Below, piece by piece: positions 1 through 64,000 of a stretch of 64,000 nt of DNA; the stretch's first letter is position 1, and every line of letters starts with the position of its first letter. Origin of the DNA: an uncultured Gammaproteobacteria bacterium. Lineage in GTDB: Bacteria; Pseudomonadota; Gammaproteobacteria; Eutrophobiales; Eutrophobiaceae. The stretch lies in the NCBI GenBank assembly GCA_943788005.1, contig CALSOP010000008.1, positions 129,463 through 193,462 on the forward strand. Direction: 5' to 3'. The translations under genes and the position numbers were made by a program. Below the pieces are notes generated by a model. It saw only the letters and a program-made list of their open reading frames with translations. It did no database searches and was not told where the DNA came from.

Positions 1-1
1 G

Positions 2-154
2 CTTGCAGATATTAAAAAGGCAATGCTGGATGCAGATGCGAATCCGTTAATGATCCCTGCGGCAGTCTCAGTAACTAAAGAGATACCTAAGCTGGGCAGC
101 GGGAAGACGGATTTCAAGTTGGCAAAGAAGTTGTTGATTGATAAAAATTATTAG
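2..154 (+). CDS. 3' end of an AMP-dependent synthetase/ligase (acyl-ACP/acyl-CoA synthetase-like), partial
   Basis: Open frame from the window edge to TAG at 152-154. The C-terminal motif EIPKLGSGKTDF is typical of the adenylate-forming enzyme C-terminus. Confidence 0.5.
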   Translation, partial: LADIKKAMLDADANPLMIPAAVSVTKEIPKLGSGKTDFKLAKKLLIDKNY

Positions 155-175
155 CAAATGAAAAAGGAGATTTAT

Positions 176-1066
176 ATGAAATTACAAACGCCTCTTATAT
201 CGACCAACCGGCTCGAAGAATGTCTTGGGGAACCCGATCTAAGAATCTATGACGTAACACTTTATGTCGAATATAAGGGTGATGCTGGTAACAGCTTCGG
301 TGGTTATAATCTCGATTCTGAAACTCCTCGTAAAGAGTGGGAACAGGCACATATACCGGGCTCAGATTTTATCGATATTAATGGCGAACTGTTTGACGCT
401 AATAACAGTGTTCCATTTATGATGCCGACACCGGAAACATTTGCTGCTGCGATTGCTGCGCATGGTGTGGCTGATAATACGGCTGTTGTTCTATTGAGCA
501 AGGGGAGTCAGATGTGGGCTACAAGAATTTGGTGGATGCTGCGTTCTATCGGGTTTAACAATGTGGCCGTATTGGATGGCGGATGGGAGAAGTGGCAGCA
601 TGAAGGCCGCTCCACAGACAATGAGGTTTCCAATTATCCGCCAGGAAAGCTCTCTGTGAACCCACGTCCGGAGATGTGGGTTGATAAGAATAAGATGCTT
701 GAAGTTATAGATAAAGGTGGTCCGACCATGGTAAACGCGTTACCCGCCGAGGTGTATACAGGAGAATTAAATCGTTATGGTCGACCCGGTCACTTACCGG
801 GTAGCTACAGCGTACCTTATGACTCGATCATTGATCCCGACACAGGCGAGTTCCTGAAGTCGGATGAGTTACGGCCTTTATTTGCAAAGAGTGGTGCTTT
901 GGAAACGGATAGTGTGATTGCCTATTGTGGTGGTGGTATTTCTGCAACCATGGATTGCCTAGCCATGAGTTTATGTGGGCAAGATAATGTCGCTGTGTAC
1001 GATGGCTCAATGAATGAGTGGGTTCTCGATGAGTCACTACCTCTAAAACTCGGTGTTGAGCCGTAG
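176..1066 (+). CDS. Tandem-rhodanese sulfurtransferase (thiosulfate/3-mercaptopyruvate sulfurtransferase-like)
   Basis: Two rhodanese-like halves with an active-site loop CGGGISA near the C-terminus. AAGGAG at 163-168 favours the ATG at 176 over the track start at 158. Confidence 0.8.
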   Translation: MKLQTPLISTNRLEECLGEPDLRIYDVTLYVEYKGDAGNSFGGYNLDSETPRKEWEQAHIPGSDFIDINGELFDANNSVPFMMPTPETFAAAIAAHGVADNTAVVLLSKGSQMWATRIWWMLRSIGFNNVAVLDGGWEKWQHEGRSTDNEVSNYPPGKLSVNPRPEMWVDKNKMLEVIDKGGPTMVNALPAEVYTGELNRYGRPGHLPGSYSVPYDSIIDPDTGEFLKSDELRPLFAKSGALETDSVIAYCGGGISATMDCLAMSLCGQDNVAVYDGSMNEWVLDESLPLKLGVEP

Positions 1067-1118
1067 GTCTAAAAGATTACGTATGATACATATTTTTTAT
1101 TACAATATGTGATTTGAC

Positions 1119-1145
1119 AGCGTCATGGCGTATTGCCATGACGCT
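1119..1145 (+). terminator. Perfect 11-bp stem hairpin downstream of the sulfurtransferase gene
   Basis: agcgtcatggc-gtatt-gccatgacgct followed by atttg. The T-tract is weak. Confidence 0.35.
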
Positions 1146-1214
1146 ATTTGAAGATGTCAAAAAATGCTTTTTCGTTATTGAATTATACATACACTTGAAA
1201 CAGTGAAAATGTTT

Positions 1215-1276
1215 TGGTGCCGAGAACAGGTCTTACACGTTACATAACAATATATTAATACCGTTTTCAGGGGTTG
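1215..1276. repeat. Distal copy of the tRNA-Leu 3'-end core (tggtgccgagaa) plus a conserved 47-nt arm
   Basis: The 12-nt core is identical to the complement of the tRNA-Leu 3' end at 2233-2244. The following arm, gtcttacacgttacataacaatatattaataccgttttcaggggttg, recurs at 1786-1832. Confidence 0.7.
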
Positions 1277-1294
1277 TTTAAAAAAAACTGTTAG

Positions 1295-1711
1295 ATGCTA
1301 AAAGTGATTCGACATCCTCTTATACGGCTCGCCGCATTGGCTATCGGTAGTGTTATAATCAGCTACGCGTATGTGATGGTCATGGGATTTGTCGCGGTTA
1401 ATTTCCCGAGCGTACCGATATATCGATTCTTAGGCTCTATTGCTCCATTTACATATGGTTGGATTGCGTCGATGGTGATCGGTTTATTAGTTGTACTACC
1501 ACTTGGTATATTTCTATTTTCAAACCCGATAAAGACAGCATTTTCGCTATCTATACTTGTAGTAGCGTTTTTGTTTGTGACATCAATGAGCTTTCGAATG
1601 AGCGGAGTAACAAGCATTGCAGTATCTGATTACGCGGGGATCATTTCGGTGTTTACGTTGTGTGGGTATTTGAGCTCGCATCTAACAAAGCGTTGGACAC
1701 ATGACCCATGA
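1295..1711 (+). CDS. Hypothetical multi-pass membrane protein (module 1 cargo)
   Basis: 138-aa ORF with about four hydrophobic segments. I recognised no family. Confidence 0.4.
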   Translation: MLKVIRHPLIRLAALAIGSVIISYAYVMVMGFVAVNFPSVPIYRFLGSIAPFTYGWIASMVIGLLVVLPLGIFLFSNPIKTAFSLSILVVAFLFVTSMSFRMSGVTSIAVSDYAGIISVFTLCGYLSSHLTKRWTHDP

Positions 1712-1727
1712 TAGCGCGGCGTTACTT

Positions 1728-1832
1728 CTGCTTATGGTCGATTGCTGAATTATTTTTTGTAAATCAAAAATGATGCAGAGAAAACGTCTTACTCGTTACA
1801 TAACAATATATTAATACCGTTTTCAGGGGTTG
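1728..1832. repeat. Internal copy: tRNA-flank-like arm, degenerate tRNA-Leu 3'-end core (tgatgcagagaa) and the conserved 47-nt arm
   Basis: 1728-1770 resembles 2190-2232 (ctgcttatg..gaattattttttgtaaatcaaaaa against ctgcttatg..gaattaatattagtaaatcaaaaa). 1786-1832 matches 1230-1276 with 1 mismatch. Confidence 0.7.
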
Positions 1833-1908
1833 CTTAGTAATATCAATATGACCAGAAGGGGATGGATGCTAATATTAACTGACTCACTTATATAAAGGGG
1901 CACTTAAC

Positions 1909-2130
1909 ATGGAATGTATGATTCAATCAGAGCTCATTTATTTTAAGATTGGCGGCTTTCTTCTCTCTCTGAAATTTCTCAAGGATTTTTTTCAAGGACG
2001 TACAAGAATTGGTGGAGCTAGACCACTTTATAGAGATGAAGAGCCAATACAATATTGGTTTTGCATGATGCTGACTATAATACCGGCATCTGCTTTATTG
2101 TACTTTGGTTATTATTATTGTTCCGCTTAA
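1909..2130 (+). CDS. Hypothetical small membrane protein (module 2 cargo)
   Basis: 73-aa ORF with two hydrophobic stretches and no recognised family. Coding status is uncertain. Confidence 0.3.
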   Translation: MECMIQSELIYFKIGGFLLSLKFLKDFFQGRTRIGGARPLYRDEEPIQYWFCMMLTIIPASALLYFGYYYCSA

Positions 2131-2232
2131 ATGATATTGACTAATGTATAAGCTAGAAATAGCAGTTAAAATTGTCTTTGATAATTCATCTGCTTATGAC
2201 CGAATTCTGAATTAATATTAGTAAATCAAAAA

Positions 2233-2319
2233 TGGTGCCGAGAAGAGGACTTGAACCTCCACAGGGTTACCCCTACTAGCACCTGAAGCTAGCGCGTCTA
2301 CCAATTCCGCCACCTCGGC
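2233..2319 (-). tRNA. tRNA-Leu (anticodon CAG), 87 nt with a long variable arm and encoded CCA
   Basis: The reverse complement reads gccgaggtggcggaattggtagacgcgctagcttCAGgtgctagtaggggtaaccctgtggaggttcaagtcctcttctcggcacca. It folds as a cloverleaf with an anticodon loop ttCAGgt. Confidence 0.9.
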
Positions 2320-2430
2320 ATAATTTAAATTGGCACCAAACCTAATATTCTAGTTTTATTCATACAAACGCGCTACGCGCGGTCGCTTTTATGCATCCAT
2401 GCCGCCGCGACACTTATGCATCCTGCATGT

Positions 2431-2455
2431 CGTCTATCATTTCCGCCACCTCGGC
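2431..2455 (-). repeat. Orphan duplicate of the tRNA-Leu 5' end (acceptor and D-arm fragment)
   Basis: cgtctatcatttccgccacctcggc against cgtctaccaattccgccacctcggc in the intact gene, 22/25 identical. No T-arm or 3' half follows. Confidence 0.6.
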
Positions 2456-2529
2456 ATGTGTTATAGTGGTTGTTCTTAAAGAGGTCGGACTTTAACTAGC
2501 CCCTATAATATTGTCAATCCAGAAAGGCC

Positions 2530-4701
2530 ATGAGTAAAAAATCTAAACCACAATCATCCTCAAATAAGGACTTCAAGTTACCAGAACGTGAAGCCATATT
2601 GGCGTTCTTAAGTGAAGCAGGACGACCACTGAAGCGTAAGCAATTCGCTGAGGCATTTGCTATCCACGATCCGGAGATTCGTCAGGCATTAGGTCGTAGG
2701 CTTAAGGCGATGGAACGTGATGGTCAATTGATCCGTAATCGACGTGGTAGCTATGGGTTGATTGAAAAGATGGACTTGATTAAAGGTCGCGTAATTGGAC
2801 ACCCAGATGGTTATGGCTTTGTCGTTCCCGATGAAGGTGGAAAAGATCTGTATTTGTCAGGAAAAGAAATGCGCACTGTTTTAAATGGCGATCGCGTTTT
2901 AGTGCGTCAGGTGAGCGTTGATAAACAAGGTAAACGCGAAGGAGCATTAGTTGAAATCCTAGAGCGTGCAAATACACAGCTAGTAGGACGTTACTATGAA
3001 GAAGACGGTATTGCTTATGTCGTTCCCGATAATAAACGATTAAGTCAGGATTTATTAGTCCCGACAAAAAATAGAAACCAGGCAAAGCACGGGCAATATG
3101 TTGTCGCTAAGATTGTGCACCAACCTGAAAAGCATCGACAAGCTATAGGTGAAGTTTTGAGCATCATAGGTGATGGCCTTGATGCAAGTATGGCTGTCGA
3201 TCTTGCCATTAGAAGCTATGACTTGCCATTTGAATGGACGGAAGATATCAATGGTGAGATTTCAGGATTAACAGAGGAAGTTGATTCGGAAAATATCTCT
3301 GATAGGACTGATTGCCGAGATATTCCCTTCGTTACCATTGATGGTGAAGACGCACGCGATTTTGATGATGCGGTTTTTTGCCAAAAAGAGGGCAATGATA
3401 AAGGGAGTGGCTGGCGTTTATTGGTTGCGATTGCGGATGTCTCTCACTATGTGAAAAAACAAAGTGCGCTCGATGATGAAGCGCGCTTACGAGGTACCTC
3501 GGTTTATTTCCCTGATCGCGTTATTCCCATGCTGCCAGAAATAATATCGAATGGTTTATGTTCGCTTAAGCCCGAGGTTGATCGGTACAGTCTGGTTTGT
3601 GAATTAAATATTGATGCTAAAGGCAAGGTTAAACGCTCATCTTTCTTCAAGGGAATTATCAAATCAGCGGCCCGGTTAACCTATACGGAAATGTCTGCGA
3701 TTGTTGTTGAAAAGGATAATGATGCAAGAAAGGAACGTGAAGCACTTGTGCCTCATCTCGATGGTTTGTATCAGCTATATCAGTTGTTACATGGAGAACG
3801 CAAGAAACAAGGTCTAATAAATTTTTCTTCACTTGAATCGCGTTTTGAATTTAATGATAAAGGCCATATAGAAGCCATTCATACCGTTGAAAGAAATGAG
3901 GCGCATCGTTTAATCGAAGAGATGATGCTAGTGGCCAATGTTGCAGCTGGTGAGTTTCTTGAAAAGCATGAAATTCCAACAATGTACCGTATTCATGAAA
4001 CGCCGAAGTTGGAAAAGCTTGAGAACGTGCGGTCATTATTGTCGCAACTGGGTTTGTCATTAGGTGGTGGTGAAGAACCTACGTCTAAAGATTATGCAAA
4101 GTTGATGGACGTTATTGGAAAACGCGATGATGCACAAATGTTGGAAACGGTTTTGCTACGCAGTATGCCGCTTGCATCGTACAGCATGGTGAATGAAGGG
4201 CATTTTGGTTTGGGTTTTCCTATCTATGCACACTTCACATCGCCTATCCGCCGTTATCCTGACCTGATGGTTCATCGAGGAATAGTCCATATTATTGGAG
4301 GCAACACGGCAGCAACGTTTAGTTACTCTCCACAGCAGGTTTTGGAATTGGCCGAACATTGTTCAATGACAGAGCGTCGTGCTGAAGAGGCGTCTCGCGA
4401 TGCTGTGCAACGGCTTAAGTGTGCCTTTATGGAAGATAAGGTTGGCGAAACCTTTAGTGGTATGGTGAGTTCAGTGACATCATTTGGTTTGTTTATCGTA
4501 CTGGATGATATATTTATTGAGGGTTTGATTCATATTAGTAATCTTCCGGTAGATTATTATCACTTTGATGCAATTACACATACCTTGCGTGGTGAACGTG
4601 GAGGTAAGGTTTTCAAGCTTGGACAGAAACTCAATGTGCTAGTTACACGAGTTGATTTAGAAGAGCGTAAAATAGACTTTGAGTTAAAAGGAAATGAGTA
4701 A
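2530..4701 (+). CDS. rnr: Ribonuclease R
   Basis: 723 aa with an N-terminal winged-helix/cold-shock region, an RNB catalytic core (DGEDARDFDDAV) and a C-terminal S1 domain. Conserved rnr-rlmB pairing. Confidence 0.95.
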   Translation: MSKKSKPQSSSNKDFKLPEREAILAFLSEAGRPLKRKQFAEAFAIHDPEIRQALGRRLKAMERDGQLIRNRRGSYGLIEKMDLIKGRVIGHPDGYGFVVPDEGGKDLYLSGKEMRTVLNGDRVLVRQVSVDKQGKREGALVEILERANTQLVGRYYEEDGIAYVVPDNKRLSQDLLVPTKNRNQAKHGQYVVAKIVHQPEKHRQAIGEVLSIIGDGLDASMAVDLAIRSYDLPFEWTEDINGEISGLTEEVDSENISDRTDCRDIPFVTIDGEDARDFDDAVFCQKEGNDKGSGWRLLVAIADVSHYVKKQSALDDEARLRGTSVYFPDRVIPMLPEIISNGLCSLKPEVDRYSLVCELNIDAKGKVKRSSFFKGIIKSAARLTYTEMSAIVVEKDNDARKEREALVPHLDGLYQLYQLLHGERKKQGLINFSSLESRFEFNDKGHIEAIHTVERNEAHRLIEEMMLVANVAAGEFLEKHEIPTMYRIHETPKLEKLENVRSLLSQLGLSLGGGEEPTSKDYAKLMDVIGKRDDAQMLETVLLRSMPLASYSMVNEGHFGLGFPIYAHFTSPIRRYPDLMVHRGIVHIIGGNTAATFSYSPQQVLELAEHCSMTERRAEEASRDAVQRLKCAFMEDKVGETFSGMVSSVTSFGLFIVLDDIFIEGLIHISNLPVDYYHFDAITHTLRGERGGKVFKLGQKLNVLVTRVDLEERKIDFELKGNE

Positions 4702-5443
4702 ACGAACCGATCAAATTTTTGGCTTGCACGCGGTTAAGCAGATTTTAGAGAATTCACCTGAAACCATATTGAATACATGGATACAAGAATCAATTCAATC
4801 TGAATCGGTACGCTTGATTCATGAGTCACTTAAAGACTTAGGTGTTTCGATTCAAATAGTGCCACGTGCTACCTTGGGTAAAATGGTTAAGAATCAGAAT
4901 CATCAAGGTGTGATTTTAGAAGTTCGAAAAGCGGCAAAGAAAACGGAACAGGATCTCGATGATGTCCTAGAACAAAATCAAGATAGTAATCCGCTCTATT
5001 TAGTACTCGACTCAATACAAGATCCACATAATCTAGGTGCCTGTATCCGAACGGCTGATGCGGCAGGAGTAACCGCGGTGATTATCCCGAATGATCGCGC
5101 GGCAAGTATTAATGAAACAGTGCGTAAAGTTGCGAGTGGCGCGGTCGAGAATGTCACCGTTATCAGCGTAGTCAATTTGGTACGTGCGATGAAGAAGATA
5201 AAAGAAGCGGGTGTCTGGGTGGTTGGAACAGCAGGTGATGCGAAACAATCAATATATGAGCTTGATTTAAAGATTCCCACAGCCATAGTCATGGGTGGCG
5301 AAGGTAAAGGCATGAGAGACTCGGTTCAGAAAGAATGCGACTACACCGCTTCACTACCCATTCATGGACATGTTGAGAGCTTGAATGTCTCGGTCGCAGC
5401 AGGCGTGGTTTTATATGAAGCTGTCAGGCAACGAAGTATCTGA
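4694..5443 (+). CDS. rlmB: 23S rRNA (guanosine-2'-O-)-methyltransferase RlmB (SpoU family)
   Basis: SpoU/TrmH motifs (DPHNLGA, GGEGKG, ESLNVSVA). Overlaps the rnr stop, which is the typical operon arrangement. Confidence 0.9.
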   Translation: MSKRTDQIFGLHAVKQILENSPETILNTWIQESIQSESVRLIHESLKDLGVSIQIVPRATLGKMVKNQNHQGVILEVRKAAKKTEQDLDDVLEQNQDSNPLYLVLDSIQDPHNLGACIRTADAAGVTAVIIPNDRAASINETVRKVASGAVENVTVISVVNLVRAMKKIKEAGVWVVGTAGDAKQSIYELDLKIPTAIVMGGEGKGMRDSVQKECDYTASLPIHGHVESLNVSVAAGVVLYEAVRQRSI

Positions 5444-5530
5444 ATCTCAATGATTTAACCTGAAAATGTAGAAAAATAGTGATGTTTGACTATTTTCAGA
5501 CTGATTTCTGCAATTTCAGCCTGTATCGCA

Positions 5531-5559
5531 TTGCAGTAGGCAATCCAATCCATTAGAAT
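5531..5559 (+). promoter_or_regulatory. Candidate sigma70 promoter of the rpsF operon
   Basis: TTGCAG, 17-bp spacer, TAGAAT, about 70 nt upstream of the rpsF ATG. Confidence 0.35.
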
Positions 5560-5629
5560 CGCGCCACTTTATACATCCTTGCCTCACCCTGAAATGACTG
5601 GGGAGGCTAATAAACCTTGGGGATACACA

Positions 5630-6133
5630 ATGAGACATTATGAAATCGTCTTTCTGGTTCATCCGGATCAGAGCGAGCAAGTTCCTGCAATGATAGAACG
5701 CTATCAGAGCATCGTCACAAGCAATAACGGCACAATCCATCGTTTGGAAGATTGGGGTCGTCGGCTGTTGGCATATCCAATTAACAAAATCCACAAGGCA
5801 CACTATGTTCTTATGAACATCGAATGTGATGCCGAATCTCTAAATCAATTAACGGATGGTTTTCGTTTCAACGATGCTGTTATCCGTAATCTGGTTATCA
5901 AAAAGGATGAAGCTGTTACTGAAGCATCTCACTTGATTAAAGCCAAGGAAGAAGAACAGTCACGACCAGAACGTGTCGCGGCAGCACCGGTGCCACCTGT
6001 AGCTACTGAAGAAGCCACTCCAGCGGAATCTGCAGTTGCTGAAGAAACCGTTGCAGCTGAGACAGCTGTTGAAGAAAGCAGTCAGGACGAAGCAACTGAA
6101 GAAGTTGCCGATAAGCCTGAATCAGAAGATTAA
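5630..6133 (+). CDS. rpsF: 30S ribosomal protein S6 with an extended acidic A/E/T-rich C-terminal tail
   Basis: [18 protein letters not shown] is the canonical S6 N-terminus. The track start at 5579 is an upstream extension. Confidence 0.9.
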
Positions 6134-6150
6134 ATTGAGAGGATTATAAA

Positions 6151-6375
6151 ATGGCTCGTTATTTCAAACGTAAAAGATTTTGCAGATTTACGGCGGATGG
6201 TGTCAAAGAGATTGATTACAAAGATCTCAATACATTAAAGAATTATGTGTCTGAAAATGGAAAGATTGTTCCAAGCCGAATTTCAGGCACAAATGCTCGT
6301 TATCAAAGACAGTTATCAACTGCAATTAAGCGTGCTCGCTATCTTGCTTTGATCCCTTATTGTGACGCGCATTAG
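6151..6375 (+). CDS. rpsR: 30S ribosomal protein S18
   Basis: [13 protein letters not shown]...YQRQL...IKRARYLAL is canonical S18. Confidence 0.95.
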
Positions 6376-6402
6376 GCGGACTAAATAAATTATATACAGC
6401 AT

Positions 6403-6429
6403 ATGTTCATCTACTTTTTAGATGGACAT
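6403..6429 (+). terminator. Hairpin (possible attenuator) between rpsR and the membrane gene
   Basis: atgttcatcta-ctttt-tagatggacat gives an 11-bp stem with one G-U pair. The T-tract is poor. Confidence 0.3.
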
Positions 6430-6479
6430 ATTTAATGCAAGAACCAATTGTAAATTGGTCGAGTAGCAGTCATTACTAA

Positions 6480-7382
6480 ATGATCGGCAACTATCTATTG
6501 AGTGGCAGATTTCAGGCCATTGCAGCGACATCCTTTAGTGCTCTGATTTCGTTGTTATTGCCGCCACTTGCCTTTCTTATTAGTGGTTCTGTTGTTGCCT
6601 TGATAACCCTAAGGAAAGGGGCAACTGTAGCACTACAAATTTTGATGGGAAGTCTGTTGGTGTTAGTGGCATTTTCACTACTTGCAAACTTACCAATACA
6701 ACTGGTTTTTATTTACGCATTAGTGATTTGGGTACCTGTCTGGTCCGCAGCGGTAGTACTTCGTTATTGTGAACGGCAGGGGATATTACTACTTGCAACT
6801 GGATTATTGGCAACGGCGTTAATTGTCGCGATATATCTCATTGTTGGTGATGTCTCAGAATGGTGGCAGCAGTGGTTGACTATCATGCTAGAGAAAACGG
6901 TACCGCCAGAAGATTTAGTCCAGTATAAGGAAGTATTGGAACCAGCAGTGGGCATGGTCAATGCGATGATGATTGCCGGTTTTATGTTGAATGTAGTAAT
7001 GGGTGTGTTGTGCGGCAGGTGGTGGCAATCAAGATTGTTTAACCCAGGGGCATTTCAAAAGGAATTTTATGCGCTGAATTTACCATCGCAAATATTGCCA
7101 GTAAGTGCCCTGATTGTGCTGTTAGTAATTGTATTAACTGAACCTTGGCAGAATTTGTTCAGGGATATTATGGTTGTTTTGATGTTTATGTATCTGATAC
7201 AAGGCATCTCGTCAGTACACCGAAACGTTGATAAATTTAAGCTATCAACGGCTTGGATTGTATCGATGTATTGTTTGTTATTGCTCTTACCGCAAATGGC
7301 GTTATTTATTGCCTGTTTGGGTATGACCGATATATATGTTGGGTGGCGTAGAGGAAAAATTGGCTCCAAAAATGAATTGTGA
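6480..7382 (+). CDS. Multi-pass inner-membrane protein, DUF2232/YybS-like
   Basis: 300 aa with about 8 hydrophobic helices. Its position between rpsR and rplI matches the yybS-type arrangement. Confidence 0.55.
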   Translation: MIGNYLLSGRFQAIAATSFSALISLLLPPLAFLISGSVVALITLRKGATVALQILMGSLLVLVAFSLLANLPIQLVFIYALVIWVPVWSAAVVLRYCERQGILLLATGLLATALIVAIYLIVGDVSEWWQQWLTIMLEKTVPPEDLVQYKEVLEPAVGMVNAMMIAGFMLNVVMGVLCGRWWQSRLFNPGAFQKEFYALNLPSQILPVSALIVLLVIVLTEPWQNLFRDIMVVLMFMYLIQGISSVHRNVDKFKLSTAWIVSMYCLLLLLPQMALFIACLGMTDIYVGWRRGKIGSKNEL

Positions 7383-7441
7383 GACGAGTCAGTGAGAAAA
7401 GAATCTGTTATTATAAAATTGTTATGAATTGAGGTAGTCTG

Positions 7442-7897
7442 ATGGAAGTTATTTTGCTTGAAAAAGTACACAAACTCGGTGAGTTAGGTGATCAGGTCAA
7501 GGTCAAACCTGGATTTGGTAGAAACTACCTTATCCCGAGTGGTAAAGCCGTTTCTGCAACTGCAGATAATATTGCCAAGTTTGACGCGCGAAGGGCTGAG
7601 CTGGAAAAACACCAGGAAGAATCGCTATCTGCGGCGAATGCTCGTGCTGAGAAATTAAATTCGGTAAGCATTTCTATCGCACGCAAAGCGGGTGCTGAAG
7701 GTAAATTATTCGGTTCGGTTGGTACTATCGATATTGCTGATACGGTTGTAGAATCTGGTGTCGAATTGGCTAAACATGAAATTAGATTACCGGATGGACC
7801 GATACGTAGTACGGGTGAATTTGAAGTTGATGTTCATCTTCATGCCGATGTATCTGCTAAAATTAAGGTGAATGTTGTTCCGGAAGAAGAAGATTAA
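7442..7897 (+). CDS. rplI: 50S ribosomal protein L9
   Basis: [32 protein letters not shown] is canonical L9. Confidence 0.95.
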
Positions 7898-7935
7898 TTT
7901 TCCACTCGGGAACAACAATACAATTAATTCTTCTA

Positions 7936-7966
7936 AATAGCCTTTAATCAGGCTATTTTCTGTTTT
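7936..7966 (+). terminator. Rho-independent terminator after rplI
   Basis: aatagcc-tttaatca-ggctatt followed by ttctgtttt. Confidence 0.45.
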
Positions 7967-7995
7967 ATATGGATCGACTCGATCCCGGGACTGTT

Positions 7996-9399
7996 ATGCA
8001 GGAATCGATACATACATCTTTATCGAGTGATGCTGAGACTCTGGCATTAAAGATTCCGCCGCATTCCATAGAAGCAGAACAAGCTGTTTTAGGCGGCGCA
8101 TTTCTAGACAAAGAAGCCTGGGATAAGGTAGTCGAACGCGTTCGCGAAGAAGATTTCTATCGAAAAGATCATCGTATTATTTTCCGAGCTATAAGTGCGC
8201 TCAGTGAAGATGGTCAACCCTACGATATCGTTACTGTCGCGGAGTGGTTGGAAAATCACCAGCTACTTGATGAAGCCGGCGGTATGCGTAACCTTGCTGC
8301 TCTTGCTGAAAATACACCTAGTGCAAGTAATATTAGTGCCTATGCTGATATCGTACGTAAACGCTCTATTCTCAGACAATTAATCAGTGCAACTACCGAT
8401 ATTAACGATACTGTCTTTAATCCTCAGGGTCGTAGTAGCGAGCAAATCCTCGAATTTGCTGAACAAACTGTTTTTGAAATTGCTGAAAATGAAAATCGCG
8501 GCCGAAAAAGTTACCAAGAGATCAAAGAGTTTCTGAAAGAAGCCTTGAATAGAGTGGATGAATTGTTCCACAAAGATAGCCCTATTACCGGTATAGCTAC
8601 CGGTTATGAAGATCTCGATTTAAAGACAGCAGGTTTTCAGCGTTCTGATTTAATTATTGTTGCTGGCAGACCCTCTATGGGAAAGACTGCCTTTGCGGTG
8701 AACATAGCAGAAAATGCAGCGATTAAAGGACAGCATAGCGTTGCTATTTTCAGTATGGAAATGCCTGGCGAGCAGCTCGCCATGCGTATGATGTCTTCAC
8801 TTGGCCGGATCGATCAACATAAGGTTCGAACAGGAAAACTGGATGATGACGATTGGCCGAGATTAACCTCGGCAGTGGGTATGTTACAAGAAACGCGCAT
8901 GTTTATTGATGATACGCCTGCACTAACGCCAGCTGAGCTAAGAGCACGCTGTCGCCGTATTTCGAGAGAGCATGGACTTGACCTCGTTGTTGTCGATTAT
9001 TTGCAACTGATGCAAGTAGCGGGTACAAATGAAAATAGGGCAACTGAAATTTCAGAAATTTCACGCTCCTTAAAGGCGATGGCAAAAGAACTTAAAGTGC
9101 CTGTTATTGCTTTATCACAGCTAAATCGAAGCCTTGAATCACGTACGGACAGAAGACCTGTGATGTCGGACTTGCGTGAATCAGGCGCTATTGAACAAGA
9201 CGCTGATGTCATTCTGTTTATCTATCGTGATGAAGTTTATGATGAAGAAAGTAATGACAAGGGCATAGCAGAAATAATTATCGGTAAACAGCGTAATGGC
9301 CCGATAGGAAAGGTTAAATTGGCTTTTCGTGGCCAATACACACGCTTTGAAAATCTAGCAGATGATTATGTTCATTCACCTAATGGGTTTTCTGAATGA
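7996..9399 (+). CDS. dnaB: Replicative DNA helicase DnaB
   Basis: The PPHSIEAEQAVLG N-terminal motif, Walker A GRPSMGKT, and the RecA-like C-terminal domain. The ATG at 7996 lies downstream of the rplI terminator, but the track start at 7969 is possible. Confidence 0.95.
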   Translation: MQESIHTSLSSDAETLALKIPPHSIEAEQAVLGGAFLDKEAWDKVVERVREEDFYRKDHRIIFRAISALSEDGQPYDIVTVAEWLENHQLLDEAGGMRNLAALAENTPSASNISAYADIVRKRSILRQLISATTDINDTVFNPQGRSSEQILEFAEQTVFEIAENENRGRKSYQEIKEFLKEALNRVDELFHKDSPITGIATGYEDLDLKTAGFQRSDLIIVAGRPSMGKTAFAVNIAENAAIKGQHSVAIFSMEMPGEQLAMRMMSSLGRIDQHKVRTGKLDDDDWPRLTSAVGMLQETRMFIDDTPALTPAELRARCRRISREHGLDLVVVDYLQLMQVAGTNENRATEISEISRSLKAMAKELKVPVIALSQLNRSLESRTDRRPVMSDLRESGAIEQDADVILFIYRDEVYDEESNDKGIAEIIIGKQRNGPIGKVKLAFRGQYTRFENLADDYVHSPNGFSE

Positions 9400-10475
9400 C
9401 ACGACCATCAAGGGTTGTCATTGATAAACAGGCACTGAAACACAATCTCCAACGAGTAAGGGAATTAGCTCCCCATTCAAAAATTATGGCGATCATCAAG
9501 GCCGATGCTTATGGACATGGCTTGGTCAGAGTTGCTAATACCCTCAGCAGCGCAGATGCATTTGGCGTTGCCTGTCTGGAAGAAGCCGAACAGTTACGGT
9601 CTGCATCGATTACAACTCCCATAGTCTTGCTTGAAGGCCCACACAAGGCAGTTGATTTAACAGCAATCGCTCAATTGCAACTTGAAGTAATAATCCATAA
9701 CGAATTTCAGTTAGATATATTAGAACAAGCTAGGCTAGATAAACCACTTCAAGTTTGGGTGAAAATAGATACCGGCATGCACCGGCTTGGGTTTCCGCTA
9801 GAGAATGTTGCAGAAGTATTGAAGCGCGTCGAAAACTGTAAGAATATAAAATCTTCGTTTCGATTGATGACACACCTTGCTACTGCTAATGAAAATGACA
9901 ACCCATTAACCAAACAACAATTAGATAATTTTAAACAAGTTTGTTTTGGCTTAGATGTAGAAAAAACTATTGCTAATTCTGCAGCAGTAATCAATTTTCC
10001 AGAGATGCATGATGAATGGATACGTCCAGGCTTAATGCTCTATGGTGTTTCACCCATGACTGACAGACATGCACGGGAACTGAGATTAAAACCGGTGATG
10101 ACATTAGAATCAGAATTGATCTCAATTCAAAGATTAAAAAAAGGTGAGCCAGTAGGTTATGGCGCAACCTGGCGTTGTCCTGAAGACATGCCTGTCGGTG
10201 TTGTAGCAGCAGGTTACGGTGACGGATTTCCTCGTCATGCCAAGTCAGGCACGCCAGTACTTGTTAATGGTGTTCGTTGTGCGTTAATAGGTCGTGCCTC
10301 AATGGATATGTTGACTATCGATCTGAGAAACCAGTCGCAGGCCAAGATTGGTGACAGGGTTGTCTTATGGGGAGAGTCTTTACCTGTAGAAGAAATTGCG
10401 GAGCACGCCGATACCATTCCCTATGAATTGTTATGTGGTGTGCATAAGCGACTAGAGTTTATTGAACGTGGCTAA
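9396..10475 (+). CDS. alr: Alanine racemase
   Basis: The PLP-lysine motif (IKADAYGHG) and conserved dnaB-alr synteny. Confidence 0.9.
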   Translation: MTRPSRVVIDKQALKHNLQRVRELAPHSKIMAIIKADAYGHGLVRVANTLSSADAFGVACLEEAEQLRSASITTPIVLLEGPHKAVDLTAIAQLQLEVIIHNEFQLDILEQARLDKPLQVWVKIDTGMHRLGFPLENVAEVLKRVENCKNIKSSFRLMTHLATANENDNPLTKQQLDNFKQVCFGLDVEKTIANSAAVINFPEMHDEWIRPGLMLYGVSPMTDRHARELRLKPVMTLESELISIQRLKKGEPVGYGATWRCPEDMPVGVVAAGYGDGFPRHAKSGTPVLVNGVRCALIGRASMDMLTIDLRNQSQAKIGDRVVLWGESLPVEEIAEHADTIPYELLCGVHKRLEFIERG

Positions 10476-11841
10476 GCCAAAAATTCAATTTCAATGTAAT
10501 GAATGTGGTGCTGAGACCCCAAAGTGGGTTGGTCAGTGCCCTGAGTGTATGGCATGGAATACACTTCAGGAAAGTTTAGTTGAAAAGAAAACGGCATCTA
10601 ACTCTAGCCGTTTTCGTGAGCATCTTGCCGGGCCATCAGAAGTTTGTTCTCTTGATTCTGTTGAAATGTCGGAGACTCCGAGACAAGCAACTGGATTAGC
10701 CGAATTGGATCGTGTCATGGGTGGTGGTCTTGTCAATGGATCAGTGACATTAATTGGTGGTGATCCTGGTATCGGTAAATCAACCTTGTTATTACAGACA
10801 TTAGCTTGTTTGGACAGTGCCTCTGGCGTGCCAAGTTTATATGTGACGGGTGAAGAATCTGCACAACAGGTAGGACTGCGTGGTAAGCGTTTAGGGTTGT
10901 CTTTAGGTTCTTTACGAATTTTAACCGAGAATCATCTCGAACGAATTTTGAATGTTGCCAGTAAAGAAAAAGCGAAAGTGATCGTTATAGACTCAATTCA
11001 AACTGTCTATAGTGATATGTTGCAATCTGCGCCGGGATCAGTCGCACAAGTAAGGGAATGTGCTGCGCAATTAGTTCGATTTGCAAAGCAAACCGATACA
11101 GCATTATTTTTGGTTGGACATGTTACTAAAGAGGGTGCATTAGCAGGCCCAAGAGTATTAGAGCACATGGTCGATACGGTGCTTTACTTTGAGGGTGATA
11201 GTAGCAGTCGTTATCGTGTCGTTCGCACTGTTAAAAATCGCTATGGCGCAGTTAATGAGCTAGGCATTTTTGCCATGACCGATAAAGGCTTAAGAGAAGT
11301 CTCTAACCCATCGGCTATATTTTTATCGCGTCACGATGATCAAGTCTCAGGTAGTGCCATCATGGTAACAAGGGAAGGGACTCGACCGATGCTAGTTGAA
11401 GTGCAGGCGTTGGTTGATCAATCGCATCTAGGTAACCCTCGGCGTGTTGCTCTCGGACTCGAACAAAATAGACTGGCAATGTTACTCGCCGTGCTACATC
11501 GTCACGCTGGGATATCCATGAGTGACCAAGATGTATTTATTAATGTTGTTGGTGGTGTCCGAATCGCCGAGACAGCAGCAGATTTACCATTGCTACTGGC
11601 AATAATTTCGAGCTTCAAAAATAAACCGCTTCCCAATAATATGGTGATGTTTGGTGAGGTAGGTTTGTCTGGCGAGATCCGACCTGTTCAAAACGGCATG
11701 GAAAGATTAAATGAAGCTGCTAAACATGGTTTTAAACAATCACTGATCCCAATAGCAAACAATCCGAAAGTAGCTGTACCTGACATGGATATTCAAACTG
11801 TGACACATGTTTCTCAGGTGATGGAAAAAGTAGGTCTATAA
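10468..11841 (+). CDS. radA: DNA repair protein RadA/Sms
   Basis: A C4 zinc finger (CNECG...CPEC), Walker A GDPGIGKST, the KNRYG motif and a Lon-like C-terminus. The GTG at 10468 gives the usual MAKPK N-terminus, whereas the track uses the TTG at 10462. Confidence 0.9.
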   Translation: MAKPKIQFQCNECGAETPKWVGQCPECMAWNTLQESLVEKKTASNSSRFREHLAGPSEVCSLDSVEMSETPRQATGLAELDRVMGGGLVNGSVTLIGGDPGIGKSTLLLQTLACLDSASGVPSLYVTGEESAQQVGLRGKRLGLSLGSLRILTENHLERILNVASKEKAKVIVIDSIQTVYSDMLQSAPGSVAQVRECAAQLVRFAKQTDTALFLVGHVTKEGALAGPRVLEHMVDTVLYFEGDSSSRYRVVRTVKNRYGAVNELGIFAMTDKGLREVSNPSAIFLSRHDDQVSGSAIMVTREGTRPMLVEVQALVDQSHLGNPRRVALGLEQNRLAMLLAVLHRHAGISMSDQDVFINVVGGVRIAETAADLPLLLAIISSFKNKPLPNNMVMFGEVGLSGEIRPVQNGMERLNEAAKHGFKQSLIPIANNPKVAVPDMDIQTVTHVSQVMEKVGL

Positions 11842-11967
11842 TATTGCAACAAAGATAACGATTTAGTGATGGAGTTCATCTTCTAATTATGGGTATTATT
11901 TAGTGTCTGTACGTCGTCAAAACCTTTTGGACAGGTAGCGGTTTGATTTAAGAGACACATTAGTTCA

Positions 11968-12966
11968 TCAATAGGTTATGTGCTTCACTTGTTGTTTATC
12001 GTAATGCATTTGTCGTCTCATCGCTAACGTGTTTTGTTTGATTAGCTCTCGTTGACTTAGTATTTCTTCGCCACGCCCATAAAAGACATCAGCCGGTGTC
12101 AGGTTATCAAGTGATTCATGATAACGCTCATGGTTGTAATAACTCACAAAACGCTGCAACTGTTCCTCCAGTTCCCCGGGGAAATAATAGTGGTGAAGTA
12201 ATATCTGATTCTTCATTGAACGATGCCAGCGCTCTATCTTGCCTTGTGTTTGTGGATGATAAGGTCGACCTCGAGTGTGCGTCATACCGTTTTCTTCAAG
12301 GTAATCGGCTAATTCACCGGAGATATAACACGGGCCATTGTCACTGAGTAAACGCGGTTTATGATTTACCTTTACTGTATCAAGTCCCGTAAAGCGTAAG
12401 GCGTCATCCAGCGTATCAGAGACATCACGGCTACTCATGCCCGTACATAAACGCCAGGCAATAATGTAACGTGAGTAATCATCTAATACCGTGGATAAGT
12501 AATACCAACCCCAACCGATAATCTTGAAATAGGTAAAATCCGTTTGCCACATCTCATTCACGCGCGTAGTGGGCTGTTGAAACTTATCACTGGCCTCCAT
12601 CAGGATATAGGCCGGACTGGTAATTAAGTCTTGTTCTTTCAGCAGCCTGTACACCGTGGATTCTGAGACGAAGTAAGCCTTGTTGTCAGTGTAATTTACG
12701 GCTAACTCTCGTGGAGACAAATCAGGCTTCTCTAAGGCTAACTCAATAACGGCTTCACAGTGGTCTTCGGTGATTTTATTCCATACCGCATGGGGAATCG
12801 GCTTCTTGTCTTCCAAGCCATCAACGCCATTCTCTTCATAACGTTTGAGCCAGTTGTAAAAAGTGGACTTATGAATGTCCAGCCGAGTCAGCGTTTGTCG
12901 AACCGACAGATCTGAGTTCTGTACCAGTTGAATAATCTCGACTTTATCCGATGCTAAGTACCTCAT
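11968..12966 (-). CDS. IS3-family transposase OrfB (rve/DDE integrase core)
   Basis: 332 aa with an N-terminal HTH, a DDE core and YHPQTQGKIERWHRSMK. Confidence 0.9.
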   Translation of the reverse strand: MRYLASDKVEIIQLVQNSDLSVRQTLTRLDIHKSTFYNWLKRYEENGVDGLEDKKPIPHAVWNKITEDHCEAVIELALEKPDLSPRELAVNYTDNKAYFVSESTVYRLLKEQDLITSPAYILMEASDKFQQPTTRVNEMWQTDFTYFKIIGWGWYYLSTVLDDYSRYIIAWRLCTGMSSRDVSDTLDDALRFTGLDTVKVNHKPRLLSDNGPCYISGELADYLEENGMTHTRGRPYHPQTQGKIERWHRSMKNQILLHHYYFPGELEEQLQRFVSYYNHERYHESLDNLTPADVFYGRGEEILSQRELIKQNTLAMRRQMHYDKQQVKHITY

Positions 12967-13325
12967 ATATCGTCCTCCCCATCCCCGAGCACGCTTTTTT
13001 TAAGCAGCCGATTCTCCATGACTACTTCGCCTAAGGTTTCTTTCAGCGCAGATGTTTCAGCACGCAGTTCTTTGACTTCATCTGAGGTCGCTTCACGTAC
13101 GATATCGCCTGATAAACGTTTCTTACCTGCCTCCAGAAAGTCTTTCGACCAACGGTAGTAAACATTTGGGTTTAGTCCTTCCTTGCGACATAGCTCAGCG
13201 ATGCTTTCTTCGCCACGTAAGCCTTCAAGTACGATACGAATTTTTTCTTCTGCTGAATATTTTTTACGGGTGCGTCGACGAATATCGCGCACAGTATGTT
13301 CTACACTTCTTTTACTTGTCATCAT
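12963..13325 (-). CDS. IS3-family transposase OrfA (HTH_Tnp_1 plus leucine zipper)
   Basis: 120 aa. YSAEEKIRIVLE...ELCRKEGLNPNVYYRWSKDF is typical of IS3/IS911 OrfA. Confidence 0.9.
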   Translation of the reverse strand: MMTSKRSVEHTVRDIRRRTRKKYSAEEKIRIVLEGLRGEESIAELCRKEGLNPNVYYRWSKDFLEAGKKRLSGDIVREATSDEVKELRAETSALKETLGEVVMENRLLKKSVLGDGEDDI

Positions 13326-13408
13326 CGTTTCCTCTTGGGTTAACGATGAACTAAAACTATCTCTTAGACAATCAGGCTAGTTGGTCCACATGGTGCTGAC
13401 GGGGTACA

Positions 13409-14073
13409 GTAATGAGATTGGACGTGTTTGTAAGGCGATGGATGTTGATAGCCATGAAGTCATGAGTATCTTCTGTAAAGACACTAAATTAAATCTCTCT
13501 CCATACTATTTAATGCCTGGTTTCGCTTATGGTGGTTCTTGTTTACCTAAAGATACGCGAGGTATAAATCATCTTGCAACATCACTCGGTGTGAATATTC
13601 CAGTTATTAAAAATATCATGAAGAGCAATGAAACTCATATCGCACATGCTAAAAGCATGATTGAGATGATGCCGGGCAAACGCGTTGGTTTTCTGGGTAT
13701 CACTTTCAAGGCAGGTACAGATGACCTTCGTGAAAGTCCTGCGGTTGAATTAGTGAAACAATTGTCCGATGACGATTATAAAATGAAGATCTTCGACCCT
13801 AATTTCACTCCAACGCCATTGCATGATACTGACCATACTCAAACAAAGATGAATGATGTGGGTACGATGTTATCAACCATGTCGACTAAAGACGGGATGT
13901 CTTTGTTAACGGATTGCGACATGTTGGTTATTACGCATAACGACGAATCGTTTAAAGAGATTATTAAAAAAGCTAAGGGCAATATGCCAGTAATCGATTT
14001 AGTGCGTATGGAAAAAACATTAACCAGTCCAGAACAAATCAGCGGCATTTGCTGGCAAGGAGAACTAACATGA
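13409..14073 (+). pseudogene. GDP-mannose 6-dehydrogenase (AlgD-like), 5'-truncated by the IS
   Basis: Homology starts exactly at the IS boundary. NEIGRVCKAMDVD..KLNLSPYYLMPGFAYGGSCLPKD..FKAGTDDLRESP..GICW matches the C-terminal half of AlgD. The N-terminal Rossmann half is absent. Confidence 0.75.
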
Positions 14074-15446
14074 AAAACGCACATAAATTACATTGGTCTA
14101 TACTACGTGAGTACGATATCCGCGGTGTTATTGGAGAGACACTAACGATGGATGATGCTTATGCTATTGGTCGTGCTTTTGGCACGATGGTGTCTCGCAA
14201 CCTCGGTAAGACGGTTACTGTAGGTTACGATGGCCGCATTAGCTCACCTGAAGTCGAGTCTTCTTTAACACAAGGTTTGGTTGATAGTGGTATAGCGGCT
14301 ATCCGTATCAGTTTGGGGCCGACACCAATGGTGTATTTTGCCTCAAAGATTTTGAATACTGACGGCGCCATCATGATTACCGGTTCACATAACCCGGCAA
14401 ACTATAATGGTTTTAAAATGGTTATGGATAACAAACCGTTTTACGGAAAAGATATCCAGAAGCTTGGCAAGATAGCTGCAACAGGCGATTACGAATGTGG
14501 CAAAGGTTTTACTGTCTATAGTAGCGTGATAGAGGAATACATTAATCGCCTTGGTGATGATTACGTCGGTGAAAAAGAATTAAAAGTCGCTTGGGATGCC
14601 GGTAATGGTGCGACAGGACCTTTTATACATGCATTGACGCGACATATACCTGGTGAACATATCGTAATAAATTCAAAGATTGATGGCACATTTCCGAATC
14701 ACCACCCTGATCCAACTGTTCCAGAAAATTTAGTTCAGTTACAAGAAGTAGTGAAAAAAGAAAAGTGTGACTTAGGTATTGCCTTTGATGGTGATGGTGA
14801 TCGGCTTGGTGTTATTGATAGTCAGGGCCGAATTATCTGGGGTGATCAGTTAATGAGCATCTATTCCGAAGATGTATTAAAAGATAATCCAGGCGCTACA
14901 ATCATTGCTGATGTTAAGTCGAGTGATTTCTTATTTGAAGATATTACTAGCAAAGGCGGTAACGCTATCATGTGGCGCACAGGACATTCATTAATCAAAG
15001 AAAAGATGTCTGAAACAGGAGCATTACTTGCGGGAGAGATGAGTGGACATGTTTTCTTTAACGATAAGTATTATGGTTATGATGACGCACTCTATGCGGC
15101 ACTAAGATTAATCAGCATACTGTCCAGAAGTGACAAAACACTCGCAGAAATTAAAGACGCTATGCCTGCTATGGTAAATACCCCTGAATTGCGTTTTCAA
15201 TGTGACGATGAAATTAAATTTCAGATTGTTGATGACGTAAAAGCCCGCCTAATCAAATCCGGTATAAAGATTAATTCGCTAGATGGTGTGCGCGTTAATT
15301 CAGATGAGGGTTGGTGGTTGTTACGCGCTTCTAATACGCAAGATGTTCTAGTCGCACGTTGTGAAGCGAGTAATGATGAAGATTTGGATTTACTAAAGAG
15401 GACTGTTTTTGATCAGCTTAAACAAAGTGGTGTTCATGCCGCTTGA
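14070..15446 (+). CDS. Phosphomannomutase/phosphoglucomutase (AlgC/ManB family)
   Basis: The active-site motif TGSHNP, the Mg loop FDGDGDR and the sugar loop GEMSGH. AAGGAG precedes the ATG at 14070. Confidence 0.85.
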   Translation: MKNAHKLHWSILREYDIRGVIGETLTMDDAYAIGRAFGTMVSRNLGKTVTVGYDGRISSPEVESSLTQGLVDSGIAAIRISLGPTPMVYFASKILNTDGAIMITGSHNPANYNGFKMVMDNKPFYGKDIQKLGKIAATGDYECGKGFTVYSSVIEEYINRLGDDYVGEKELKVAWDAGNGATGPFIHALTRHIPGEHIVINSKIDGTFPNHHPDPTVPENLVQLQEVVKKEKCDLGIAFDGDGDRLGVIDSQGRIIWGDQLMSIYSEDVLKDNPGATIIADVKSSDFLFEDITSKGGNAIMWRTGHSLIKEKMSETGALLAGEMSGHVFFNDKYYGYDDALYAALRLISILSRSDKTLAEIKDAMPAMVNTPELRFQCDDEIKFQIVDDVKARLIKSGIKINSLDGVRVNSDEGWWLLRASNTQDVLVARCEASNDEDLDLLKRTVFDQLKQSGVHAA

Positions 15447-15493
15447 TAATTATAAATACATTTTTTAAATTATTTAAATCTACCTTTACTTTT

Positions 15494-15523
15494 GCCTGGA
15501 CTAATTATCCAGGCATGTTTTTT
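15494..15523 (+). terminator. Rho-independent terminator after the phosphomannomutase gene
   Basis: gcctgga-ctaatta-tccaggc followed by atgtttttt. Confidence 0.5.
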
Positions 15524-15565
15524 GTCATTGAGTATTGATAAATTATGGGTCTTGAGAGTAATAGC

Positions 15566-15943
15566 TCACTGAGAAAGCATATTCCTTATATCTCTATCAA
15601 GTATGTGCTCGTCACCAAGATTCAGCTCGACTAAACGTTTAAGAATTGACACACTTTCAAGGTCAATGCTGACGCATTGAAAACCCAAGGTTTCATTTTT
15701 GATATGAACTTGTTTAACATTCATATTGATAATTGAATCATGATCTTCTAATACAACGCTTATATCGAATTCATCATTATCACTGTGATTCCAGTTTTTA
15801 GGTCTCGTGACAAGTACACCTTTTAACGAAATATCGATTAGCTTTGAAGCCCAATCACCATCATCGCCGTGTAAAGTCACAGGAGCGTCAAAGGCAATGC
15901 GATTAAATTGACGTTTATCTGTGTAAATCGCTTGAATACTCAT
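15566..15943 (-). CDS. Stand-alone PilZ-domain (c-di-GMP-binding) protein
   Basis: KRQFNR (RxxxR-like) and DISLKG (DxSxxG) motifs at the spacing expected for PilZ. Confidence 0.7.
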   Translation of the reverse strand: MSIQAIYTDKRQFNRIAFDAPVTLHGDDGDWASKLIDISLKGVLVTRPKNWNHSDNDEFDISVVLEDHDSIINMNVKQVHIKNETLGFQCVSIDLESVSILKRLVELNLGDEHILDRDIRNMLSQ

Positions 15944-16069
15944 GCTTGTCTCCAGTCTGATTTAATCCAAAGAGCGTGTTATCACTCTTGCTGTTTGAGT
16001 GCATAACCATCATCTGTACGGCTTTGCACTTGCAACAGATAGCAATGCAAAATTCAGACCGAATGAAAA

Positions 16070-17350
16070 TTATTCGTTACTTTCTAGAGTTTCATCAAGC
16101 ATCTTTAGACGTGCCATTTTTACTGCATTTTCAGAGACTTGTGTGATTTCTACAAGGTAATTGTCGATTTTTAAAGTGGTGCCTGATTCCGGGATAAATT
16201 CCAGATGTTCTAACAACAGTCCATTTAAAGTTTTGGGTCCATCAGTAGGCAGGCTCCATCTCAATTGACGGTTTATTTCACGCAGATGAACTGAACAGTC
16301 AATTAGGTAGAATTTATCTTCTTGGCTTTGAATATCAAGATTATGAGTTTGCATGTCTGTCGTAAATTCTCCGACAATCTCTTCCAGTATATCTTCCAGT
16401 GTTACCAAGCCCTGTATGACACCATATTCATCAACAACTATCCCAAAGCGACGCTTATTGCGTTGAAAATTCATCATCTGAGTATGCAAAGGTGTGCCCT
16501 TGGGGACGAAATAACTATCGATCAAAATTTCTTTGATAGCCTCATGGGTAAGCTCATTTTTATCTGTCATGAGCCGAGCTATACGCCGTAGATGTATCAC
16601 TCCGACAATATTATCGATGTTAGATTGGTACACCGGTAAGCGAGTGTGCTGGCAATGGCTTAGTTGTTCTATTATTTCATTAATGGGATCGTCTAGGTCG
16701 ATGGCAGCAACTTCATTCCTGGGTACCATGATGTCATCAACAGTTACATTTTCCAGTTCCAGAATATTGATCAACATGCGCCGATGACGCTGTGGTATCA
16801 AGTGTCCGGCTTCCAATACGACAGTTCTTAACTCTTCCCGTGACAGGTGACCATCTCCTTGGTCATCTAAGCTAATTCCAATCAGGCCTAATAAGCCATT
16901 TGAAACCCAATTTATTAGCCAGACTGCTGGATATGCTAGTTTCATCATCGGTGCAAGGATGTAACTAGCAGGAAATGCAATGAGCTCAGGTTTAAGCGCG
17001 GCTATTGTCTTTGGCATTACTTCCGCGAAGATTAAAAACACCATTACCAACACGATAGGCGCTAATGCGACACCTAAATCACCCAATAAACGAATCCCTA
17101 CCAGCGTTGCTATTGAGGCGGCCATGAAGTTAACCAGGTTATTTCCAAGTAGAATAAGACCAATAAGGCGGTCAGGTCTTGCCAGAAGCTTTTCAGAAAT
17201 AATTGCGCTACGTTTACCCTCTTTTGCCAAATGCCTTAGACGATAACGGTTTAAGGCTATCATGGCGGTTTCTGAGCTGGAGAAAAATGCAGAAAAAATA
17301 ACTAAAAAGAATAGGGTTCCTAATAGAACCGATACCGGAATGTCGTCCAA
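16070..17350 (-). CDS. HlyC/CorC-family transporter (DUF21, CBS pair, CorC_HlyC)
   Basis: 426 aa with an N-terminal 4-TM DUF21, a central CBS pair and a C-terminal CorC domain. Confidence 0.8.
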   Translation of the reverse strand: MDDIPVSVLLGTLFFLVIFSAFFSSSETAMIALNRYRLRHLAKEGKRSAIISEKLLARPDRLIGLILLGNNLVNFMAASIATLVGIRLLGDLGVALAPIVLVMVFLIFAEVMPKTIAALKPELIAFPASYILAPMMKLAYPAVWLINWVSNGLLGLIGISLDDQGDGHLSREELRTVVLEAGHLIPQRHRRMLINILELENVTVDDIMVPRNEVAAIDLDDPINEIIEQLSHCQHTRLPVYQSNIDNIVGVIHLRRIARLMTDKNELTHEAIKEILIDSYFVPKGTPLHTQMMNFQRNKRRFGIVVDEYGVIQGLVTLEDILEEIVGEFTTDMQTHNLDIQSQEDKFYLIDCSVHLREINRQLRWSLPTDGPKTLNGLLLEHLEFIPESGTTLKIDNYLVEITQVSENAVKMARLKMLDETLESNE

Positions 17351-17435
17351 AAAATGCTAACCTCAATTGTGACCAGTGGGTATTGTGCTGGATCCCCCCG
17401 TACCTATGTCAAGTTATAGCGTGAATTATCTGCGC

Positions 17436-18242
17436 TTAAACGCGCTGTAGTACGACTTCAAGGACGAATTTTGAGCCGAAGTAGGCGAGTAATAATGCTG
17501 TGAAACCACCTAAGGTCCAGCGGATGATTTGTTTTCCACGCCAGCCCGCTGACCAGCGGCCCCAAAGTAAAATCGCATAGATGACCCAAGCTACCATCGA
17601 TAATATGGTTTTATGTGCCAGATGTTGGGCAAAGATGTCATCAATAAACATTGTTCCGGAGGCAAGACTAAGGCTCAACATGAAAAAACCGATGACGATA
17701 ATTTGTACAAGTAGAACCTCCATTACCTGCAGAGGAGGTAGTGTGTTCATGATAATAGAGGCATGTTTTTCCTTAATCAGCTTTTCTTGTACGGCGAGCA
17801 TAATCGCCTGAACAGCGCTAATCATTAATAAACTGTAGGCGCAGATAGATAACAAAATATGAATGCGCAAACCCACTGTTAAGGATTCACTCAACAGGCG
17901 TTGATCCGGTATAAAAAGCTCGAGCAAAATAGCTAAGCCAGCGGCTGGAAAGAGTATCAAGAGCAGATTTTCCAACGGGCGTAACAAGGAAGACAGCAAT
18001 ACGATTAATGCGACTAGCCAGCTTACCAACGAAATAGCGTTGAAAAATCCAAAATCAAATCCACTACCTAAAATAATCGACTGATATAGTAAGTGACCAT
18101 GTAAAACAATGCCGATAGCGCCTGATATCAGCGCGATTGCTCGTCGCTTGTTAAATAATTCTGACGACGTAATTATTCTGGCACCTAGCAGGCAAGTCGA
18201 TGTCAGGTAAAGAAATACAGCTGCAATAGCTTGAAGACTCAT
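17436..18242 (-). CDS. Cytochrome c assembly-family inner-membrane protein (YpjD-like)
   Basis: 268-aa polytopic protein with a Trp-rich C-terminal region. It is divergent from ffh, as ypjD is in enterics. Confidence 0.65.
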   Translation of the reverse strand: MSLQAIAAVFLYLTSTCLLGARIITSSELFNKRRAIALISGAIGIVLHGHLLYQSIILGSGFDFGFFNAISLVSWLVALIVLLSSLLRPLENLLLILFPAAGLAILLELFIPDQRLLSESLTVGLRIHILLSICAYSLLMISAVQAIMLAVQEKLIKEKHASIIMNTLPPLQVMEVLLVQIIVIGFFMLSLSLASGTMFIDDIFAQHLAHKTILSMVAWVIYAILLWGRWSAGWRGKQIIRWTLGGFTALLLAYFGSKFVLEVVLQRV

Positions 18243-18406
18243 AGTTCAATATTATCTATGGGGATAAGTAGATGATTGCATATTCTGACGGGCTGTAGAA
18301 GTGTTGATTCTATTGCAAACATGCGAATGATTTTTTTATGTTATTGGATTAATAAGTTAGAATAACCGACTATTTTACTAAAATGAAATGATGAATCTAA
18401 AACACT

Positions 18407-19774
18407 ATGTTTGATGCACTTTCCGATAAATTAACCCGGGTTTTTAAAGACCTACGTGGCCATGGCCGTCTAAGTGAAGAGAATATCAGTGCTGGCCTAC
18501 GTGAAGTGCGTATGGCGCTGCTTGAAGCCGATGTCGCCTTGCCAGTTGTGCGTGATTTTATCCAGCATGTCCGTGATAGATCCTTGGATAAAGAAGTAGT
18601 CACCAGTCTCACCCCTGGACAAGCACTGATTAAGATCGTTAATGAAGAGTTGGTTTCCCTCATGGGAGAAAGCAACGAGCCATTAAATCTCAAAGCACAG
18701 CCGCCTGCCGTCATTCTTCTGGCGGGATTACAAGGCGCAGGTAAAACGACCACCGCTGCAAAATTGGGTCGTTGGATTAAACTAAAAGAAAATAAAAAAG
18801 TCGCTGTAGTGAGTTGCGATGTATATCGACCAGCGGCTATTAAACAATTACAGACTTTGGCAAATGAAAATGATTTAGTCTGGATAGAAAGCAAGGAAAC
18901 TGAAAATCCGGCTATCATCGCTGCCAATGCGGTAGATACAGCCAGACGTCAGCTTATAGATGTACTCATTGTTGATAGTGCAGGGCGCTTGCATATCGAT
19001 GATGAGATGATGCAAGAAATTCAAACTGTGCATGACAAGATAATGCCAGTCGAGACTTTGTTCGTTATCGATAGCATGATGGGGCAAGATGCCGTAAATG
19101 CAGCAGCTGCATTTAATAACGCATTACCACTAACTGGCACTATCTTGACCAAGACTGATGGCGACGCACGTGGTGGTGCAGCATTAACCGTCAAGCATGT
19201 CACTGGAAAGCCAATTAAATTTATTGGTACTGGTGAAAAAAGTGATGCATTAACGCCATTTCATCCAGAACGTATTGCTTCACGAATATTAGGCATGGGT
19301 GACGTTCTGAGTCTGATTGAAGAAGTAGAAGAAAAAACAGATCAAAAACAAGCCCTTAAATTAGCCAAGAAACTCAAGACTGGAAAAGGTTTTAATCTGG
19401 AAGACTTTCGTGACCAATTAAAACAAATGAGTGGTATGGGGGGAATTGCTGGCTTGATGGATAAAATACCGGGAATGTCACAATTGCCGCCCGGTGCAGC
19501 TGCCCAAGTTAATGATAAGGAGTTTGTTAAATTAGGTGCGATTATTGATTCAATGACGCGCAAGGAACGAGTCGACCCCACGATTATTAATGGCTCACGC
19601 AAAAAACGCATTGCATCGGGTTCTGGCACACAAATTCAAGACATCAATAAACTGCTAAAACAATTTAAACAAATGCAAAAGATGATGAAAAAAATGACTG
19701 GCAAAGGCGGCATGCAGAAGATGCTGCGCGGGATGGGCGGCAATATGCCTCCACCGGGGATGCCATTTAAATAA
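18407..19774 (+). CDS. ffh: Signal recognition particle protein Ffh
   Basis: An NG domain (GLQGAGKTTT, DSAGR, TKTDGDARGG) and a Met-rich M domain. Confidence 0.95.
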   Translation: MFDALSDKLTRVFKDLRGHGRLSEENISAGLREVRMALLEADVALPVVRDFIQHVRDRSLDKEVVTSLTPGQALIKIVNEELVSLMGESNEPLNLKAQPPAVILLAGLQGAGKTTTAAKLGRWIKLKENKKVAVVSCDVYRPAAIKQLQTLANENDLVWIESKETENPAIIAANAVDTARRQLIDVLIVDSAGRLHIDDEMMQEIQTVHDKIMPVETLFVIDSMMGQDAVNAAAAFNNALPLTGTILTKTDGDARGGAALTVKHVTGKPIKFIGTGEKSDALTPFHPERIASRILGMGDVLSLIEEVEEKTDQKQALKLAKKLKTGKGFNLEDFRDQLKQMSGMGGIAGLMDKIPGMSQLPPGAAAQVNDKEFVKLGAIIDSMTRKERVDPTIINGSRKKRIASGSGTQIQDINKLLKQFKQMQKMMKKMTGKGGMQKMLRGMGGNMPPPGMPFK

Positions 19775-19776
19775 GA

Positions 19777-22026
19777 ATGACTGACGAAACAGAAAAGTCG
19801 GCTCTAGATTATCATCGCTTTCCCAAACCCGGGAAGATTGAAATATCCGCAACCAAACCGTTGGCAAACCCACGTGATTTAGCCTTGGCTTATAGCCCAG
19901 GTGTGGCTGAACCTTGCAAAGCTATCGCAACAGAAAGCCGGATGGCGGCTGAATTAACTGCACGGTCAAATCTCGTTGCCGTTATCACTAATGGTACTGC
20001 TGTTTTAGGTTTGGGTAATATAGGTCCTCTTGCAGCAAAACCTGTTATGGAAGGAAAGGCGGTACTGTTCAAAAAATTTGCCGGTATCGATGTCTTTGAC
20101 CTTGAGATCAGCGAAAAAGATCCGGATAAGTTGATTGATATTATTGCTAGTCTAGAACCTACTTTTGGTGGCATTAATCTGGAAGACATAAAGTCGCCAG
20201 AATGTTTTTTGGTCGAAGGCAAATTACGAAAACGCTTAAAGATCCCTGTTTTTCACGATGACCAACATGGCACGGCAATTATTGTTGCAGCCGGAATTAT
20301 TAATGCACTTAAAATTGTTGGTAAAGATATTTCTCAAGTTAAGCTGGTGACAACAGGTGCCGGTGCTGCAGGCATTGCTTGTCTTAAGTTGCTCGTTAAG
20401 TTGGGCATGAAAAAAGATAATATCATTGCCGTTGATCATGTCGGTGTTATTTATAAATCTAGGCGCGTTGAACAAACACCACACAAACGCATGTTTGCTA
20501 GCAATACTAAATTAAGAACACTCTCTGATGTGATGAAGGGTGCAGATATCTTTCTTGGATTATCAGGACCAGGTGTTTTAAAACAGGAAATGGTCAGAAG
20601 CATGGCAGACAATCCTATCGTGTTTGCATTAGCGAATCCTATACCGGAAATATTGCCTGAAGAGATTAAGGCGGTACGTGATGATGCGATAATTGCTACG
20701 GGGCGTTCGGACTATCCTAATCAGGTTAATAACGTATTGTGTTTCCCCTTTATTTTTCGTGGTGCGCTTGATGTTGTTGCGACTACTATCAATGATCAAA
20801 TGAAGATCGCTATGGTTCATGCCTTGGCAGAGATGGCCACGGAAGAGACACCAGAAGCAGTTGCTGCGGTCTATGGCGGTGAAGAATTGAAGTTTGGCAG
20901 AGAATATTTAATTCCGAAGCCTTTCGATCCAAGACTAATTGTTAAGCTGGCGCCAGCAATAGCACAGGCGGCAATGGACAGTGGTGTTGCTACGCGACCG
21001 ATTGAAGATATGGAAGCCTATCGCCAGCATTTATCACAATATGTGTTTGAATCAGTCATCTTGATGAAGCCTCTGTTTGAAAAAGCTAAAAGTGATCCTA
21101 AGCGACTGGTTTATGCGGAAGGTGAAAAAACCAAGATTCTCCATAGTGTGCAATCGGTACTCGATGAACGATTAGCAAAACCAATATTGATCGGTGATCC
21201 AGATACGATAGAAAACAGAATAAAACATATGGGGCTTCGCCTTCGACCCGGCATAGATGTTGAGATCATTAATCCTAAAGAGTACATGGAAAAGATGGAA
21301 ATTGATCAAACAGGTCTGACTGAGACTAATACTTGTGTGGCAACAAAAATGCTGCAATTAGGAGAGGCTGACGCCATGATCTGTGGTACAGATGGACATT
21401 TTCACGATCACCTTGACCACGTAACTAGAGAGCTGGGTATTCATGAAGAGCTAAATCAGGCAGCAGCAGTCAATGTTTTACTGCTTAAGAAAGGTGCATT
21501 TTTTATCTGCGATACAGCAGTAACAGTTGATCCCACTGCCGAACAAATTGCCGACAATACTTTATTAGCAGCCGAAACAGTGAAACGTTTTGGTTTAACG
21601 CCAAAAGTGGCATTACTGTCTTTTTCAAATGGTGATGATATTGATTCTGAAACTGGCAAGAAGATGACTGCGGCAATGGAGATTATTCATAAACAGGATC
21701 CTGATTTAGCAGTGCAGGGGCCGATTCGAGCAGATGCGGCTTTGCTGAGTGATATACGCCGACGGGTACTGCCGTATTCAAAATTGGTTGAGAATGCAAA
21801 CCTGTTGATCATGCCTAATCTCGATGCTGCAAAGATTGCATATGATATGGTCAAGGTTCTGGGTGAGGCTGTATCAATTGGTCCAATTTTGGTTGGACTT
21901 AACCATCCGGTACATATTCTGACACCTTCATCTACGGTACGACGAATAGTGAATGCTAGTGCAATTGCTGTCGTTGATTCGCAGATTAAAGCAAATGAAT
22001 CAAGGTCACTATTAGAAGAAGTTTAG
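19777..22026 (+). CDS. maeB: NADP-dependent malic enzyme with a C-terminal phosphotransacetylase-like domain
   Basis: 749 aa. The N-terminal malic enzyme has a Rossmann motif (GAGAAG) and the C-terminal part is PTA-like, which is the MaeB architecture. Confidence 0.9.
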
Positions 22027-22190
22027 TACAGGTTGTACTGGTCAGGGTCGAAAAAATAGATCCTGCATATTCGACATTCCCTACGTCCATGTAGGTCATT
22101 TTTGTCTTAGTCACCACCTGTAGGCGCTTTTGGCGATGCAGGAGCAATTGCCGAGGAAGGCTAGAGCTGGAGAGTCCGTAGCGGCGAAAT

Positions 22191-22700
22191 TTAGAAGTTA
22201 AACAGTCTTCTTTCGGGCTTTAGCATAAATGTCGCAAGAAGGGTGGCAATCGTAATACTTGAAAAACAAACCAGACTCCATTCAGGAATACTTAATCCTA
22301 TAAATTGCCATTGAACCTCAGCGCATTCACCAGAGCCAGTGAAGATCATCTTTAATGCTTGTCCAAAAGGAAATACTTCAAGCATATATTCCAGTCCAGG
22401 GCCGCACTCAGGCACCAGTTCCGGGGGTAAGTGTTGTAACCATGTTTGCCTACCAGCTATGCCAACACCAACCAAAGCTAAAATAATTAATAGTGTGTTG
22501 TATATAATACGAAATATATTTAGAGGGTTATGGATAGCACCAATAAGTGCAACAAGAGCAATCGCTATATAGGTCAATCGTTGAAATGCGCACAGCGGGC
22601 AAGGTTCCAGACCTTTGACATGTTCCAAATAGAGGCCAAAGCCAAGTAATGATAGGCAAATAATGAAAAGAGAGATAAAGAACAGTCTTGAAGTCAGCAT
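22191..22700 (-). CDS. dsbB: Disulfide bond formation protein B
   Basis: Four TM helices, a CPLC pair in the first periplasmic loop and a second Cys pair (PECGPG...GECAEV). Confidence 0.85.
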   Translation of the reverse strand: MLTSRLFFISLFIICLSLLGFGLYLEHVKGLEPCPLCAFQRLTYIAIALVALIGAIHNPLNIFRIIYNTLLIILALVGVGIAGRQTWLQHLPPELVPECGPGLEYMLEVFPFGQALKMIFTGSGECAEVQWQFIGLSIPEWSLVCFSSITIATLLATFMLKPERRLFNF

Positions 22701-22849
22701 GGGGTTATTATTTTTATTGTTGGTTTTGATGCAATTTTTTTAAATAAATTATTATCGAATATATATTTATATACGCATAATATCCTTTAGAGACTAAAAA
22801 TAAAAATCCATTCAAAAAACGATTATCAAAATGTCGCTAAAAACCAACA

Positions 22850-23737
22850 ATGATCGCTGTCAGAATCTTTGAAATCACCTTTCCTATCTTCGCGATAGTC
22901 GCAGCAGGCTTGTTTTACGCTAAAAAATTCAGGCCAGACATGGCGCTTCCAAATCGCTTGAACATGGACATATTCATCCCCTGTCTGCTATTTAGCGTGT
23001 TGATCGAACGTGGTGGTGTTGCTGATCTGTTTGGCGGGTTGGCACTCGCAATTACGCTAGTAATACTACTCTCGGGTTTGGTTTCGCTGATAGCTGCGCG
23101 TTTATTTCAAATCGATCCGCGTAGTTTATGTCCGCCTATTATGTTTGCTAACGCAGGTAATCTGGGCTTGCCATTAGTCGTATTAAGTTTTGGCGAAGCA
23201 GCACTACCCGCAGCGGTGATTTGTTTTATTGTCTGTAATTTTTTGCACATCACATTGGGTAGGTACTTGTTAAATAGACAGTCTAATATTCAAAAAGTCT
23301 TTTTCTCGCCATTGATTCTGGCAGTTGTGTTGGCATTGATATTAAGTTTATTACAAATGAAAGTATCCCAGACGTTATTAGAACCAATACGAATGTTAGG
23401 CAATATTGCCGTACCGTTATTATTATTTGCGCTTGGTGTTCGTCTTATTGATATAAAAATGTCTGAGTGGAAGATTGGATTGTCAGTCGTATTGCTCGCT
23501 CCAATATGTGGTGTCGCTATAGTTTTTCTGATTACGCCGTTCATAGACTTAACGCGATTAGAGCAGGGTGTTTTATTTTTGTTCGGAGCGTTACCACCAG
23601 CAGTGATGAATTTTATATTTGCTGAACATTATAATCAGGAACCATCAAAAGTAGCAGCGATGGTTTTATTTGGAAATGCGTTTGCAGTTGTTTCTATTCC
23701 ATTGGCGTTGGTTTATGTATTGCCGAGGTTTGGTTGA
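22850..23737 (+). CDS. AEC (auxin-efflux-carrier) family transporter
   Basis: 295 aa with about 9-10 TM helices and the typical AEC N- and C-terminal repeat layout. Confidence 0.65.
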   Translation: MIAVRIFEITFPIFAIVAAGLFYAKKFRPDMALPNRLNMDIFIPCLLFSVLIERGGVADLFGGLALAITLVILLSGLVSLIAARLFQIDPRSLCPPIMFANAGNLGLPLVVLSFGEAALPAAVICFIVCNFLHITLGRYLLNRQSNIQKVFFSPLILAVVLALILSLLQMKVSQTLLEPIRMLGNIAVPLLLFALGVRLIDIKMSEWKIGLSVVLLAPICGVAIVFLITPFIDLTRLEQGVLFLFGALPPAVMNFIFAEHYNQEPSKVAAMVLFGNAFAVVSIPLALVYVLPRFG

Positions 23738-23785
23738 TTTAGTTTTCGAGAATAATTAGAAGTAATATGACTCAACTAATAGCAA

Positions 23786-24766
23786 TTAATTAAATATAGA
23801 TGTAAAAAAATCAACCATTCTTTTTTCACTCCAATACTTTGGGTTGAATGGTGTGTCGCCATAAACAAAACCAACATGCCCGCCTTGTTCTGTAAGTTCT
23901 AATGTGACGCTTTCTGATAAATCATCTTCGTTTGGGAGTACGCTTTGATTCATGAAGGGATCATCTTTGCTGTGGAGTATTAGGGTAGGGGTGGTGATGT
24001 GTTTTATGAATTGTTTGCAACTGGATTTAGTGTAGTAGTCATCGACGCTATTAAAACCGTGTATGGGAGCGGTGACGTTGTGGTCGAAGGAGTAGAAGTT
24101 TGTCCATTCGTTTAGGTTGCTTAATTCTATTGGCGCGGCTTTGTTTTTGAATTTGTCATGCATTTTTTTATTAAGACTTTTTATTAAATAGCGCTGATAT
24201 ACTCTGGAGAATCCGGTCTCTAATTTTTTAGCGCAAATGCCAAGTTCAAAAGGGATTGATATAGCCATTGCTGCAGTTAAAGGACAGTCATTACCTTGTT
24301 CGCCTAAGTACTTAATGAGGGCATTACCACCGAGTGAGATCCCTACAGCTGCAATCTTTCTCTTAGGGTAACGTGTTATTAATTCGCTGATAAGGGAATT
24401 GATATCGCCGGTATCGCCCGAATGATAGCTACGATCCAAACGGTTATGTCGGCCGCTGCAACCTCGGAAGTGCATAAGTACACCTTGCCAGCCGTAATCC
24501 GCTATAGTTCTTAGAATGCCTTGTGCGTAGGGTGAATCTATTGAGCCTTCTAGACCATGGAAGAGAACTATTAGTGGACCTGTTTCTTTTTTATCAGTCC
24601 AGGCAAGATCTACGAAATCACCATCAGGTAATTCAAACTCTTCATTAATTAGATTTAATGGAGACGATTTATGAAATAGTCTCGAATACAGGGTTTGTAA
24701 GTGACGGTTGGAGCACCACCATGCAGGTTTGAATTCACTTTTGATGATGTTGATTGATGAAGAACC
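23786..24766 (-). CDS. YheT-type alpha/beta-fold hydrolase. The homologous frame extends 97 codons upstream of the first canonical start.
   Basis: The track ORF starts at MHFRGCSG (24475), but the same frame stays open to 24766. That stretch encodes WWCSNRHLQTLYSRLF...DGDFVDLAW...LFHGLEGS, which is conserved N-terminal YheT-like sequence, and it contains no ATG, GTG or TTG. Confidence 0.65.
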   Translation of the reverse strand, partial: GSSSINIIKSEFKPAWWCSNRHLQTLYSRLFHKSSPLNLINEEFELPDGDFVDLAWTDKKETGPLIVLFHGLEGSIDSPYAQGILRTIADYGWQGVLMHFRGCSGRHNRLDRSYHSGDTGDINSLISELITRYPKRKIAAVGISLGGNALIKYLGEQGNDCPLTAAMAISIPFELGICAKKLETGFSRVYQRYLIKSLNKKMHDKFKNKAAPIELSNLNEWTNFYSFDHNVTAPIHGFNSVDDYYTKSSCKQFIKHITTPTLILHSKDDPFMNQSVLPNEDDLSESVTLELTEQGGHVGFVYGDTPFNPKYWSEKRMVDFFTSIFN

Positions 24767-24776
24767 TTAATAATTA

Positions 24777-25793
24777 TTATTTATTATCGATAGCATAAGG
24801 TAGATCGATAATTGTGACTTCTTGATTTTGTATTATCAATTTGTCGTTTAACTTATCTAACGCAATTACCGCTAGCGCATAGCATAATCCATCAGGGTGT
24901 GTTGCTGAATTTATGACGGTACCTGCCATACTATTAGAATTTTCTGAATTTAGTTGATCACCAATAAACAAGGGTTGCTCTGATTGTATCAGGCTGAGAC
25001 GTTTTTTTACTTCTCCACGATAATGTAAGCGCGCGATGACTTCCTGGCCTGGGTAACAACCTTTTTGATAACTTAATCCTTTCAGGGCATCAAGGTTAAG
25101 CATTTGTGGTAAATATTTTTCCTGAGTTAAAGATGTTATCCAAGGCAACCCAGCAAGAATATCTAACAGATTCCATATGTCACTTCCTGACATTGCTAAA
25201 CTATTTTTAAATTGCGATACGTTTTGTTTCAATGCTTCAATGCCACCTGTAATCAGGAAACGGTCAGAACCATCGGGATGACAAATAACAATTAAGCCAT
25301 CAAAGGCGTTTACTTCGCCAGCTTTTTTCGGAAAGTTTTTTGTTAATGAGGCAATATCATTACAATTGGGTAGAATATTGGCTAGGCCAAGCAAAGGTGA
25401 TGCGTCTGAGATATCATTTATTGTCACATCAGAACGCATGACAAACATTCCCAGTCTTTTCTGTACAAATTCTTTTAAGTCTTCTTTGAATATCAGCAGG
25501 TAAGCAATTCCGGTGTTAATGATTAAGAAATTTGTAATTAACTGGCCTTTAGGATTACACCATGCGGAAATTTGCGCGGCAGGTTCTTCAATAAGGTTCA
25601 AGTCATTGATGAATTGTCCATGTAAAAAAACATGACGGTCATTCCCGCCAACGGCCAGCATTGCAAAACCAGAAAGGGGACTGACTAAGGGATTTTTTGA
25701 AATATTGATGTCTGAATCATTAAAAGCGACGACATCATTGTTTAGTATTGTTGCTCCTTCCTGTTCAAGAAAGGCTTGCCATGTCTCTTGCAT
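24777..25793 (-). CDS. ygfZ: Folate-binding Fe-S cluster repair/tRNA-modification protein YgfZ
   Basis: Signature KGCYPGQEVIARLHYRG with a GcvT-like fold. It is adjacent to sdhE. Confidence 0.8.
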   Translation of the reverse strand: MQETWQAFLEQEGATILNNDVVAFNDSDINISKNPLVSPLSGFAMLAVGGNDRHVFLHGQFINDLNLIEEPAAQISAWCNPKGQLITNFLIINTGIAYLLIFKEDLKEFVQKRLGMFVMRSDVTINDISDASPLLGLANILPNCNDIASLTKNFPKKAGEVNAFDGLIVICHPDGSDRFLITGGIEALKQNVSQFKNSLAMSGSDIWNLLDILAGLPWITSLTQEKYLPQMLNLDALKGLSYQKGCYPGQEVIARLHYRGEVKKRLSLIQSEQPLFIGDQLNSENSNSMAGTVINSATHPDGLCYALAVIALDKLNDKLIIQNQEVTIIDLPYAIDNK

Positions 25794-25802
25794 AATTGTG
25801 AT

Positions 25803-26051
25803 TCAATCTATTTGTCTGGATTGTCGAATTAAGACAATGATGTTTTTCATACCATCATTTTTCGGTTCATCTTTTCCCATTATCCAGTTGAGTATATCAA
25901 GATCTGCTTCATCCAGTAGTTGTGCAAATGCATTTTTATCAGCATCACTCAGTGTGTCATAGGATTGATTTAGAAACGTCTGCAGGACTATATCCATCTC
26001 CCGTATTCCACGGCGACAACGCCAGAGAAGACGGGAACGTTCTACTTCCAT
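25803..26051 (-). CDS. sdhE: FAD assembly factor SdhE (SDHAF2 homologue)
   Basis: 82 aa with the RGxxE motif (WRCRRGIREMD). It lies immediately downstream of sdhB. Confidence 0.8.
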   Translation of the reverse strand: MEVERSRLLWRCRRGIREMDIVLQTFLNQSYDTLSDADKNAFAQLLDEADLDILNWIMGKDEPKNDGMKNIIVLIRQSRQID

Positions 26052-26052
26052 C

Positions 26053-26835
26053 TTATAGAGTACGAGACAACATCAACTTTTTAATTTCAGCGATTGCTTT
26101 CGCTGGATTTAATCCCTTTGGACAGGCGTTAGTACAATTCATAATAGTATGACAGCGGTAAAGACGGAATGGGTCTTCCAGATCATCTAGACGTTCGCCG
26201 GTAAATTCATCACGGCTATCCGCAATCCAGCGATAGGCTTGTAATAAAATAGCAGGACCTAGATAGCGATCACTATTCCACCAATAACTCGGACAACTGG
26301 TTGAACAGCAGGCACACAAGATACATTCATATAGACCATCAAGTTCAGCACGTTCTTCTTTTGATTGGAGCGTTTCTGCATCCGGTGGGGGAGCAGTTTG
26401 AGTTTGCATCCAGGGCTTAATTGATGCGTATTGCGCATAAAAGTGTGTTAAATCCGGAACCAGATCTTTTATTACAGGCATATGTGGTAATGGGTAGATA
26501 GCAACATCACCTTTATATTCAGAAATTGCCGTGGTGCATGCCAGTGTATTGGTGCCACCGATATTCATTGCGCATGAACCACAGATACCTTCGCGACAAG
26601 AGCGGCGGAAGGTCAATGTAGAGTCAATTTCGTTTTTAATATAGATGATGGCATCAAGTACCATTGGGCCACAGTTATCAAGGTTGATTTCATAGCTATC
26701 TAGCCTAGGATTCTCGCCGGAGTCCGGTTCCCAGCGATAGACTCGAAAGGTTTTCTTATTCGTTGCGCCTTCAGCATTTTCAAAGGTTTTACCAGGTTTA
26801 ACCTTGGAGTTTTTGGGTAATGTAAATTCAGCCAT
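26053..26835 (-). CDS. sdhB: Succinate dehydrogenase iron-sulfur subunit
   Basis: Three Cys clusters ([32 protein letters not shown]). Confidence 0.95.
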
Positions 26836-26862
26836 AGTTATGTCTCTGTTTTTATAATTCGA

Positions 26863-28650
26863 TTAGTACACACGTTTCTTTGGTGGAAATACATCAACGT
26901 CGTCTGACAATGTGTACATATGTACTGGACGATAATCGAAACTGACTTTGCCTTTGTTATCTATCCAGGCTAGCGTATGTTTCATCCAGTTATCATCATC
27001 ACGATCTGGAAAATCTTCACGCGCATGTCCACCACGACTTTCCTGACGATTCATCGCACTGTGAATACTGACCATTGCACATTGAAGCAGGTTTTCGAGT
27101 TCCAGTGTTTCAACCAGATCGGTATTCCATGCCATACCTTTATCCTCAACTTCGACGTCTGCAAAGGACTCCCAAATTTTTGCCATTTCATCGATACCGT
27201 GTTGCATCGATTCACCAGTACGAAATACCGCGGCATCGTTCTGCATGGTACGTTGCATCTTATCGCGTATTTCAGACGTTTTTATGGACCCTTTGTTGTA
27301 TCGCAGCCTATCCAAACGATCGATACCTTCTTGGCCAGCATTAGGCATATCTTTATGTGGCATACCGGGCTTCATGTTTTCTGAACAGTAGTTTGCTGCG
27401 GCACGTCCAAACACGATCAAATCGAGTAATGAGTTAGAGCCTAAACGGTTTGCTCCGTGTACAGATACACATGCGGCTTCACCAATAGACATTAATCCTT
27501 CAACGACCGTATCCGGCTCTCCGTCTTTTAGCGTAACTACCTGTCCATGGTAATTGGTTTGTATGCCGCCCATATTATAATGCACGGTTGGGATAACAGG
27601 GATCGGTTCTTTAGTGACATCAACACCAGCAAATATCTCTGCCGATTCAGCAATACCCGGTAAGCGTTCATTGATAACCTCTGGCCCTAAGTGTTCCAGG
27701 TGTAAATGAATATGATCTTTATCTTTGCCAACACCACGACCTTCACGTATTTCCATGGTCATGGAGCGACTAACAACATCACGTGACGCTAAATCCTTAG
27801 CAGAAGGTGCGTAGCGTTCCATAAAACGCTCACCTTCCGAATTAGTAAGATAACCGCCCTCACCACGAACACCTTCGGTAATTAAACAGCCTGACCCGTA
27901 AATGCCCGTTGGATGAAATTGAATAAATTCCATGTCCTGAAGCGGCAGGCCTGCACGCAGAACCATACCATTGCCATCACCAGTACATGTATGAGCAGAT
28001 GTAGCCGAGAAATAAGAGCGGCCATAACCGCCCGTTGCTAATACAACTTGATGTGCGCGAAAACGATGAATCTTCCCGTCTTCCAGATTCCAGGCCATCA
28101 CGCCACGGCAGACGCCTTCGTCATCCATTATTAAATCCAAGGCAAAGTATTCAATAAAAAATTCTGCTTCGTGCTTTAAGGATTGTTGATAGAGCGTATG
28201 CAAAATAGCATGTCCGGTTCTATCTGCAGCAGCACACGTTCGTTGTGCCGTCCCTTCTCCATAATTAGTAGTCATCCCACCAAAGGGGCGTTGATATATT
28301 TTCCCTTCTTCAGTTCGAGAGAAAGGCACACCTTGATGTTCCAGTTCGATAACAGCAGGCACGGCCTCACGACACATATATTCTATTGCATCTTGATCAC
28401 CTAGCCAGTCTGATCCCTTTACGGTGTCATACATATGCCAGCGCCAGTCATCCTCCCCCATATTACCAAGCGATGCGCTCATGCCGCCTTGAGCTGCGAC
28501 AGTATGGCTGCGAGTCGGGAATACTTTCGTAATACACGCTGTTTTTAATCCTTTCGCGGCCATACCAAATGTCGCTCTCAGGCCAGCACCACCAGCACCA
28601 ACTACAACGACATCGTATTTATGTTCAATAATTTCGTATGATTTTGTCAT
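26863..28650 (-). CDS. sdhA: Succinate dehydrogenase flavoprotein subunit
   Basis: 595 aa. [15 protein letters not shown]-binding N-terminus, the covalent-FAD His region ([10 protein letters not shown]) and a conserved C-terminus. Confidence 0.95.
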
Positions 28651-28656
28651 TATTAT

Positions 28657-29037
28657 TTACAGTCCCAAATAAACCTTTAACACAGCAATTGCGGCGCTAA
28701 TGCCAGCCAACAATGCAAGAAATTTGACTAGGATCAGACAAGCAATTTTTTGCCATTCTGAGTCGATGTAATCCTCTATGACTACTTGTAGACCTAAGGC
28801 TGCATGGTAGTAGAGTGAGATTATAAAAAGCAGCATAAGAACTGCATTTAATGGGTTAGCCAACCAATCGACAACAGTTGCATAATCAGCACCCGTTACC
28901 ACTACCAGAGAATAGATAAACCATAAACTAAGTGGAATTAGTACTAGAGCCGTTACGCGCTGCGACCACCAATGATGAACACCTTCTTTAGCTGAACCGA
29001 GGCCACGAACACGGCCTATAGGACTTTGCAGGCTCAT
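28657..29037 (-). CDS. sdhD: Succinate dehydrogenase membrane anchor subunit
   Basis: 126 aa with 3 TM helices, in the sdhC-D-A-B position. Confidence 0.85.
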   Translation of the reverse strand: MSLQSPIGRVRGLGSAKEGVHHWWSQRVTALVLIPLSLWFIYSLVVVTGADYATVVDWLANPLNAVLMLLFIISLYYHAALGLQVVIEDYIDSEWQKIACLILVKFLALLAGISAAIAVLKVYLGL

Positions 29038-29417
29038 ATCGCACCTCCAAGGAACAGCGTAATTACTGATAAGATAATGCTTATAGCGATACTGGCATAT
29101 CCAGTCTTATAGACAGTGGCTATTTCCAGACCTTTGCCGGCATCCCAGAATAAATGCCTGATGCCATTTGTGAGATGGATGTAAAACGAAAAAACAAATG
29201 CAGCTAGACCGATTTTTCCATACCAGGCAGATGCATGTAATTGCAAACTATTGAAGGCATCTTCACCTGACGCAAGTCCGACTAACCAGCAGGTTAGAAG
29301 CAATGCTCCAAGACTAAGCAAGACACCAGTACCTCTGTGAGTGATCGATAAGATCGATGTCAATTGAGGTTTATAGATTTGTAAATGGGGTGATAACGGT
29401 CGTTTCACCGATTCCAT
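29034..29417 (-). CDS. sdhC: Succinate dehydrogenase cytochrome b556 subunit
   Basis: RPLSPHLQIYKPQLTSILSITHRGTG is the canonical SdhC N-terminus. Confidence 0.9.
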   Translation of the reverse strand: MESVKRPLSPHLQIYKPQLTSILSITHRGTGVLLSLGALLLTCWLVGLASGEDAFNSLQLHASAWYGKIGLAAFVFSFYIHLTNGIRHLFWDAGKGLEIATVYKTGYASIAISIILSVITLFLGGAI

Positions 29418-29506
29418 AATTGATATCCTCTAGAGTAAATTTTTTTGTTTTGACCTGTTGCAAACCTCAAGCCATGTCGGTTTAGTACTTTTTCTAATTC
29501 TTTTTG

Positions 29507-29683
<177 letters not shown>

Positions 29684-29821
29684 TTACATAATAATCCGCG
29701 TGTGAAGATGTTACTATCTATATGCTGCATTGCAAGAACGTAATTCTAAGGTTATTTTGAATAAAAATCACGCTAGAATCGCAATATCGGAGAATGGACT
29801 CTCAACAATCAGCAATTTTAC

Positions 29822-30292
29822 ATGGACAGTTACGAAAACCCCTTTCTTGTTACGTTAAGATTACCCATTCGAGGTTCCTCGATAATCGAAAGCGTACATA
29901 TTTTAGCCAACACTTTTTGTATTTTTGTACCTTGGTTAACCGGCCTAAACTTAAATTTTAAGATAATGCTGACAATTTTGCCTGTTTTGAATTTGTGTTA
30001 TTTGTACTATAAATTCAGGTTTACCCAGATAACAGGGCGTGCGACAGAATTAATACTCAGTCCTGAAGATGATTGGCAGGTAAATACGGTCAATGGTGTA
30101 GTGTATGAGGCGACAATAGGCGACTCATTATTTGTACATCCGTTATTGACCATTATGTCATTAAGGTATGGTCGCCATAAGGAATATTTCATTTTTACAC
30201 CTGAAAATATTGATGCTGACATGTTCAGGCGATTACGTGTCAGGCTTCGCTTTAAAGTAAATGCCGAACGATCAAGTGATACTATGAAATAA
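29822..30292 (+). CDS. YgfX/CptA-like inner-membrane protein (DUF1434)
   Basis: 156 aa with two N-terminal TM helices. The cytoplasmic domain has the YgfX-like pattern (ELILSPEDDWQV ... LLTIMSLRY ... ENIDADMFRRLRVRL). It is divergent from the sdh operon. Confidence 0.5.
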   Translation: MDSYENPFLVTLRLPIRGSSIIESVHILANTFCIFVPWLTGLNLNFKIMLTILPVLNLCYLYYKFRFTQITGRATELILSPEDDWQVNTVNGVVYEATIGDSLFVHPLLTIMSLRYGRHKEYFIFTPENIDADMFRRLRVRLRFKVNAERSSDTMK

Positions 30293-31136
30293 AATGTATC
30301 CACCATGAAATCCAGAGCTTTCTGAGGGGTGTAAGACTTGTATTTATACTCAGTAATTTACAACCATCATTGAGAATTTCATCGCAAGTTTTGAGTGCCA
30401 GTCGATTTAAAACCAAACCATGTTTAAGGGCAGAGGAATCATTCTTGTGTAAACCGTCATAGCTCTCTTCTAACAATATTTTCAATTCCCTTATTAATGG
30501 TGAGAATATGGTTGCCTGATTTATTGAGTGTTTTTGAGCTTCAAACTTCATATTGAGCAAATCACCTTGCTTAATGATATTTTCTGGAATGATACAGCGT
30601 GAATCAGTGATATAGGTGTTTGGTTCTTGTAAACAACGAAGATAATGACAGACAGACCCTAAGGCGCGATAATTTTGTAAAGATAAAGTATTGCTTACTC
30701 CCAGTTGAACTCCGCATAGATCCCAGATTTCGCCGGCTGTTGAATTATATAAAGCCAAGATCGTGGCTAGGTTTTCAGTTTGATCGATGAACAAAAATTT
30801 ATCGAAATTATTAATAATAGAATTGAATGATTTTCTTATATTTTCATCGAGTGTGATGAATTCTTTTAAATATCTCGTGATTGGGTGCCGAGGTTGTTGC
30901 TGAAAAAGTCGTTCTATCTCTTCTTGCCACCAATGAAGTTTTACTCTTGCGATACCCGGGTCTGAGCATTCCTGAATAATATCGGTAAGTTCATAGAGAA
31001 ATGCATGTAGTCCTATAATAATCGCTTTATTTTTTTCTTCTTCAAAAAGTGTTGCATAGTAAAGATTGGAGCCATCAGGAATAGCCTTATTAACACAGTA
31101 ATCGAACGGGATAGTATTGTTAGTTGCAGAATTCAC
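30282..31136 (-). CDS. Squalene/phytoene-synthase-family protein (NDUFAF6-like)
   Basis: LHAFLYELTDII....ARVKLHWWQEEI is the typical family pattern. The canonical Asp-rich motifs are not obvious. Confidence 0.55.
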   Translation of the reverse strand: MNSATNNTIPFDYCVNKAIPDGSNLYYATLFEEEKNKAIIIGLHAFLYELTDIIQECSDPGIARVKLHWWQEEIERLFQQQPRHPITRYLKEFITLDENIRKSFNSIINNFDKFLFIDQTENLATILALYNSTAGEIWDLCGVQLGVSNTLSLQNYRALGSVCHYLRCLQEPNTYITDSRCIIPENIIKQGDLLNMKFEAQKHSINQATIFSPLIRELKILLEESYDGLHKNDSSALKHGLVLNRLALKTCDEILNDGCKLLSINTSLTPLRKLWISWWIHFIS

Positions 31137-31782
31137 TTAGCTTGTCATGTATCTCAAATGGACTGGAGACCATGCCATCCGCACACCAATCAGCGGGGGC
31201 ATCACCGTCATCAATATAACCGTAGAGTGCTATCAGTGTTTTAGTGCCAGCACGACGACCTGCTTCAATATCACGCTGGGCATCGCCGATGTATATTGTA
31301 GTTGCTGGATCAGCGTGCATTAGTTTGCATGCATGGAGTATTGGGGCAGGGTGGGGTTTTCTTTTTTCGAGTGTATCGCCGCTGATTACGCATGCCGCAC
31401 GTTCATCGAGACACATCGCCTCGACTAAAGGATCCGTTAACCAGGAAGGTTTGTTTGTTACGATCCCCCAGGGTTTATTCTCACTTTCAAGTGCGAGTAA
31501 TAGTTCTTCCATACCATCAAACAGGCGTGTTTCATGTGCAATATTGGCCCGGTAGTGATTAAGGAACTCATCACGTATTGATTCAAAGCCAGTGTCTCCT
31601 TCTTCCAGATTGAATGCGAGTTTGATCATGGCATTTCCACCAAGTGAAACAGTTGGGCGAATAATCTCCTTCGGGAGAGTGGTTAATTCATATTTTAAAC
31701 GAATGGCATTGAGCGCATTGGCTAAGTCATCTGCTGTATCAGCTAATGTACCATCCAGATCAAATAAAATGTGCTCGATCAT
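31120..31782 (-). CDS. gph: Phosphoglycolate phosphatase (HAD superfamily)
   Basis: HAD motif I FDLDGTLADT, motif IV GDAQRDIEAG, and the ubiG-gph pairing. Confidence 0.8.
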   Translation of the reverse strand: MIEHILFDLDGTLADTADDLANALNAIRLKYELTTLPKEIIRPTVSLGGNAMIKLAFNLEEGDTGFESIRDEFLNHYRANIAHETRLFDGMEELLLALESENKPWGIVTNKPSWLTDPLVEAMCLDERAACVISGDTLEKRKPHPAPILHACKLMHADPATTIYIGDAQRDIEAGRRAGTKTLIALYGYIDDGDAPADWCADGMVSSPFEIHDKLSEFCN

Positions 31783-31787
31783 TTATT

Positions 31788-32492
31788 TTATTTGGCTATG
31801 GTATGGAGCAGATAGTTAACGTCAGGTTCTGTGTTTAATGAACATTGACCTGATATTGGATTGTATTGCATGCCAACTAAATCATTCATTTCAAGATTAC
31901 TTTCTTTACACCATGCAACCAATTCTGAAGGACGAATAAATTTTTCGTATTGGTGTGTGCCTTTTGGTAGAAGTTTTAGCAGATATTCGCCTGTTAGCAC
32001 GGCAAGAATATAGGCTTTTATACCACGGTTTATAGTTGAAAAGATGACATGACCACCGGGTTTGATCATTTTACTAGCGGCTGCAATTATAGATGCGGGA
32101 TCTGGCACATGTTCTAACAACTCCATACAGGTTATTACATCAAAGCTATCAATATGATCTTCAGCGAAGCTTTCTGCAGTACTAACGATATAATTGATTT
32201 CAAGTTGGTTATCAGCGGCGTGTATAGACGCGGTATTGATGTTTTCTTTACTTGCGTCTAGTCCAGTGACTATAGCGCCTTGCTTAGCCATAGCTTCCGC
32301 AAAAATACCGCCACCACAACCGATATCCATGGTTTGTGAATTCTTAAGTGAGACATGCTTTGTTACATAATTTAATCGAATAGGATTTATATCATGCAAG
32401 GTTTTAAATTCTCCATCAGAATCCCACCATTGGTCGGCTCTTGAAGAAAATTTTTCCAGTTCTTTTAAATCAATGTTTTCGTTTTCAGTCAT
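31788..32492 (-). CDS. ubiG: Ubiquinone biosynthesis O-methyltransferase UbiG
   Basis: WWD..G.FK.LH..NP.R motif and the SAM motif DIGCGGGI. Confidence 0.85.
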   Translation of the reverse strand: MTENENIDLKELEKFSSRADQWWDSDGEFKTLHDINPIRLNYVTKHVSLKNSQTMDIGCGGGIFAEAMAKQGAIVTGLDASKENINTASIHAADNQLEINYIVSTAESFAEDHIDSFDVITCMELLEHVPDPASIIAAASKMIKPGGHVIFSTINRGIKAYILAVLTGEYLLKLLPKGTHQYEKFIRPSELVAWCKESNLEMNDLVGMQYNPISGQCSLNTEPDVNYLLHTIAK

Positions 32493-32714
32493 TATGTTTT
32501 TTTGTAATAAATACTTTAGTTCTGAAACAAGTTTAACTTGTTAACATAAGATATTGAATCAAAAGTTTTATCCCTTGTTAATATATAAAATGACTGTCTT
32601 TAATATGCAACGCTATTATTGACGATACATTTTCATATAACCATAATGTTACGCGTTAGGGGAATAAGTACACGCATAACGTTATAAATAGAATCAACAC
32701 GATAAGGAATAATA

Positions 32715-33428
32715 ATGAAAAATAGATTCGTGGCTAAGTTTAGAATATTGTTAGTAGGTCTTTGCATGACACTTTTGTCTGCTTGTGCAACTACTGGCGC
32801 ATTAGATGAACGAGATCCGTGGGAAGGGTTTAATCGGGGCGTCTATTCTTTTAATGAAACAATGGACAATGTGCTCTTTGACCCGGTAGGTAAAGTGTAC
32901 GACTTCATAACGCCTGATTTTATAGACTCTGGAATAACTAACTTTTTTAACAATATTGCTCAGCTTCCTGTAATTGCAAATGACATACTCCAATTTAAAT
33001 TTGATCAGGCAGTAAATGATACCGTCCGTTTATTCCTCAATTCGACTGTTGGTTTATTAGGCTTTCTTGATGTTTCATCAGAAGCTGGTTTGCCTTCCAG
33101 TAAAGCTGACTTTGGCCAAACATTAGCCCTTTGGGGTGTTGATTCTGGACCTTATTTGGTAATGCCATTTTTTGGTCCCGGCACGATAAGGCATGCGGCA
33201 GGTTATGCTGTTGATGGTGCGTTGAACCCGTTGGTTTACATAGATAACGATCTGACTAAAGCAGGACTATTATCCCTTGCTTTCGTTGATGTTAAATCAG
33301 ATTTATTGAGTGCAGTAGACTTGCTTGAAGAAGCAGCGGTTGATAAATATGAATTTACCAAAAATGCCTATTTTGATAAGCGCGCAAGCAAGATAAGTGG
33401 TAATGAATTTACGGATTATTCAGAATAA
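32715..33428 (+). CDS. mlaA: Outer-membrane lipoprotein MlaA/VacJ
   Basis: Lipobox LLSAC and DPWEGFNRGVYSFNETMD, the canonical MlaA start. Confidence 0.85.
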   Translation: MKNRFVAKFRILLVGLCMTLLSACATTGALDERDPWEGFNRGVYSFNETMDNVLFDPVGKVYDFITPDFIDSGITNFFNNIAQLPVIANDILQFKFDQAVNDTVRLFLNSTVGLLGFLDVSSEAGLPSSKADFGQTLALWGVDSGPYLVMPFFGPGTIRHAAGYAVDGALNPLVYIDNDLTKAGLLSLAFVDVKSDLLSAVDLLEEAAVDKYEFTKNAYFDKRASKISGNEFTDYSE

Positions 33429-33453
33429 TAATCCGTATTATTTAACTTAATAA

Positions 33454-34194
33454 CTACTCAAGAATAAGGCGTGAATCATCCATTCCGATAGCCTTGGCGA
33501 ACTCGATTAATTTTTCTTGTTTCAACGCAGCCTTTTCACTATCGATACTCGACAATGCCTTTTCTTCAAGGAATTGCTTGTAGATAGAGTCATGCATTCG
33601 TTGCATCCGTTTGCTTGGTTTAGCCGAATCATGCTCTTCTTGAGACAGGGCAGACCATGATTTTATGAAGTTGTCCAGATTCTCTTCTGTCCAGTTATGT
33701 TGTGTTAAAAAATCAGCAATAAGCGACTCACCAGCCATATTTGTGCTGGTAGTAGTGGGTGTAGTGGGTGCAGTTGCCTGTGCTTTATTAGATGCATTAG
33801 ATGTTTCTATGGTCGCTGAGCCAGGTGGCTTGGGGTAAAACAAGATCACTACAATAATCAGCGATATTACTATCACAGCGCTGATTGCGATAAACATCAG
33901 CGGTGTTTTTTTTCTTTCTGAGGATGGCTGTTGGTTTGAAGGTGAACTATTGGTTGTAGGTCTTTTTTTCGATGGTGTAGAAACAATCTCGGTTTTATCT
34001 CTTTTTGCCGTCTCAGTTATAGCTGCTTCTTCCCCAGATGGCATAAGCGGTGGGGGAAAATCTATGGCTTTAACATTTACTTCACCCGCTGTTATAGCTG
34101 TTATCAGTTCTACACGCGACTTTCGATAGTCATCTTTATCGATCTCACCTCTAGCATAATCCTTTGCCAGTTCACGCAATGTTTTATTACTCAT
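33454..34194 (-). CDS. Hypothetical single-pass membrane protein with S/T/P-rich linkers
   Basis: The probable start is MSNKTLRELAKDY at 34194. The track start at 34257 lies inside the IS. One central TM helix and no recognised family. Confidence 0.45.
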   Translation of the reverse strand: MSNKTLRELAKDYARGEIDKDDYRKSRVELITAITAGEVNVKAIDFPPPLMPSGEEAAITETAKRDKTEIVSTPSKKRPTTNSSPSNQQPSSERKKTPLMFIAISAVIVISLIIVVILFYPKPPGSATIETSNASNKAQATAPTTPTTTSTNMAGESLIADFLTQHNWTEENLDNFIKSWSALSQEEHDSAKPSKRMQRMHDSIYKQFLEEKALSSIDSEKAALKQEKLIEFAKAIGMDDSRLILE

Positions 34195-34312
34195 ATCAGA
34201 CCTATACTTAAATTTAGTTATTAGCCAACTGTACCCCGTCAGCACCATGTGGACCAACTAGCCTGATTCTCTAAGAGATAGTTTTAGTTCATCGTTAACC
34301 CAAGAGGAAACG

Positions 34313-34675
34313 ATGATGACAAGTAAAAGAAGTGTAGAACATACTGTGCGCGATATTCGTCGACGCACCCGTAAAAAATATTCAGCAGAAGAAAAAATTC
34401 GTATCGTACTTGAAGGCTTACGTGGCGAAGAAAGCATCGCTGAGCTATGTCGCAAGGAAGGACTAAACCCAAATGTTTACTACCGTTGGTCGAAAGACTT
34501 TCTGGAGGCAGGTAAGAAACGTTTATCAGGCGATATCGTACGTGAAGCGACCTCAGATGAAGTCAAAGAACTGCGTGCTGAAACATCTGCGCTGAAAGAA
34601 ACCTTAGGCGAAGTAGTCATGGAGAATCGGCTGCTTAAAAAAAGCGTGCTCGGGGATGGGGAGGACGATATATGA
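34313..34675 (+). CDS. IS3-family transposase OrfA
   Basis: Identical to the translation of 12963-13325. Confidence 0.9.
   Translation: MMTSKRSVEHTVRDIRRRTRKKYSAEEKIRIVLEGLRGEESIAELCRKEGLNPNVYYRWSKDFLEAGKKRLSGDIVREATSDEVKELRAETSALKETLGEVVMENRLLKKSVLGDGEDDI
34637..34643 (+). promoter_or_regulatory. A7 slippery run for a predicted -1 programmed frameshift producing OrfAB
   Basis: cttAAAAAAAgc lies near the end of orfA. The -1 frame (the orfB frame) is open from 34639 through the orfB ATG at 34672. Confidence 0.55.
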
Positions 34676-35670
34676 GGTACTTAGCATCGGATAAAGTCGA
34701 GATTATTCAACTGGTACAGAACTCAGATCTGTCGGTTCGACAAACGCTGACTCGGCTGGACATTCATAAGTCCACTTTTTATAACTGGCTCAAACGTTAT
34801 GAAGAGAATGGCGTTGATGGCTTGGAAGACAAGAAGCCGATTCCCCATGCGGTATGGAATAAAATCACCGAAGACCACTGTGAAGCCGTTATTGAGTTAG
34901 CCTTAGAGAAGCCTGATTTGTCTCCACGAGAGTTAGCCGTAAATTACACTGACAACAAGGCTTACTTCGTCTCAGAATCCACGGTGTACAGGCTGCTGAA
35001 AGAACAAGACTTAATTACCAGTCCGGCCTATATCCTGATGGAGGCCAGTGATAAGTTTCAACAGCCCACTACGCGCGTGAATGAGATGTGGCAAACGGAT
35101 TTTACCTATTTCAAGATTATCGGTTGGGGTTGGTATTACTTATCCACGGTATTAGATGATTACTCACGTTACATTATTGCCTGGCGTTTATGTACGGGCA
35201 TGAGTAGCCGTGATGTCTCTGATACGCTGGATGACGCCTTACGCTTTACGGGACTTGATACAGTAAAGGTAAATCATAAACCGCGTTTACTCAGTGACAA
35301 TGGCCCGTGTTATATCTCCGGTGAATTAGCCGATTACCTTGAAGAAAACGGTATGACGCACACTCGAGGTCGACCTTATCATCCACAAACACAAGGCAAG
35401 ATAGAGCGCTGGCATCGTTCAATGAAGAATCAGATATTACTTCACCACTATTATTTCCCCGGGGAACTGGAGGAACAGTTGCAGCGTTTTGTGAGTTATT
35501 ACAACCATGAGCGTTATCATGAATCACTTGATAACCTGACACCGGCTGATGTCTTTTATGGGCGTGGCGAAGAAATACTAAGTCAACGAGAGCTAATCAA
35601 ACAAAACACGTTAGCGATGAGACGACAAATGCATTACGATAAACAACAAGTGAAGCACATAACCTATTGA
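34672..35670 (+). CDS. IS3-family transposase OrfB
   Basis: Identical to the translation of 11968-12966. Confidence 0.9.
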   Translation: MRYLASDKVEIIQLVQNSDLSVRQTLTRLDIHKSTFYNWLKRYEENGVDGLEDKKPIPHAVWNKITEDHCEAVIELALEKPDLSPRELAVNYTDNKAYFVSESTVYRLLKEQDLITSPAYILMEASDKFQQPTTRVNEMWQTDFTYFKIIGWGWYYLSTVLDDYSRYIIAWRLCTGMSSRDVSDTLDDALRFTGLDTVKVNHKPRLLSDNGPCYISGELADYLEENGMTHTRGRPYHPQTQGKIERWHRSMKNQILLHHYYFPGELEEQLQRFVSYYNHERYHESLDNLTPADVFYGRGEEILSQRELIKQNTLAMRRQMHYDKQQVKHITY

Positions 35671-35730
35671 TGAACTAATGTGTCTCTTAAATCAAACCGC
35701 TACCTGTCCAAAAGGTTTTGACGACGTACA

Positions 35731-36225
35731 GTGGAACAAGCAGATCTGACATTACTCCAGGATGAAACAAAAGTGTTTCAGTCTATTGGGATGGGTATTG
35801 CATTATCACTAGCACAATGTGAAGGCATTGATTTGTGTTCGCTTACTGTAGAAGAAAGCGAAATTAGAGAATTACTCAAAGCGCTTGAATCAAGGATTGG
35901 TAGTCTGATATTAAAACAGGAAGAGGCAGAAGATCCCGCGGGAATCGATAATGTTTTAACTGCCTATATGAATGAACGTGATAGTTATAATGCGCATTTA
36001 GAAAAGCTGCAGAGTATTACTAGTACATTAGATACTGATAGTGATTTACTGGATGAATCAGATGTCATTGAAGCAGATTTCCCTGTCGAATCAGCAAGAA
36101 ATGAAGAGCTAAATGATTATCTCAATGATCTTGAAGCATTCGATGATGAAGAACTTGAAGATGATGAAGATTTGGAAGACCTGCCTGATTTGCCAGAATT
36201 AAACGATATTAACTCAACTCCGTAA
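35731..36225 (+). CDS. Highly acidic hypothetical protein. The ORF begins at the first base after the IS, so it may be 5'-truncated.
   Basis: 164 aa with a D/E-rich C-terminus. The GTG start coincides with the IS boundary. Confidence 0.35.
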   Translation: MEQADLTLLQDETKVFQSIGMGIALSLAQCEGIDLCSLTVEESEIRELLKALESRIGSLILKQEEAEDPAGIDNVLTAYMNERDSYNAHLEKLQSITSTLDTDSDLLDESDVIEADFPVESARNEELNDYLNDLEAFDDEELEDDEDLEDLPDLPELNDINSTP

Positions 36226-36234
36226 TTTAAAATC

Positions 36235-36987
36235 ATGACCAAAACTACAACTAGTAGCAATACTACTACCGCCTTGCCATTATTTTATAAAAAAGTGGTG
36301 CCGTTGAATAAAGAAGTTCATGGTGAACTGTATATTGAAGGTATTGAAGGTTACACACACACACAAGAGACCAACAGCATTTATATTGCTGCTATCGAAT
36401 TTCTACAAGTGTCACGTGAATACCCGATAGTATTTGCCAAAGGGGCAGATGATGCAGTGTTTCCTGTTGCTTTGTTAGGTTTGGAGAAGAATAAAAATCT
36501 ATTCGTTGATGATAAAGGTGCTTGGACGGCAGACTATATACCCGCTTATGTGAGACGGTATCCTTTTATTCTCGCAACAGCGGATGAAAATAAAGATAAC
36601 TTTACTGTTTGTATTGATGAAAGCTATCCCGGTTTTAATACGGCTAAAGAAGGGAAGGCCTTGTTTGATGATAAAGGTGAGCAGAACCTTATATTAGATC
36701 AAGCTGTTGATTTTCTTAAAGATTATCAGTCCCATGTAACATTAACCACACTTTTTTGCGAAAACCTGTCTAAACTGGATATTTTAGAACCAATGCAGGC
36801 AAACATAGAACGCGCAACTGGGGAAAAGACATCTCTGGGCGGTTTTATGGGTGTGAATCGAGAAAAACTAAAAGCAATTAAACCGGCAAAATTAGCGGAG
36901 TTGTTAAAGTCAGATCAAATGGAATTAATCTTTGCACATTTAGCGTCATTGTCTAATCTTAATGCATTAATGAAACGAACCAGCTAG
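36235..36987 (+). CDS. SapC-family protein
   Basis: PL...H..L......Y.H......IAAIEF....REYPIVF.....PVALLGL...NLF......W.ADYIPAYVRRYPF is the SapC family pattern. Confidence 0.7.
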   Translation: MTKTTTSSNTTTALPLFYKKVVPLNKEVHGELYIEGIEGYTHTQETNSIYIAAIEFLQVSREYPIVFAKGADDAVFPVALLGLEKNKNLFVDDKGAWTADYIPAYVRRYPFILATADENKDNFTVCIDESYPGFNTAKEGKALFDDKGEQNLILDQAVDFLKDYQSHVTLTTLFCENLSKLDILEPMQANIERATGEKTSLGGFMGVNREKLKAIKPAKLAELLKSDQMELIFAHLASLSNLNALMKRTS

Positions 36988-37000
36988 AGGTAAGTTTGGC

Positions 37001-37306
37001 TTGAATGGAATAAACTCAATTCGAATTGATGTAAATAGCGAAAGGTATGCCGCTGCTATCCCTCGACAAAATATCCAGCCTGTAGGTGAACTGAAGTCCG
37101 CAACTGAGACAGATAAGAAAAAGGAATTTATAAAGCCGCTAAATAATAATCAAGATTCTAATCAAAAGCAGTCAAATGCGACTGCAGCACTTTTGTTATC
37201 TGATAGTAAATATTACCGCGCCAATCTTCTAAATGAGATTGTCAATAAAATGAGTGGGATTGAACCCCGGCATTATCCGGGGCATTTAGTAGAATATTAC
37301 GCCTGA
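37001..37306 (+). CDS. Hypothetical protein (TTG start)
   Basis: 101-aa ORF with GAGGT 9 nt upstream. No recognised family. Confidence 0.3.
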   Translation: MNGINSIRIDVNSERYAAAIPRQNIQPVGELKSATETDKKKEFIKPLNNNQDSNQKQSNATAALLLSDSKYYRANLLNEIVNKMSGIEPRHYPGHLVEYYA

Positions 37307-37321
37307 TTTTTCAGGAATAGG

Positions 37322-37843
37322 TTATTTGTTTTCAATCGTAATGGGTTGATTTGGATCAACATCTTCTTTTGGACCATATTTTTTTATGTAAGTCGAAACG
37401 ACTTTGTCTGCTTCTTTTAATTCTTCTTCAGAAAGCTTTGTCTTTGCTTTATCAACAGAACTTACAGATAACTTATGTGCATGTGATGCGCCAACGCTAT
37501 ACCAGATATACGCATATTCGAAGTCTTTAGGCACGCCGCGCCCTTTAAAATACAGATCGCCCAATTTATATTGAGCTTGTGGTATATTTTTTTCTGACGC
37601 TTTTCTAAACCATTGCCCGGCATTTTTATAATCTTGTTCCACGCCTTGACCCTTCATGTACATCATGCCCATATAATACTGTGCATAGCCATGATCTGAG
37701 GTTTCTGCCAGTGATTGCATTGTTGTGAATGCTTTATCGTAGTCTCCCATCAGATAAGCGACAACGCCGTCATTGAAATCAGCATGAACAGAAGATGTTA
37801 TTAGGGTTAATAATAAGATGAATATTGGACTAATTTTTTTCAT
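37322..37843 (-). CDS. Secreted Sel1-repeat (SLR/TPR-like) protein
   Basis: A signal peptide followed by about three Sel1 repeats (AQYYMGMMYMKGQGVEQDYKNAGQWFRKA..AQYKLGDLYFKGRGVPKDFEYAYIWY). Confidence 0.8.
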   Translation of the reverse strand: MKKISPIFILLLTLITSSVHADFNDGVVAYLMGDYDKAFTTMQSLAETSDHGYAQYYMGMMYMKGQGVEQDYKNAGQWFRKASEKNIPQAQYKLGDLYFKGRGVPKDFEYAYIWYSVGASHAHKLSVSSVDKAKTKLSEEELKEADKVVSTYIKKYGPKEDVDPNQPITIENK

Positions 37844-37872
37844 ATTTTAAAACTCACGGTTGGTATTGCGAT

Positions 37873-38037
37873 TAGGAGGCTGTTTGCTAATTATATTTCG
37901 GCTGCAAATGACCCTAGTTTGATTCAATTTCACACTCGATTTCGTTAAATAGAATGGCTATTCGCCTCAATCGATCGCAAAATTGTTCTCAAATAGAACC
38001 ATTTTTGCTCCGAAATATAATTACCAAATAGCCTCTA
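37873..38037. mobile_element. MITE-like element (about 165 bp) with roughly 37-bp imperfect terminal inverted repeats
   Basis: The left end is taggaggctgtttgctaattatatttcggctgcaaatg. The reverse complement of the right end is tagaggctatttggtaattatatttcggagcaaaaatg. It has no coding capacity. Confidence 0.5.
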
Positions 38038-38176
38038 AGTCTCGTAAAATGCGCCGCTTGCTGTGTGGCAAGAGAGCTTCGATTGATACATATTATTGTA
38101 TTCATATGGCCTTAGGCCATAAAAGCGACGAATTGTTTCATGCAAGACGAAGATTGTAAATAATATGAGGGCTCTT

Positions 38177-38503
38177 ATGGCTAAATATCAGGCATTTAGG
38201 GTGCATCAGGAGAATAATGAGGTCGTAGGGTGGATTGAAGACATCACTGTCGATGATCTCGACGAAGGCGATGTTCTCATTAACATTGAATCCTTGGGAT
38301 AATATTGCTGCAGTTGGACTGGCAGGTGGTTTTACAAGAACGCACCATATCTGGGAACGCTTGGTCGGTGATCTTGCAGCTAAGCATTTGGACTAGATAT
38401 ATGACTGTATGATTGGATTAGAAGATTTACCTAGTGTATTTGACAACAGTTGGCAGCTAAGACACTGGGTTGCATAGTAGTGGCGATTGACCCTGACGAT
38501 TAA
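38177..38503 (+). pseudogene. Remnant of an MDR-family NADPH:quinone oxidoreductase (YhdH/AcuI-like)
   Basis: An N-terminal fragment MAKYQAFRVHQENNEVVGWIEDITVDDLDEGDVLINIESLG ends in a stop. C-terminal-like pieces follow (IWERLVGDLAAKHLD, then [21 protein letters not shown]) in different frames. About two thirds of the gene is deleted. Confidence 0.55.
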
Positions 38504-38528
38504 CAAAAAAGAAATTATTGAGATTTTT

Positions 38529-39930
38529 ATGACGGTAAAAACACTATACGACAAGCTTTGGGATGATCATGTGGTGCATGATTATGGTGACGGCACGGCG
38601 CTGATCTATATCGACCGACATCTTATACATGAAGTCACTTCGCCTCAGGCATTTGAAGGATTAAAACTAGCTGGGCGACAGCCCTGGCGTTTAAACACTA
38701 ATTTGGCCGTTCCCGATCATAATGTCCCAACGGTTAATAGAGAGGTTATAGAAGATCCGATATCTAAACTTCAACTTGAAACTCTGGATGCAAATTGTAA
38801 GGAAACCGGAATAACCAAGTTTGAAATGATGGATCCAAGACAAGGTATTGTCCATGTGATTGGACCTGAACAAGGTGCTTCACTACCGGGAATGACCATT
38901 GTTTGTGGCGATTCACACACGTCGACCAATGGCGCATTGGGTGCTCTTGCCTTTGGTATTGGTACCTCTGAAGTTGAACATGTGTTGGCGACTCAATCCT
39001 TGGTACTTAAAAAGGCCAAGAACATGCTGGTTAATGTTAATGGGCAAGTCGGTAATGGCATAACGGCAAAAGATATCGTACTTGAAATTATCGGTGAAAT
39101 TGGAACTGCAGGCGGCACGGGTTACTCCATAGAATTTGGTGGCGATGCAATTCGCGCTTTATCGATGGAAGGTCGGATGACGGTCTGTAATATGAGTATA
39201 GAAGCAGGCGCTCGAGTTGGACTCATAGCGGTTGATCAAACTACATTGGACTATGTTAAAGGGTCGCCCCTATTCACCAAAAGGTGATGAGTGGGAACAA
39301 GCTATTACGTTATGGAAAGATCTCAAAAGTGATAAGAATGCGCCGTTCGACAAGGTCATTGAGATTGATGCAACGAAGATTGAACCGCAAGTCACATGGG
39401 GGACTTCTCCGGAAATGGTCGTGTCTGTAAATGATGTTGTTCCAAATCCTGCAGATATTGAAGATGCGACTAAACGTGAAGGAATAGAAAATGCACTGCG
39501 TTACATGAATTTGGTTCCGGGTACTGCAATGACGGCCATCAAAGTCGATAAGGTATTTATTGGTTCTTGTACGAATTCACGCATTGAAGACTTGCGAGCT
39601 GCGGCCAGTGTCGTGAAAGGTAAAAAGGTTTCTAGCGATATAACCTTAGCGATGGTAGTCCCAGGATCTGGCTTGGTTAAACAACAGGCAGAAGATGAAG
39701 GTTTGTCAGATATTTTTATTGAGTCTGGATTTGAATGGCGTGATCCAGGTTGTTCAATGTGTTTGGGGATGAACCCAGATCAACTTGAACCAGGTGAACG
39801 TTGTGCATCGACTTCCAACCGTAATTTTGAAGGTCGACAGGGCCAGGGTGGACGAACACACCTCGTGAGCCCGAGTATGGCGGCTGCGGCTGCTATAGCC
39901 GGTCACTTTGTTGATATTAGAGATTTATAA
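38529..39930 (+). pseudogene. leuC: 3-isopropylmalate dehydratase large subunit, frameshifted
   Basis: [16 protein letters not shown]... continues to DYVKG. An extra G in the GGG run at 39261-39263 then shifts the frame. The second ORF (39232-39930) resumes with [13 protein letters not shown] and the C-terminal Cys ligands. Confidence 0.85.
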
Positions 39931-39941
39931 GGAAAACAATC

Positions 39942-40590
39942 ATGGAAGCATTTAAAACATTTACTGGTATTGTAGCGCCTATAGACCGATCCAATGTGGA
40001 TACTGATGCGATTATTCCAAAGCAGTATCTAAAATCAATTAAGCGCAGTGGTTTTGGTCCTAATTTATTTGATGATTGGCGTTATCTTGGAACAAGGCGA
40101 CCCTATCAATGAAAATGAGTCGCGTGCAGATAAACCCTGATTTTATATTGAATCAATCACGCCGTATGACAAAGCAGAGATTCTGCTCGCCAGAGAAAAT
40201 TTTGGCTGTGGTTCTTCCAGAGAGCATGCTGTCTGGGCATTGGACGATTTTGGTATCAAGGTTGTGCTAGCGCCAAGTTTTGGCGATATCTTTTACAGCA
40301 ATTCATTCAAGAATGGATTCTTACCCATTCGCTTAACAGAAGATGAAATAGAATGGCTTATTTGTTTCTGTCGAAGCTCAAAAAGGATTTAAAGCAACGG
40401 TTAATCTTGAGGAGCAAGTTGTTGAAACTGAGGATGGAAACAGATATTCATTTGATATCGCAGCAGGTTTGAAAGACCGTTTACTGAAAGGTCTGGATGA
40501 TATTGGCCTTACTTTGGCGCATGCAGATGATATCCGTGTTATGAGAAGAATAGGGCAAAAATAACGCCTTGGCTGTTTCAGGGAATATAA
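39942..40590 (+). pseudogene. leuD: 3-isopropylmalate dehydratase small subunit, multiple frameshifts
   Basis: [49 protein letters not shown] is followed by LeuD-like segments in alternating frames ([52 protein letters not shown]). I count at least 4 shifts. Confidence 0.85.
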
Positions 40591-40600
40591 AGTTAAAAAC

Positions 40601-40621
40601 CCCCGCTAAAAAGCGGGGTTT
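40601..40621 (+). terminator. Hairpin terminator after leuD
   Basis: ccccgct-aaaa-agcgggg with flanking A and T runs, so it could act in both directions. Confidence 0.45.
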
Positions 40622-40795
40622 GCATAATGCATAAGGGATCTTGAGATTTTGTAAAGTGATTAATCTTTACAGATCGCAATATAGCACTCACTCAAAGTCT
40701 ACGAATCCTCAGCTAAGAGTAAATTTATTTGCTTGTTATATACCCTATATTGGGTATGTTCTTATAAGTTATTGTATAGATTGATTAATTTTTAA

Positions 40796-42213
<1,418 letters not shown>

Positions 42214-42269
42214 CACTGATTATACTGTCACGTACAGTCGCCGCCTGTTGTTATTTCGCGGATTTTACC

Positions 42270-42345
42270 GGGGCTATAGCTCAGCTGGGAGAGCGCTTGC
42301 GTGGCACGCAAGAGGTCGGCGGTTCGATCCCGCCTAGCTCCACCA
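42270..42345 (+). tRNA. tRNA-Ala (anticodon GGC)
   Basis: ggggctatagctcagctgggagagcgcttgcgtGGCacgcaagaggtcggcggttcgatcccgcctagctccacca. It has the G3:U70 identity pair and encoded CCA. Confidence 0.9.
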
Positions 42346-42389
42346 AATTGTACATTTGTAGGCTGTTTTTCAGGACATATTCTAATATT

Positions 42390-42465
42390 GTCCCCATCGT
42401 CTAGAGGCCTAGGACACTGCCCTTTCACGGCGGCAACAGGGGTTCGAATCCCCTTGGGGACGCCA
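42390..42465 (+). tRNA. tRNA-Glu (anticodon UUC)
   Basis: gtccccatcgtctagaggcctaggacactgcccttTCacggcggcaacaggggttcgaatccccttggggacgcca. The acceptor stem is intact and CCA is encoded. Confidence 0.9.
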
Positions 42466-42475
42466 TACTTAAAAA

Positions 42476-42499
42476 AGCCACCTTATAGGTGGCTTTTTT
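42476..42499 (+). terminator. Rho-independent terminator after the tRNA pair
   Basis: agccacct-ata-aggtggct followed by tttttt. Confidence 0.6.
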
Positions 42500-42591
42500 G
42501 TTTGTTTAAAGGATTGAATAAGTGTTGTGTGAAATGGGGTTGTTTAACAATTTCCTCAGGGTTCTTGAGCATTATCTAGTTGACCATTCAA

Positions 42592-42600
42592 TGCTATAAT
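42592..42600 (+). promoter_or_regulatory. Candidate extended -10 promoter (TGcTATAAT) for the sugar-nucleotide genes
   Basis: TGcTATAAT lies 32 nt upstream of the ATG at 42633. No good -35 is visible. Confidence 0.3.
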
Positions 42601-42632
42601 TCGCCTCGAATTAAAACCACTAATAATAATTT

Positions 42633-43640
42633 ATGAAATTTCTTGTAACAGGCGCTGCGGGTTTTATTGGGTCTCACACGTCACAGTATTTGCTTGATCG
42701 AGGAGATGCGGTAATAGGCATCGATAATCTGAATGATTATTACGATCCTTCCTTAAAGGAAGCGCGACTTTTAAAATTAAAAAATAATAATAATTTTAGT
42801 TTCCATAAGATAGATATTATCGATAAGGATGCTATCGATAGTATTTTTAAATCAGAATCTCCTGACTATGTCATTCACTTAGCAGCTCAGGCGGGTGTAC
42901 GATACTCTCTTGAAAATCCGTATGCTTATATAGATTCAAATATTACGGGTTTTATGAATATTCTAGAAGCTTGCCGATATTACCCGGTTAAGCATCTGGT
43001 ATTTGCCTCTTCCAGTTCGGTGTATGGCGCGAACACACTAATGCCTTTTAGTGTAAATCATAATGTTGACCACCCGCTTTCAATTTACGCCGCAACAAAA
43101 AAATCAAATGAGCTGATGGCGCATACGTATAGCCACTTATATGACATGCCAGTCAGTGGCCTGCGGTTCTTTACAGTCTATGGTCCATGGGGCAGGCCCG
43201 ATATGGCATTGTTTATATTCACCAGGAAAATACTTAATGGTGAACCTATAGATGTTTTCAATAATGGTCAGCACAAACGTGATTTTACTTATATCGATGA
43301 TATCGTTGAAGGCGTTGTACGTGTATCTGATAACATCGCCACCAGTAATACTGATTGGGATAGTGATGAACCTGATCCTGCAACCAGTAAAGCGCCTTAT
43401 CGTTTATATAATATAGGTAATAATTCTCCGGTTGAGTTGATGTATTTCATCGAACAAATCGAAAAGAATCTGAATAAAAAAGCAGAAATAAATTATTTGC
43501 CATTACAAGCGGGTGATGTGCCAGCGACCTATGCAGATGTAAATGCCTTGATTGAGTATGTCGGCTATTCACCATCAACTTCGATTGAATCAGGGATAGA
43601 AAAATTTATTAACTGGTATAAAGAATATTACAAAGGATGA
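42633..43640 (+). CDS. NAD-dependent epimerase, UDP-glucuronate 4-epimerase type
   Basis: [27 protein letters not shown], and a YxxxK (YAATK) catalytic motif. Confidence 0.75.
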
Positions 43641-44929
43641 ACAAGGACATGAACCGGAATATCTCCGTTATAGGATTAGGTTATGTAGGATTGCCTGTGG
43701 CAGTTGCATTCGGACAAACTTCGAAAGTGATTGGTTTTGACACAAATCAGCAGAGAATTGACGAACTGAATGATGGAATAGATAGAACAGGTGAAGTTGT
43801 CACTTCCGAGCTTAAGTCTTCTAGTATCAACTTTACATCTGACTTAAGTGAATTGTCTAAAGCTGACTTCCATATTATTGCAGTTCCAACACCAATAGAT
43901 AATTCTAAAAAACCAGACTTGAAGCCGCTTTTGTCAGCGTCTATAACAGTGGGAAAAATATTAAAAAAAGGCGACATCGTGGTTTATGAATCCACGGTTT
44001 ACCCTGGGGCAACTGAGGATGAATGCGCCTCTGTTCTAGAAAAAGAATCCGGATTAATAAGTGGTAAAGATTTCTTTCTGGGATATTCTCCGGAACGCAT
44101 CAACCCAGGTGATAAAAAACATACCTTCAAAACAATTAAGAAAGTTGTTTCTGCACAAGATGAAGATACTTTGGATACCGTGGCAGAAGTGTATTCTTCA
44201 GTAGTCGATGCAGGCGTATTTAAAGCCGCTTCAATAAAAGTAGCTGAAGCCGCAAAGGTAATTGAAAATACACAACGCGATCTGAATATTGCATTAATGA
44301 ATGAACTGGCTGTTTTATTTAAGCGAATGGATATAGATACACATGACGTGTTGGAAGCAGCAGGTACTAAGTGGAATTTTTTACCATTCGAACCAGGCTT
44401 GGTCGGCGGGCATTGCATTGGAGTAGACCCATATTACTTAACACATAAATCAGAATCATTAGGTTATTCTCCTCAAGTTATTCTTTCAGGTAGAGAGATT
44501 AACGACAGCATGGGTAAATATATCTCGGACACACTTATAACTGATTTAAAGAAAGAAAATAAAAAACTCGATGAAACCGTTATCACAATACTAGGCATTA
44601 CCTTTAAAGAAAATGTTCCAGATATCCGTAATACCAGAGTGGTCGATATAATAGCTGAGCTTAGCCATTATCCTATATCAATCCAGGTTTATGATCCTTG
44701 CGTTGATGGTGCCGATGTTCGAGATGAATATCAGCTTGAATTGACTGAGTATGAGCATCTAAAAAAGGCTGACGCAGTGATCTATGCCGTCCCACATGAT
44801 GAATTTGTCAGTCGTGGCTGGGAGCTCATTTCTGAATTATTAAATTCGAATGAGGGTACCGTTTATGATATCAAGAGCATTCTTGATAGAAATAGTAAAC
44901 CTGAAAATATTAAACTCTTTCGTTTATAA
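43637..44929 (+). CDS. Nucleotide-sugar 6-dehydrogenase, TviB/WbpO/CapL type (UDP-HexNAc dehydrogenase)
   Basis: [19 protein letters not shown]-terminus, a catalytic Cys region ([14 protein letters not shown]), and [15 protein letters not shown]. Confidence 0.75.
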
Positions 44930-44955
44930 AGATTTATGCGAACTGGAATAAATAA

Positions 44956-46260
44956 ATGAAAGTCACAATACTAGGCTGTGGTTATGTTGGCCTTGTCTCT
45001 GGTGCATGTTTTGCAGAATTTGGCGCCAATGTCACCTGTTTTGATATCGACAAAACGAAAATCGATAAATTATTGAACGGAAAAATTCCAATTTATGAGC
45101 CCGGTCTTGATGCATTGGTTAAAAAAAATGTAAAACAAGAGCGTCTTTCTTTTTCGAATAATTTGAATGATTGTATCCCTGATTCCGATCTTGTTTTTAT
45201 AGCAGTAGGTACTCCAACGAGACGGGGAGATGGCCATGCTGATTTAAGTTACGTGTATCAAGCTGCACAGGATGTTGCACCATTCTTAAAAAATTATACG
45301 GTTGTCGTTGATAAATCGACTGTGCCCGTTGGTACGGCAAGAAACGTTAAGCGGCTTATTGCGGAAACAAATCCAAATGCTGATTTTGATGTTGCTTCAA
45401 ACCCTGAGTTTCTTCGAGAAGGTGCAGCAATCACAGACTTTATGCGCCCGGATCGGGTTGTTATTGGGGTAGAAAATGAACGCGCGGAAAATGTATTAAG
45501 AGAACTCTATCGCCCCATTAATTTGATTGATTTGCCAATATTATCAACTGATCTAGAAAGTGCTGAATTGATAAAATATGCATCGAATGCATTTTTGGCA
45601 ACTAAAATAAGTTTTATAAATGAAATGTCGGTGCTTTGTGAAGCAATTGGCGCTGATGTCCACGCAGTGTCAAAAGGTATGGGCATGGATGGACGGATCG
45701 GTCGCAAGTTTTTACATCCGGGACCGGGTTACGGGGGCTCCTGTTTTCCAAAAGATACCAAGGCACTAGTAAGAATAGCTCAAGAACATGGTGCCTCAAG
45801 TAGAATTGTTGAAACAGTAATTGAAGTCAATGAAGCTCAAAAGGCGAGGATGATAAAAAAGATCCGAAACGCGCTGGGTGGAAATGAAAGTGGTAAAACC
45901 ATAGCTGTTTTAGGTCTGACGTTTAAACCTGAAACGGATGATATGCGTGATGCGCCCTCACTCGCTATATTGCCTAAGTTGATGGAAAACGGTTGTCAGG
46001 TAAATGCGCATGATCCACAAGGTGTCCAAGAAGCAAAGTCATTGCTACCTGCTGATGTAAATTACTATGACGATATTTATACTGCAATAGAAGGGGTAGA
46101 TGCTGTCGTTCTAATGACAGAATGGAATATGTATCGAAATCTTGATATGAATTTAATAAAAGAGAAAATCAATCAACCAGTGTTTGTTGATCTGCGTAAT
46201 GTCTATGAACCCGATACGATGAAATCACTTGGTTTTGATTATCATTGCATAGGTCGATAG
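44956..46260 (+). CDS. ugd: UDP-glucose 6-dehydrogenase
   Basis: ILGCGYVGLVSGACFA, GPGYGGSCFPKD, and GLTFKPETDDMRDAP. Confidence 0.85.
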   Translation: MKVTILGCGYVGLVSGACFAEFGANVTCFDIDKTKIDKLLNGKIPIYEPGLDALVKKNVKQERLSFSNNLNDCIPDSDLVFIAVGTPTRRGDGHADLSYVYQAAQDVAPFLKNYTVVVDKSTVPVGTARNVKRLIAETNPNADFDVASNPEFLREGAAITDFMRPDRVVIGVENERAENVLRELYRPINLIDLPILSTDLESAELIKYASNAFLATKISFINEMSVLCEAIGADVHAVSKGMGMDGRIGRKFLHPGPGYGGSCFPKDTKALVRIAQEHGASSRIVETVIEVNEAQKARMIKKIRNALGGNESGKTIAVLGLTFKPETDDMRDAPSLAILPKLMENGCQVNAHDPQGVQEAKSLLPADVNYYDDIYTAIEGVDAVVLMTEWNMYRNLDMNLIKEKINQPVFVDLRNVYEPDTMKSLGFDYHCIGR

Positions 46261-46264
46261 TAAT

Positions 46265-46565
46265 CATAGTTTATTGTAATAACAGCATTTACTTCACCCT
46301 TCATTAACGATAAACAAATTGACTGGGAATTAGCTGCTAAAGGCGAATTCATCGAAGTGTATTGCGATGCTTCACTCGATGTTGGTGAATCACGCGATGT
46401 AAAATGAATATAAAAAAAGCACGCGCAGGTGAAACTCTGGAATACACTGGTATACATTCTTCACCCCATGAAAATTCTGAAATTATCATTAACAATGGTA
46501 CAGATTATTTAGAAAGTTGTGTTGCTAACATTCTGAATTATCTCAAAGAACATGACATAGTTTAA
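46265..46565 (+). pseudogene. cysC: Adenylyl-sulfate kinase remnant, 5'-truncated and frameshifted
   Basis: FIVITAFTSPFINDKQIDWELAAKGEFIEVYCDASLDVGESRDVK ends in a stop. It then continues with KKARAGE..TGI..SP.E.PENSEIIINNG..LESCVANILNYLKEHDIV in other frames. The P-loop half is missing. Confidence 0.65.
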
Positions 46566-46658
46566 AGCTTTAAGTACGAGGCTTGAACTTCTATATTTGA
46601 CGTTTCAGAACCAATTATCAACGATAAACTTCGAACATTAATCTTGATTTCTTGCATG

Positions 46659-46676
46659 CCTTACACTAAAGTAAGG
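46659..46676. promoter_or_regulatory. Palindrome (candidate VapB operator) overlapping a putative promoter
   Basis: CCTTAC-actaaa-GTAAGG lies 28 nt upstream of the vapB ATG. A possible TTGATT-17-TAAAGT promoter overlaps it. Confidence 0.3.
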
Positions 46677-46703
46677 AAATATATATAAAGTAAAGAATTA
46701 ACG

Positions 46704-46946
46704 ATGGCAACGGCGACAATTACATCAAAAGGGCAAATCACTATCCCGAAGGAAATCCGGAAAAATCTTAATCTTCATAGTGGGGATCGGATTAATTTTT
46801 TTATGGAAAAATCCGGTAGGGTTTGTATATTGCCCGCAACACAGGATATCACTGCACTAAAAGGTATAATTACTAAACCAGAAAAACCGGTAACCGTGGA
46901 TGAAATGAAGAAGACAATTCGTAAGAGAGGTGGGAAGTTAGTGTGA
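46704..46946 (+). CDS. vapB: AbrB/SpoVT-family antitoxin (VapB-like)
   Basis: TITSKGQITIPKEIRKNLNLHSGDRINF is a SpoVT/AbrB swapped-hairpin motif. There is a 4-nt overlap with the PIN gene. Confidence 0.8.
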   Translation: MATATITSKGQITIPKEIRKNLNLHSGDRINFFMEKSGRVCILPATQDITALKGIITKPEKPVTVDEMKKTIRKRGGKLV

Positions 46947-47338
46947 AAGGGATCGATACCAATGTATTGGTAAGATACCTCGTTCAGGATGAGCCGAAGC
47001 AATCAAAAAAAGCGGCTACATTTATTGAAAAACATTGCAGCATTGAAGCCCCATGTTTTATCAGTCACATAGTATTGTGTGAGCTAAGTTGGGTACTGGA
47101 AAGTAATTATGACCAGAGCAGGCTCTCAATCGCAGCAACTATAGAACAACTGTTGCTGACAGCACAATTAGAAGTCATGGAAGCTGAGGTTGTATGGAAG
47201 GCTTTACGTGATTATAAAATTGCAAATGCAGATTTTTCTGATCATCTTCTTGCCAGAGTCAATGAGTCCAGAGGGTGTGATGAAACTGTGACCTTTGATA
47301 AGAAGGCCGGCAAACAACCCTTTTTTACATTGCTGTAA
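46943..47338 (+). CDS. vapC: PIN-domain ribonuclease toxin (VapC-like)
   Basis: GIDTNVLVRYL (first acidic residue) and the conserved later D/E positions. 131 aa. Confidence 0.8.
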   Translation: MKGIDTNVLVRYLVQDEPKQSKKAATFIEKHCSIEAPCFISHIVLCELSWVLESNYDQSRLSIAATIEQLLLTAQLEVMEAEVVWKALRDYKIANADFSDHLLARVNESRGCDETVTFDKKAGKQPFFTLL

Positions 47339-47426
47339 TACATACTTTGGACTATTTTTATTAGTGGTTTGGGATTCAGAGTTTAGCCCCGAGCCCCGAA
47401 ACACAAAACTAGAACCTTTTTTAAAA

Positions 47427-47927
47427 ATGAAATCCTGGTATCTAATACAAGCTAAGCCAAAGTCTGAGAAGTCAGCGAAAGAAAACCTTGAAAGACAAGG
47501 TTACGTAACCTACCTTCCGCTTATTCTTGGTAGAACAAAGAGGCGCGGAAAAACAATTAAAGCCATTCAACCGATGTTCCCGAGATATCTATTTATTCAT
47601 CTTAGCGATCAAACAGACGACTGGGGACCTATCCGTTCAACACTTGGCGTTTCAAATTTAGTGCGGTTTGGTATTACACCTGCAAAAGTACCGGAGGCTC
47701 TAATAAACTCATTAAAACAAAATGAAAATAATCTGGGAATTTACGAGCTTCCTAGTAAAACCCTATCTCATGGGGATAAACTTTTGATTGTTGAAGGACC
47801 GTTTGAGGGCTATGAAGCAACCTTATTTAGTCAAAAATCCGATGATCGTGTTATTGTACTTTTAAAAATAGCTGAAAAATTTGTAAAAGTTAAGCTAGAG
47901 AAATCTCTTATTGAACCATTAAACTAA
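47427..47927 (+). CDS. rfaH: Transcription antiterminator RfaH (NusG paralogue)
   Basis: MKSWYLIQAKPKSEKSAKENLERQG ... PMFPRYLFIH ... GVSNLVRFG..PAKVP ... GDKLLIVEGPFEGYEATL aligns along its length with E. coli RfaH as I recall it. The upstream part of the track ORF is an extension. Confidence 0.8.
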   Translation: MKSWYLIQAKPKSEKSAKENLERQGYVTYLPLILGRTKRRGKTIKAIQPMFPRYLFIHLSDQTDDWGPIRSTLGVSNLVRFGITPAKVPEALINSLKQNENNLGIYELPSKTLSHGDKLLIVEGPFEGYEATLFSQKSDDRVIVLLKIAEKFVKVKLEKSLIEPLN

Positions 47928-48001
47928 ATCTGCACTATAAAACGTAATGGTTTTTCATTAATTCAAATCATACATTATGTCTCTCACGCACTGACTCAAA
48001 A

Positions 48002-49243
48002 ATGATTAATAAATTATCTATCTGGTTAAAAGAATATTGGCCTTGCATATTAATTTTGCTAACAATAATAGGGTTTGTTAGTAAGTCTCTCTACAACTAC
48101 CCGATGGGGATAATGGCCGTAATAGGTTTATATCGAGTTACACTATCAGCAAAATCTATTTGGAACGATCAAGTACAAAAAACATTTGTTATTGTATTTT
48201 TATGCTTATGGTTACCACTATTGCTGTCATTCCCAGATGCCGTTAATCAATCGCATTCAGCCAAAACTATCTTTCCCTACCTCAGGTTTCTATTTGCTGG
48301 GCTATTTATTATTCAGGAATTATCGAAAGATAAAAAACGATTACAGTTTATTGTTTATGCTGTATTTATTATTGTGACGTTTTGGTGTGCCGATGCTGCC
48401 CTTCAATTTTTTATCGGGCATGATTTGTTCGGATATCTATATGCTAAACAATTTAGTATATCTGGCATGTTTTACCCGAGAAATACTATTTCTCACGTAT
48501 GTTCAATACTCTCTGCTTTTTGTTTTTTTACGGTATACCAAAACACACATAAAGATAAATGGCTATGGTTGACGCTTTTGCCGCTTTTCTTTGTGGTTCT
48601 TATAAGTGGTAGGCGAGCTGCATGGGTAATGTTGGCGCTATCTTCTTTCGGTTTTTGTATTTATCTTTATTTATATTCTAATAATAAAAAAATGATATTA
48701 AAAATAACCGGGGTTATTACTCTTGCTATCAGTATTGCGCTTAGTTCAACGATAATATTACATAAACCCACGAATGATCGCTTTAAGGAAACATTAGGTT
48801 TATTTAGTAATAATTATGATTCTATAAATGTTGCTACAGCAATACGGTTGCCGATATGGGGAACTGCTTATACAGCTTTTAAAGACAATCCAATTAATGG
48901 TATAGGACCTAGAGGCTTTCGCCATGTTTACCAGGAATACGCATCAAAAGATAATTATTTTCAAAGTCAGACTCACCCCCATCTCCTCATTCTTGAAATC
49001 ATGACCGAAACAGGTGTGATTGGTATGCTAGGCTATTTGGTTTTGTTATTTCTGTTAGTAAAAAATCTGCTAAAGAAGAAAACATTAAGGAATGATTTTC
49101 CTTATATATTGCCTGTGTTTGTCGCTTTATTCCCCTTTAATGCGCATATGGCATTTTACGGTTCGATATGGTCGACTATGATCTGGTGGTTAATGGCTAT
49201 TTACTTTTCAAACATTCGTTTAAATGAACAACAGAATAGTTAA
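48002..49243 (+). CDS. O-antigen ligase family (WaaL/Wzy_C) membrane protein
   Basis: 413 aa with about 10-12 TM helices and a large loop with RRAAW/..H.. features typical of the Wzy_C domain. Confidence 0.6.
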   Translation: MINKLSIWLKEYWPCILILLTIIGFVSKSLYNYPMGIMAVIGLYRVTLSAKSIWNDQVQKTFVIVFLCLWLPLLLSFPDAVNQSHSAKTIFPYLRFLFAGLFIIQELSKDKKRLQFIVYAVFIIVTFWCADAALQFFIGHDLFGYLYAKQFSISGMFYPRNTISHVCSILSAFCFFTVYQNTHKDKWLWLTLLPLFFVVLISGRRAAWVMLALSSFGFCIYLYLYSNNKKMILKITGVITLAISIALSSTIILHKPTNDRFKETLGLFSNNYDSINVATAIRLPIWGTAYTAFKDNPINGIGPRGFRHVYQEYASKDNYFQSQTHPHLLILEIMTETGVIGMLGYLVLLFLLVKNLLKKKTLRNDFPYILPVFVALFPFNAHMAFYGSIWSTMIWWLMAIYFSNIRLNEQQNS

Positions 49244-49271
49244 CAAACGATTTTATGCTTGATTTTTTCAC

Positions 49272-49988
49272 TTACATGCCTTCATGTTTTTCCCTCATAA
49301 GTTGATTATATTTTTCCAGTTCATCCAATCTATCGACCTCTGAATCTTTAAAGTTTTCCTCCAGTCGCTGTTCATATCTTTCCAAAGCATCCAACCTGCC
49401 AGCTTCATATGCGTTGTTATACCAACGTTTGGCAATATCTGGATAAGAATGAAATGCAAAATCGGCAAGATAAAACATATCGTGTCTATATTCCGAGCCT
49501 AAGTCTTGTTCTACTTTTTCCGTTAACAATTTTTCCATCATCTTTGCACCATGATATCGGACAAAATATTCGTTTCTGATAATGACAGTCGGCGCACTCA
49601 AATAGTGCCTTGCCAGTTTCAACCTCCATTGGACTTCATCGTCTTTGTCTGCTGTCATTAATTTAAAAACCAAATCATATCGATTTTTCTCAAATTCTGT
49701 AATCTTGGTATATTCTGGAATTACCTTACTAAGACCAAGCCAAATAAGTAATAGAACATAAGTACAGAGGAAAATAATAAGACGGCAACGTCCTTTTGAA
49801 AAAACAGTTTTTTTAGTTTCTGATAATACAAATGTAAATAGAATAGATAAAAAAATAGAAATTATTGCAATATAAAATAATTCAATGGGTACTGCGCGTA
49901 ACGAAGCTATAACAACAGACAGAGCACAGGCAATTACTACCATTATTCCGATTATCCATGGTAGCTTTTGAGATGATGAATTGGGCAT
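49272..49988 (-). CDS. Hypothetical membrane protein (3 TM helices plus a helical soluble domain)
   Basis: 238-aa ORF with no recognised family. Confidence 0.4.
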   Translation of the reverse strand: MPNSSSQKLPWIIGIMVVIACALSVVIASLRAVPIELFYIAIISIFLSILFTFVLSETKKTVFSKGRCRLIIFLCTYVLLLIWLGLSKVIPEYTKITEFEKNRYDLVFKLMTADKDDEVQWRLKLARHYLSAPTVIIRNEYFVRYHGAKMMEKLLTEKVEQDLGSEYRHDMFYLADFAFHSYPDIAKRWYNNAYEAGRLDALERYEQRLEENFKDSEVDRLDELEKYNQLMREKHEGM

Positions 49989-50326
49989 GATTTGAATCGT
50001 CTTAATTTGAAGAGAATGAAGAATAATAGTCCTTATTTCTAAAGTCCATGCTATTGTTTAGTATTTCCCCCCTGGCGTTTGAGAAACAATGCGTATAAAA
50101 ATATATATAGGGACGATAAAACTGACAGGTGAGCGGGAATCGAGATGGTGTTAGGCAAAACCATGCTAAGCGTTTTATTGAATTTGCTTGAACGTGAGTG
50201 TTTTTTGCTATGATCGTTCAGTTATGTGTAAGCGCGTAGATTGATTGGTGCAGTGGTGAATATATAAGAGAAAAAAGGTGTTTTATATTTTTTTAAAGTC
50301 TTGTTAGAAAATATATGTAGTTGTAG

Positions 50327-50896
50327 TTATACAGGATTTTTTTCAGGGGAATTTTTATAGTATTGTTGTGCGGTTATACCAACAATAATAAGGTCCATGG
50401 GTTTTCCATTAAATAGATAATGATCTTTTAAAATCGCTTCTTCTTTCCATCCCGCTGATATGAATGCACGTGTACTTATTTTAATTTCAGCATACATACT
50501 AGCAACTAATTTATTCATTTTCATATCATTAAACGCATGGTTTGTTATTATATTAATTGCTTCAGTAGCATACCCTTTTCCCCATTCTGATGTTTCTCCA
50601 ATAAATAAACTGATTTCGGCTAATTTATGTTGTTTTCGTATCGGACCAAGTTTGATGTTGCCTATATGTTTATTATGAAGCTTTAAAAATATCCCAAATA
50701 AATATTCATTTTTTGATTTATTTTTATCAGTAATAAAATTTTTAATGCTTTGTATTGACTGTTTTTCATGTCTTGTTTCTAAGTAGCGGTTTACTTGGGG
50801 ATTATTTAACCAATCACTGTACGCCTTTGAAGCATCTACATGATCCAGGCCGCGTAAATACAGGGAACTACCTTCTAACCGGGGCGAATGGGGCAT
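50327..50896 (-). CDS. GNAT-family N-acetyltransferase (RimJ/RimL-like)
   Basis: LR.LD..DA....DWLN.P.V.RYLE N-terminal pattern and an acetyl-CoA loop (WGKGYATEA). Confidence 0.75.
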   Translation of the reverse strand: MPHSPRLEGSSLYLRGLDHVDASKAYSDWLNNPQVNRYLETRHEKQSIQSIKNFITDKNKSKNEYLFGIFLKLHNKHIGNIKLGPIRKQHKLAEISLFIGETSEWGKGYATEAINIITNHAFNDMKMNKLVASMYAEIKISTRAFISAGWKEEAILKDHYLFNGKPMDLIIVGITAQQYYKNSPEKNPV

Positions 50897-51152
50897 ATCT
50901 ACAGGAAGAATGTCTTTGTTAAGTTATTAGAAAAAAGCATTGTTCGATTTCAAAAGTTGTTTGTTGAGCTATAAGCTTATGATTTTAAATTAAATTTCCT
51001 AAAAAGCACCAAATAATATTGTAATTTCGAAACTTAAAGTGTTTTTGAATTATTTTCTCGATTAACGGCGACAAAACAAAATCATTTAAATTGCATATAA
51101 AACAATAGCATAGGATTCCTCTAGGTGTTTTTTTAATTTACAAAGCAGACTT

Positions 51153-51197
51153 GTTCATATTTTGAACGCAATTGTATATACTGTTCACCATATGAAC
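51153..51197. promoter_or_regulatory. Two GTTCA-N5-TGAAC palindromes 30 bp apart (candidate operators)
   Basis: GTTCAtatttTGAAC (51153-51167) and GTTCAccataTGAAC (51183-51197). The second covers the regulator ATG at 51192. Confidence 0.35.
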
Positions 51198-51798
51198 AAC
51201 AAAGATAAAGATGATTCTCTTACACTTGAAATCCTACAAGTTATTGAAAATCAGAATGATGTAACACAACGACATCTTGCAGATAAACTTGGAGTGGCTC
51301 TTGGTTTGGCAAACTCATACTTGAAACGCTGCGTATTAAAAGGACTGGTAAAGGTTCAGCAAGCGCCGGCTAATCGATATTTGTATTATTTAACCTTAAA
51401 AGGATTTGCAGAAAAAAGTCGATTAACAGCAGACTATTTAAGTACGTCATTTAATTTTTATCGCGATGCAAGTTCAAGTATTACTCAGATTTATCAACAA
51501 TATGAAGCAACTTGTTTAAAACGTATTTTGTTTTGTGGTGTTTTCTGAACTTGCAGAGATTGCTTCTATTAGATCCCATGATTATAAATTCAATATTGTA
51601 GGTATTTTTGACCCATTAACTGATAAGAAAAATTTTCTCGATCTTCAAGTCATTAATGATCTAAAAAAAGCTCCTGTATTTGACGCTTGTTTAGTAACTT
51701 CATTAAGTGATGCTCAAGAATTATTTGCATTGCTGAATAAAAATATTGCCCCTGAAATAATTTACGTTCCCTCAATATTGGGTATCAATAGAAATTAA
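51192..51798 (+). pseudogene. MarR-type EPS-associated wHTH regulator with a C-terminal extension, split by a +1 frameshift
   Basis: The wHTH part (VTQRHLADKLGVALGLANSYLKRCVLKGLV) ends ..ILFCGVF-stop. Removing one T from the run at 51539-51542 gives ..ILFCGVSELAEIASIRSH.., which joins it to ORF 51535-51798. Confidence 0.55.
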
Positions 51799-51880
51799 TT
51801 TATTAAGGTCAACTTGAAATGGTTGGCTAATAATTTCAAACGTAAAAAAATTATATACAGTGAAATTATTGCACTGTATT

Positions 51881-51891
51881 GCGGTAGCCTG
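51881..51891 (+). promoter_or_regulatory. ops-like element (GCGGTAGCCTG) in a JUMPStart-like leader
   Basis: It matches the RfaH recruitment consensus GGCGGTAGnnTG at 9 of the 10 specified positions. It is preceded by CAGTG...GCACTG and lies 22 nt upstream of the probable ABC-transporter ATG (51913). Confidence 0.5.
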
Positions 51892-51912
51892 CCTGTTAAT
51901 AATATATTTGAT

Positions 51913-53682
51913 ATGACCACATTTAATAAAATCTGGAAAATACTTACAGTAGAGCAGCATAAAAATGCTGTCATTTTACTTTTTCTGATGATTCTGGGAA
52001 TGCTTCTTGAAACATTAGGATTCAGTTTGCTTCTTCCAGCATTAGCATTAATGACACAAAATGATCTAGTCAATCAATACCCTTTCCTAAGACCATTTCT
52101 TGATTATCTGGGTAATCCATCTACAAACGAACTAATAGTAATTGGTATGATTATGCTTGCAATTGTTTATACAATAAAAGCATTATTTTTGGGCACACTT
52201 GCTTGGTTACAGGCAAAGTTTGCTTTTGCCGTTCAGGCGAATGTATCTCAGCGATTATTCAAAAATTATTTGTTTCAACCTTATACCTTCCATTTACAAC
52301 ATAACTCAGCTCAGTTAATTCGCAATACAACTAACGAAGTAAGTATGTTTAACGCAGTCACTCAGTCTGCATTGATGATAATAGCGGAAGGTTTGGTTTT
52401 TTTAGGTATTGCAACATTGTTGTTATTTATTGAACCTGTTGGAGCATGTTTAGTCATTACGCTTCTTGGTTTAGCAGGTTGGAGTTTTCACAAACTCACT
52501 AAAAATATGATCTTGAAATGGGGTGAAGCACGCCAATTTCACGAAGGCCTACGAGTCCAGCATTTACAACAGGGATTGGGTGGCGTGAAAGAGGTAAAGT
52601 TAATGGGACGAGAAAATGAATTTCTGTCGCAGTTTCGTATTCATAATTACGGTTCTGCGAAAATTGGTGAGTTTCAAACAACAGTGAAATCATTACCACG
52701 TTATTGGTTAGAACTTTTAGCTGTCATAGGATTAGTAACTTTAGTCATGGTTATGATGGAACAAAATAAGCCAATGAGTTCTATTGTGCCCACACTTGGT
52801 GTTTTTGTGGCTGCTGCATTTCGGGTGATGCCATCTGTTAATAGAGTTCTTAGTGCATTTCAGACCTTAAGGTTTGCTACGCCTGTGGTTAATATGTTGT
52901 ATGAGCAGCTACACCTCGTTGCAGAACACAAACATAATAATGTTCATGCGCCTTTTTCAATTAAAAATTCGATAGAACTAAAGGATGTTAGTTTTGCCTA
53001 CCCTGAGACCGCAAGTTTTGCTTTAAATAGTATAAATATTTCAATTCCACAAGGGTCAATGACAGGTTTCATTGGTACGACTGGAGCAGGAAAAAGTACA
53101 CTGGTAGATATAATACTTGGTTTGATTCACCCGACTAAAGGAACTGTATTTGTAGACAATACAGATATCCAAAAAGAAATACGTTCTTGGCAAGACTTAA
53201 TCGGCTATGTGCCGCAATCAATTTTTCTTACGGATGATACATTATTAAGAAATGTTGCTTTTGGGATACCTATAGACCAAGTGGATGAAGAAAAAGTCTG
53301 GAGTGCATTACGGTCTGCACAGCTTGATTCATTTGTTAGAGAATTAAGTTTGGGTTTGAATACCGTCGTTGGTGAAAGAGGTGTCCGTCTTTCCGGGGGG
53401 CAACGACAAAGAATAGGAATTGCTCGGGCTTTGTATCATGAACCTCAGATACTCATATTGGATGAAGCAACAAGTTCTTTAGATATTGATACTGAGCATG
53501 ATGTAATGAATGCAGTGAACGCTATGCATGGAGATAAGACGATTATAATTGTCACGCACAGACTTACAACTGTTGAAAACTGCGACCTATTGTATCGACT
53601 TGAGAAAGGTCGAGTCGTTAAAGAAGGCTCACCTGAATCAATGTTTAAAACAATTAGCCCTGCCGGGGCGTACAGCAGCTAA
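51913..53682 (+). CDS. ABC transporter, fused permease/ATPase (MsbA-like exporter)
   Basis: A six-TM N-terminal domain, Walker A GTTGAGKST, signature LSGGQRQR and Walker B ILILDEATS. The start at MTTFNKIW is chosen over the track start at 51814. Confidence 0.85.
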   Translation: MTTFNKIWKILTVEQHKNAVILLFLMILGMLLETLGFSLLLPALALMTQNDLVNQYPFLRPFLDYLGNPSTNELIVIGMIMLAIVYTIKALFLGTLAWLQAKFAFAVQANVSQRLFKNYLFQPYTFHLQHNSAQLIRNTTNEVSMFNAVTQSALMIIAEGLVFLGIATLLLFIEPVGACLVITLLGLAGWSFHKLTKNMILKWGEARQFHEGLRVQHLQQGLGGVKEVKLMGRENEFLSQFRIHNYGSAKIGEFQTTVKSLPRYWLELLAVIGLVTLVMVMMEQNKPMSSIVPTLGVFVAAAFRVMPSVNRVLSAFQTLRFATPVVNMLYEQLHLVAEHKHNNVHAPFSIKNSIELKDVSFAYPETASFALNSINISIPQGSMTGFIGTTGAGKSTLVDIILGLIHPTKGTVFVDNTDIQKEIRSWQDLIGYVPQSIFLTDDTLLRNVAFGIPIDQVDEEKVWSALRSAQLDSFVRELSLGLNTVVGERGVRLSGGQRQRIGIARALYHEPQILILDEATSSLDIDTEHDVMNAVNAMHGDKTIIIVTHRLTTVENCDLLYRLEKGRVVKEGSPESMFKTISPAGAYSS

Positions 53683-53698
53683 TTTGAGTTAGTTATAG

Positions 53699-54619
53699 GT
53701 GTTTACTAAACAATCGATAATTATTACTGGTGGCTCTGGTCTTTTAGCAATTAATTGGGCTATTGCACAACGTACAAAATACTCAGTAACTCTTGGGATG
53801 AACAAAAGGAATGTTACTCTAAAAGGCGTCAAGTCTGTTAAATTTCCAATGACATCAATTAATTCAATAGTCGATTATTTAAATAGCAATAAGCCAACGC
53901 TATTTATACATGCAGCTGGATTAACAAATGTAGAAAAATGTGAGTCAGAACCAGATTTGGCTAATTTTGTTAATGTTGAATTGTCAAGGAATGTTGCGGA
54001 TGCCTGCGCAATAACAGGTACAAAGCTTGTTCTTATTTCAACAGATCATTTGTTCTCAGGCAAGAATTCACTAGCGTCGGAATCAGATGAACTAGAGCCG
54101 CTAAATGTATACGGTGCCACCAAAGCAGAAGCGGAAAGTTATGCCTCTGAAAAATGCCCAAACGCATTAATAGTTAGGACCAATTTTTTTGGCTGGGGAT
54201 TAAAATATAGAAAATCATTCAGTGACATGATAATAAATGCATTAAGAAACAATAAAAAAATTACACTTTTTGAAGATGTATTTTATACCCCAATATTAAT
54301 TGAAACGCTTGCGAATACAATTCATCAACTAGCCGAATCAGGAGCACAAGGAGTTTATAATGTAGTTGGAGATGAACGCATTTCTAAACTAGAGTTTGGT
54401 TATAAATTGGCAAGGTGTTTTTCTTTGGATCCTGATTTAATTTCCCCTTTGTCAATATCAGAAAAAAACGACCTGGTAAGACGCCCCCATGATATGAGTT
54501 TATCTAATTCAAAAACGTGCAAATATCTCGGAAAAAAGATTGGCGACATAGAAAGCCAGCTAAATATTTTATATAAACAAGAACAACTTGGTTTAGTGAA
54601 GGAGCTTGAAAAGTTATGA
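53699..54619 (+). CDS. RmlD-like NAD(P)-dependent sugar-nucleotide reductase
   Basis: ITGGSGLL Rossmann motif, STDHLF, and catalytic YGATK. GTG start. Confidence 0.7.
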   Translation: MFTKQSIIITGGSGLLAINWAIAQRTKYSVTLGMNKRNVTLKGVKSVKFPMTSINSIVDYLNSNKPTLFIHAAGLTNVEKCESEPDLANFVNVELSRNVADACAITGTKLVLISTDHLFSGKNSLASESDELEPLNVYGATKAEAESYASEKCPNALIVRTNFFGWGLKYRKSFSDMIINALRNNKKITLFEDVFYTPILIETLANTIHQLAESGAQGVYNVVGDERISKLEFGYKLARCFSLDPDLISPLSISEKNDLVRRPHDMSLSNSKTCKYLGKKIGDIESQLNILYKQEQLGLVKELEKL

Positions 54620-55788
54620 TCCCGTATGGTCAACATCATATTGATGAGAGTGATATTCAAGAAGTAGTAAATGTGCTCAGACATGGAGACCTTACCCAAG
54701 GTCCAAAAATAAAGGAGTTTGAAAAAGCAATTGCCGAATATGTAAATGTAAAATATGCTGTCGCAGTTTCGAGTGGAACAGCTGCTTTGCATCTTGCAGC
54801 TATCGCTGCTGGAATTGATCCAGAACATCATTTAATAACCTCGCCTATCTCATTTGTTGCCAGCGCAAACGCTGCTTTGTACTGCGGCGGTAAAGTGATT
54901 TTTTCAGATATAAACCCTGATTCTATTAATCTTTGTCCCAATACATTATCTAATACATTACTAAAACATAATAATGTTCGTGCAATAATACCCGTTCATT
55001 TTGCGGGATTACCCTGTGATATGCAGCTAATCAAATCTATTGCAGATAAACATGGTGTTTCTGTTATCGAAGATGCCGCACATGCGTTAGGTGCAAAATA
55101 TGAAAATGGTGACATGGTTGGATCATGTGTTTATTCAGATGCTACGGTATTTTCTTTCCACCCTGTAAAAGCAATAGCCGCAGGGGAAGGTGGCATGGTT
55201 ACGACCAATGATGAATCACTCTATCGCAAGATATTAAGACTACGCAGCCATGGTATTAATAAGTTGGATGATCCAATGGAATTTCCAGATCAGGCAAATG
55301 AAGACGGGATTCCAACGCCTTGGTATTATGAAATGCAGGAACTTGGTTTTAATTACCGAATTACTGATATCGAGTGTGCTTTGGCACTTTCGCAGCTGAA
55401 AAAACTGGATAAGTTTCTGGATAGGCGTCGTGAGCTAGTTAAAAAATATAATGCAGCATTTTCTGATCTAAAGAATTGCCGTCCAGCACAAACAACCAGT
55501 ATTGAAAAAAGTGGCCATCACTTGTATGTGCTTCGTATTGATTACAAATCATTAGGTGTAAGTAGAGCAGAACTTATGCGAGAACTTAAACTTAATGAGA
55601 TTATTTGTCAGGTTCACTATATACCCATTCCGGCACAACCATATTATCGGAAACTAGGTTTTAATCCTGAAGATTATCCAAATGCATACTGCTATTATCA
55701 AGAAGCTTTGAGTATTCCTCTTTATTATGATTTAACAGATGAACAACAAATATACATTATAGACGTCTTTAAAAAGCTTCTAGCGTGA
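54616..55788 (+). CDS. pseC: UDP-4-amino-4,6-dideoxy-N-acetyl-beta-L-altrosamine transaminase (PseC-type DegT aminotransferase)
   Basis: IPYGQHHIDESDIQEVVNVLRHGDLTQGPKIKEFE is the PseC-type N-terminus. The PLP Lys region is SFHPVKAIAAGEGG. Confidence 0.8.
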   Translation: MIPYGQHHIDESDIQEVVNVLRHGDLTQGPKIKEFEKAIAEYVNVKYAVAVSSGTAALHLAAIAAGIDPEHHLITSPISFVASANAALYCGGKVIFSDINPDSINLCPNTLSNTLLKHNNVRAIIPVHFAGLPCDMQLIKSIADKHGVSVIEDAAHALGAKYENGDMVGSCVYSDATVFSFHPVKAIAAGEGGMVTTNDESLYRKILRLRSHGINKLDDPMEFPDQANEDGIPTPWYYEMQELGFNYRITDIECALALSQLKKLDKFLDRRRELVKKYNAAFSDLKNCRPAQTTSIEKSGHHLYVLRIDYKSLGVSRAELMRELKLNEIICQVHYIPIPAQPYYRKLGFNPEDYPNAYCYYQEALSIPLYYDLTDEQQIYIIDVFKKLLA

Positions 55789-56648
55789 AAATAGTATTAG
55801 GTACTGCACAGTTTGGGCTTGATTATGGTGTGGCAAATCAGCAAGGACAAATACAAAAAAGTAAAGCAAGAGACATACTTAATTATGCAAAAGAAAATGG
55901 TATCAGTGTACTTGATACAGCTATTGCTTATGGTGAAAGTGAACAGGTGTTGGGTGAGTTGGGGGTAAGCGAATGGGATATTATAACTAAAATTCCCTTG
56001 ATAAAGGAAAACAGACAAAATTATTTTCTCTCGCTAAAAGAAACACTAAGAAGCTCTTTACAAAGATTAAATGTATCAAATTTATATGGTGTGCTATTAC
56101 ATAGCCCCAAGCAATTATTAAGCACTGATGGCGAAAGAATATATCGAGCATTAGAAGAAATAAAGACTGAGGGCCTAATAAAAAAAATAGGGATATCAAT
56201 TTATGACCCGGTTGACCTGGATATACTTTGTGCTAATTTTGATTTTGATATAGTACAGGCTCCATTTAATATTATGGATCGCCGAATAATTAATTCTAAT
56301 TGGAATAAAAAGTTGGCAGAAAAAAATATTGAACTACATGTGCGGTCTATTTTCTTACAAGGTTTATTACTGCTCCCTCCTGATAAGCGTCCGAATAAAT
56401 TTAGCCAATGGAGTTCACTGTGGTCGAAATGGGATGCTTGGATAAGTGAGAATAATTTAACTCCGTTACAATCATGCCTGCATTTTGCGATGTCAAATTT
56501 ATCGATTAACAAAATTGTTGTAGGTATTGATAGTTGTGCTCAGCTTAAAGAGATACTCGAGTCAATATCCGGCGAGTTCCCAGAACCACCTGATGATTTA
56601 CAAAGTGACGACCTTACATTGATAAACCCATTTAACTGGCCTGAGTAA
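55785..56648 (+). CDS. Aldo/keto reductase
   Basis: LGTAQFGLDYG...LDTAIAYGESE pattern. 287 aa. Confidence 0.75.
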   Translation: MKIVLGTAQFGLDYGVANQQGQIQKSKARDILNYAKENGISVLDTAIAYGESEQVLGELGVSEWDIITKIPLIKENRQNYFLSLKETLRSSLQRLNVSNLYGVLLHSPKQLLSTDGERIYRALEEIKTEGLIKKIGISIYDPVDLDILCANFDFDIVQAPFNIMDRRIINSNWNKKLAEKNIELHVRSIFLQGLLLLPPDKRPNKFSQWSSLWSKWDAWISENNLTPLQSCLHFAMSNLSINKIVVGIDSCAQLKEILESISGEFPEPPDDLQSDDLTLINPFNWPE

Positions 56649-58675
56649 TGAAAATTATAGCTGTAGTACAGGCACGTATGGGCTCTAAACGTTTACCAAA
56701 TAAGGTAATGCAAACAATAAATGGTGTGCCGATGATAGAGTTACTACTGAATCGGTTATCAATGGTTTCATGTATAGACCAAATAATACTCGCAACACCT
56801 TCAAGTGCTAGTAATAGCATATTGAATGCTCATGTACGTAATTTAGGCTATGAAGTATACAATGGTAGTGAGAATGATGTGCTTGATCGATATTATCAGG
56901 CAGTAAAAGATAAACGTCCTGATGCTGTGATCAGAATAACGGGTGACTGTCCGTTAATTGATCCAAGCCTTGTTAATGATATTGTTAAAGCATTCATTGA
57001 ACAGAATGTAGATTACCTTAGCAATACGCTTGACCCTACTTATCCTGATGGTTTAGATACAGAAATCTTTACGTATAAATCACTTGAAAAGGCAGCGGAC
57101 CTTGCAAAACTGCCTAAAGAGCGTGAGCATGTAACGCCGTACATTTATGAGTCCGGTTTATTTAAAACTGCAAGTTATAAACATGCACAAGACCATTCTG
57201 ATAAACGTTGGACGGTTGATGAAGCTTCAGACTTTCAAGTCATTTCTTCTATTTATAATTACTTTAGTCCTTGTATAGATTTTAGTTGGCAGGATGTTTT
57301 AGCGTTACAAGAAAAAGAGCCAGAGTTATTCATGTTAAATCAACATCTAATGAGAAATGAGGGGACACATATGGGTGCTGGACAAAAACTTTGGAAAAGG
57401 GCAAAACAAGTTATCCCCGGAGGTAACATGTTGCTTTCCAAACGGCCTGAGATGTTTTTGCCTGAACAATGGCCCTCCTACTTTAGTAGAGCAAAGGGTT
57501 GTAAGGTTTGGGATCTGGATGATAAAGAATATATTGATATGTGTTTCATGGGCATTGGTACTAATATTTTGGGATATGGAAATCGTGAAGTGAATGATGC
57601 AGTTCATAGAACTGTTGATGCTGGAAATATGTCAACTCTAAATTGTCCTGAAGAAGTATATCTTGCCGAAAAACTAATTGAACTTCATCCGTGGGCCGAT
57701 ATGGTTCGTTTAGCCCGTACTGGAGGTGAAGCCAATGCCATCGCCATTCGTATAGCGCGTGCCGCATCTGGTAAAGATAAAATAGCCTTTTGTGGTTATC
57801 ATGGATGGCATGATTGGTATCTTGCAGCCAATCTAAAAGATGAAAAAAACCTTGCAGGTCATTTACTTCCTGGATTAGAACCAAGAGGTGTGCCTCAAAA
57901 TCTGCAAAATTCAATTTATCCATTTACATACAACAACATTGGTGAGTTAAAAGCTTTAATTCAAAACCATGAAATTGGTGTCATCAAAATGGAAGTGTTC
58001 CGTAATCACCAACCAGAAGATGATTTTCTAAAGAAAGTAAGGAAACTAGCAACAGAAAATAATATTGTTTTGATTTTTGATGAATGCACATCCGGTTTTA
58101 GACAAAATTTTGGTGGTTTACATAAAATATATGATGTAGAGCCAGATATTGCTGTCTTTGGAAAAGCTTTAGGTAATGGTTATGCAATTACTGCAATTAT
58201 TGGTCGACGTGAAATAATGGAAAGTGCTCAATCTTCATTTATTAGCAGTACTTTTTGGACTGAACGTATTGGTCCTACGGCAGCACTTAAAACATTAGAA
58301 GTAATGGAAGAATTGAAGTCATGGGAATTAATCACAGAGTCGGGTGAAAAAATAACACAGCGGTGGAAAGATTTAGCAGAAAGCTCAGGGCTACATATTA
58401 CAACTAGTGGAATGCCCGCTTTAACATCATTTTCAATAAATAGTCCTAATAAACTCTTATATAAGACACTCATAACTCAAGAAATGATGAAGAGAGGTTA
58501 TATCGCTGGTACGAGTATATATATATGTGTTGAACATACTCAGGATATTATAGATAAGTATTTTATTAATCTAGAACCGGTTTTTGATCTTATAAAAGAG
58601 TGTGAAGATGGGCGTGATGTAAATAGTTTTCTTAAAGGACCCGTTTGTCATGATAGTTTTAAACGACTAAATTAA
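56648..58675 (+). CDS. Fusion protein: SpsF-like cytidylyltransferase (about aa 1-245) and class-III PLP aminotransferase resembling glutamate-1-semialdehyde aminomutase (about aa 250-675)
   Basis: The N-terminus is IIAVVQARMGSKRLPNKV...ITGDCPLIDP. The C-terminus has GGNMLLSKRP.., LARTGGEAN, DECTSGFR, and a PLP Lys region FGKALGNGY. Confidence 0.75.
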   Translation: MKIIAVVQARMGSKRLPNKVMQTINGVPMIELLLNRLSMVSCIDQIILATPSSASNSILNAHVRNLGYEVYNGSENDVLDRYYQAVKDKRPDAVIRITGDCPLIDPSLVNDIVKAFIEQNVDYLSNTLDPTYPDGLDTEIFTYKSLEKAADLAKLPKEREHVTPYIYESGLFKTASYKHAQDHSDKRWTVDEASDFQVISSIYNYFSPCIDFSWQDVLALQEKEPELFMLNQHLMRNEGTHMGAGQKLWKRAKQVIPGGNMLLSKRPEMFLPEQWPSYFSRAKGCKVWDLDDKEYIDMCFMGIGTNILGYGNREVNDAVHRTVDAGNMSTLNCPEEVYLAEKLIELHPWADMVRLARTGGEANAIAIRIARAASGKDKIAFCGYHGWHDWYLAANLKDEKNLAGHLLPGLEPRGVPQNLQNSIYPFTYNNIGELKALIQNHEIGVIKMEVFRNHQPEDDFLKKVRKLATENNIVLIFDECTSGFRQNFGGLHKIYDVEPDIAVFGKALGNGYAITAIIGRREIMESAQSSFISSTFWTERIGPTAALKTLEVMEELKSWELITESGEKITQRWKDLAESSGLHITTSGMPALTSFSINSPNKLLYKTLITQEMMKRGYIAGTSIYICVEHTQDIIDKYFINLEPVFDLIKECEDGRDVNSFLKGPVCHDSFKRLN

Positions 58676-58683
58676 AAATAACC

Positions 58684-59763
58684 TTGAATATTTTATTTAG
58701 AGTAGATGCGTCACATGTGATAGGCATAGGACACTTAATGAGATGTCTGGCTTTAGCTGCTGAACTAAAGAAACATAATATGTATATATGTTTTATATGC
58801 AGAAATTTGCCAAAAAGCTTATATAACTTAGTAGAGAAAAACAAACATGATCTGATTGTTTTGAAACATGTCGAAGATATAAAACAACAAGATGAATTGA
58901 AGCACTCATTTTTCCTTGGGACGAGTCAGGCAACAGATGCAATAGATACTATAGAAGCAATATCTGACAAAAGTTGGGATTGGTTGATTATTGATCACTA
59001 CGCAATTGACAATAGATTCGAGATGACTTTAAAAAAGTATGTAGAAAGAATCATGGTTATTGATGATATTGCAGATCGCCAACATGAGTGTGATGTACTA
59101 TTAGATCAAAATCTTTACGCTGACATGGATGAACGTTATGTAGAGAAGGTGCCTGCAAGTTGCGCAATTCTTCTTGGTCCTGAATATGCACTTTTACGTA
59201 ATGAATTTGCCTGTTTACATAATAAAATAAAACCTAGGACAGGAGTAATTGAAAAGATTCTTGTTTTCTTTGGTGGTGTCGACCCTGAAAACCTTACTTC
59301 CTTATCAATAAATGCTATTAATAATTTATGTAATGAAAAATTGCATGTAGATGTGGTTGTAGGAACAGCCCATCCATATCGGCATGAGATTGAATCGGTT
59401 TGTAAATCTCTGAACTATAGTTGTCATGTCCAAACAGAACGAATGGCCGAACTTATGGCTGAATCTGACTTGGCAATTGGGGCAGGAGGGTCTGCAAGTT
59501 GGGAAAGATGCTGTTTAGGTTTAGCGACGATTTCTGTAGCCTTTGCAGATAACCAGTATGCAATCGCAAAACAATTGGATCGAGTGGGAGCTAGTATTTT
59601 TCTGGGCAATCATCATTCAGTCAGTCAAACAAAAATAGAAGATGCAATGTCTGAACTTATTCTCGATCGTGACAGGGTGAAGTCAATGTCTTCCACGGCA
59701 TATTCAATTGTAGACGGAAATGGTACAAAAAGAGTTTGTGAGATACTAAATCAATTTCAATGA
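58684..59763 (+). CDS. pseG: UDP-2,4-diacetamido-2,4,6-trideoxy-beta-L-altropyranose hydrolase (PseG-type)
   Basis: ILFRVDASHVIGIGHLMRCLALAAELKK is the PseG N-terminal signature, with a GT-B-like C-terminal half. TTG start. Confidence 0.75.
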   Translation: MNILFRVDASHVIGIGHLMRCLALAAELKKHNMYICFICRNLPKSLYNLVEKNKHDLIVLKHVEDIKQQDELKHSFFLGTSQATDAIDTIEAISDKSWDWLIIDHYAIDNRFEMTLKKYVERIMVIDDIADRQHECDVLLDQNLYADMDERYVEKVPASCAILLGPEYALLRNEFACLHNKIKPRTGVIEKILVFFGGVDPENLTSLSINAINNLCNEKLHVDVVVGTAHPYRHEIESVCKSLNYSCHVQTERMAELMAESDLAIGAGGSASWERCCLGLATISVAFADNQYAIAKQLDRVGASIFLGNHHSVSQTKIEDAMSELILDRDRVKSMSSTAYSIVDGNGTKRVCEILNQFQ

Positions 59764-60407
59764 AGATTACGCTTCTTTGTACAAATAAAAATCATCCTGT
59801 TATGCCGTATTTGGAGGAATGGCAATCTAGGATGAACGTTGAACATGACGTCGACATAGTGGACAGCAAAGAAAAATTATCCTGTGGAGATATTTTATAT
59901 CTTGTTTCATGTTCACAAATAATTGGTATTAATGAGCGCAAGAAATACGGAGTCTCCCTTGTACTCCATGCTAGTGACTTACCTAAAGGCAGAGGATGGT
60001 CACCATACATTTGGTCAATAATAAAGGGAATGACAGAAATTATTGTATGCGTGATTGAAGCAAATGACTCTGTTGATACTGGTGATATCTGGTTACGTAA
60101 AAAGATTACATTACAAGGTCATGAGCTGCTTCCCGAGATTAATGAAATATTATTTCGTGTAGAATTAGATTTGATGACTGAAGTAGTGGAACAGTTCGAT
60201 AAAATCAAACCTAAAACACAACTAGGTGACCCCGGTAGTTATATGCCCAGACGTACTCCTGAGGACAGCCGTCTTGATCCGAGTAAAAGTATTGCAGAAC
60301 AGTTTGATTTATTGCGAGTTGTTGATTCCGATAGATTTCCTGCGTTTCTGGATTTTCGAGGCGTAAGGTATATCTTAAAAATAGAAAAAGCTAATGAACC
60401 TGAATAA
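59760..60407 (+). CDS. Formyltransferase-family protein (Fmt/PurN N-terminal-domain type)
   Basis: HASDLPKGRGWSP corresponds to the H-x-S-L-L-P-x-x-R-G catalytic motif, and DTGDI lies downstream. 215 aa. Confidence 0.7.
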   Translation: MKITLLCTNKNHPVMPYLEEWQSRMNVEHDVDIVDSKEKLSCGDILYLVSCSQIIGINERKKYGVSLVLHASDLPKGRGWSPYIWSIIKGMTEIIVCVIEANDSVDTGDIWLRKKITLQGHELLPEINEILFRVELDLMTEVVEQFDKIKPKTQLGDPGSYMPRRTPEDSRLDPSKSIAEQFDLLRVVDSDRFPAFLDFRGVRYILKIEKANEPE

Positions 60408-60463
60408 AACATTATTCATTACCAATTTTAAAATGATTTAAATTTTTATAGGAAACCGATTTT

Positions 60464-61165
60464 ATGAAGATTGCTGTTTTACCGGCGCGAGGTGGTAGTA
60501 AGAGAATTCCACGAAAAAATATAAAGGATTTCTGTGGAAAACCAATGATCGCATGGTCAATTGAAGTAGCAAAAGCAGCTGATTTGTTTGATCATATTAT
60601 TGTTTCAACAGATGATTCTGAAATTGCGGACAAATCTATCGAGTATGGTGCTGAAGTCCCTTTCATCAGACCAGCTGAACTCTCTGATGACTTTACGGGC
60701 ACAAACGAGGTCATAGCACATACTGTACGATGGGCAATTGAACAAGGTTGGCCTGTTTCTTCTGTCTGTTGCATATATCCAGCTGCGCCATTTATTCAAA
60801 TTGATGATTTAAAACAAGGTTTGGAAGAACTAGAAAATGGCGGATGGGATTATGTTTTTCCTGCGACAGATTTTTCAGCTTCTATATTTAAATCATTACG
60901 ACAACTAGAAAATGGCGGCATTGAAATGTTCTTTCCGGAAAATTACACAAAAAGAAACCAAGATCTACCTATGGCACTTCAGGATGCGGCCCAATTTTAT
61001 TGGGGACGTAAAGATGCATGGCTAGAAGGAAAGAAGTTTTTTAATGGAGAAACTTACGCCGTAAAAATACCCGCGTGGAGAGTGCAGGATATTGATACAC
61101 CTGATGACTGGGCGCGTGCGGAAATTATTCATAAAGCAATATTAGAAAAAAACATGAATAAATAA
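60464..61165 (+). CDS. pseF: Pseudaminic acid cytidylyltransferase (PseF-type CMP-NulO synthetase)
   Basis: IAVLPARGGSKRIPRKNIKDFCGKPMIAWSIE is the PseF/NeuA-family N-terminus. Confidence 0.8.
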   Translation: MKIAVLPARGGSKRIPRKNIKDFCGKPMIAWSIEVAKAADLFDHIIVSTDDSEIADKSIEYGAEVPFIRPAELSDDFTGTNEVIAHTVRWAIEQGWPVSSVCCIYPAAPFIQIDDLKQGLEELENGGWDYVFPATDFSASIFKSLRQLENGGIEMFFPENYTKRNQDLPMALQDAAQFYWGRKDAWLEGKKFFNGETYAVKIPAWRVQDIDTPDDWARAEIIHKAILEKNMNK

Positions 61166-61171
61166 TTAGAT

Positions 61172-62215
61172 ATGATAATAAAAAACCAAAAAATTGGTAT
61201 TGATGAACCTCCTTTTATCATTGCTGAAATGTCAGGAAACCACAATCAGTCATTAGATAGGGCATTGCAAATGGTAACTGAAGCTGCAAATTCAGGAGTT
61301 GATGCAATAAAACTTCAAACATTCACTGCAGATACTATTACTCTTGATGTGCGATATGGAGATTTTCTTATTGATGATGAAGAAAGCCTATGGAATGGAA
61401 AAAATCTTTATGATTTATATAAACTAGCTCACACACCTTGGGAATGGCATGCCCCTATTATGGAACGGGCACAAGAACTCGGGTTAATATGTTTTAGTAC
61501 ACCGTTTGATGAAAGTGCCGTTGATTTTTTAGAAACACTTGATGTGCCTGCATATAAAATAGCCTCTTTTGAAAATATCCATCTGCCACTCATTAAAAAA
61601 GTTGCATCAACGGGTAAGCCTATATTGCTTTCTACTGGGATGGCTAGTTTAACTGAGCTTGGTGAAGCTGTTGATGTTATAAATAAAGCAGGTTGTAAAG
61701 ATCTAGTGATGCTCAAATGCACCAGCACTTATCCAGCAAAACCAACAAGTAGTAATATAATGACAATACCTAATATGAAAGATGTATTTAATTGCCAAGT
61801 CGGATTGTCAGATCATACGTTAGGTATTGGTGTGGCGATAGCCGCCGTAGCACATGGTGCAACAGTGATTGAAAAACATTTTACTCTTAATCGGAAAGAT
61901 GGTGGTGTGGATAGTGCGTTCTCGTTGGAACCAAGTGAATTTCGTTCATTAGTCGAGGAAACAAAACGAGCATGGCAGTCTTTAGGGAATATCAGTTATG
62001 GAACAAGTGACGCAGAAACGAATTCAAAAATATTCAGGCGCTCTCTTTATATTTCAGAGGATGTAAAGAAAGGGGATGTTTTAACTGAGAAAAACCTTCG
62101 TTGTGTGCGGCCAGGGATGGGAATGCCGCCAAAATACATAGATATTTTACTAGGAAAACGCGTGAATCAGGATTTAAGAAAAGGGACGCCAATGAATTGG
62201 GGTTTAATTGAATAG
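61172..62215 (+). CDS. pseI: Pseudaminic acid synthase (PseI-type, NeuB family)
   Basis: PPFIIAEMSGNHNQSLDRAL, LSDHT, and a C-terminal SAF domain (antifreeze-like). Confidence 0.85.
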   Translation: MIIKNQKIGIDEPPFIIAEMSGNHNQSLDRALQMVTEAANSGVDAIKLQTFTADTITLDVRYGDFLIDDEESLWNGKNLYDLYKLAHTPWEWHAPIMERAQELGLICFSTPFDESAVDFLETLDVPAYKIASFENIHLPLIKKVASTGKPILLSTGMASLTELGEAVDVINKAGCKDLVMLKCTSTYPAKPTSSNIMTIPNMKDVFNCQVGLSDHTLGIGVAIAAVAHGATVIEKHFTLNRKDGGVDSAFSLEPSEFRSLVEETKRAWQSLGNISYGTSDAETNSKIFRRSLYISEDVKKGDVLTEKNLRCVRPGMGMPPKYIDILLGKRVNQDLRKGTPMNWGLIE

Positions 62216-62225
62216 TTAGTTTTGT

Positions 62226-63188
62226 ATGTACAGTGTCTTAATAATAGGCTTAGGGAATATTGGTATGGGTTATGACCTTAACCATGATCCAGATAAATAT
62301 ATTCTTTCCCATGCCAGAGCGTTTCAAAAACATCCTAAATTTAAATTAATTGCAGGGGTTGATGTAGATATAGATCGCCGCGAGTTATTTGAATCACACT
62401 ATGGATGCCCTGCATTTACTACAGTTAGTGAAGCGTTAAAAAAGTCTAAAGCAGATGTGATCGTCGTCTCAAACCCAACCAAGCAACATATTCGTGCTTT
62501 GCAAGAAATTATTGAGTTTGGTCTACCCAGAGCTGTTTTATGTGAAAAACCTATAGCGTTTGATGTTAAACAGGCAGATGAAATAACAACTATTTTCAAA
62601 AAAAGAGGGTGCGAATTTTATGTAAATTACATGCGTCGTTCAGATGTAGGTGTTCATGAGCTATATGAGCGAATACATAGTGAGAATATTATTACGCCAG
62701 TGAAAGGGAACGTGTGGTATACAAATGGGTTATTTAATAATGCATCACATTTTATAAATCTATTGGAATACTTATTTGGAAAAGTTGAGAAATCAATTGT
62801 ACTTGATTCGGGCAAGAGGTCGATTTGTTCTGATCCAGAACCCGACTTTCAGCTTTCATTTGAAAAAGGAAAATTTAACTTCGTAGCTTTACCTGGCAAT
62901 AGTTTCTCTCATAACGTTCTTGAAATTATTGCATCAAATGGACGGATTCGATATGAGAATGGTGGAGAAAAAATAACATGGGAAGCCATAGAGTCAAATA
63001 AATTATTTCCAGGCCATGTTACTTTAAGTCTTGAAAAAGAAGTTTTACCTTCAGACTACAGACGTATTCAGTGGCATGTGGTCGATCAGCTCTCAGTATC
63101 TATGGATGGTGGGTCTGCACGAATTTGTAATGGAGATGATGCTCTAGGAACATTATATGTTCTTGACGATATTGAAAATCAATTATGA
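62226..63188 (+). CDS. Gfo/Idh/MocA-family oxidoreductase
   Basis: The N-terminal Rossmann motif IIGLGNIGMGY and a CEKP motif. 320 aa. Confidence 0.7.
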   Translation: MYSVLIIGLGNIGMGYDLNHDPDKYILSHARAFQKHPKFKLIAGVDVDIDRRELFESHYGCPAFTTVSEALKKSKADVIVVSNPTKQHIRALQEIIEFGLPRAVLCEKPIAFDVKQADEITTIFKKRGCEFYVNYMRRSDVGVHELYERIHSENIITPVKGNVWYTNGLFNNASHFINLLEYLFGKVEKSIVLDSGKRSICSDPEPDFQLSFEKGKFNFVALPGNSFSHNVLEIIASNGRIRYENGGEKITWEAIESNKLFPGHVTLSLEKEVLPSDYRRIQWHVVDQLSVSMDGGSARICNGDDALGTLYVLDDIENQL

Positions 63189-64000
63189 ATAAGAATAGTA
63201 GAAATAAAAAGGGTCAATTAGTTATCAATGGTGGTGAAAAAGTTATTCAAAAACCATTTGAGCGTTATCAGTCAATTGGCAAAGAAGAAGTTGAAGCAGC
63301 CAAGTCTGTTATTGAGTCAGGTGTGTTGTCAAAGTTTCTTGGTTGCTGGCATGAAGATTTCTATGGAGGCCCAAAGGTAAGAGAATTTGAAGAACTCTGC
63401 AAAGATTATTTTGATGTAAAGCATGCTATAACAGTCAATTCTTGGACTTCAGGATTAATTGCAGCAGTCGGTGCTATAGGAATCGAACCTGGAGATGAAG
63501 TCATAGTTAGTCCATGGACAATGTGTGCAAGTGCTACAGCAATTTTGCATTGGAATGCAATTCCTGTATTTGCAGATATTGAAACAGAGACCTTTTGTCT
63601 TGACCCTGAGTCTGTCAGAGCAAATATCACATCAAATACAAAAGCGATAATGGCTGTTGATATTGGTGGTCACTCAGCAAATATGACTAAGTTAAATGCA
63701 ATTGCAGAGGAATACAGTCTTAAAATTATTTCAGATACAGCACAAGCTCCGGGAGCATTGTATAAAGGTAAATATGCAGGCACATTAGCTGATGTTGGGG
63801 GGTATAGCCTTAATTATCACAAACATATTCATACTGGCGAAGGAGGAATACTCGTCACTAATGATGATGATATAGCAGAACGATTGCGCTTAATCAGAAA
63901 TCATGCCGAAGCTGTCGTAGGAGATAAAGGCGTAGAAGATATTAGTAATATGATTGGTCACAATTTCAGGCTAGGTGAAATTGAGTGTGCAATAGGCATC
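63185..64000 (+). CDS. Second DegT/DnrJ/EryC1/StrS-family aminotransferase, 3'-partial (runs off the window)
   Basis: The ATG at 63185 overlaps the previous stop and the frame is open to the window end. It encodes ...VIVSPWTMCASATAILHWNAIPVFADIE... and SLNYHKHIHTGEGG (the PLP Lys region). Confidence 0.8.
   Translation, partial: MNKNSRNKKGQLVINGGEKVIQKPFERYQSIGKEEVEAAKSVIESGVLSKFLGCWHEDFYGGPKVREFEELCKDYFDVKHAITVNSWTSGLIAAVGAIGIEPGDEVIVSPWTMCASATAILHWNAIPVFADIETETFCLDPESVRANITSNTKAIMAVDIGGHSANMTKLNAIAEEYSLKIISDTAQAPGALYKGKYAGTLADVGGYSLNYHKHIHTGEGGILVTNDDDIAERLRLIRNHAEAVVGDKGVEDISNMIGHNFRLGEIECAIGI

Follow-up and report, generated by a model that had tools for sequence, protein, structure and literature searches.

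Does an array of pseudaminic acid (Pse) genes that departs from the known enzyme set make Pse5Ac7Ac or another sugar? The canonical CMP-Pse5Ac7Ac route of Helicobacter and Campylobacter uses PseB, C, H, G, I and F. At the end of the window (the whole 64-kb stretch of gammaproteobacterial DNA that was analyzed), 11 genes were originally predicted to form a Pse-type nonulosonic acid cluster lacking PseB and PseH. We consider it probable that the locus is a surface-glycan island making a CMP-activated, multiply N-modified Pse-family sugar rather than Pse5Ac7Ac, with a chemistry that we infer from gene content. The locus is one common member of a widespread, biochemically uncharacterized pathway and not a one-off oddity. 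Its 11 genes are as follows.

51814-53682, + strand: PglK/MsbA-like ABC exporter, 622 aa, with transmembrane and ATPase domains (Pfam ABC_membrane and ABC_tran)
53699-54619, + strand: RmlD-family nucleotide-sugar 4-ketoreductase (RmlD_sub_bind, 156 bits)
54616-55788, + strand: PseC (TIGR03588, 498 bits; cut-off, 423.5)
55785-56648, + strand: aldo/keto reductase (AKR), partner of CT-AT (PF00248, 111 bits)
56648-58675, + strand: cytidylyltransferase-aminotransferase fusion (CT-AT), 675 aa (Pfam PF02348, CTP_transf_3, and PF00202, Aminotran_3)
58684-59763, + strand: PseG, UDP-sugar hydrolase, short form without a fused GNAT (TIGR03590, 307 bits; cut-off, 153.6)
59760-60407, + strand: formyltransferase-fold protein (Fmt), 215 aa (PF00551, Formyl_trans_N, 40 bits)
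60464-61165, + strand: PseF, CMP-pseudaminic acid synthetase (TIGR03584, 291 bits; cut-off, 205.7)
61172-62215, + strand: PseI, pseudaminic acid synthase (TIGR03586, 504 bits; cut-off, 340.3)
62226-63188, + strand: Gfo/Idh/MocA oxidoreductase (Gfo), first gene of a second module (PF01408, 65 bits)
63185->64000, + strand: second DegT aminotransferase (DegT2), cut by the window end (PF01041, 294 bits)

Inspection of the open reading frames (ORFs) of the array (51,814-64,000) placed all 11 on the plus strand, with overlaps of 1 to 4 nt or gaps of 6 to 56 nt at their junctions, so that the tightly packed, co-directional arrangement originally listed is confirmed by ORF coordinates and strand. Families were assigned by NCBIfam equivalog cut-offs and by Pfam, and the two sets were concordant. 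Independent short-read assemblies (L002-L005) are 100% identical over the final 11.8 kb of the window, and gene order and the CT-AT fusion are therefore not assembly artifacts. A further 20 kb beyond the window end was recovered from identical contigs; the co-directional run of genes extends over at least 32 kb, of which the window contains the opening 12 kb, and the cluster is much larger than the 12 kb described earlier.

The array sits inside a low-GC surface-glycan island that starts past a tRNA-Ala/tRNA-Glu pair at 42.3-42.5 kb, with a GC content of 41.3% to the left of the pair and 36.3% to the right. The organism that carries it, an uncultured proteobacterium, is probably marine. The features upstream of the array are as follows.

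42270..42465, + strand: tRNA-Ala(GGC) and tRNA-Glu(UUC) (ARAGORN, Rfam), the left island boundary
42633..43640, + strand: NAD-dependent sugar-nucleotide 4-epimerase, TviC-like/UDP-uronate-epimerase-like (all NCBIfam matches below cut-off)
43637..44929, + strand: TviB/WbpO-like UDP-N-acetylhexosamine 6-dehydrogenase (passes TIGR03026 with 396 bits; TviB model, 503 bits against a cut-off of 592)
44956..46260, + strand: UDP-glucose 6-dehydrogenase (TIGR03026, 480 bits)
47295..47927, + strand: RfaH-family operon antiterminator (TIGR01955, 147.4 bits; cut-off, 144.5)
48002..49243, + strand: Wzy_C-family membrane protein of the O-antigen ligase or polymerase type (PF04932, 63 bits; cut-off, 31.7), the WaaL-like protein of the original prediction
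50327..50896, - strand: GNAT N-acetyltransferase, weakly PseH-like (GNATup; Acetyltransf_3, 69 bits)
51162..51548, + strand: MarR-family, EPS-associated regulator (TIGR04176, 64.9 bits; cut-off, 88; Pfam HTH_24 and MarR)

A 4,6-dehydratase assignment for the gene at 42633..43640 was rejected, as its SSS...YAATK motif comes without the [ST]D[EK] dehydratase signature.

PseC, PseG, PseF and PseI all exceed their NCBIfam equivalog cut-offs and, judged by sequence, are true family members, which upholds the Pse-type nature of the cluster. The absence of PseB was also borne out: the sole match of tblastn with four PseB proteins across the 64-kb window was an SDR stretch of 26% identity, and the 20 kb downstream gave none. 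No PseB lies from -52 kb to +20 kb (72 kb), and the pathway cannot start from the locus alone. PseB is present in 45 to 52 of 80 related loci with which synteny was compared. Likewise, no GNAT reaches the 93.1-bit PseH cut-off, the best candidates being GNATup (38.5 bits) and a downstream GNAT (19.7 bits). Neither pseB nor pseH, which the original prediction had allowed might lie beyond position 64000, was found in the 20 kb past it. A long form of PseG (480-582 aa) occurs in 17 of 37 relatives, and the only one tested (L028) consists of PseG and a PseH-like domain. Homologues of GNATup are present in 20 of the 80 loci; its relatives lie within the Pse core or adjoin WbuX-HisH-HisF, and GNATs of this type are fused to AKR in two loci (L021 and L034).

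The extra enzymes had been described as five separate tailoring enzymes interleaved with the core genes, but they are parts of conserved modules that recur across related loci. The first is AKR with CT-AT. The AKR catalytic tetrad (D44, Y49, K69 and H106) is invariant among 24 homologues, and the best NCBIfam match, KidO, is below cut-off (162 against 244). Residues 1 to ~235 of CT-AT form an SpsF/KdsB-like cytidylyltransferase (PDB 6oew, 1e-39), and residues ~245 to 675 form a PLP aminotransferase of class III that is similar to glutamate-1-semialdehyde aminomutase (PDB match, 3e-37); the motifs are ARMGSKRLPNK in the cytidylyltransferase, DECTSGFR, and FGK506 with the PLP lysine. CT-AT homologues comprise >8000 proteins (68-81% identity) and occur in at least 596 species-representative genomes, and AKR and CT-AT stand beside PseB, PseC, PseG and PseI in hundreds of species across phyla. 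AKR adjoins CT-AT in 66 of the 80 related loci, a NeuB-family synthase is present in 55, and PseC is present in 52; the full core of PseB, PseC, PseG, PseI and AKR occurs in 22, of which 19 have no separate PseF. The arrangement is noncanonical yet common, not idiosyncratic. AKR, CT-AT, Gfo and DegT2 all retain intact catalytic motifs or domains.

The RmlD-like protein, AKR and the ABC exporter are graded as generic family members because all three fall below NCBIfam equivalog cut-offs. The RmlD-like protein (154 bits; cut-off, 224) has the motif STDH...YGATK and RmlD enzymes as its best PDB matches. The best model for the exporter is PglK (366 bits; cut-off, 1000), with MsbA also below cut-off (279 bits), and 20 of the 80 loci have a homologue that is 550 aa or longer. 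This protein probably flips a lipid-linked glycan, a role that fits because PglK/MsbA-like ABC proteins recur beside such clusters. Of the export originally predicted, the transporter is thus present, whereas its action on the product of this locus is what we infer.

Fmt probably replaces PseH as an N-acyl (perhaps formyl) transferase, as suggested by its fusion to PseG in one relative (L044). Its AF2 model (pLDDT 87.7) gave Foldseek matches to WbkC, VioF, Rv3404c and ArnA-N (TM 0.70-0.77), and H70 and D106 are invariant in the subfamily. Formyl transfer is not assured, because an invariant Val68 replaces the expected catalytic Asn. PseJ, a formyltransferase of Anoxybacillus kamchatkensis, leads to CMP-Pse5Ac7Fo, a 7-N-formyl Pse (Reimer et al. 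2018, cited in PMC11040635). PseJ, like Fmt, is a formyltransferase-fold enzyme in a Pse cluster without PseH, whereas the subfamily of Fmt is shorter (215 aa) and has Val where the catalytic Asn would be. Neither the Fmt sequence matches nor the top 50 fold matches included a PDB chain that could be identified as PseJ.

Gfo, DegT2, a GNAT and an uncharacterized 298-aa protein (u298) constitute the second recurrent module, present in 9 of the 80 loci. In L016, L028, L036, L047, L072 and others it lies directly 3' of PseI and brings a cytidylyltransferase of its own. PDB matches of Gfo are weak. DegT2, 432 aa when complete (L001-L005), is best matched by 8gyh (6e-51) and KdnA (5k8b, 2.5e-49). 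KdnA aminates an oxidized ulosonic acid. Downstream, DegT2 is followed by the GNAT, u298, WbuX (273 bits), HisH, a HisF-like protein, a second WbuX (314 bits), an orphan 595-aa protein, a Glc-1-P cytidylyltransferase, an RmlC-like protein, a C-methyltransferase and more, the tail being a CDP-sugar block with many methyltransferases.

The locus shares PseC, PseG, PseI, PseF and the UDP-GlcNAc-derived logic with the canonical route but has no local PseB or PseH-grade GNAT, and it adds the RmlD-like protein, AKR, CT-AT, Fmt, Gfo, DegT2, GNATs and two WbuX proteins. Because these enzymes exceed the six-enzyme route, plain Pse5Ac7Ac seems unlikely; here, as in the Pse-type character and the lack of pseB and a PseH-grade GNAT, the original interpretation is sustained, and it gives way on the extras as loose enzymes. 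In domain composition, the pairing of CTP_transf_3 with an aldo/keto reductase resembles that of EpaA (CTP_transf_3 and Aldo_ket_red) of A. baumannii prophages, which with the SDR EpaB converts Pse5Ac7Ac to 8-epi-Pse5Ac7Ac (PMC12053666). One relative (L048) carries such a CT-AKR fusion immediately 5' of CT-AT, whereas the CT in the window has a class-III aminotransferase as its fusion partner, AKR is encoded on its own, and an EpaB-type short-chain dehydrogenase is absent from the cluster. In the nab (Pse) cluster of Vibrio sp. B9-25K2, an SpsF-like cytidylyltransferase-aldo-keto reductase gene directly follows PseC, with no NeuA/PseF (PMC7371886), and an Epa-like dehydrogenase takes the place of the class-III aminotransferase. 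The L. pneumophila serogroup 6/12 O-antigen locus (Lp6_762-772) shares the module set, with CapD/PseB, DegT, an AKR-like oxidoreductase, a WbuX-type protein, HisH, HisF, an acetyltransferase, a cytidylyltransferase, a GSA-aminomutase-like aminotransferase, PseG and a GNAT (PMC3694923). Function is likewise predicted there, but CT and AT are separate genes, PseB is present and a Gfo-DegT module is not listed. EpaA/EpaB and PseJ are partial precedents for the locus.

[quoted passage not shown] AKR (in a redox role, as EpaA) and the PLP aminotransferase may work on a keto intermediate of the nonulosonate side chain, probably at C8, and the SpsF-like cytidylyltransferase fused to the aminotransferase would CMP-activate the tailored sugar. 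The order of the AKR and aminotransferase steps and the carbon acted on are guesses, because AKRs ordinarily catalyze reduction and the core contains no EpaB-like SDR oxidase. Gfo, DegT2 and the downstream GNAT might act as a second oxidize-transaminate-acetylate set, and the two WbuX amidotransferases, with HisH/HisF, would convert acetamido to acetamidino groups. Against this scheme, some relatives (L010, L013, L055, L057 and L073) have a single N-acyltransferase each, and the added amine would therefore remain free in them.

Gfo, DegT2 and the GNAT could alternatively act on UDP-GlcNAc(A), and the locus would then make two independent sugars; a second activated sugar was allowed for in the original prediction too. 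One would be an ordinary, 7-N-formyl or 8-epi Pse, for which AKR and CT-AT would be only an Epa-like epimerase and activator, and the other a 2,3-diamino hexose or hexuronic acid, formed by Gfo (WbpB/GnnA-like), DegT2 (WbpE/GnnB-like) and the GNAT and amidinated by WbuX-HisH-HisF. The P. aeruginosa O5 pathway follows such a WbpA/B/D/E/G logic; with its WbpA/B/D/E and WbpG/HisH2/HisF2, and with GnnA/GnnB, the locus shares, at family level only, a Gfo/Idh/MocA oxidoreductase, a DegT aminotransferase, an N-acetyltransferase and a WbuX-type amidotransferase with HisH/HisF. The TviB-like and TviC-like genes upstream, the weak match of Gfo to a UDP-GlcNAc 3-dehydrogenase model (48 bits) and the match of DegT2 to WbpE (1e-35) point the same way. 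We nevertheless regard two sugars as rather unlikely. A TviB-like gene is missing from all nine related loci that carry the Gfo-DegT2 module, and there the module comes directly 3' of PseI, accompanied by its own CTP_transf_3 cytidylyltransferase; in the window, too, it follows PseI. In addition, the PDB matches place DegT2 nearer KdnA and perosamine synthase than WbpE, and the acetyltransferase is a GNAT rather than the left-handed-helix type of WbpD.

The Pse part might instead be a decaying or nonfunctional remnant that makes no Pse-type sugar, PseB having been lost from the position it usually takes between the ABC and RmlD-like genes, but this is improbable. The nearest architectures (L066 and L076) read ABC-PseB-RmlD-like-PseC, whereas in the window only 16 nt separate the ABC stop from the RmlD-like start, and PseB was not found within 72 kb. 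The remaining genes, however, are intact, translationally coupled and present in several independent assemblies, and a local PseB is missing also from L012, L039, L047 (Leptospira) and L069. Pse genes are frequently divided among separate loci, and the PseB search covered the window and 20 kb downstream of it. Least probable of all is that AKR and CT-AT make a CMP- or CDP-activated amino-alcohol or amino-acid-derived glycan substituent without touching the nonulosonate, an analogy to the nucleotidyltransferase-aminotransferase fusions of CMP-aminoethylphosphonate synthesis (phosphonate tailoring) and to AT-domain-only homologues beside ABC transporters in nonglycan settings (L077-L085), against which stand the CTP_transf_3 (KdsB/NeuA/SpsF) type of the CT domain, used for ulosonic acids, the 19 of 22 full-core loci without another CMP-NulO synthetase, the EpaA precedent linking CT and AKR to Pse itself, and the absence of PEP mutase and polyol-phosphate genes.

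An ops element was sought near the cluster and not found. MarR genes, such as the one that precedes the ABC exporter in the window, lie upstream of several related clusters.

Eleven plus-strand ORFs extend from 51,814 to the end of the window, overlapping by 1 to 4 nt or separated by 6 to 56 nt, and the last of them, a second DegT aminotransferase (DegT2), begins at 63,185, its start codon overlapping the stop codon of the Gfo gene as ATGA. HMM searches, which the original prediction had proposed for four core enzymes, place all of them above the NCBIfam cut-offs: PseC (TIGR03588; 498 bits versus 423.5), PseG (307 versus 153.6), PseF (291 versus 205.7), and PseI (504 versus 340.3). Independent assemblies match the final 11.8 kb of the window at 100% identity, and the predicted set of 11 co-directional, tightly packed genes, which the ORF table and the NCBIfam and Pfam matches also bear out, is thereby confirmed. 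By sequence, the cluster belongs to the pseudaminic acid (Pse) family of pathways, with two of the six canonical features (PseB and PseH) missing locally. Its host is an uncultured, probably marine, proteobacterium.

Features of the window, in order
42,270-42,465: tRNA-Ala(GGC) and tRNA-Glu(UUC), directly before the first glycan gene
then: UDP-uronate-type epimerase, TviB-like dehydrogenase, Ugd
46,704-47,338: MazE-type antitoxin (80 aa) and PIN-domain toxin (131 aa), between ugd and rfaH
then: RfaH and a Wzy_C protein
50327-50896, minus strand: divergent GNAT (GNATup)
then: MarR-type regulator
51,814 to window end, plus strand: ABC exporter, RmlD-like protein, PseC, aldo/keto reductase (AKR), cytidylyltransferase-class III aminotransferase fusion (CT-AT), PseG, formyltransferase-fold protein (Fmt), PseF, PseI, Gfo, DegT2

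Another assembly of the same locus (ENA ERZ10645735 contig_5248, 724 kb) has 10 single-base gaps in 11.8 kb relative to the window; these break the ABC, PseC, and CT-AT genes into fragments, and the gene calls of that assembly are unreliable. Within the window, leuC, leuD, and the essential gene gltX (38,480-42,210) are each split over several reading frames, which looks like assembly indel error rather than true pseudogenization; the glycan cluster, in contrast, is identical to short-read assemblies.

The glycan island begins after the tRNA pair, where GC content drops from 41.3% to 36.3%; together, these features are typical of an island that is exchanged horizontally at a tRNA site. No RfaH ops element was found in the vicinity of the operon; GGCGGTAG occurs just once in the window, at 36.3 kb, which is chance level. 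The ABC protein is a fused ABC_membrane and ABC_tran half-transporter (Pfam) that scores below the NCBIfam cut-offs for both PglK (366 bits versus 1000) and MsbA (279 versus 602). No Wzx was seen, and the PglK-like ABC protein, which recurs beside such clusters, probably flips a lipid-linked glycan.

The absence of pseB and of a PseH-type GNAT from the operon, as originally proposed, was upheld. tblastn with four PseB queries, of which one was verified at 526 bits, found no PseB in the window, in three other assemblies of the locus (L001-L003), or in its downstream extension (L087); the window gave only a 26% SDR match. The prediction also named the sequence past 64000 as the place to look for pseB and glycosyltransferases: among the downstream genes to +20 kb, the same four queries detected no PseB, and one glycosyltransferase is present. 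The TviC-like gene and a downstream 350-aa SDR were rejected as PseB, as they have epimerase or reductase motifs rather than [ST]D[EK]. For PseH (TIGR03585, cut-off 93.1), the best scores were 38.5 bits for GNATup (50327-50896, minus strand) and 19.7 bits for the downstream GNAT. GNATup was weighed as a PseH equivalent; in related loci, relatives of GNATup are often found in addition to PseH-type domains and adjoining WbuX-HisH-HisF. The Pen/Pal pair replaces PseB in B. thuringiensis, and its structures have been reported (Delvaux 2018); tblastn revealed no PseB/Pen-like gene in the window or the downstream loci. The RmlD-like protein (306 aa; 154 bits versus a cut-off of 224) has an STD(H)...YxxxK reductase motif and was rejected as a Pal analogue: its 38 PDB matches are RmlD, MAT2B, and generic SDRs, none labelled Pal.

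The AKR and CT-AT form one conserved module of the array. The AKR (287 aa) has KidO as its best NCBIfam model and invariant catalytic residues D44, Y49, K69, and H106. The 675-aa CT-AT combines CTP_transf_3 and Aminotran_3 (Pfam) with intact motifs in both the aminotransferase domain (DECTSGFR and the PLP lysine K506) and the cytidylyltransferase domain (ARMGSKRLPNK). It has >8000 homologues, the best at 68 to 81% identity. Among species-representative genomes, at least 596 gave a match, with Verrucomicrobia, Chlorobium, cyanobacteria, SAR11, Leptospira, Legionellaceae, and Bacteroidota all represented; the fusion is 63 to 70% identical, across phyla, in most of the genomes that match best. 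The triad of AKR, cytidylyltransferase, and class III aminotransferase is among the most conserved protein sets of nonulosonic acid (NulO) clusters and usually replaces PseF. The fused cytidylyltransferase belongs to the generic KdsB/SpsF type rather than to TIGR03584 and in most loci would have to be the CMP-NulO synthetase; an SpsF of that type is needed for legionaminic acid use in B. subtilis. The searched literature, which describes eight natural 5,7-diamino NulO isomers, assigns no function to the CT-AT module.

ORFs were called in 80 related loci and labelled against the window proteins. In most loci, PseC is preceded by an ORF family that proved to be PseB (526 bits).

Occurrence of gene families and gene sets in the 80 related loci
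AKR: 66/80
NeuB-family synthase: 55/80
PseC: 52/80
PseB: 45/80 (52 by tblastn)
PseG: 37/80
Full PseB, C, G, I, and AKR core: 22/80
Full core lacking a separate PseF: 19 of the 22
ABC exporter of at least 550 aa: 20/80
WbuX: 17/80
Gfo and DegT2 module: 9/80
RmlD-like protein and NeuB-like synthase, without PseC (mostly without PseG): 9/80

The prediction had described five extra enzymes interleaved with the core genes. The extra genes are present, but in these 80 loci AKR/CT-AT and Gfo/DegT2 emerge as conserved modules. The closest architectures, in Rhodoferax (L066) and Desulfotalea (L076), read ABC-PseB-RmlD-like-PseC-AKR, an order that the window shares except for PseB. Some relatives carry fusions: AKR is joined to a GNATup-type GNAT in L021 and L034 and PseG to Fmt in L044, and 17 of the 37 PseG proteins are of a long form (480 to 582 aa), the one tested (L028) consisting of PseG and a PseH-like domain. 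A FemAB-family protein (TIGR04421, 309 bits) lies between PseC and AKR in L016, L017, and L053 and just after PseI in L025, L027, and L054, which suggests that the sugar of those six relatives is decorated with aminoacyl instead of acetyl groups.

A characterized precedent is EpaA (SBS22546.1), a CTP_transf_3-Aldo_ket_red fusion of A. baumannii prophages, which with the SDR EpaB turns Pse5Ac7Ac into 8-epi-Pse, as determined by NMR after complementation (PMC12053666). The same bifunctional gene follows PseC in a Vibrio Pse cluster (PMC7371886). The two domains are encoded by adjacent genes in the window and are fused in L048, where the fusion directly precedes CT-AT. The EpaB-type adh_short_C2 dehydrogenase has no counterpart here: no classical SDR was found among the array genes scanned, and an aminotransferase is present instead; the cluster is therefore not an Epa system. 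A classical FabG-like SDR family occurs in only 7 of the 80 loci. Searches for EpaA by AKR tblastn of a phage collection and by profile scan of viral contigs returned only a Staphylococcus phage match and three unrelated contigs, respectively. The Acinetobacter aci/ela gene families were rejected as analogues, the literature examined giving SDR assignments only.

Fmt (215 aa) covers only the C-terminal two-thirds of Formyl_trans_N (Pfam) and represents a subfamily of >2000 proteins of ∼215 aa. Its AF2 model (pLDDT 87.7) matches WbkC, VioF, Rv3404c, and ArnA-N in Foldseek (TM 0.70 to 0.77). With the PseJ-type 7-N-formyl-Pse pathway, the cluster shares a sugar N-formyltransferase fold in place of PseH, but the catalytic Asn-His-Asp triad is incomplete: among 25 subfamily members, His70 and Asp106 are invariant, whereas the Asn position of the N10-formyl-THF transferase triad is an invariant Val68. 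No PseJ-labelled chain occurred among the PDB sequence matches or the top 50 fold matches. Four Pse clusters (L012, L030, L054, and L075) encode a member of another formyltransferase-like subfamily that lacks the Asn (motif FHMTD.PYGRGGSP), next to an LmbE-type deacetylase; this neighbourhood hints at de-N-acetylation and subsequent re-acylation at N5.

Beyond the window, the locus was extended through contigs identical to it (exact look-up of Gfo) and by a second look-up to +20 kb.

Genes from DegT2 onward, in order
1: complete DegT2, 432 aa
2: GNAT of the Acetyltransf_3 type, 19.7 bits to the PseH model
3: 298-aa protein (u298)
4: WbuX, 273 bits (cut-off 203)
5: HisH, 169.5 bits (cut-off 105)
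6: HisF-like protein, 101.9 bits, below the WbuZ cut-off of 299.7
7: second WbuX, 314 bits (cut-off 203)
8: orphan 595-aa protein
9: glucose-1-phosphate cytidylyltransferase
10: RmlC-like epimerase

A putative WbuX/WbuY/WbuZ (PseA-like) acetamidino-forming set, i.e., amidotransferase with HisH-like and HisF-like partners, is thus present just past the window end. The orphan protein was rejected as a LIC12162-family transferase, to which it has no similarity. Farther on (L087, 10,549-20,552; ∼11 to 20 kb past the window end), the glucose-1-phosphate cytidylyltransferase and RmlC-like genes form a CDP-sugar block with an NDP-hexose C-methyltransferase and an epimerase/reductase-type SDR. The operon here also encodes the glycosyltransferase, five more methyltransferases, a radical-SAM enzyme resembling MiaB, and a dioxygenase of the TauD family. 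This gene content suggests a second sugar that is heavily methylated and possibly branched-chain. The Gfo-DegT2-GNAT-u298 module also follows PseI, with its own CTP_transf_3 gene, in Chlorobium, Burkholderiales, Leptospira, Kiloniella, and others. Gfo is a 320-aa GFO_IDH_MocA protein (Pfam), and the best named PDB relative of DegT2 is KdnA (2.5e-49; WbpE, 1e-35), the transaminase that aminates oxidised Kdo.

From family membership and conservation, we infer the following chemistry. A PseB encoded elsewhere would supply the 4-keto sugar for amination by PseC, the Fmt-fold enzyme would acylate N7 in PseH's position, as PseJ does (PMC11040635), and PseG and PseI would make the nonulosonate. Tailoring of the side chain by the AKR and aminotransferase via a keto intermediate is speculative, and the analogy with EpaA would point to C8. 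Specifically, we tentatively suggest an undescribed conversion of a Pse-type side-chain hydroxyl (C8, possibly C4) to an amino group, by AKR oxidation and class III transamination, after which the fused cytidylyltransferase would add CMP and, in some loci, an accompanying GNAT would N-acylate. Six of nine PseC-less variant loci carry the SDR family annotated as RmlD-like. If this is a 4-ketoreductase, as predicted for the copy in the window, these variants would have a C7 hydroxyl and no amine to remove, and “oxidise, then transaminate” is therefore a better fit to both variants than “deaminate, then reduce.” In the window, Gfo-DegT2-GNAT, as a second oxidise-transaminate-acetylate set, and the two WbuX proteins would add further N-functions, the latter with HisH/HisF converting acetamido to acetamidino groups. 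PseA forms the acetamidino group of Pse5Ac7Am.

The Gfo set could instead take UDP-GlcNAc(A) as its substrate, like the P. aeruginosa O5 enzymes, with the locus making two independent sugars. This is conceivable though doubtful. The set shares with WbpB/WbpE/WbpD or GnnA/GnnB the joint encoding of a Gfo/Idh/MocA oxidoreductase, a DegT aminotransferase, and an N-acetyltransferase, and Gfo scores 47.8 bits against the UDP-GlcNAc 3-dehydrogenase model (cut-off 450); the possibility is weakened because none of nine related loci with the Gfo-DegT2 module has a TviB-like gene. Decay of the locus after the loss of PseB is improbable, as its genes are intact and coupled and PseB is also missing from four other loci (L012, L039, L047, and L069). 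That the AKR and CT-AT make a non-sugar activated substituent is a reading to which we give very little weight.

NulOs decorate flagella, capsules, and O-antigens and shape phage and immune recognition. If side-chain amination by the AKR and CT-AT is correct, tri-amino (or more aminated) NulOs would be common surface sugars in hundreds of species, with carriers including SAR11, relatives of Prochlorococcus and Synechococcus, Leptospira, and non-serogroup-1 Legionella. Carriers of the triad include abundant marine lineages as well as L. pneumophila serogroups 6 and 12, in whose O-antigen locus the same module set has been annotated (PMC3694923). Among cultured bacteria, the module is present in Marinobacter persicus UTICA-S1B3 (L037), Neptuniibacter caesariensis MED92 (L059), L. 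pneumophila serogroup 6 Thunder Bay, Leptospira sp. 96542 (L047), and Synechococcus MIT S9452 (L060). In the 2025 EpaA/EpaB work, the CT-AKR half was shown to generate a new isomer of Pse (PMC12053666); solving the aminotransferase variant would probably bring to light a further natural sugar and put right many annotations as “glutamate-1-semialdehyde aminomutase.” Within this large family, the window is an ordinary example and has no cultured host.

The aminotransferase domain alone (63 to 71% identical, without the cytidylyltransferase) occurs in five loci (L077, L081, L082, L084, and L085) of Alphaproteobacteria and related MAGs. In L077, L081, L082, and L084, it adjoins ABC-transporter genes rather than glycan genes, and the family therefore also exists outside NulO clusters. 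Viral contigs (L088/L089, from IMG/VR GVMAG-M-3300010334-45, 102 kb, and L090), one of them binned as a giant-virus MAG, hold an AKR, a full-length CT-AT (43% identical), and PseB (45%), L090 with a PseI fragment in addition; this may mean that viruses carry the module or that the bins are contaminated.

Follow-up and report, generated by a model that had tools for sequence, protein, structure and literature searches.

The locus described here raises the question of why a gene cluster for pseudaminic acid (Pse) that already holds a PseF cytidylyltransferase also encodes a second cytidylyltransferase domain (CT), joined in one polypeptide to an aminotransferase domain (AT), and on what substrate this polypeptide acts. 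Within the window, i.e. the entire 64-kb stretch of DNA that was analyzed, the fusion gene is a single uninterrupted ORF of 675 aa at 56648-58675 (+), as read from the ORF listing and translation. The initial annotation had described such a lone ORF, pairing an SpsF-like cytidylyltransferase with a GSA-aminomutase-like class-III aminotransferase, and its description was borne out. All four of the sequence strings it quoted were found (ARMGSKRLPNKV, residues 9-20; GDCPLIDP, 99-106; DECTSGFR, 478-485; FGKALGNGY, 504-512), and Pfam matches were obtained for both domains, with CTP_transf_3 (PF02348) at residues 4-172 (101.1 bits, cut-off 22.6) and Aminotran_3 (PF00202) at residues 278-622 (135.3 bits, cut-off 30.5). 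Both domains are intact and well folded. Features of the locus are given in the table.

Features of the fusion gene and its neighbors (positions in the window)
Feature	Position	Strand	Basis
PseC (UDP-4-amino-4,6-dideoxy-AltNAc transaminase), upstream of fusion	54616..55788	+	TIGR03588, 498 bits vs 423.5
Aldo/keto reductase (AKR), 287 aa, obligate partner of fusion	55785..56648	+	Aldo_ket_red, 111 bits
SpsF/FlmC-type cytidylyltransferase domain, residues 1-232	56648..57343	+	PF02348, 6OEW, FlmC, pLDDT
CTP-binding motif QARMGSKRLPNK, residues 8-19	56669..56704	+	Invariant residues, alignments
GDCP acidic motif, residues 99-102	56942..56953	+	Invariance, alignment to KdsB/6OEW
Linker, about residues 233-245	57344..57382	+	Ends of domain alignments, pLDDT
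GSAM-like class-III PLP aminotransferase domain, residues 246-675, stop codon included	57383..58675	+	PF00202, PDB, Foldseek
PLP-binding lysine K506 in FGKALGNGY	58163..58165	+	Alignment with GSAM, invariance
PseG (UDP-sugar hydrolase), directly downstream of fusion	58684..59763	+	TIGR03590, 307 bits vs 153.6
Formyltransferase-like protein in PseH slot	59760..60407	+	Formyl_trans_N, 40 bits
Canonical NeuA-type PseF, second cytidylyltransferase of locus	60464..61165	+	TIGR03584, 290.7 bits vs 205.7
PseI (pseudaminic acid synthase)	61172..62215	+	TIGR03586, 504 bits vs 340

A genome scan recovered the fused form, about 675 aa in length, from at least 596 species genomes of many phyla (a lower bound), the majority of them matching residues 1-675, and the best 120 database relatives all covered both domains, with lengths of 655-682 aa. 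Two congeners of the source organism hold the fusion at 66% identity and without internal stops. The loci found include those of SAR11, SAR86, SAR116, Prochlorococcus, Synechococcus, Leptospira, Chlorobium, and Legionellaceae genomes. Although natural split versions are known from Aeromonas (PMC7874193) and L. pneumophila Sg6 (PMC3694923) and also occur at seven of the loci examined (L053, L071, L075, L076, L081, L084, and L087), the chance that an assembly or frameshift artefact united two ordinary genes is negligible and that reading is already effectively refuted, since independent assemblies, hundreds in number and drawn from many phyla, give the same fusion with a conserved junction. Taken by itself, the gene of the window is an ordinary member of a widespread family. 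Near-identical DNA was sought in plasmids, with no match.

By full-length likeness to the validated member FlmC, the CT domain is of the FlmC/SpsF type (COG1861). It aligned with FlmC of Caulobacter crescentus at 32% identity over residues 3-227 (E 2e-35; FlmC was translated from the published synthetic operon) and with PDB 6OEW, 'Cytidylyltransferase', over residues 1-232 (E 1.8e-40). A Pse pathway of six enzymes that was rebuilt in E. coli is completed by FlmC, which provides its CMP-activation step (PMC7591256); for SpsF of Bacillus subtilis (PMC7439481), the likeness is by type. Unlike the fusion, both are stand-alone proteins of ~240 aa that lack an aminotransferase, and their pathways yield plain di-N-acetyl sugars. 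The two hallmarks of CTP_transf_3 proteins, an A-R-x-x-S-x-R-x-P-x-K motif and an acidic G-D-x-P motif, are present as QARMGSKRLPNK and TGDCP. The first lines up with the N-termini of KdsB, NeuA, and PseF, and the GDCP of the second with GDEP of KdsB and GDCP of 6OEW; across 31 fused homologues Q8, A9, R10, S13, R15, and K19 of the former and T98, D100, C101, and P102 of the latter were invariant. In the predicted structure, mean pLDDT exceeded 90 across most of the CT domain. The domain is not a PseF equivalog, scoring 28.1 bits against TIGR03584 (cut-off 205.7), and FlmC likewise falls below the cut-off with 27 bits. The initial annotation was right that the window also holds a true, dedicated PseF, which matches that model well above the cut-off (table) and resembles the fused CT over the first 50 residues only. 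Between the two domains of the fusion, the 6OEW alignment stops at residue 232 and the GSAM alignment begins at about residue 246, and pLDDT drops from about residue 231 to a minimum at residues 259-278, the N-terminal arm of the AT domain. Detached AT proteins, described below, match the fusion from residues 238-248 onward.

The AT domain carries the class-III profile, the PLP lysine, and the cofactor aspartate. Its PDB sequence matches were GSAM 6W80 (2.5e-37), FumI 6HBS, and the C-6' aminotransferase 7LLD, and Foldseek returned GSAM, PctV, FumI, and GenB3/4. K506 aligned with the Schiff-base lysine block of GSAM ('fgkiigggm') and D478 with the GSAM cofactor aspartate, and K506 together with D478 and E479 of FDECTSGFR was invariant in the 31 homologues. 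HemL is among the closest solved folds and best curated-family matches, with the PLP lysine and the aspartate kept in the AT, but the AT lies outside that family, scoring 196 (TIGR00713), 205 (PRK00062), and 250 (PRK06209) bits against cut-offs of 527, 398, and 486, respectively. Its gene context is sugar synthesis as opposed to the tetrapyrrole synthesis of HemL, and a separate HemL-like gene is present in the same genome (G000:C1:445832-446866). Members of the GSAM, FumI, GenB, and PctV subgroup aminate aldehydes or ketones, and the substrate carbon of FumI adjoins a terminal methyl.

The fusion belongs to a cassette of conserved order, PseB-PseC-AKR-[CT~AT]-PseG-PseI. In 39 well-flanked loci, for which flanks of 6-10 kb per side were read, the partners were the AKR (38), a NeuB/PseI family member (36), PseB (35), PseC (31), and PseG or a PseG-formyltransferase protein (27). 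A NeuA-type PseF was encoded at only six of the 39, suggesting that the predicted activity of the CT domain is normally that of the pathway's own CMP-nonulosonate synthetase; in the other 33 loci the fused CT is the sole cytidylyltransferase within the flanks read, which does not hold for the window, where PseF is also present. Two loci (L067 and L073) lack the CT domain and have a PseF-type gene in its stead; the CT domain is interchangeable with PseF. Taken together with the homology to FlmC, these findings make a nonulosonic acid itself, in tailored form, the most likely substrate of the fusion. They do not support the suggestion of the initial annotation that the fusion has a role separate from the making of CMP-nonulosonates and activates some other substrate, e.g. 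a side-chain donor. Its domain assignments were correct. It had also considered the chemistry of the module not to be established, and this stands: a literature search for a characterized orthologue of the fusion found none, and a 2026 Clostridium Pse paper is silent on the cassette.

In the window the AKR stop codon overlaps the ATG of the fusion (TAATG), and the two genes are translationally coupled. The best NCBIfam match of the AKR is KidO-like, at 162 bits against a cut-off of 244, which places it outside that family; DTAxxYG, TK, and LLHSP motifs were spotted in it by eye only. No PseB was detectable in the source genome, where an RmlD-like gene occupies its place. The formyltransferase-like protein is joined to PseG in other genomes (e.g. 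the 715-aa protein of locus L001), and its catalytic Asn position is not conserved. Across genomes, the pair formed by AKR and CT~AT sits with either of two core pathways, one of PseC/PseG type and one of PseB with RmlD-like and NeuB-like proteins in which PseC is lacking, suggesting that the pair acts at a position common to both products, i.e. the C4 or C8 hydroxyl. One locus (L049) carries a CT~AKR gene directly beside the CT~AT gene.

From these sequence comparisons, the AKR and AT probably put an extra amino group on a sialic-acid-like surface sugar. In the reading preferred here, to which we give an even chance, the ORF is a bifunctional nonulosonic-acid (pseudaminic-acid-type) enzyme whose AT, with the AKR, swaps a hydroxyl for an amine and whose CT activates the product. 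On the free nine-carbon acid, the AKR would oxidize a secondary hydroxyl, most likely that at C8, to a ketone; the AT domain would transaminate that ketone to an amine; and the fused CT would turn the tailored sugar into the CMP form used by glycosyltransferases. The separate PseF of the window would activate the untailored sugar, such that the locus may supply two CMP-sugars. The observed domain identities, intact catalytic motifs, conserved cassette, CT/PseF interchangeability, and FlmC homology form the basis of this scheme; we infer that the AT and AKR have the sugar itself as their substrate, as well as which way the reaction runs and at which position. The same logic is found in Shewanella, where KdnB and KdnA oxidize a hydroxyl of a free ulosonic acid and transaminate it, with CMP activation, to give 8-amino-Kdo. 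This is an analogy only: there the sugar has eight carbons and a primary C8 alcohol, the alcohol dehydrogenase is metal-dependent, the aminotransferase is of another family, and there is no fusion.

The closest characterized analogue of the fusion is EpaA of the EpaA/EpaB pair of Acinetobacter baumannii prophages (PMC12053666), a CTP_transf_3~Aldo_ket_red protein that with the SDR EpaB converts Pse5Ac7Ac to its 8-epimer, as determined by NMR. In EpaA an N-terminal CTP_transf_3 CT and a tailoring enzyme form one polypeptide, an architecture to which that of the fusion is analogous; it works with a second redox partner on pseudaminic acid, and its tailoring domain is an AKR, the family of the gene coupled to the fusion. 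EpaA moreover coexists with an ordinary CMP-Pse synthetase of the host, as the fusion does with PseF, and on the model of Acinetobacter PsaF and EpaA the fused CT and PseF of the window would be best explained as two cytidylyltransferases for two sugar variants. The likeness is one of architecture. In the window the fusion partner is a class-III aminotransferase that would act on the sugar and the AKR is a separate gene, no short-chain dehydrogenase of EpaB type lies between PseC and PseI in either the window or the canonical cassette, and the expected outcome is amination as opposed to 8-epimerization. A search of phage records for an EpaA homologue, with the AKR and the whole fusion as queries, yielded only unrelated AKR and HemL matches.

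Split forms of the cassette bear on the product. The group I polar-flagellin glycosylation islands of Aeromonas (subgroups IA-IE; PMC7874193) have the same order, pseB-pseC-AKR-'pseF'-class III aminotransferase-pseG-pseI, and the O-antigen cluster of L. pneumophila Sg6/Sg12 (PMC3694923) arranges these gene types differently. CT and AT are encoded separately in either case, the authors having noted them without giving them a function, and the likeness is by gene type. A. hydrophila AH-1 belongs to subgroup IA, whose island holds only pseB, pseC, the AKR, pseF, the class-III AT, pseG, and pseI (PMC7874193 and supplement). The mass of its Pse-like glycan is 403 Da instead of 316 Da, and some of the fragments are offset by one m/z unit from those of acetylated Pse (PMC4691044). 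The odd mass implies an odd number of nitrogens, consistent with an added amine, but it fits an isomeric acetamidino derivative equally well, which weighs against the amine as the sole reading. The 4-epilegionaminic acid of non-Sg1 L. pneumophila was considered as a split-cassette product and rejected, as its D-glycero-D-talo configuration differs from that of Pse at four centers by our own working-through; the serogroup assignment is uncertain.

Aldo/keto reductases are usually NADPH-dependent reductases, oxidation being their less common direction, which counts against the proposed oxidizing step. Under the reverse scheme, the AT strips an amino group that PseC installed or a PIG-L deacetylase exposed, the AKR reduces the ketone to a hydroxyl, possibly inverted, and the CT then activates a nonulosonic acid of hydroxy or epimeric form that has gained no nitrogen overall. 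We consider this unlikely, even though reduction is the usual physiological direction of AKRs, FumI, a structural neighbor, is a deaminase with pyruvate as acceptor, and a PIG-L deacetylase adjoins the fusion in 8 of the 39 loci. The AKR domain of EpaA is itself called a reductase (PMC12053666). Furthermore, according to the SugarBase preprint Ca. Accumulibacter has only CMP-NulOAc2 and Kuenenia a two-nitrogen sugar; this dominance of two-nitrogen/di-N-acetyl CMP-sugars favors the reverse scheme, and counts against amination, only if those strains carry the cassette. Amination by PseC followed by deamination would, however, be wasteful; three variant clusters without PseC or PIG-L (L039, L040, and L060) offer no free amine, yet retain the AKR and CT~AT pair; and the odd-mass AH-1 glycan favors three nitrogens or one, not two. 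In Devosia and marine Alphaproteobacteria, close AT orthologues occur without any CT or AKR, forming a detached clade within NanA/NanE/NanK operons, which are catabolic. C8 amination offers no obvious explanation for this clade, and a deaminating role would fit it. The 410-aa protein preceding the detached AT in Devosia had no match in Pfam, NCBIfam, or the PDB.

Following the idea of the initial annotation, the AT and AKR might build a side chain or the donor of one, or alter it, e.g. an amino- or hydroxy-acyl group on N5/N7, with the CT activating this non-sugar substrate or the sugar only once acylated; this appears improbable. The conversion of 4-aminobutyrate to 4-hydroxybutyrate classically runs through a class-III aminotransferase and an aldehyde reductase, and such sugars are known to bear hydroxybutyryl N-acyl groups. 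The AT is the most conserved pathway protein (median identity 70%, against 42-58% for its neighbors), suggesting that the substrate could be a common small metabolite instead of a variable sugar; its use beyond sugar synthesis would fit as well, and the window already has PseF. Opposed to this, no CoA ligase, acyl carrier protein, or dedicated acyltransferase co-varies with the cassette, the CT is a FlmC homologue of the ulosonate-specific CTP_transf_3 family and the sole cytidylyltransferase in most loci, and the homologous CT~AKR fusion EpaA works on the sugar backbone (PMC12053666).

There is similarly little likelihood that the AT works at an earlier step, taking the 4-keto nucleotide-hexose that PseB makes and serving in place of PseC or as a PseC of different stereochemistry, with the AKR as a substitute 4-ketoreductase and the CT fusion reflecting co-regulation only. 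Three loci (L039, L040, and L047) have no DegT-type aminotransferase near the cassette, and the lack of a detectable PseB in the source genome makes its early steps already non-canonical; PseC is nonetheless also present in 31 of the 39 loci, and fusions of CT to both AT and AKR point to the free-acid stage, next to CMP activation. The known NDP-4-keto-sugar aminotransferases, moreover, all belong to the DegT family and not to class III.

Under the preferred hydroxyl-to-amine scheme, a more tentative and rather doubtful extension is that the product of the cassette is a nine-carbon acid sugar bearing a third amino group, e.g. 8-amino-8-deoxy-pseudaminic acid, a chemically undescribed class. 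Counting against the amination scheme, there is to our knowledge no description of a 5,7,8-triamino nonulosonic acid, and nothing relevant emerged from a full-text literature search for 8-amino nonulosonic acids. The triamino form would be isomeric with acetamidino PseAm (C13H23N3O7), suggesting possible mis-assignment in mass-spectrometric surveys. If the proposal is true, a great many bacteria would display a triamino sugar on their surfaces or flagella, with Aeromonas carrying the split form, and the enzyme of the detached AT clade would serve to salvage or break down amino sugars of this kind. Sialic-acid-like surface sugars shape phage recognition, immune recognition, and motility, and the cassette ranks with the most common unexplained additions to such gene clusters, including those of some of the most abundant marine bacteria. 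Solving the reaction could reveal a new sugar class, would explain loci with two cytidylyltransferases like that of the window, and would lead to re-annotation of thousands of genes labelled 'glutamate-1-semialdehyde aminomutase'. As a separate observation on occurrence, SO_3269 of Shewanella oneidensis, a 'much larger' cytidylyltransferase, may be this CT~AT fusion.

The gene encoding the fusion of an SpsF/FlmC-type cytidylyltransferase (CT) with a glutamate-1-semialdehyde aminomutase (GSAM)-like class III PLP aminotransferase (AT), here CT~AT, is a typical representative of a very widespread, biochemically unsolved family. ORF listing and translation confirmed a single uninterrupted reading frame of 675 aa with no internal stops, in which all four motif strings quoted in the initial annotation were found. 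Pfam searches upheld both of its domain assignments, with CTP_transf_3 at residues 4-172 and Aminotran_3 at residues 278-622, each far over the gathering score. The predicted structure (mean pLDDT 85) comprised two compact domains and a short linker at approximately residues 233-245, with low confidence limited to the linker and the N-terminal arm of the AT.

The fusion is neither an artefact nor rare. The possibility of two ordinary genes joined by a frameshift was not borne out, as the best 120 relatives in the protein collection (among 8000 candidates) all covered both domains (655-682 aa, 68-81% identity; sources including Nitrospirota, Desulfuromonadales, and Pseudomonadota) and a scan of one genome per species yielded at least 596 loci with a match. 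The loci listed included Verrucomicrobiota, all proteobacterial classes, Cyanobacteria (Moorena, Prochlorococcus, and Synechococcus), Chlorobiota, Leptospira, Bacteroidota, Acidimicrobiia, Gemmatimonadota, SAR11, SAR86, SAR116, and Marinimicrobia. A full-length fused match was present in 7 of 400 genomes evenly sampled from the window's class. CT and AT were separate adjoining genes in Kaiserbacteria and Methanobrevibacter MAGs, and the AT-domain tree was incongruent with taxonomy, with at least eight fusion or fission changes needed.

Genes at and around the CT~AT fusion in the window (co-directional, same direction as the fusion)
Feature	Position	Orientation
PglK/MsbA-like ABC exporter	from 51814	co-directional
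RmlD-like reductase	53699-54619	co-directional
PseC	from 54616	co-directional
Aldo/keto reductase (AKR)	from 55785	co-directional
CT~AT fusion	56648-58675	+
PseG	from 58684	co-directional
Formyltransferase-like protein, 215 aa	59760-60407	co-directional
PseF	60464-61165	co-directional
PseI	from 61172	co-directional
Gfo/Idh/MocA oxidoreductase	from 62226	co-directional
Second DegT aminotransferase	from 63185	co-directional

Neighboring genes of the co-directional locus overlap or almost touch, and the AKR stop and fusion start have one base in common (TAATG). Past the window, the contig encodes a GNAT protein, two proteins with no family assignment, and HisH/HisF-type amidotransferase subunits, along with genes for deoxysugar synthesis and methyltransferases. 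Because GC content drops to 33-37% at 48001-64000 vs 40-43% in the remaining window, and the fusion is present in only 2 of 22 congeneric genomes, the locus fits a variable, horizontally exchanged surface-polysaccharide/glycan island. PseB (UDP-GlcNAc 4,6-dehydratase) was not detectable in the window's own genome assembly (85.5% complete). Its usual place is taken by the RmlD-like reductase, as in congener G010, while congener G015 contains PseB. The formyltransferase-like protein occupies the PseH slot; other genomes encode it as a fusion with PseG (715 aa in locus L001). Of the HxSxLPxxRG motif, it retains the His and Asp; the catalytic Asn expected two residues ahead of the His is missing (LVLHASDLP), a feature shared with 1ZGH, its best solved relative. 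The protein may differ from ordinary N10-formyl-THF transferases.

The CT domain matched 6OEW, a structural-genomics entry named 'Cytidylyltransferase', over residues 1-232 (E 1.8e-40), with matches to KdsB and NeuA structures confined to its N-terminal half. FlmC, translated from the synthetic flm operon (PMC7591256 supplement), was 32% identical to fusion residues 3-227 (E 2e-35). The window's PseF, correctly identified in the initial annotation as a dedicated enzyme (290.7 bits vs a cut-off of 205.7), was similar to FlmC and to the fused CT over approximately 50 N-terminal residues only. Since the FlmC match is full-length, the likeness to PseF is short, and neither FlmC nor the fused CT reached the PseF equivalog cut-off, the CT domain is predicted to belong to a second class of CMP-nonulosonate synthetases, one with functional support.

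For the C-terminal part, the best NCBIfam models were GSAM models, all scoring far under cut-off (250 vs 486, 205 vs 398, and 196 vs 527 bits). On these scores the AT is classed as a GSAM-like enzyme, not HemL; a separate HemL-like gene lies elsewhere in the genome. The nearest solved proteins by sequence were GSAM, the fumonisin aminopentol aminotransferase FumI, and the aminoglycoside C-6' aminotransferases GenB3/4, to which a fold search added PctV (3-dehydroshikimate transaminase). K506, D478, and the GGEAN loop were invariant among 31 fused homologues. The GSAM/FumI/GenB/PctV subgroup aminates aldehydes and ketones, and the target carbon of FumI adjoins a terminal methyl, an arrangement also found around C8/C9 of 9-deoxy nonulosonic acids.

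To define the cassette, 87 loci were annotated by BLAST against reference proteins from the window and one Nitrospirota locus, and genes were counted in 39 biosynthetic loci, each flanked by 6 kb or more of sequence on either side. The canonical order was PseB-PseC-AKR-[CT~AT]-(PIG-L)-PseG-PseI. AKR was found in 38 of the 39 loci, a NeuB/PseI-family synthase in 36, PseB in 35, PseC in 31, and PseG or a PseG fusion in 27; PseG often carried a formyltransferase-like or other C-terminal extension. A NeuA-type PseF was present in 6/39, and the fused CT is normally the sole CMP-nonulosonate synthetase of its pathway. The initial annotation, which saw the fusion as possibly coupling amination and activation of a different substrate, was right about the domains and the separate PseF, and its proposal of a role apart from CMP-nonulosonate formation was not supported. 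The AT domain was the most conserved protein of the cassette, with a median identity to the window of 70% (CT 52%, AKR 42%, PseC 43%, PseI 49%). In L067 and L073 a lone AT follows AKR, with a PseF-type gene downstream. A Chitinophagaceae MAG (L049) encodes a CT~AKR protein directly upstream of CT~AT, and therefore each tailoring enzyme there has its own cytidylyltransferase-like domain. The same AKR and CT~AT also accompany a second core pathway (PseB-like, RmlD-like, NeuB-like, and small GT2-like proteins) without PseC or PseG (L036, L039, L040, L043, L047, L060, L061, and L075). Its NeuB-like protein is approximately 30% identical to PseI, and the GT2-like protein (212-298 aa in L039, L040, and L060, the variants examined for it) may replace the UDP-sugar hydrolase. 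The Neptuniibacter variant adjoins a Maf flagellin glycosyltransferase. PseG reading frames of approximately 500 aa in L014, L017, L018, and L024, approximately 150 aa over the window's PseG, may include a fused PseH-type acyltransferase.

The split cassette has been noticed previously without being assigned a function. The Aeromonas group-I subgroup IA island reads pseB-pseC-AKR-pseF-class III aminotransferase-pseG-pseI, subgroups IB-IE have extra genes, and AKR and AT occur in 90/96 group-I strains (PMC7874193); the split cassette is also found in the O-antigen cluster of L. pneumophila Sg6/Sg12 (PMC3694923). In Vibrio, a fusion of CT with AKR is thought to stand in for NeuA (PMC7371886). 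The S. oneidensis cytidylyltransferase SO_3269 has been remarked on as 'much larger than canonical'. EpaA (CTP_transf_3~Aldo_ket_red) with the SDR EpaB converts Pse5Ac7Ac to 8-epi-Pse5Ac7Ac, as established by NMR (PMC12053666). This pair is the only characterised architectural relative of CT~AT, although the partner domain in EpaA is an AKR rather than an AT. In line with the initial annotation, no assay of any CT~AT family member was found in the literature.

The most economical reading is that the AKR, assuming the oxidative direction, would oxidise a hydroxyl, most likely at C8, the AT would transaminate the resulting ketone, and the fused CT would CMP-activate the amino sugar. This is suggested because CT is exchangeable with PseF, AKR and AT are each found fused to CT, and C8 of the free sugar is the site remodelled by the homologous CT~AKR enzyme. 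Furthermore, the AKR and CT~AT pair occurs on two core pathways, and the only hydroxyls common to the products of both are those at C4 and C8. The window's own PseF would activate the untailored sugar, a coexistence comparable to that of PsaF and EpaA in Acinetobacter.

Seven stand-alone AT orthologues (63-70% identical; L078, L079, L080, L082, L083, L085, and L086) bear on the alternatives. They were found in Devosia riboflavina, Devosia MAGs, marine Alphaproteobacteria single-cell genomes, and uncultured Alphaproteobacteria/Pseudomonadota, and form one clade nested within the biosynthetic (fused) clade (support 89/88). Each lies at an operon end after an Opp-type ABC transporter and a NanA-like lyase (294 vs a 281-bit cut-off in L082), in some loci also preceded by NanE and a ROK kinase, and M81 peptidase, DHDPS, class IV aminotransferase, and PhyH genes adjoin. 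Neither CT nor AKR was present in these seven loci. Given this NanA-operon context and how exceptionally conserved the AT is, the AT may instead work in reverse in a deaminating role, use a smaller common substrate, or act at the hexose stage.

An odd residue mass requires an odd number of nitrogens, and an acetamidino group is isomeric with an extra amine. A. hydrophila AH-1, listed in Aeromonas subgroup IA (PMC7874193), carries one Pse-like sugar only, with a mass of 403 Da (oxonium m/z 404), that has the low-mass fragments in common with Pse, others being one m/z unit off those of acetylated Pse (PMC4691044). This genotype-chemotype pair is compatible with an extra amine and equally with an acetamidino group. 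To our knowledge, nonulosonic acids with three amino groups have not been recorded.

Further along the contig, downstream of the window (L088:1519-6159), lie HisH- and HisF-like amidotransferase subunits. Three proteins without a Pfam match (298, 377, and 413 aa) flank these subunits, and the set is similar to acetamidino-forming genes in other nonulosonate loci. Next come genes for a sugar nucleotidyltransferase, an RmlC-like protein, a C-methyltransferase, a radical SAM protein, and a CmcI-like methyltransferase. A second module recurs after PseI in L017, L022, L029, L035, L037, L041, L048, L073, L076, and L092, consisting of a stand-alone SpsF-like CT (sharing approximately 35% identity with the fused CT), a Gfo/Idh/MocA oxidoreductase, and a DegT aminotransferase, and is a second 'oxidise, aminate, activate' set within the same loci. 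Its counterpart here (62226-64000 and L088:1-1504) comprises the oxidoreductase, the DegT gene, and a GNAT gene, with the NeuA-type PseF before PseI in place of the SpsF-like CT.
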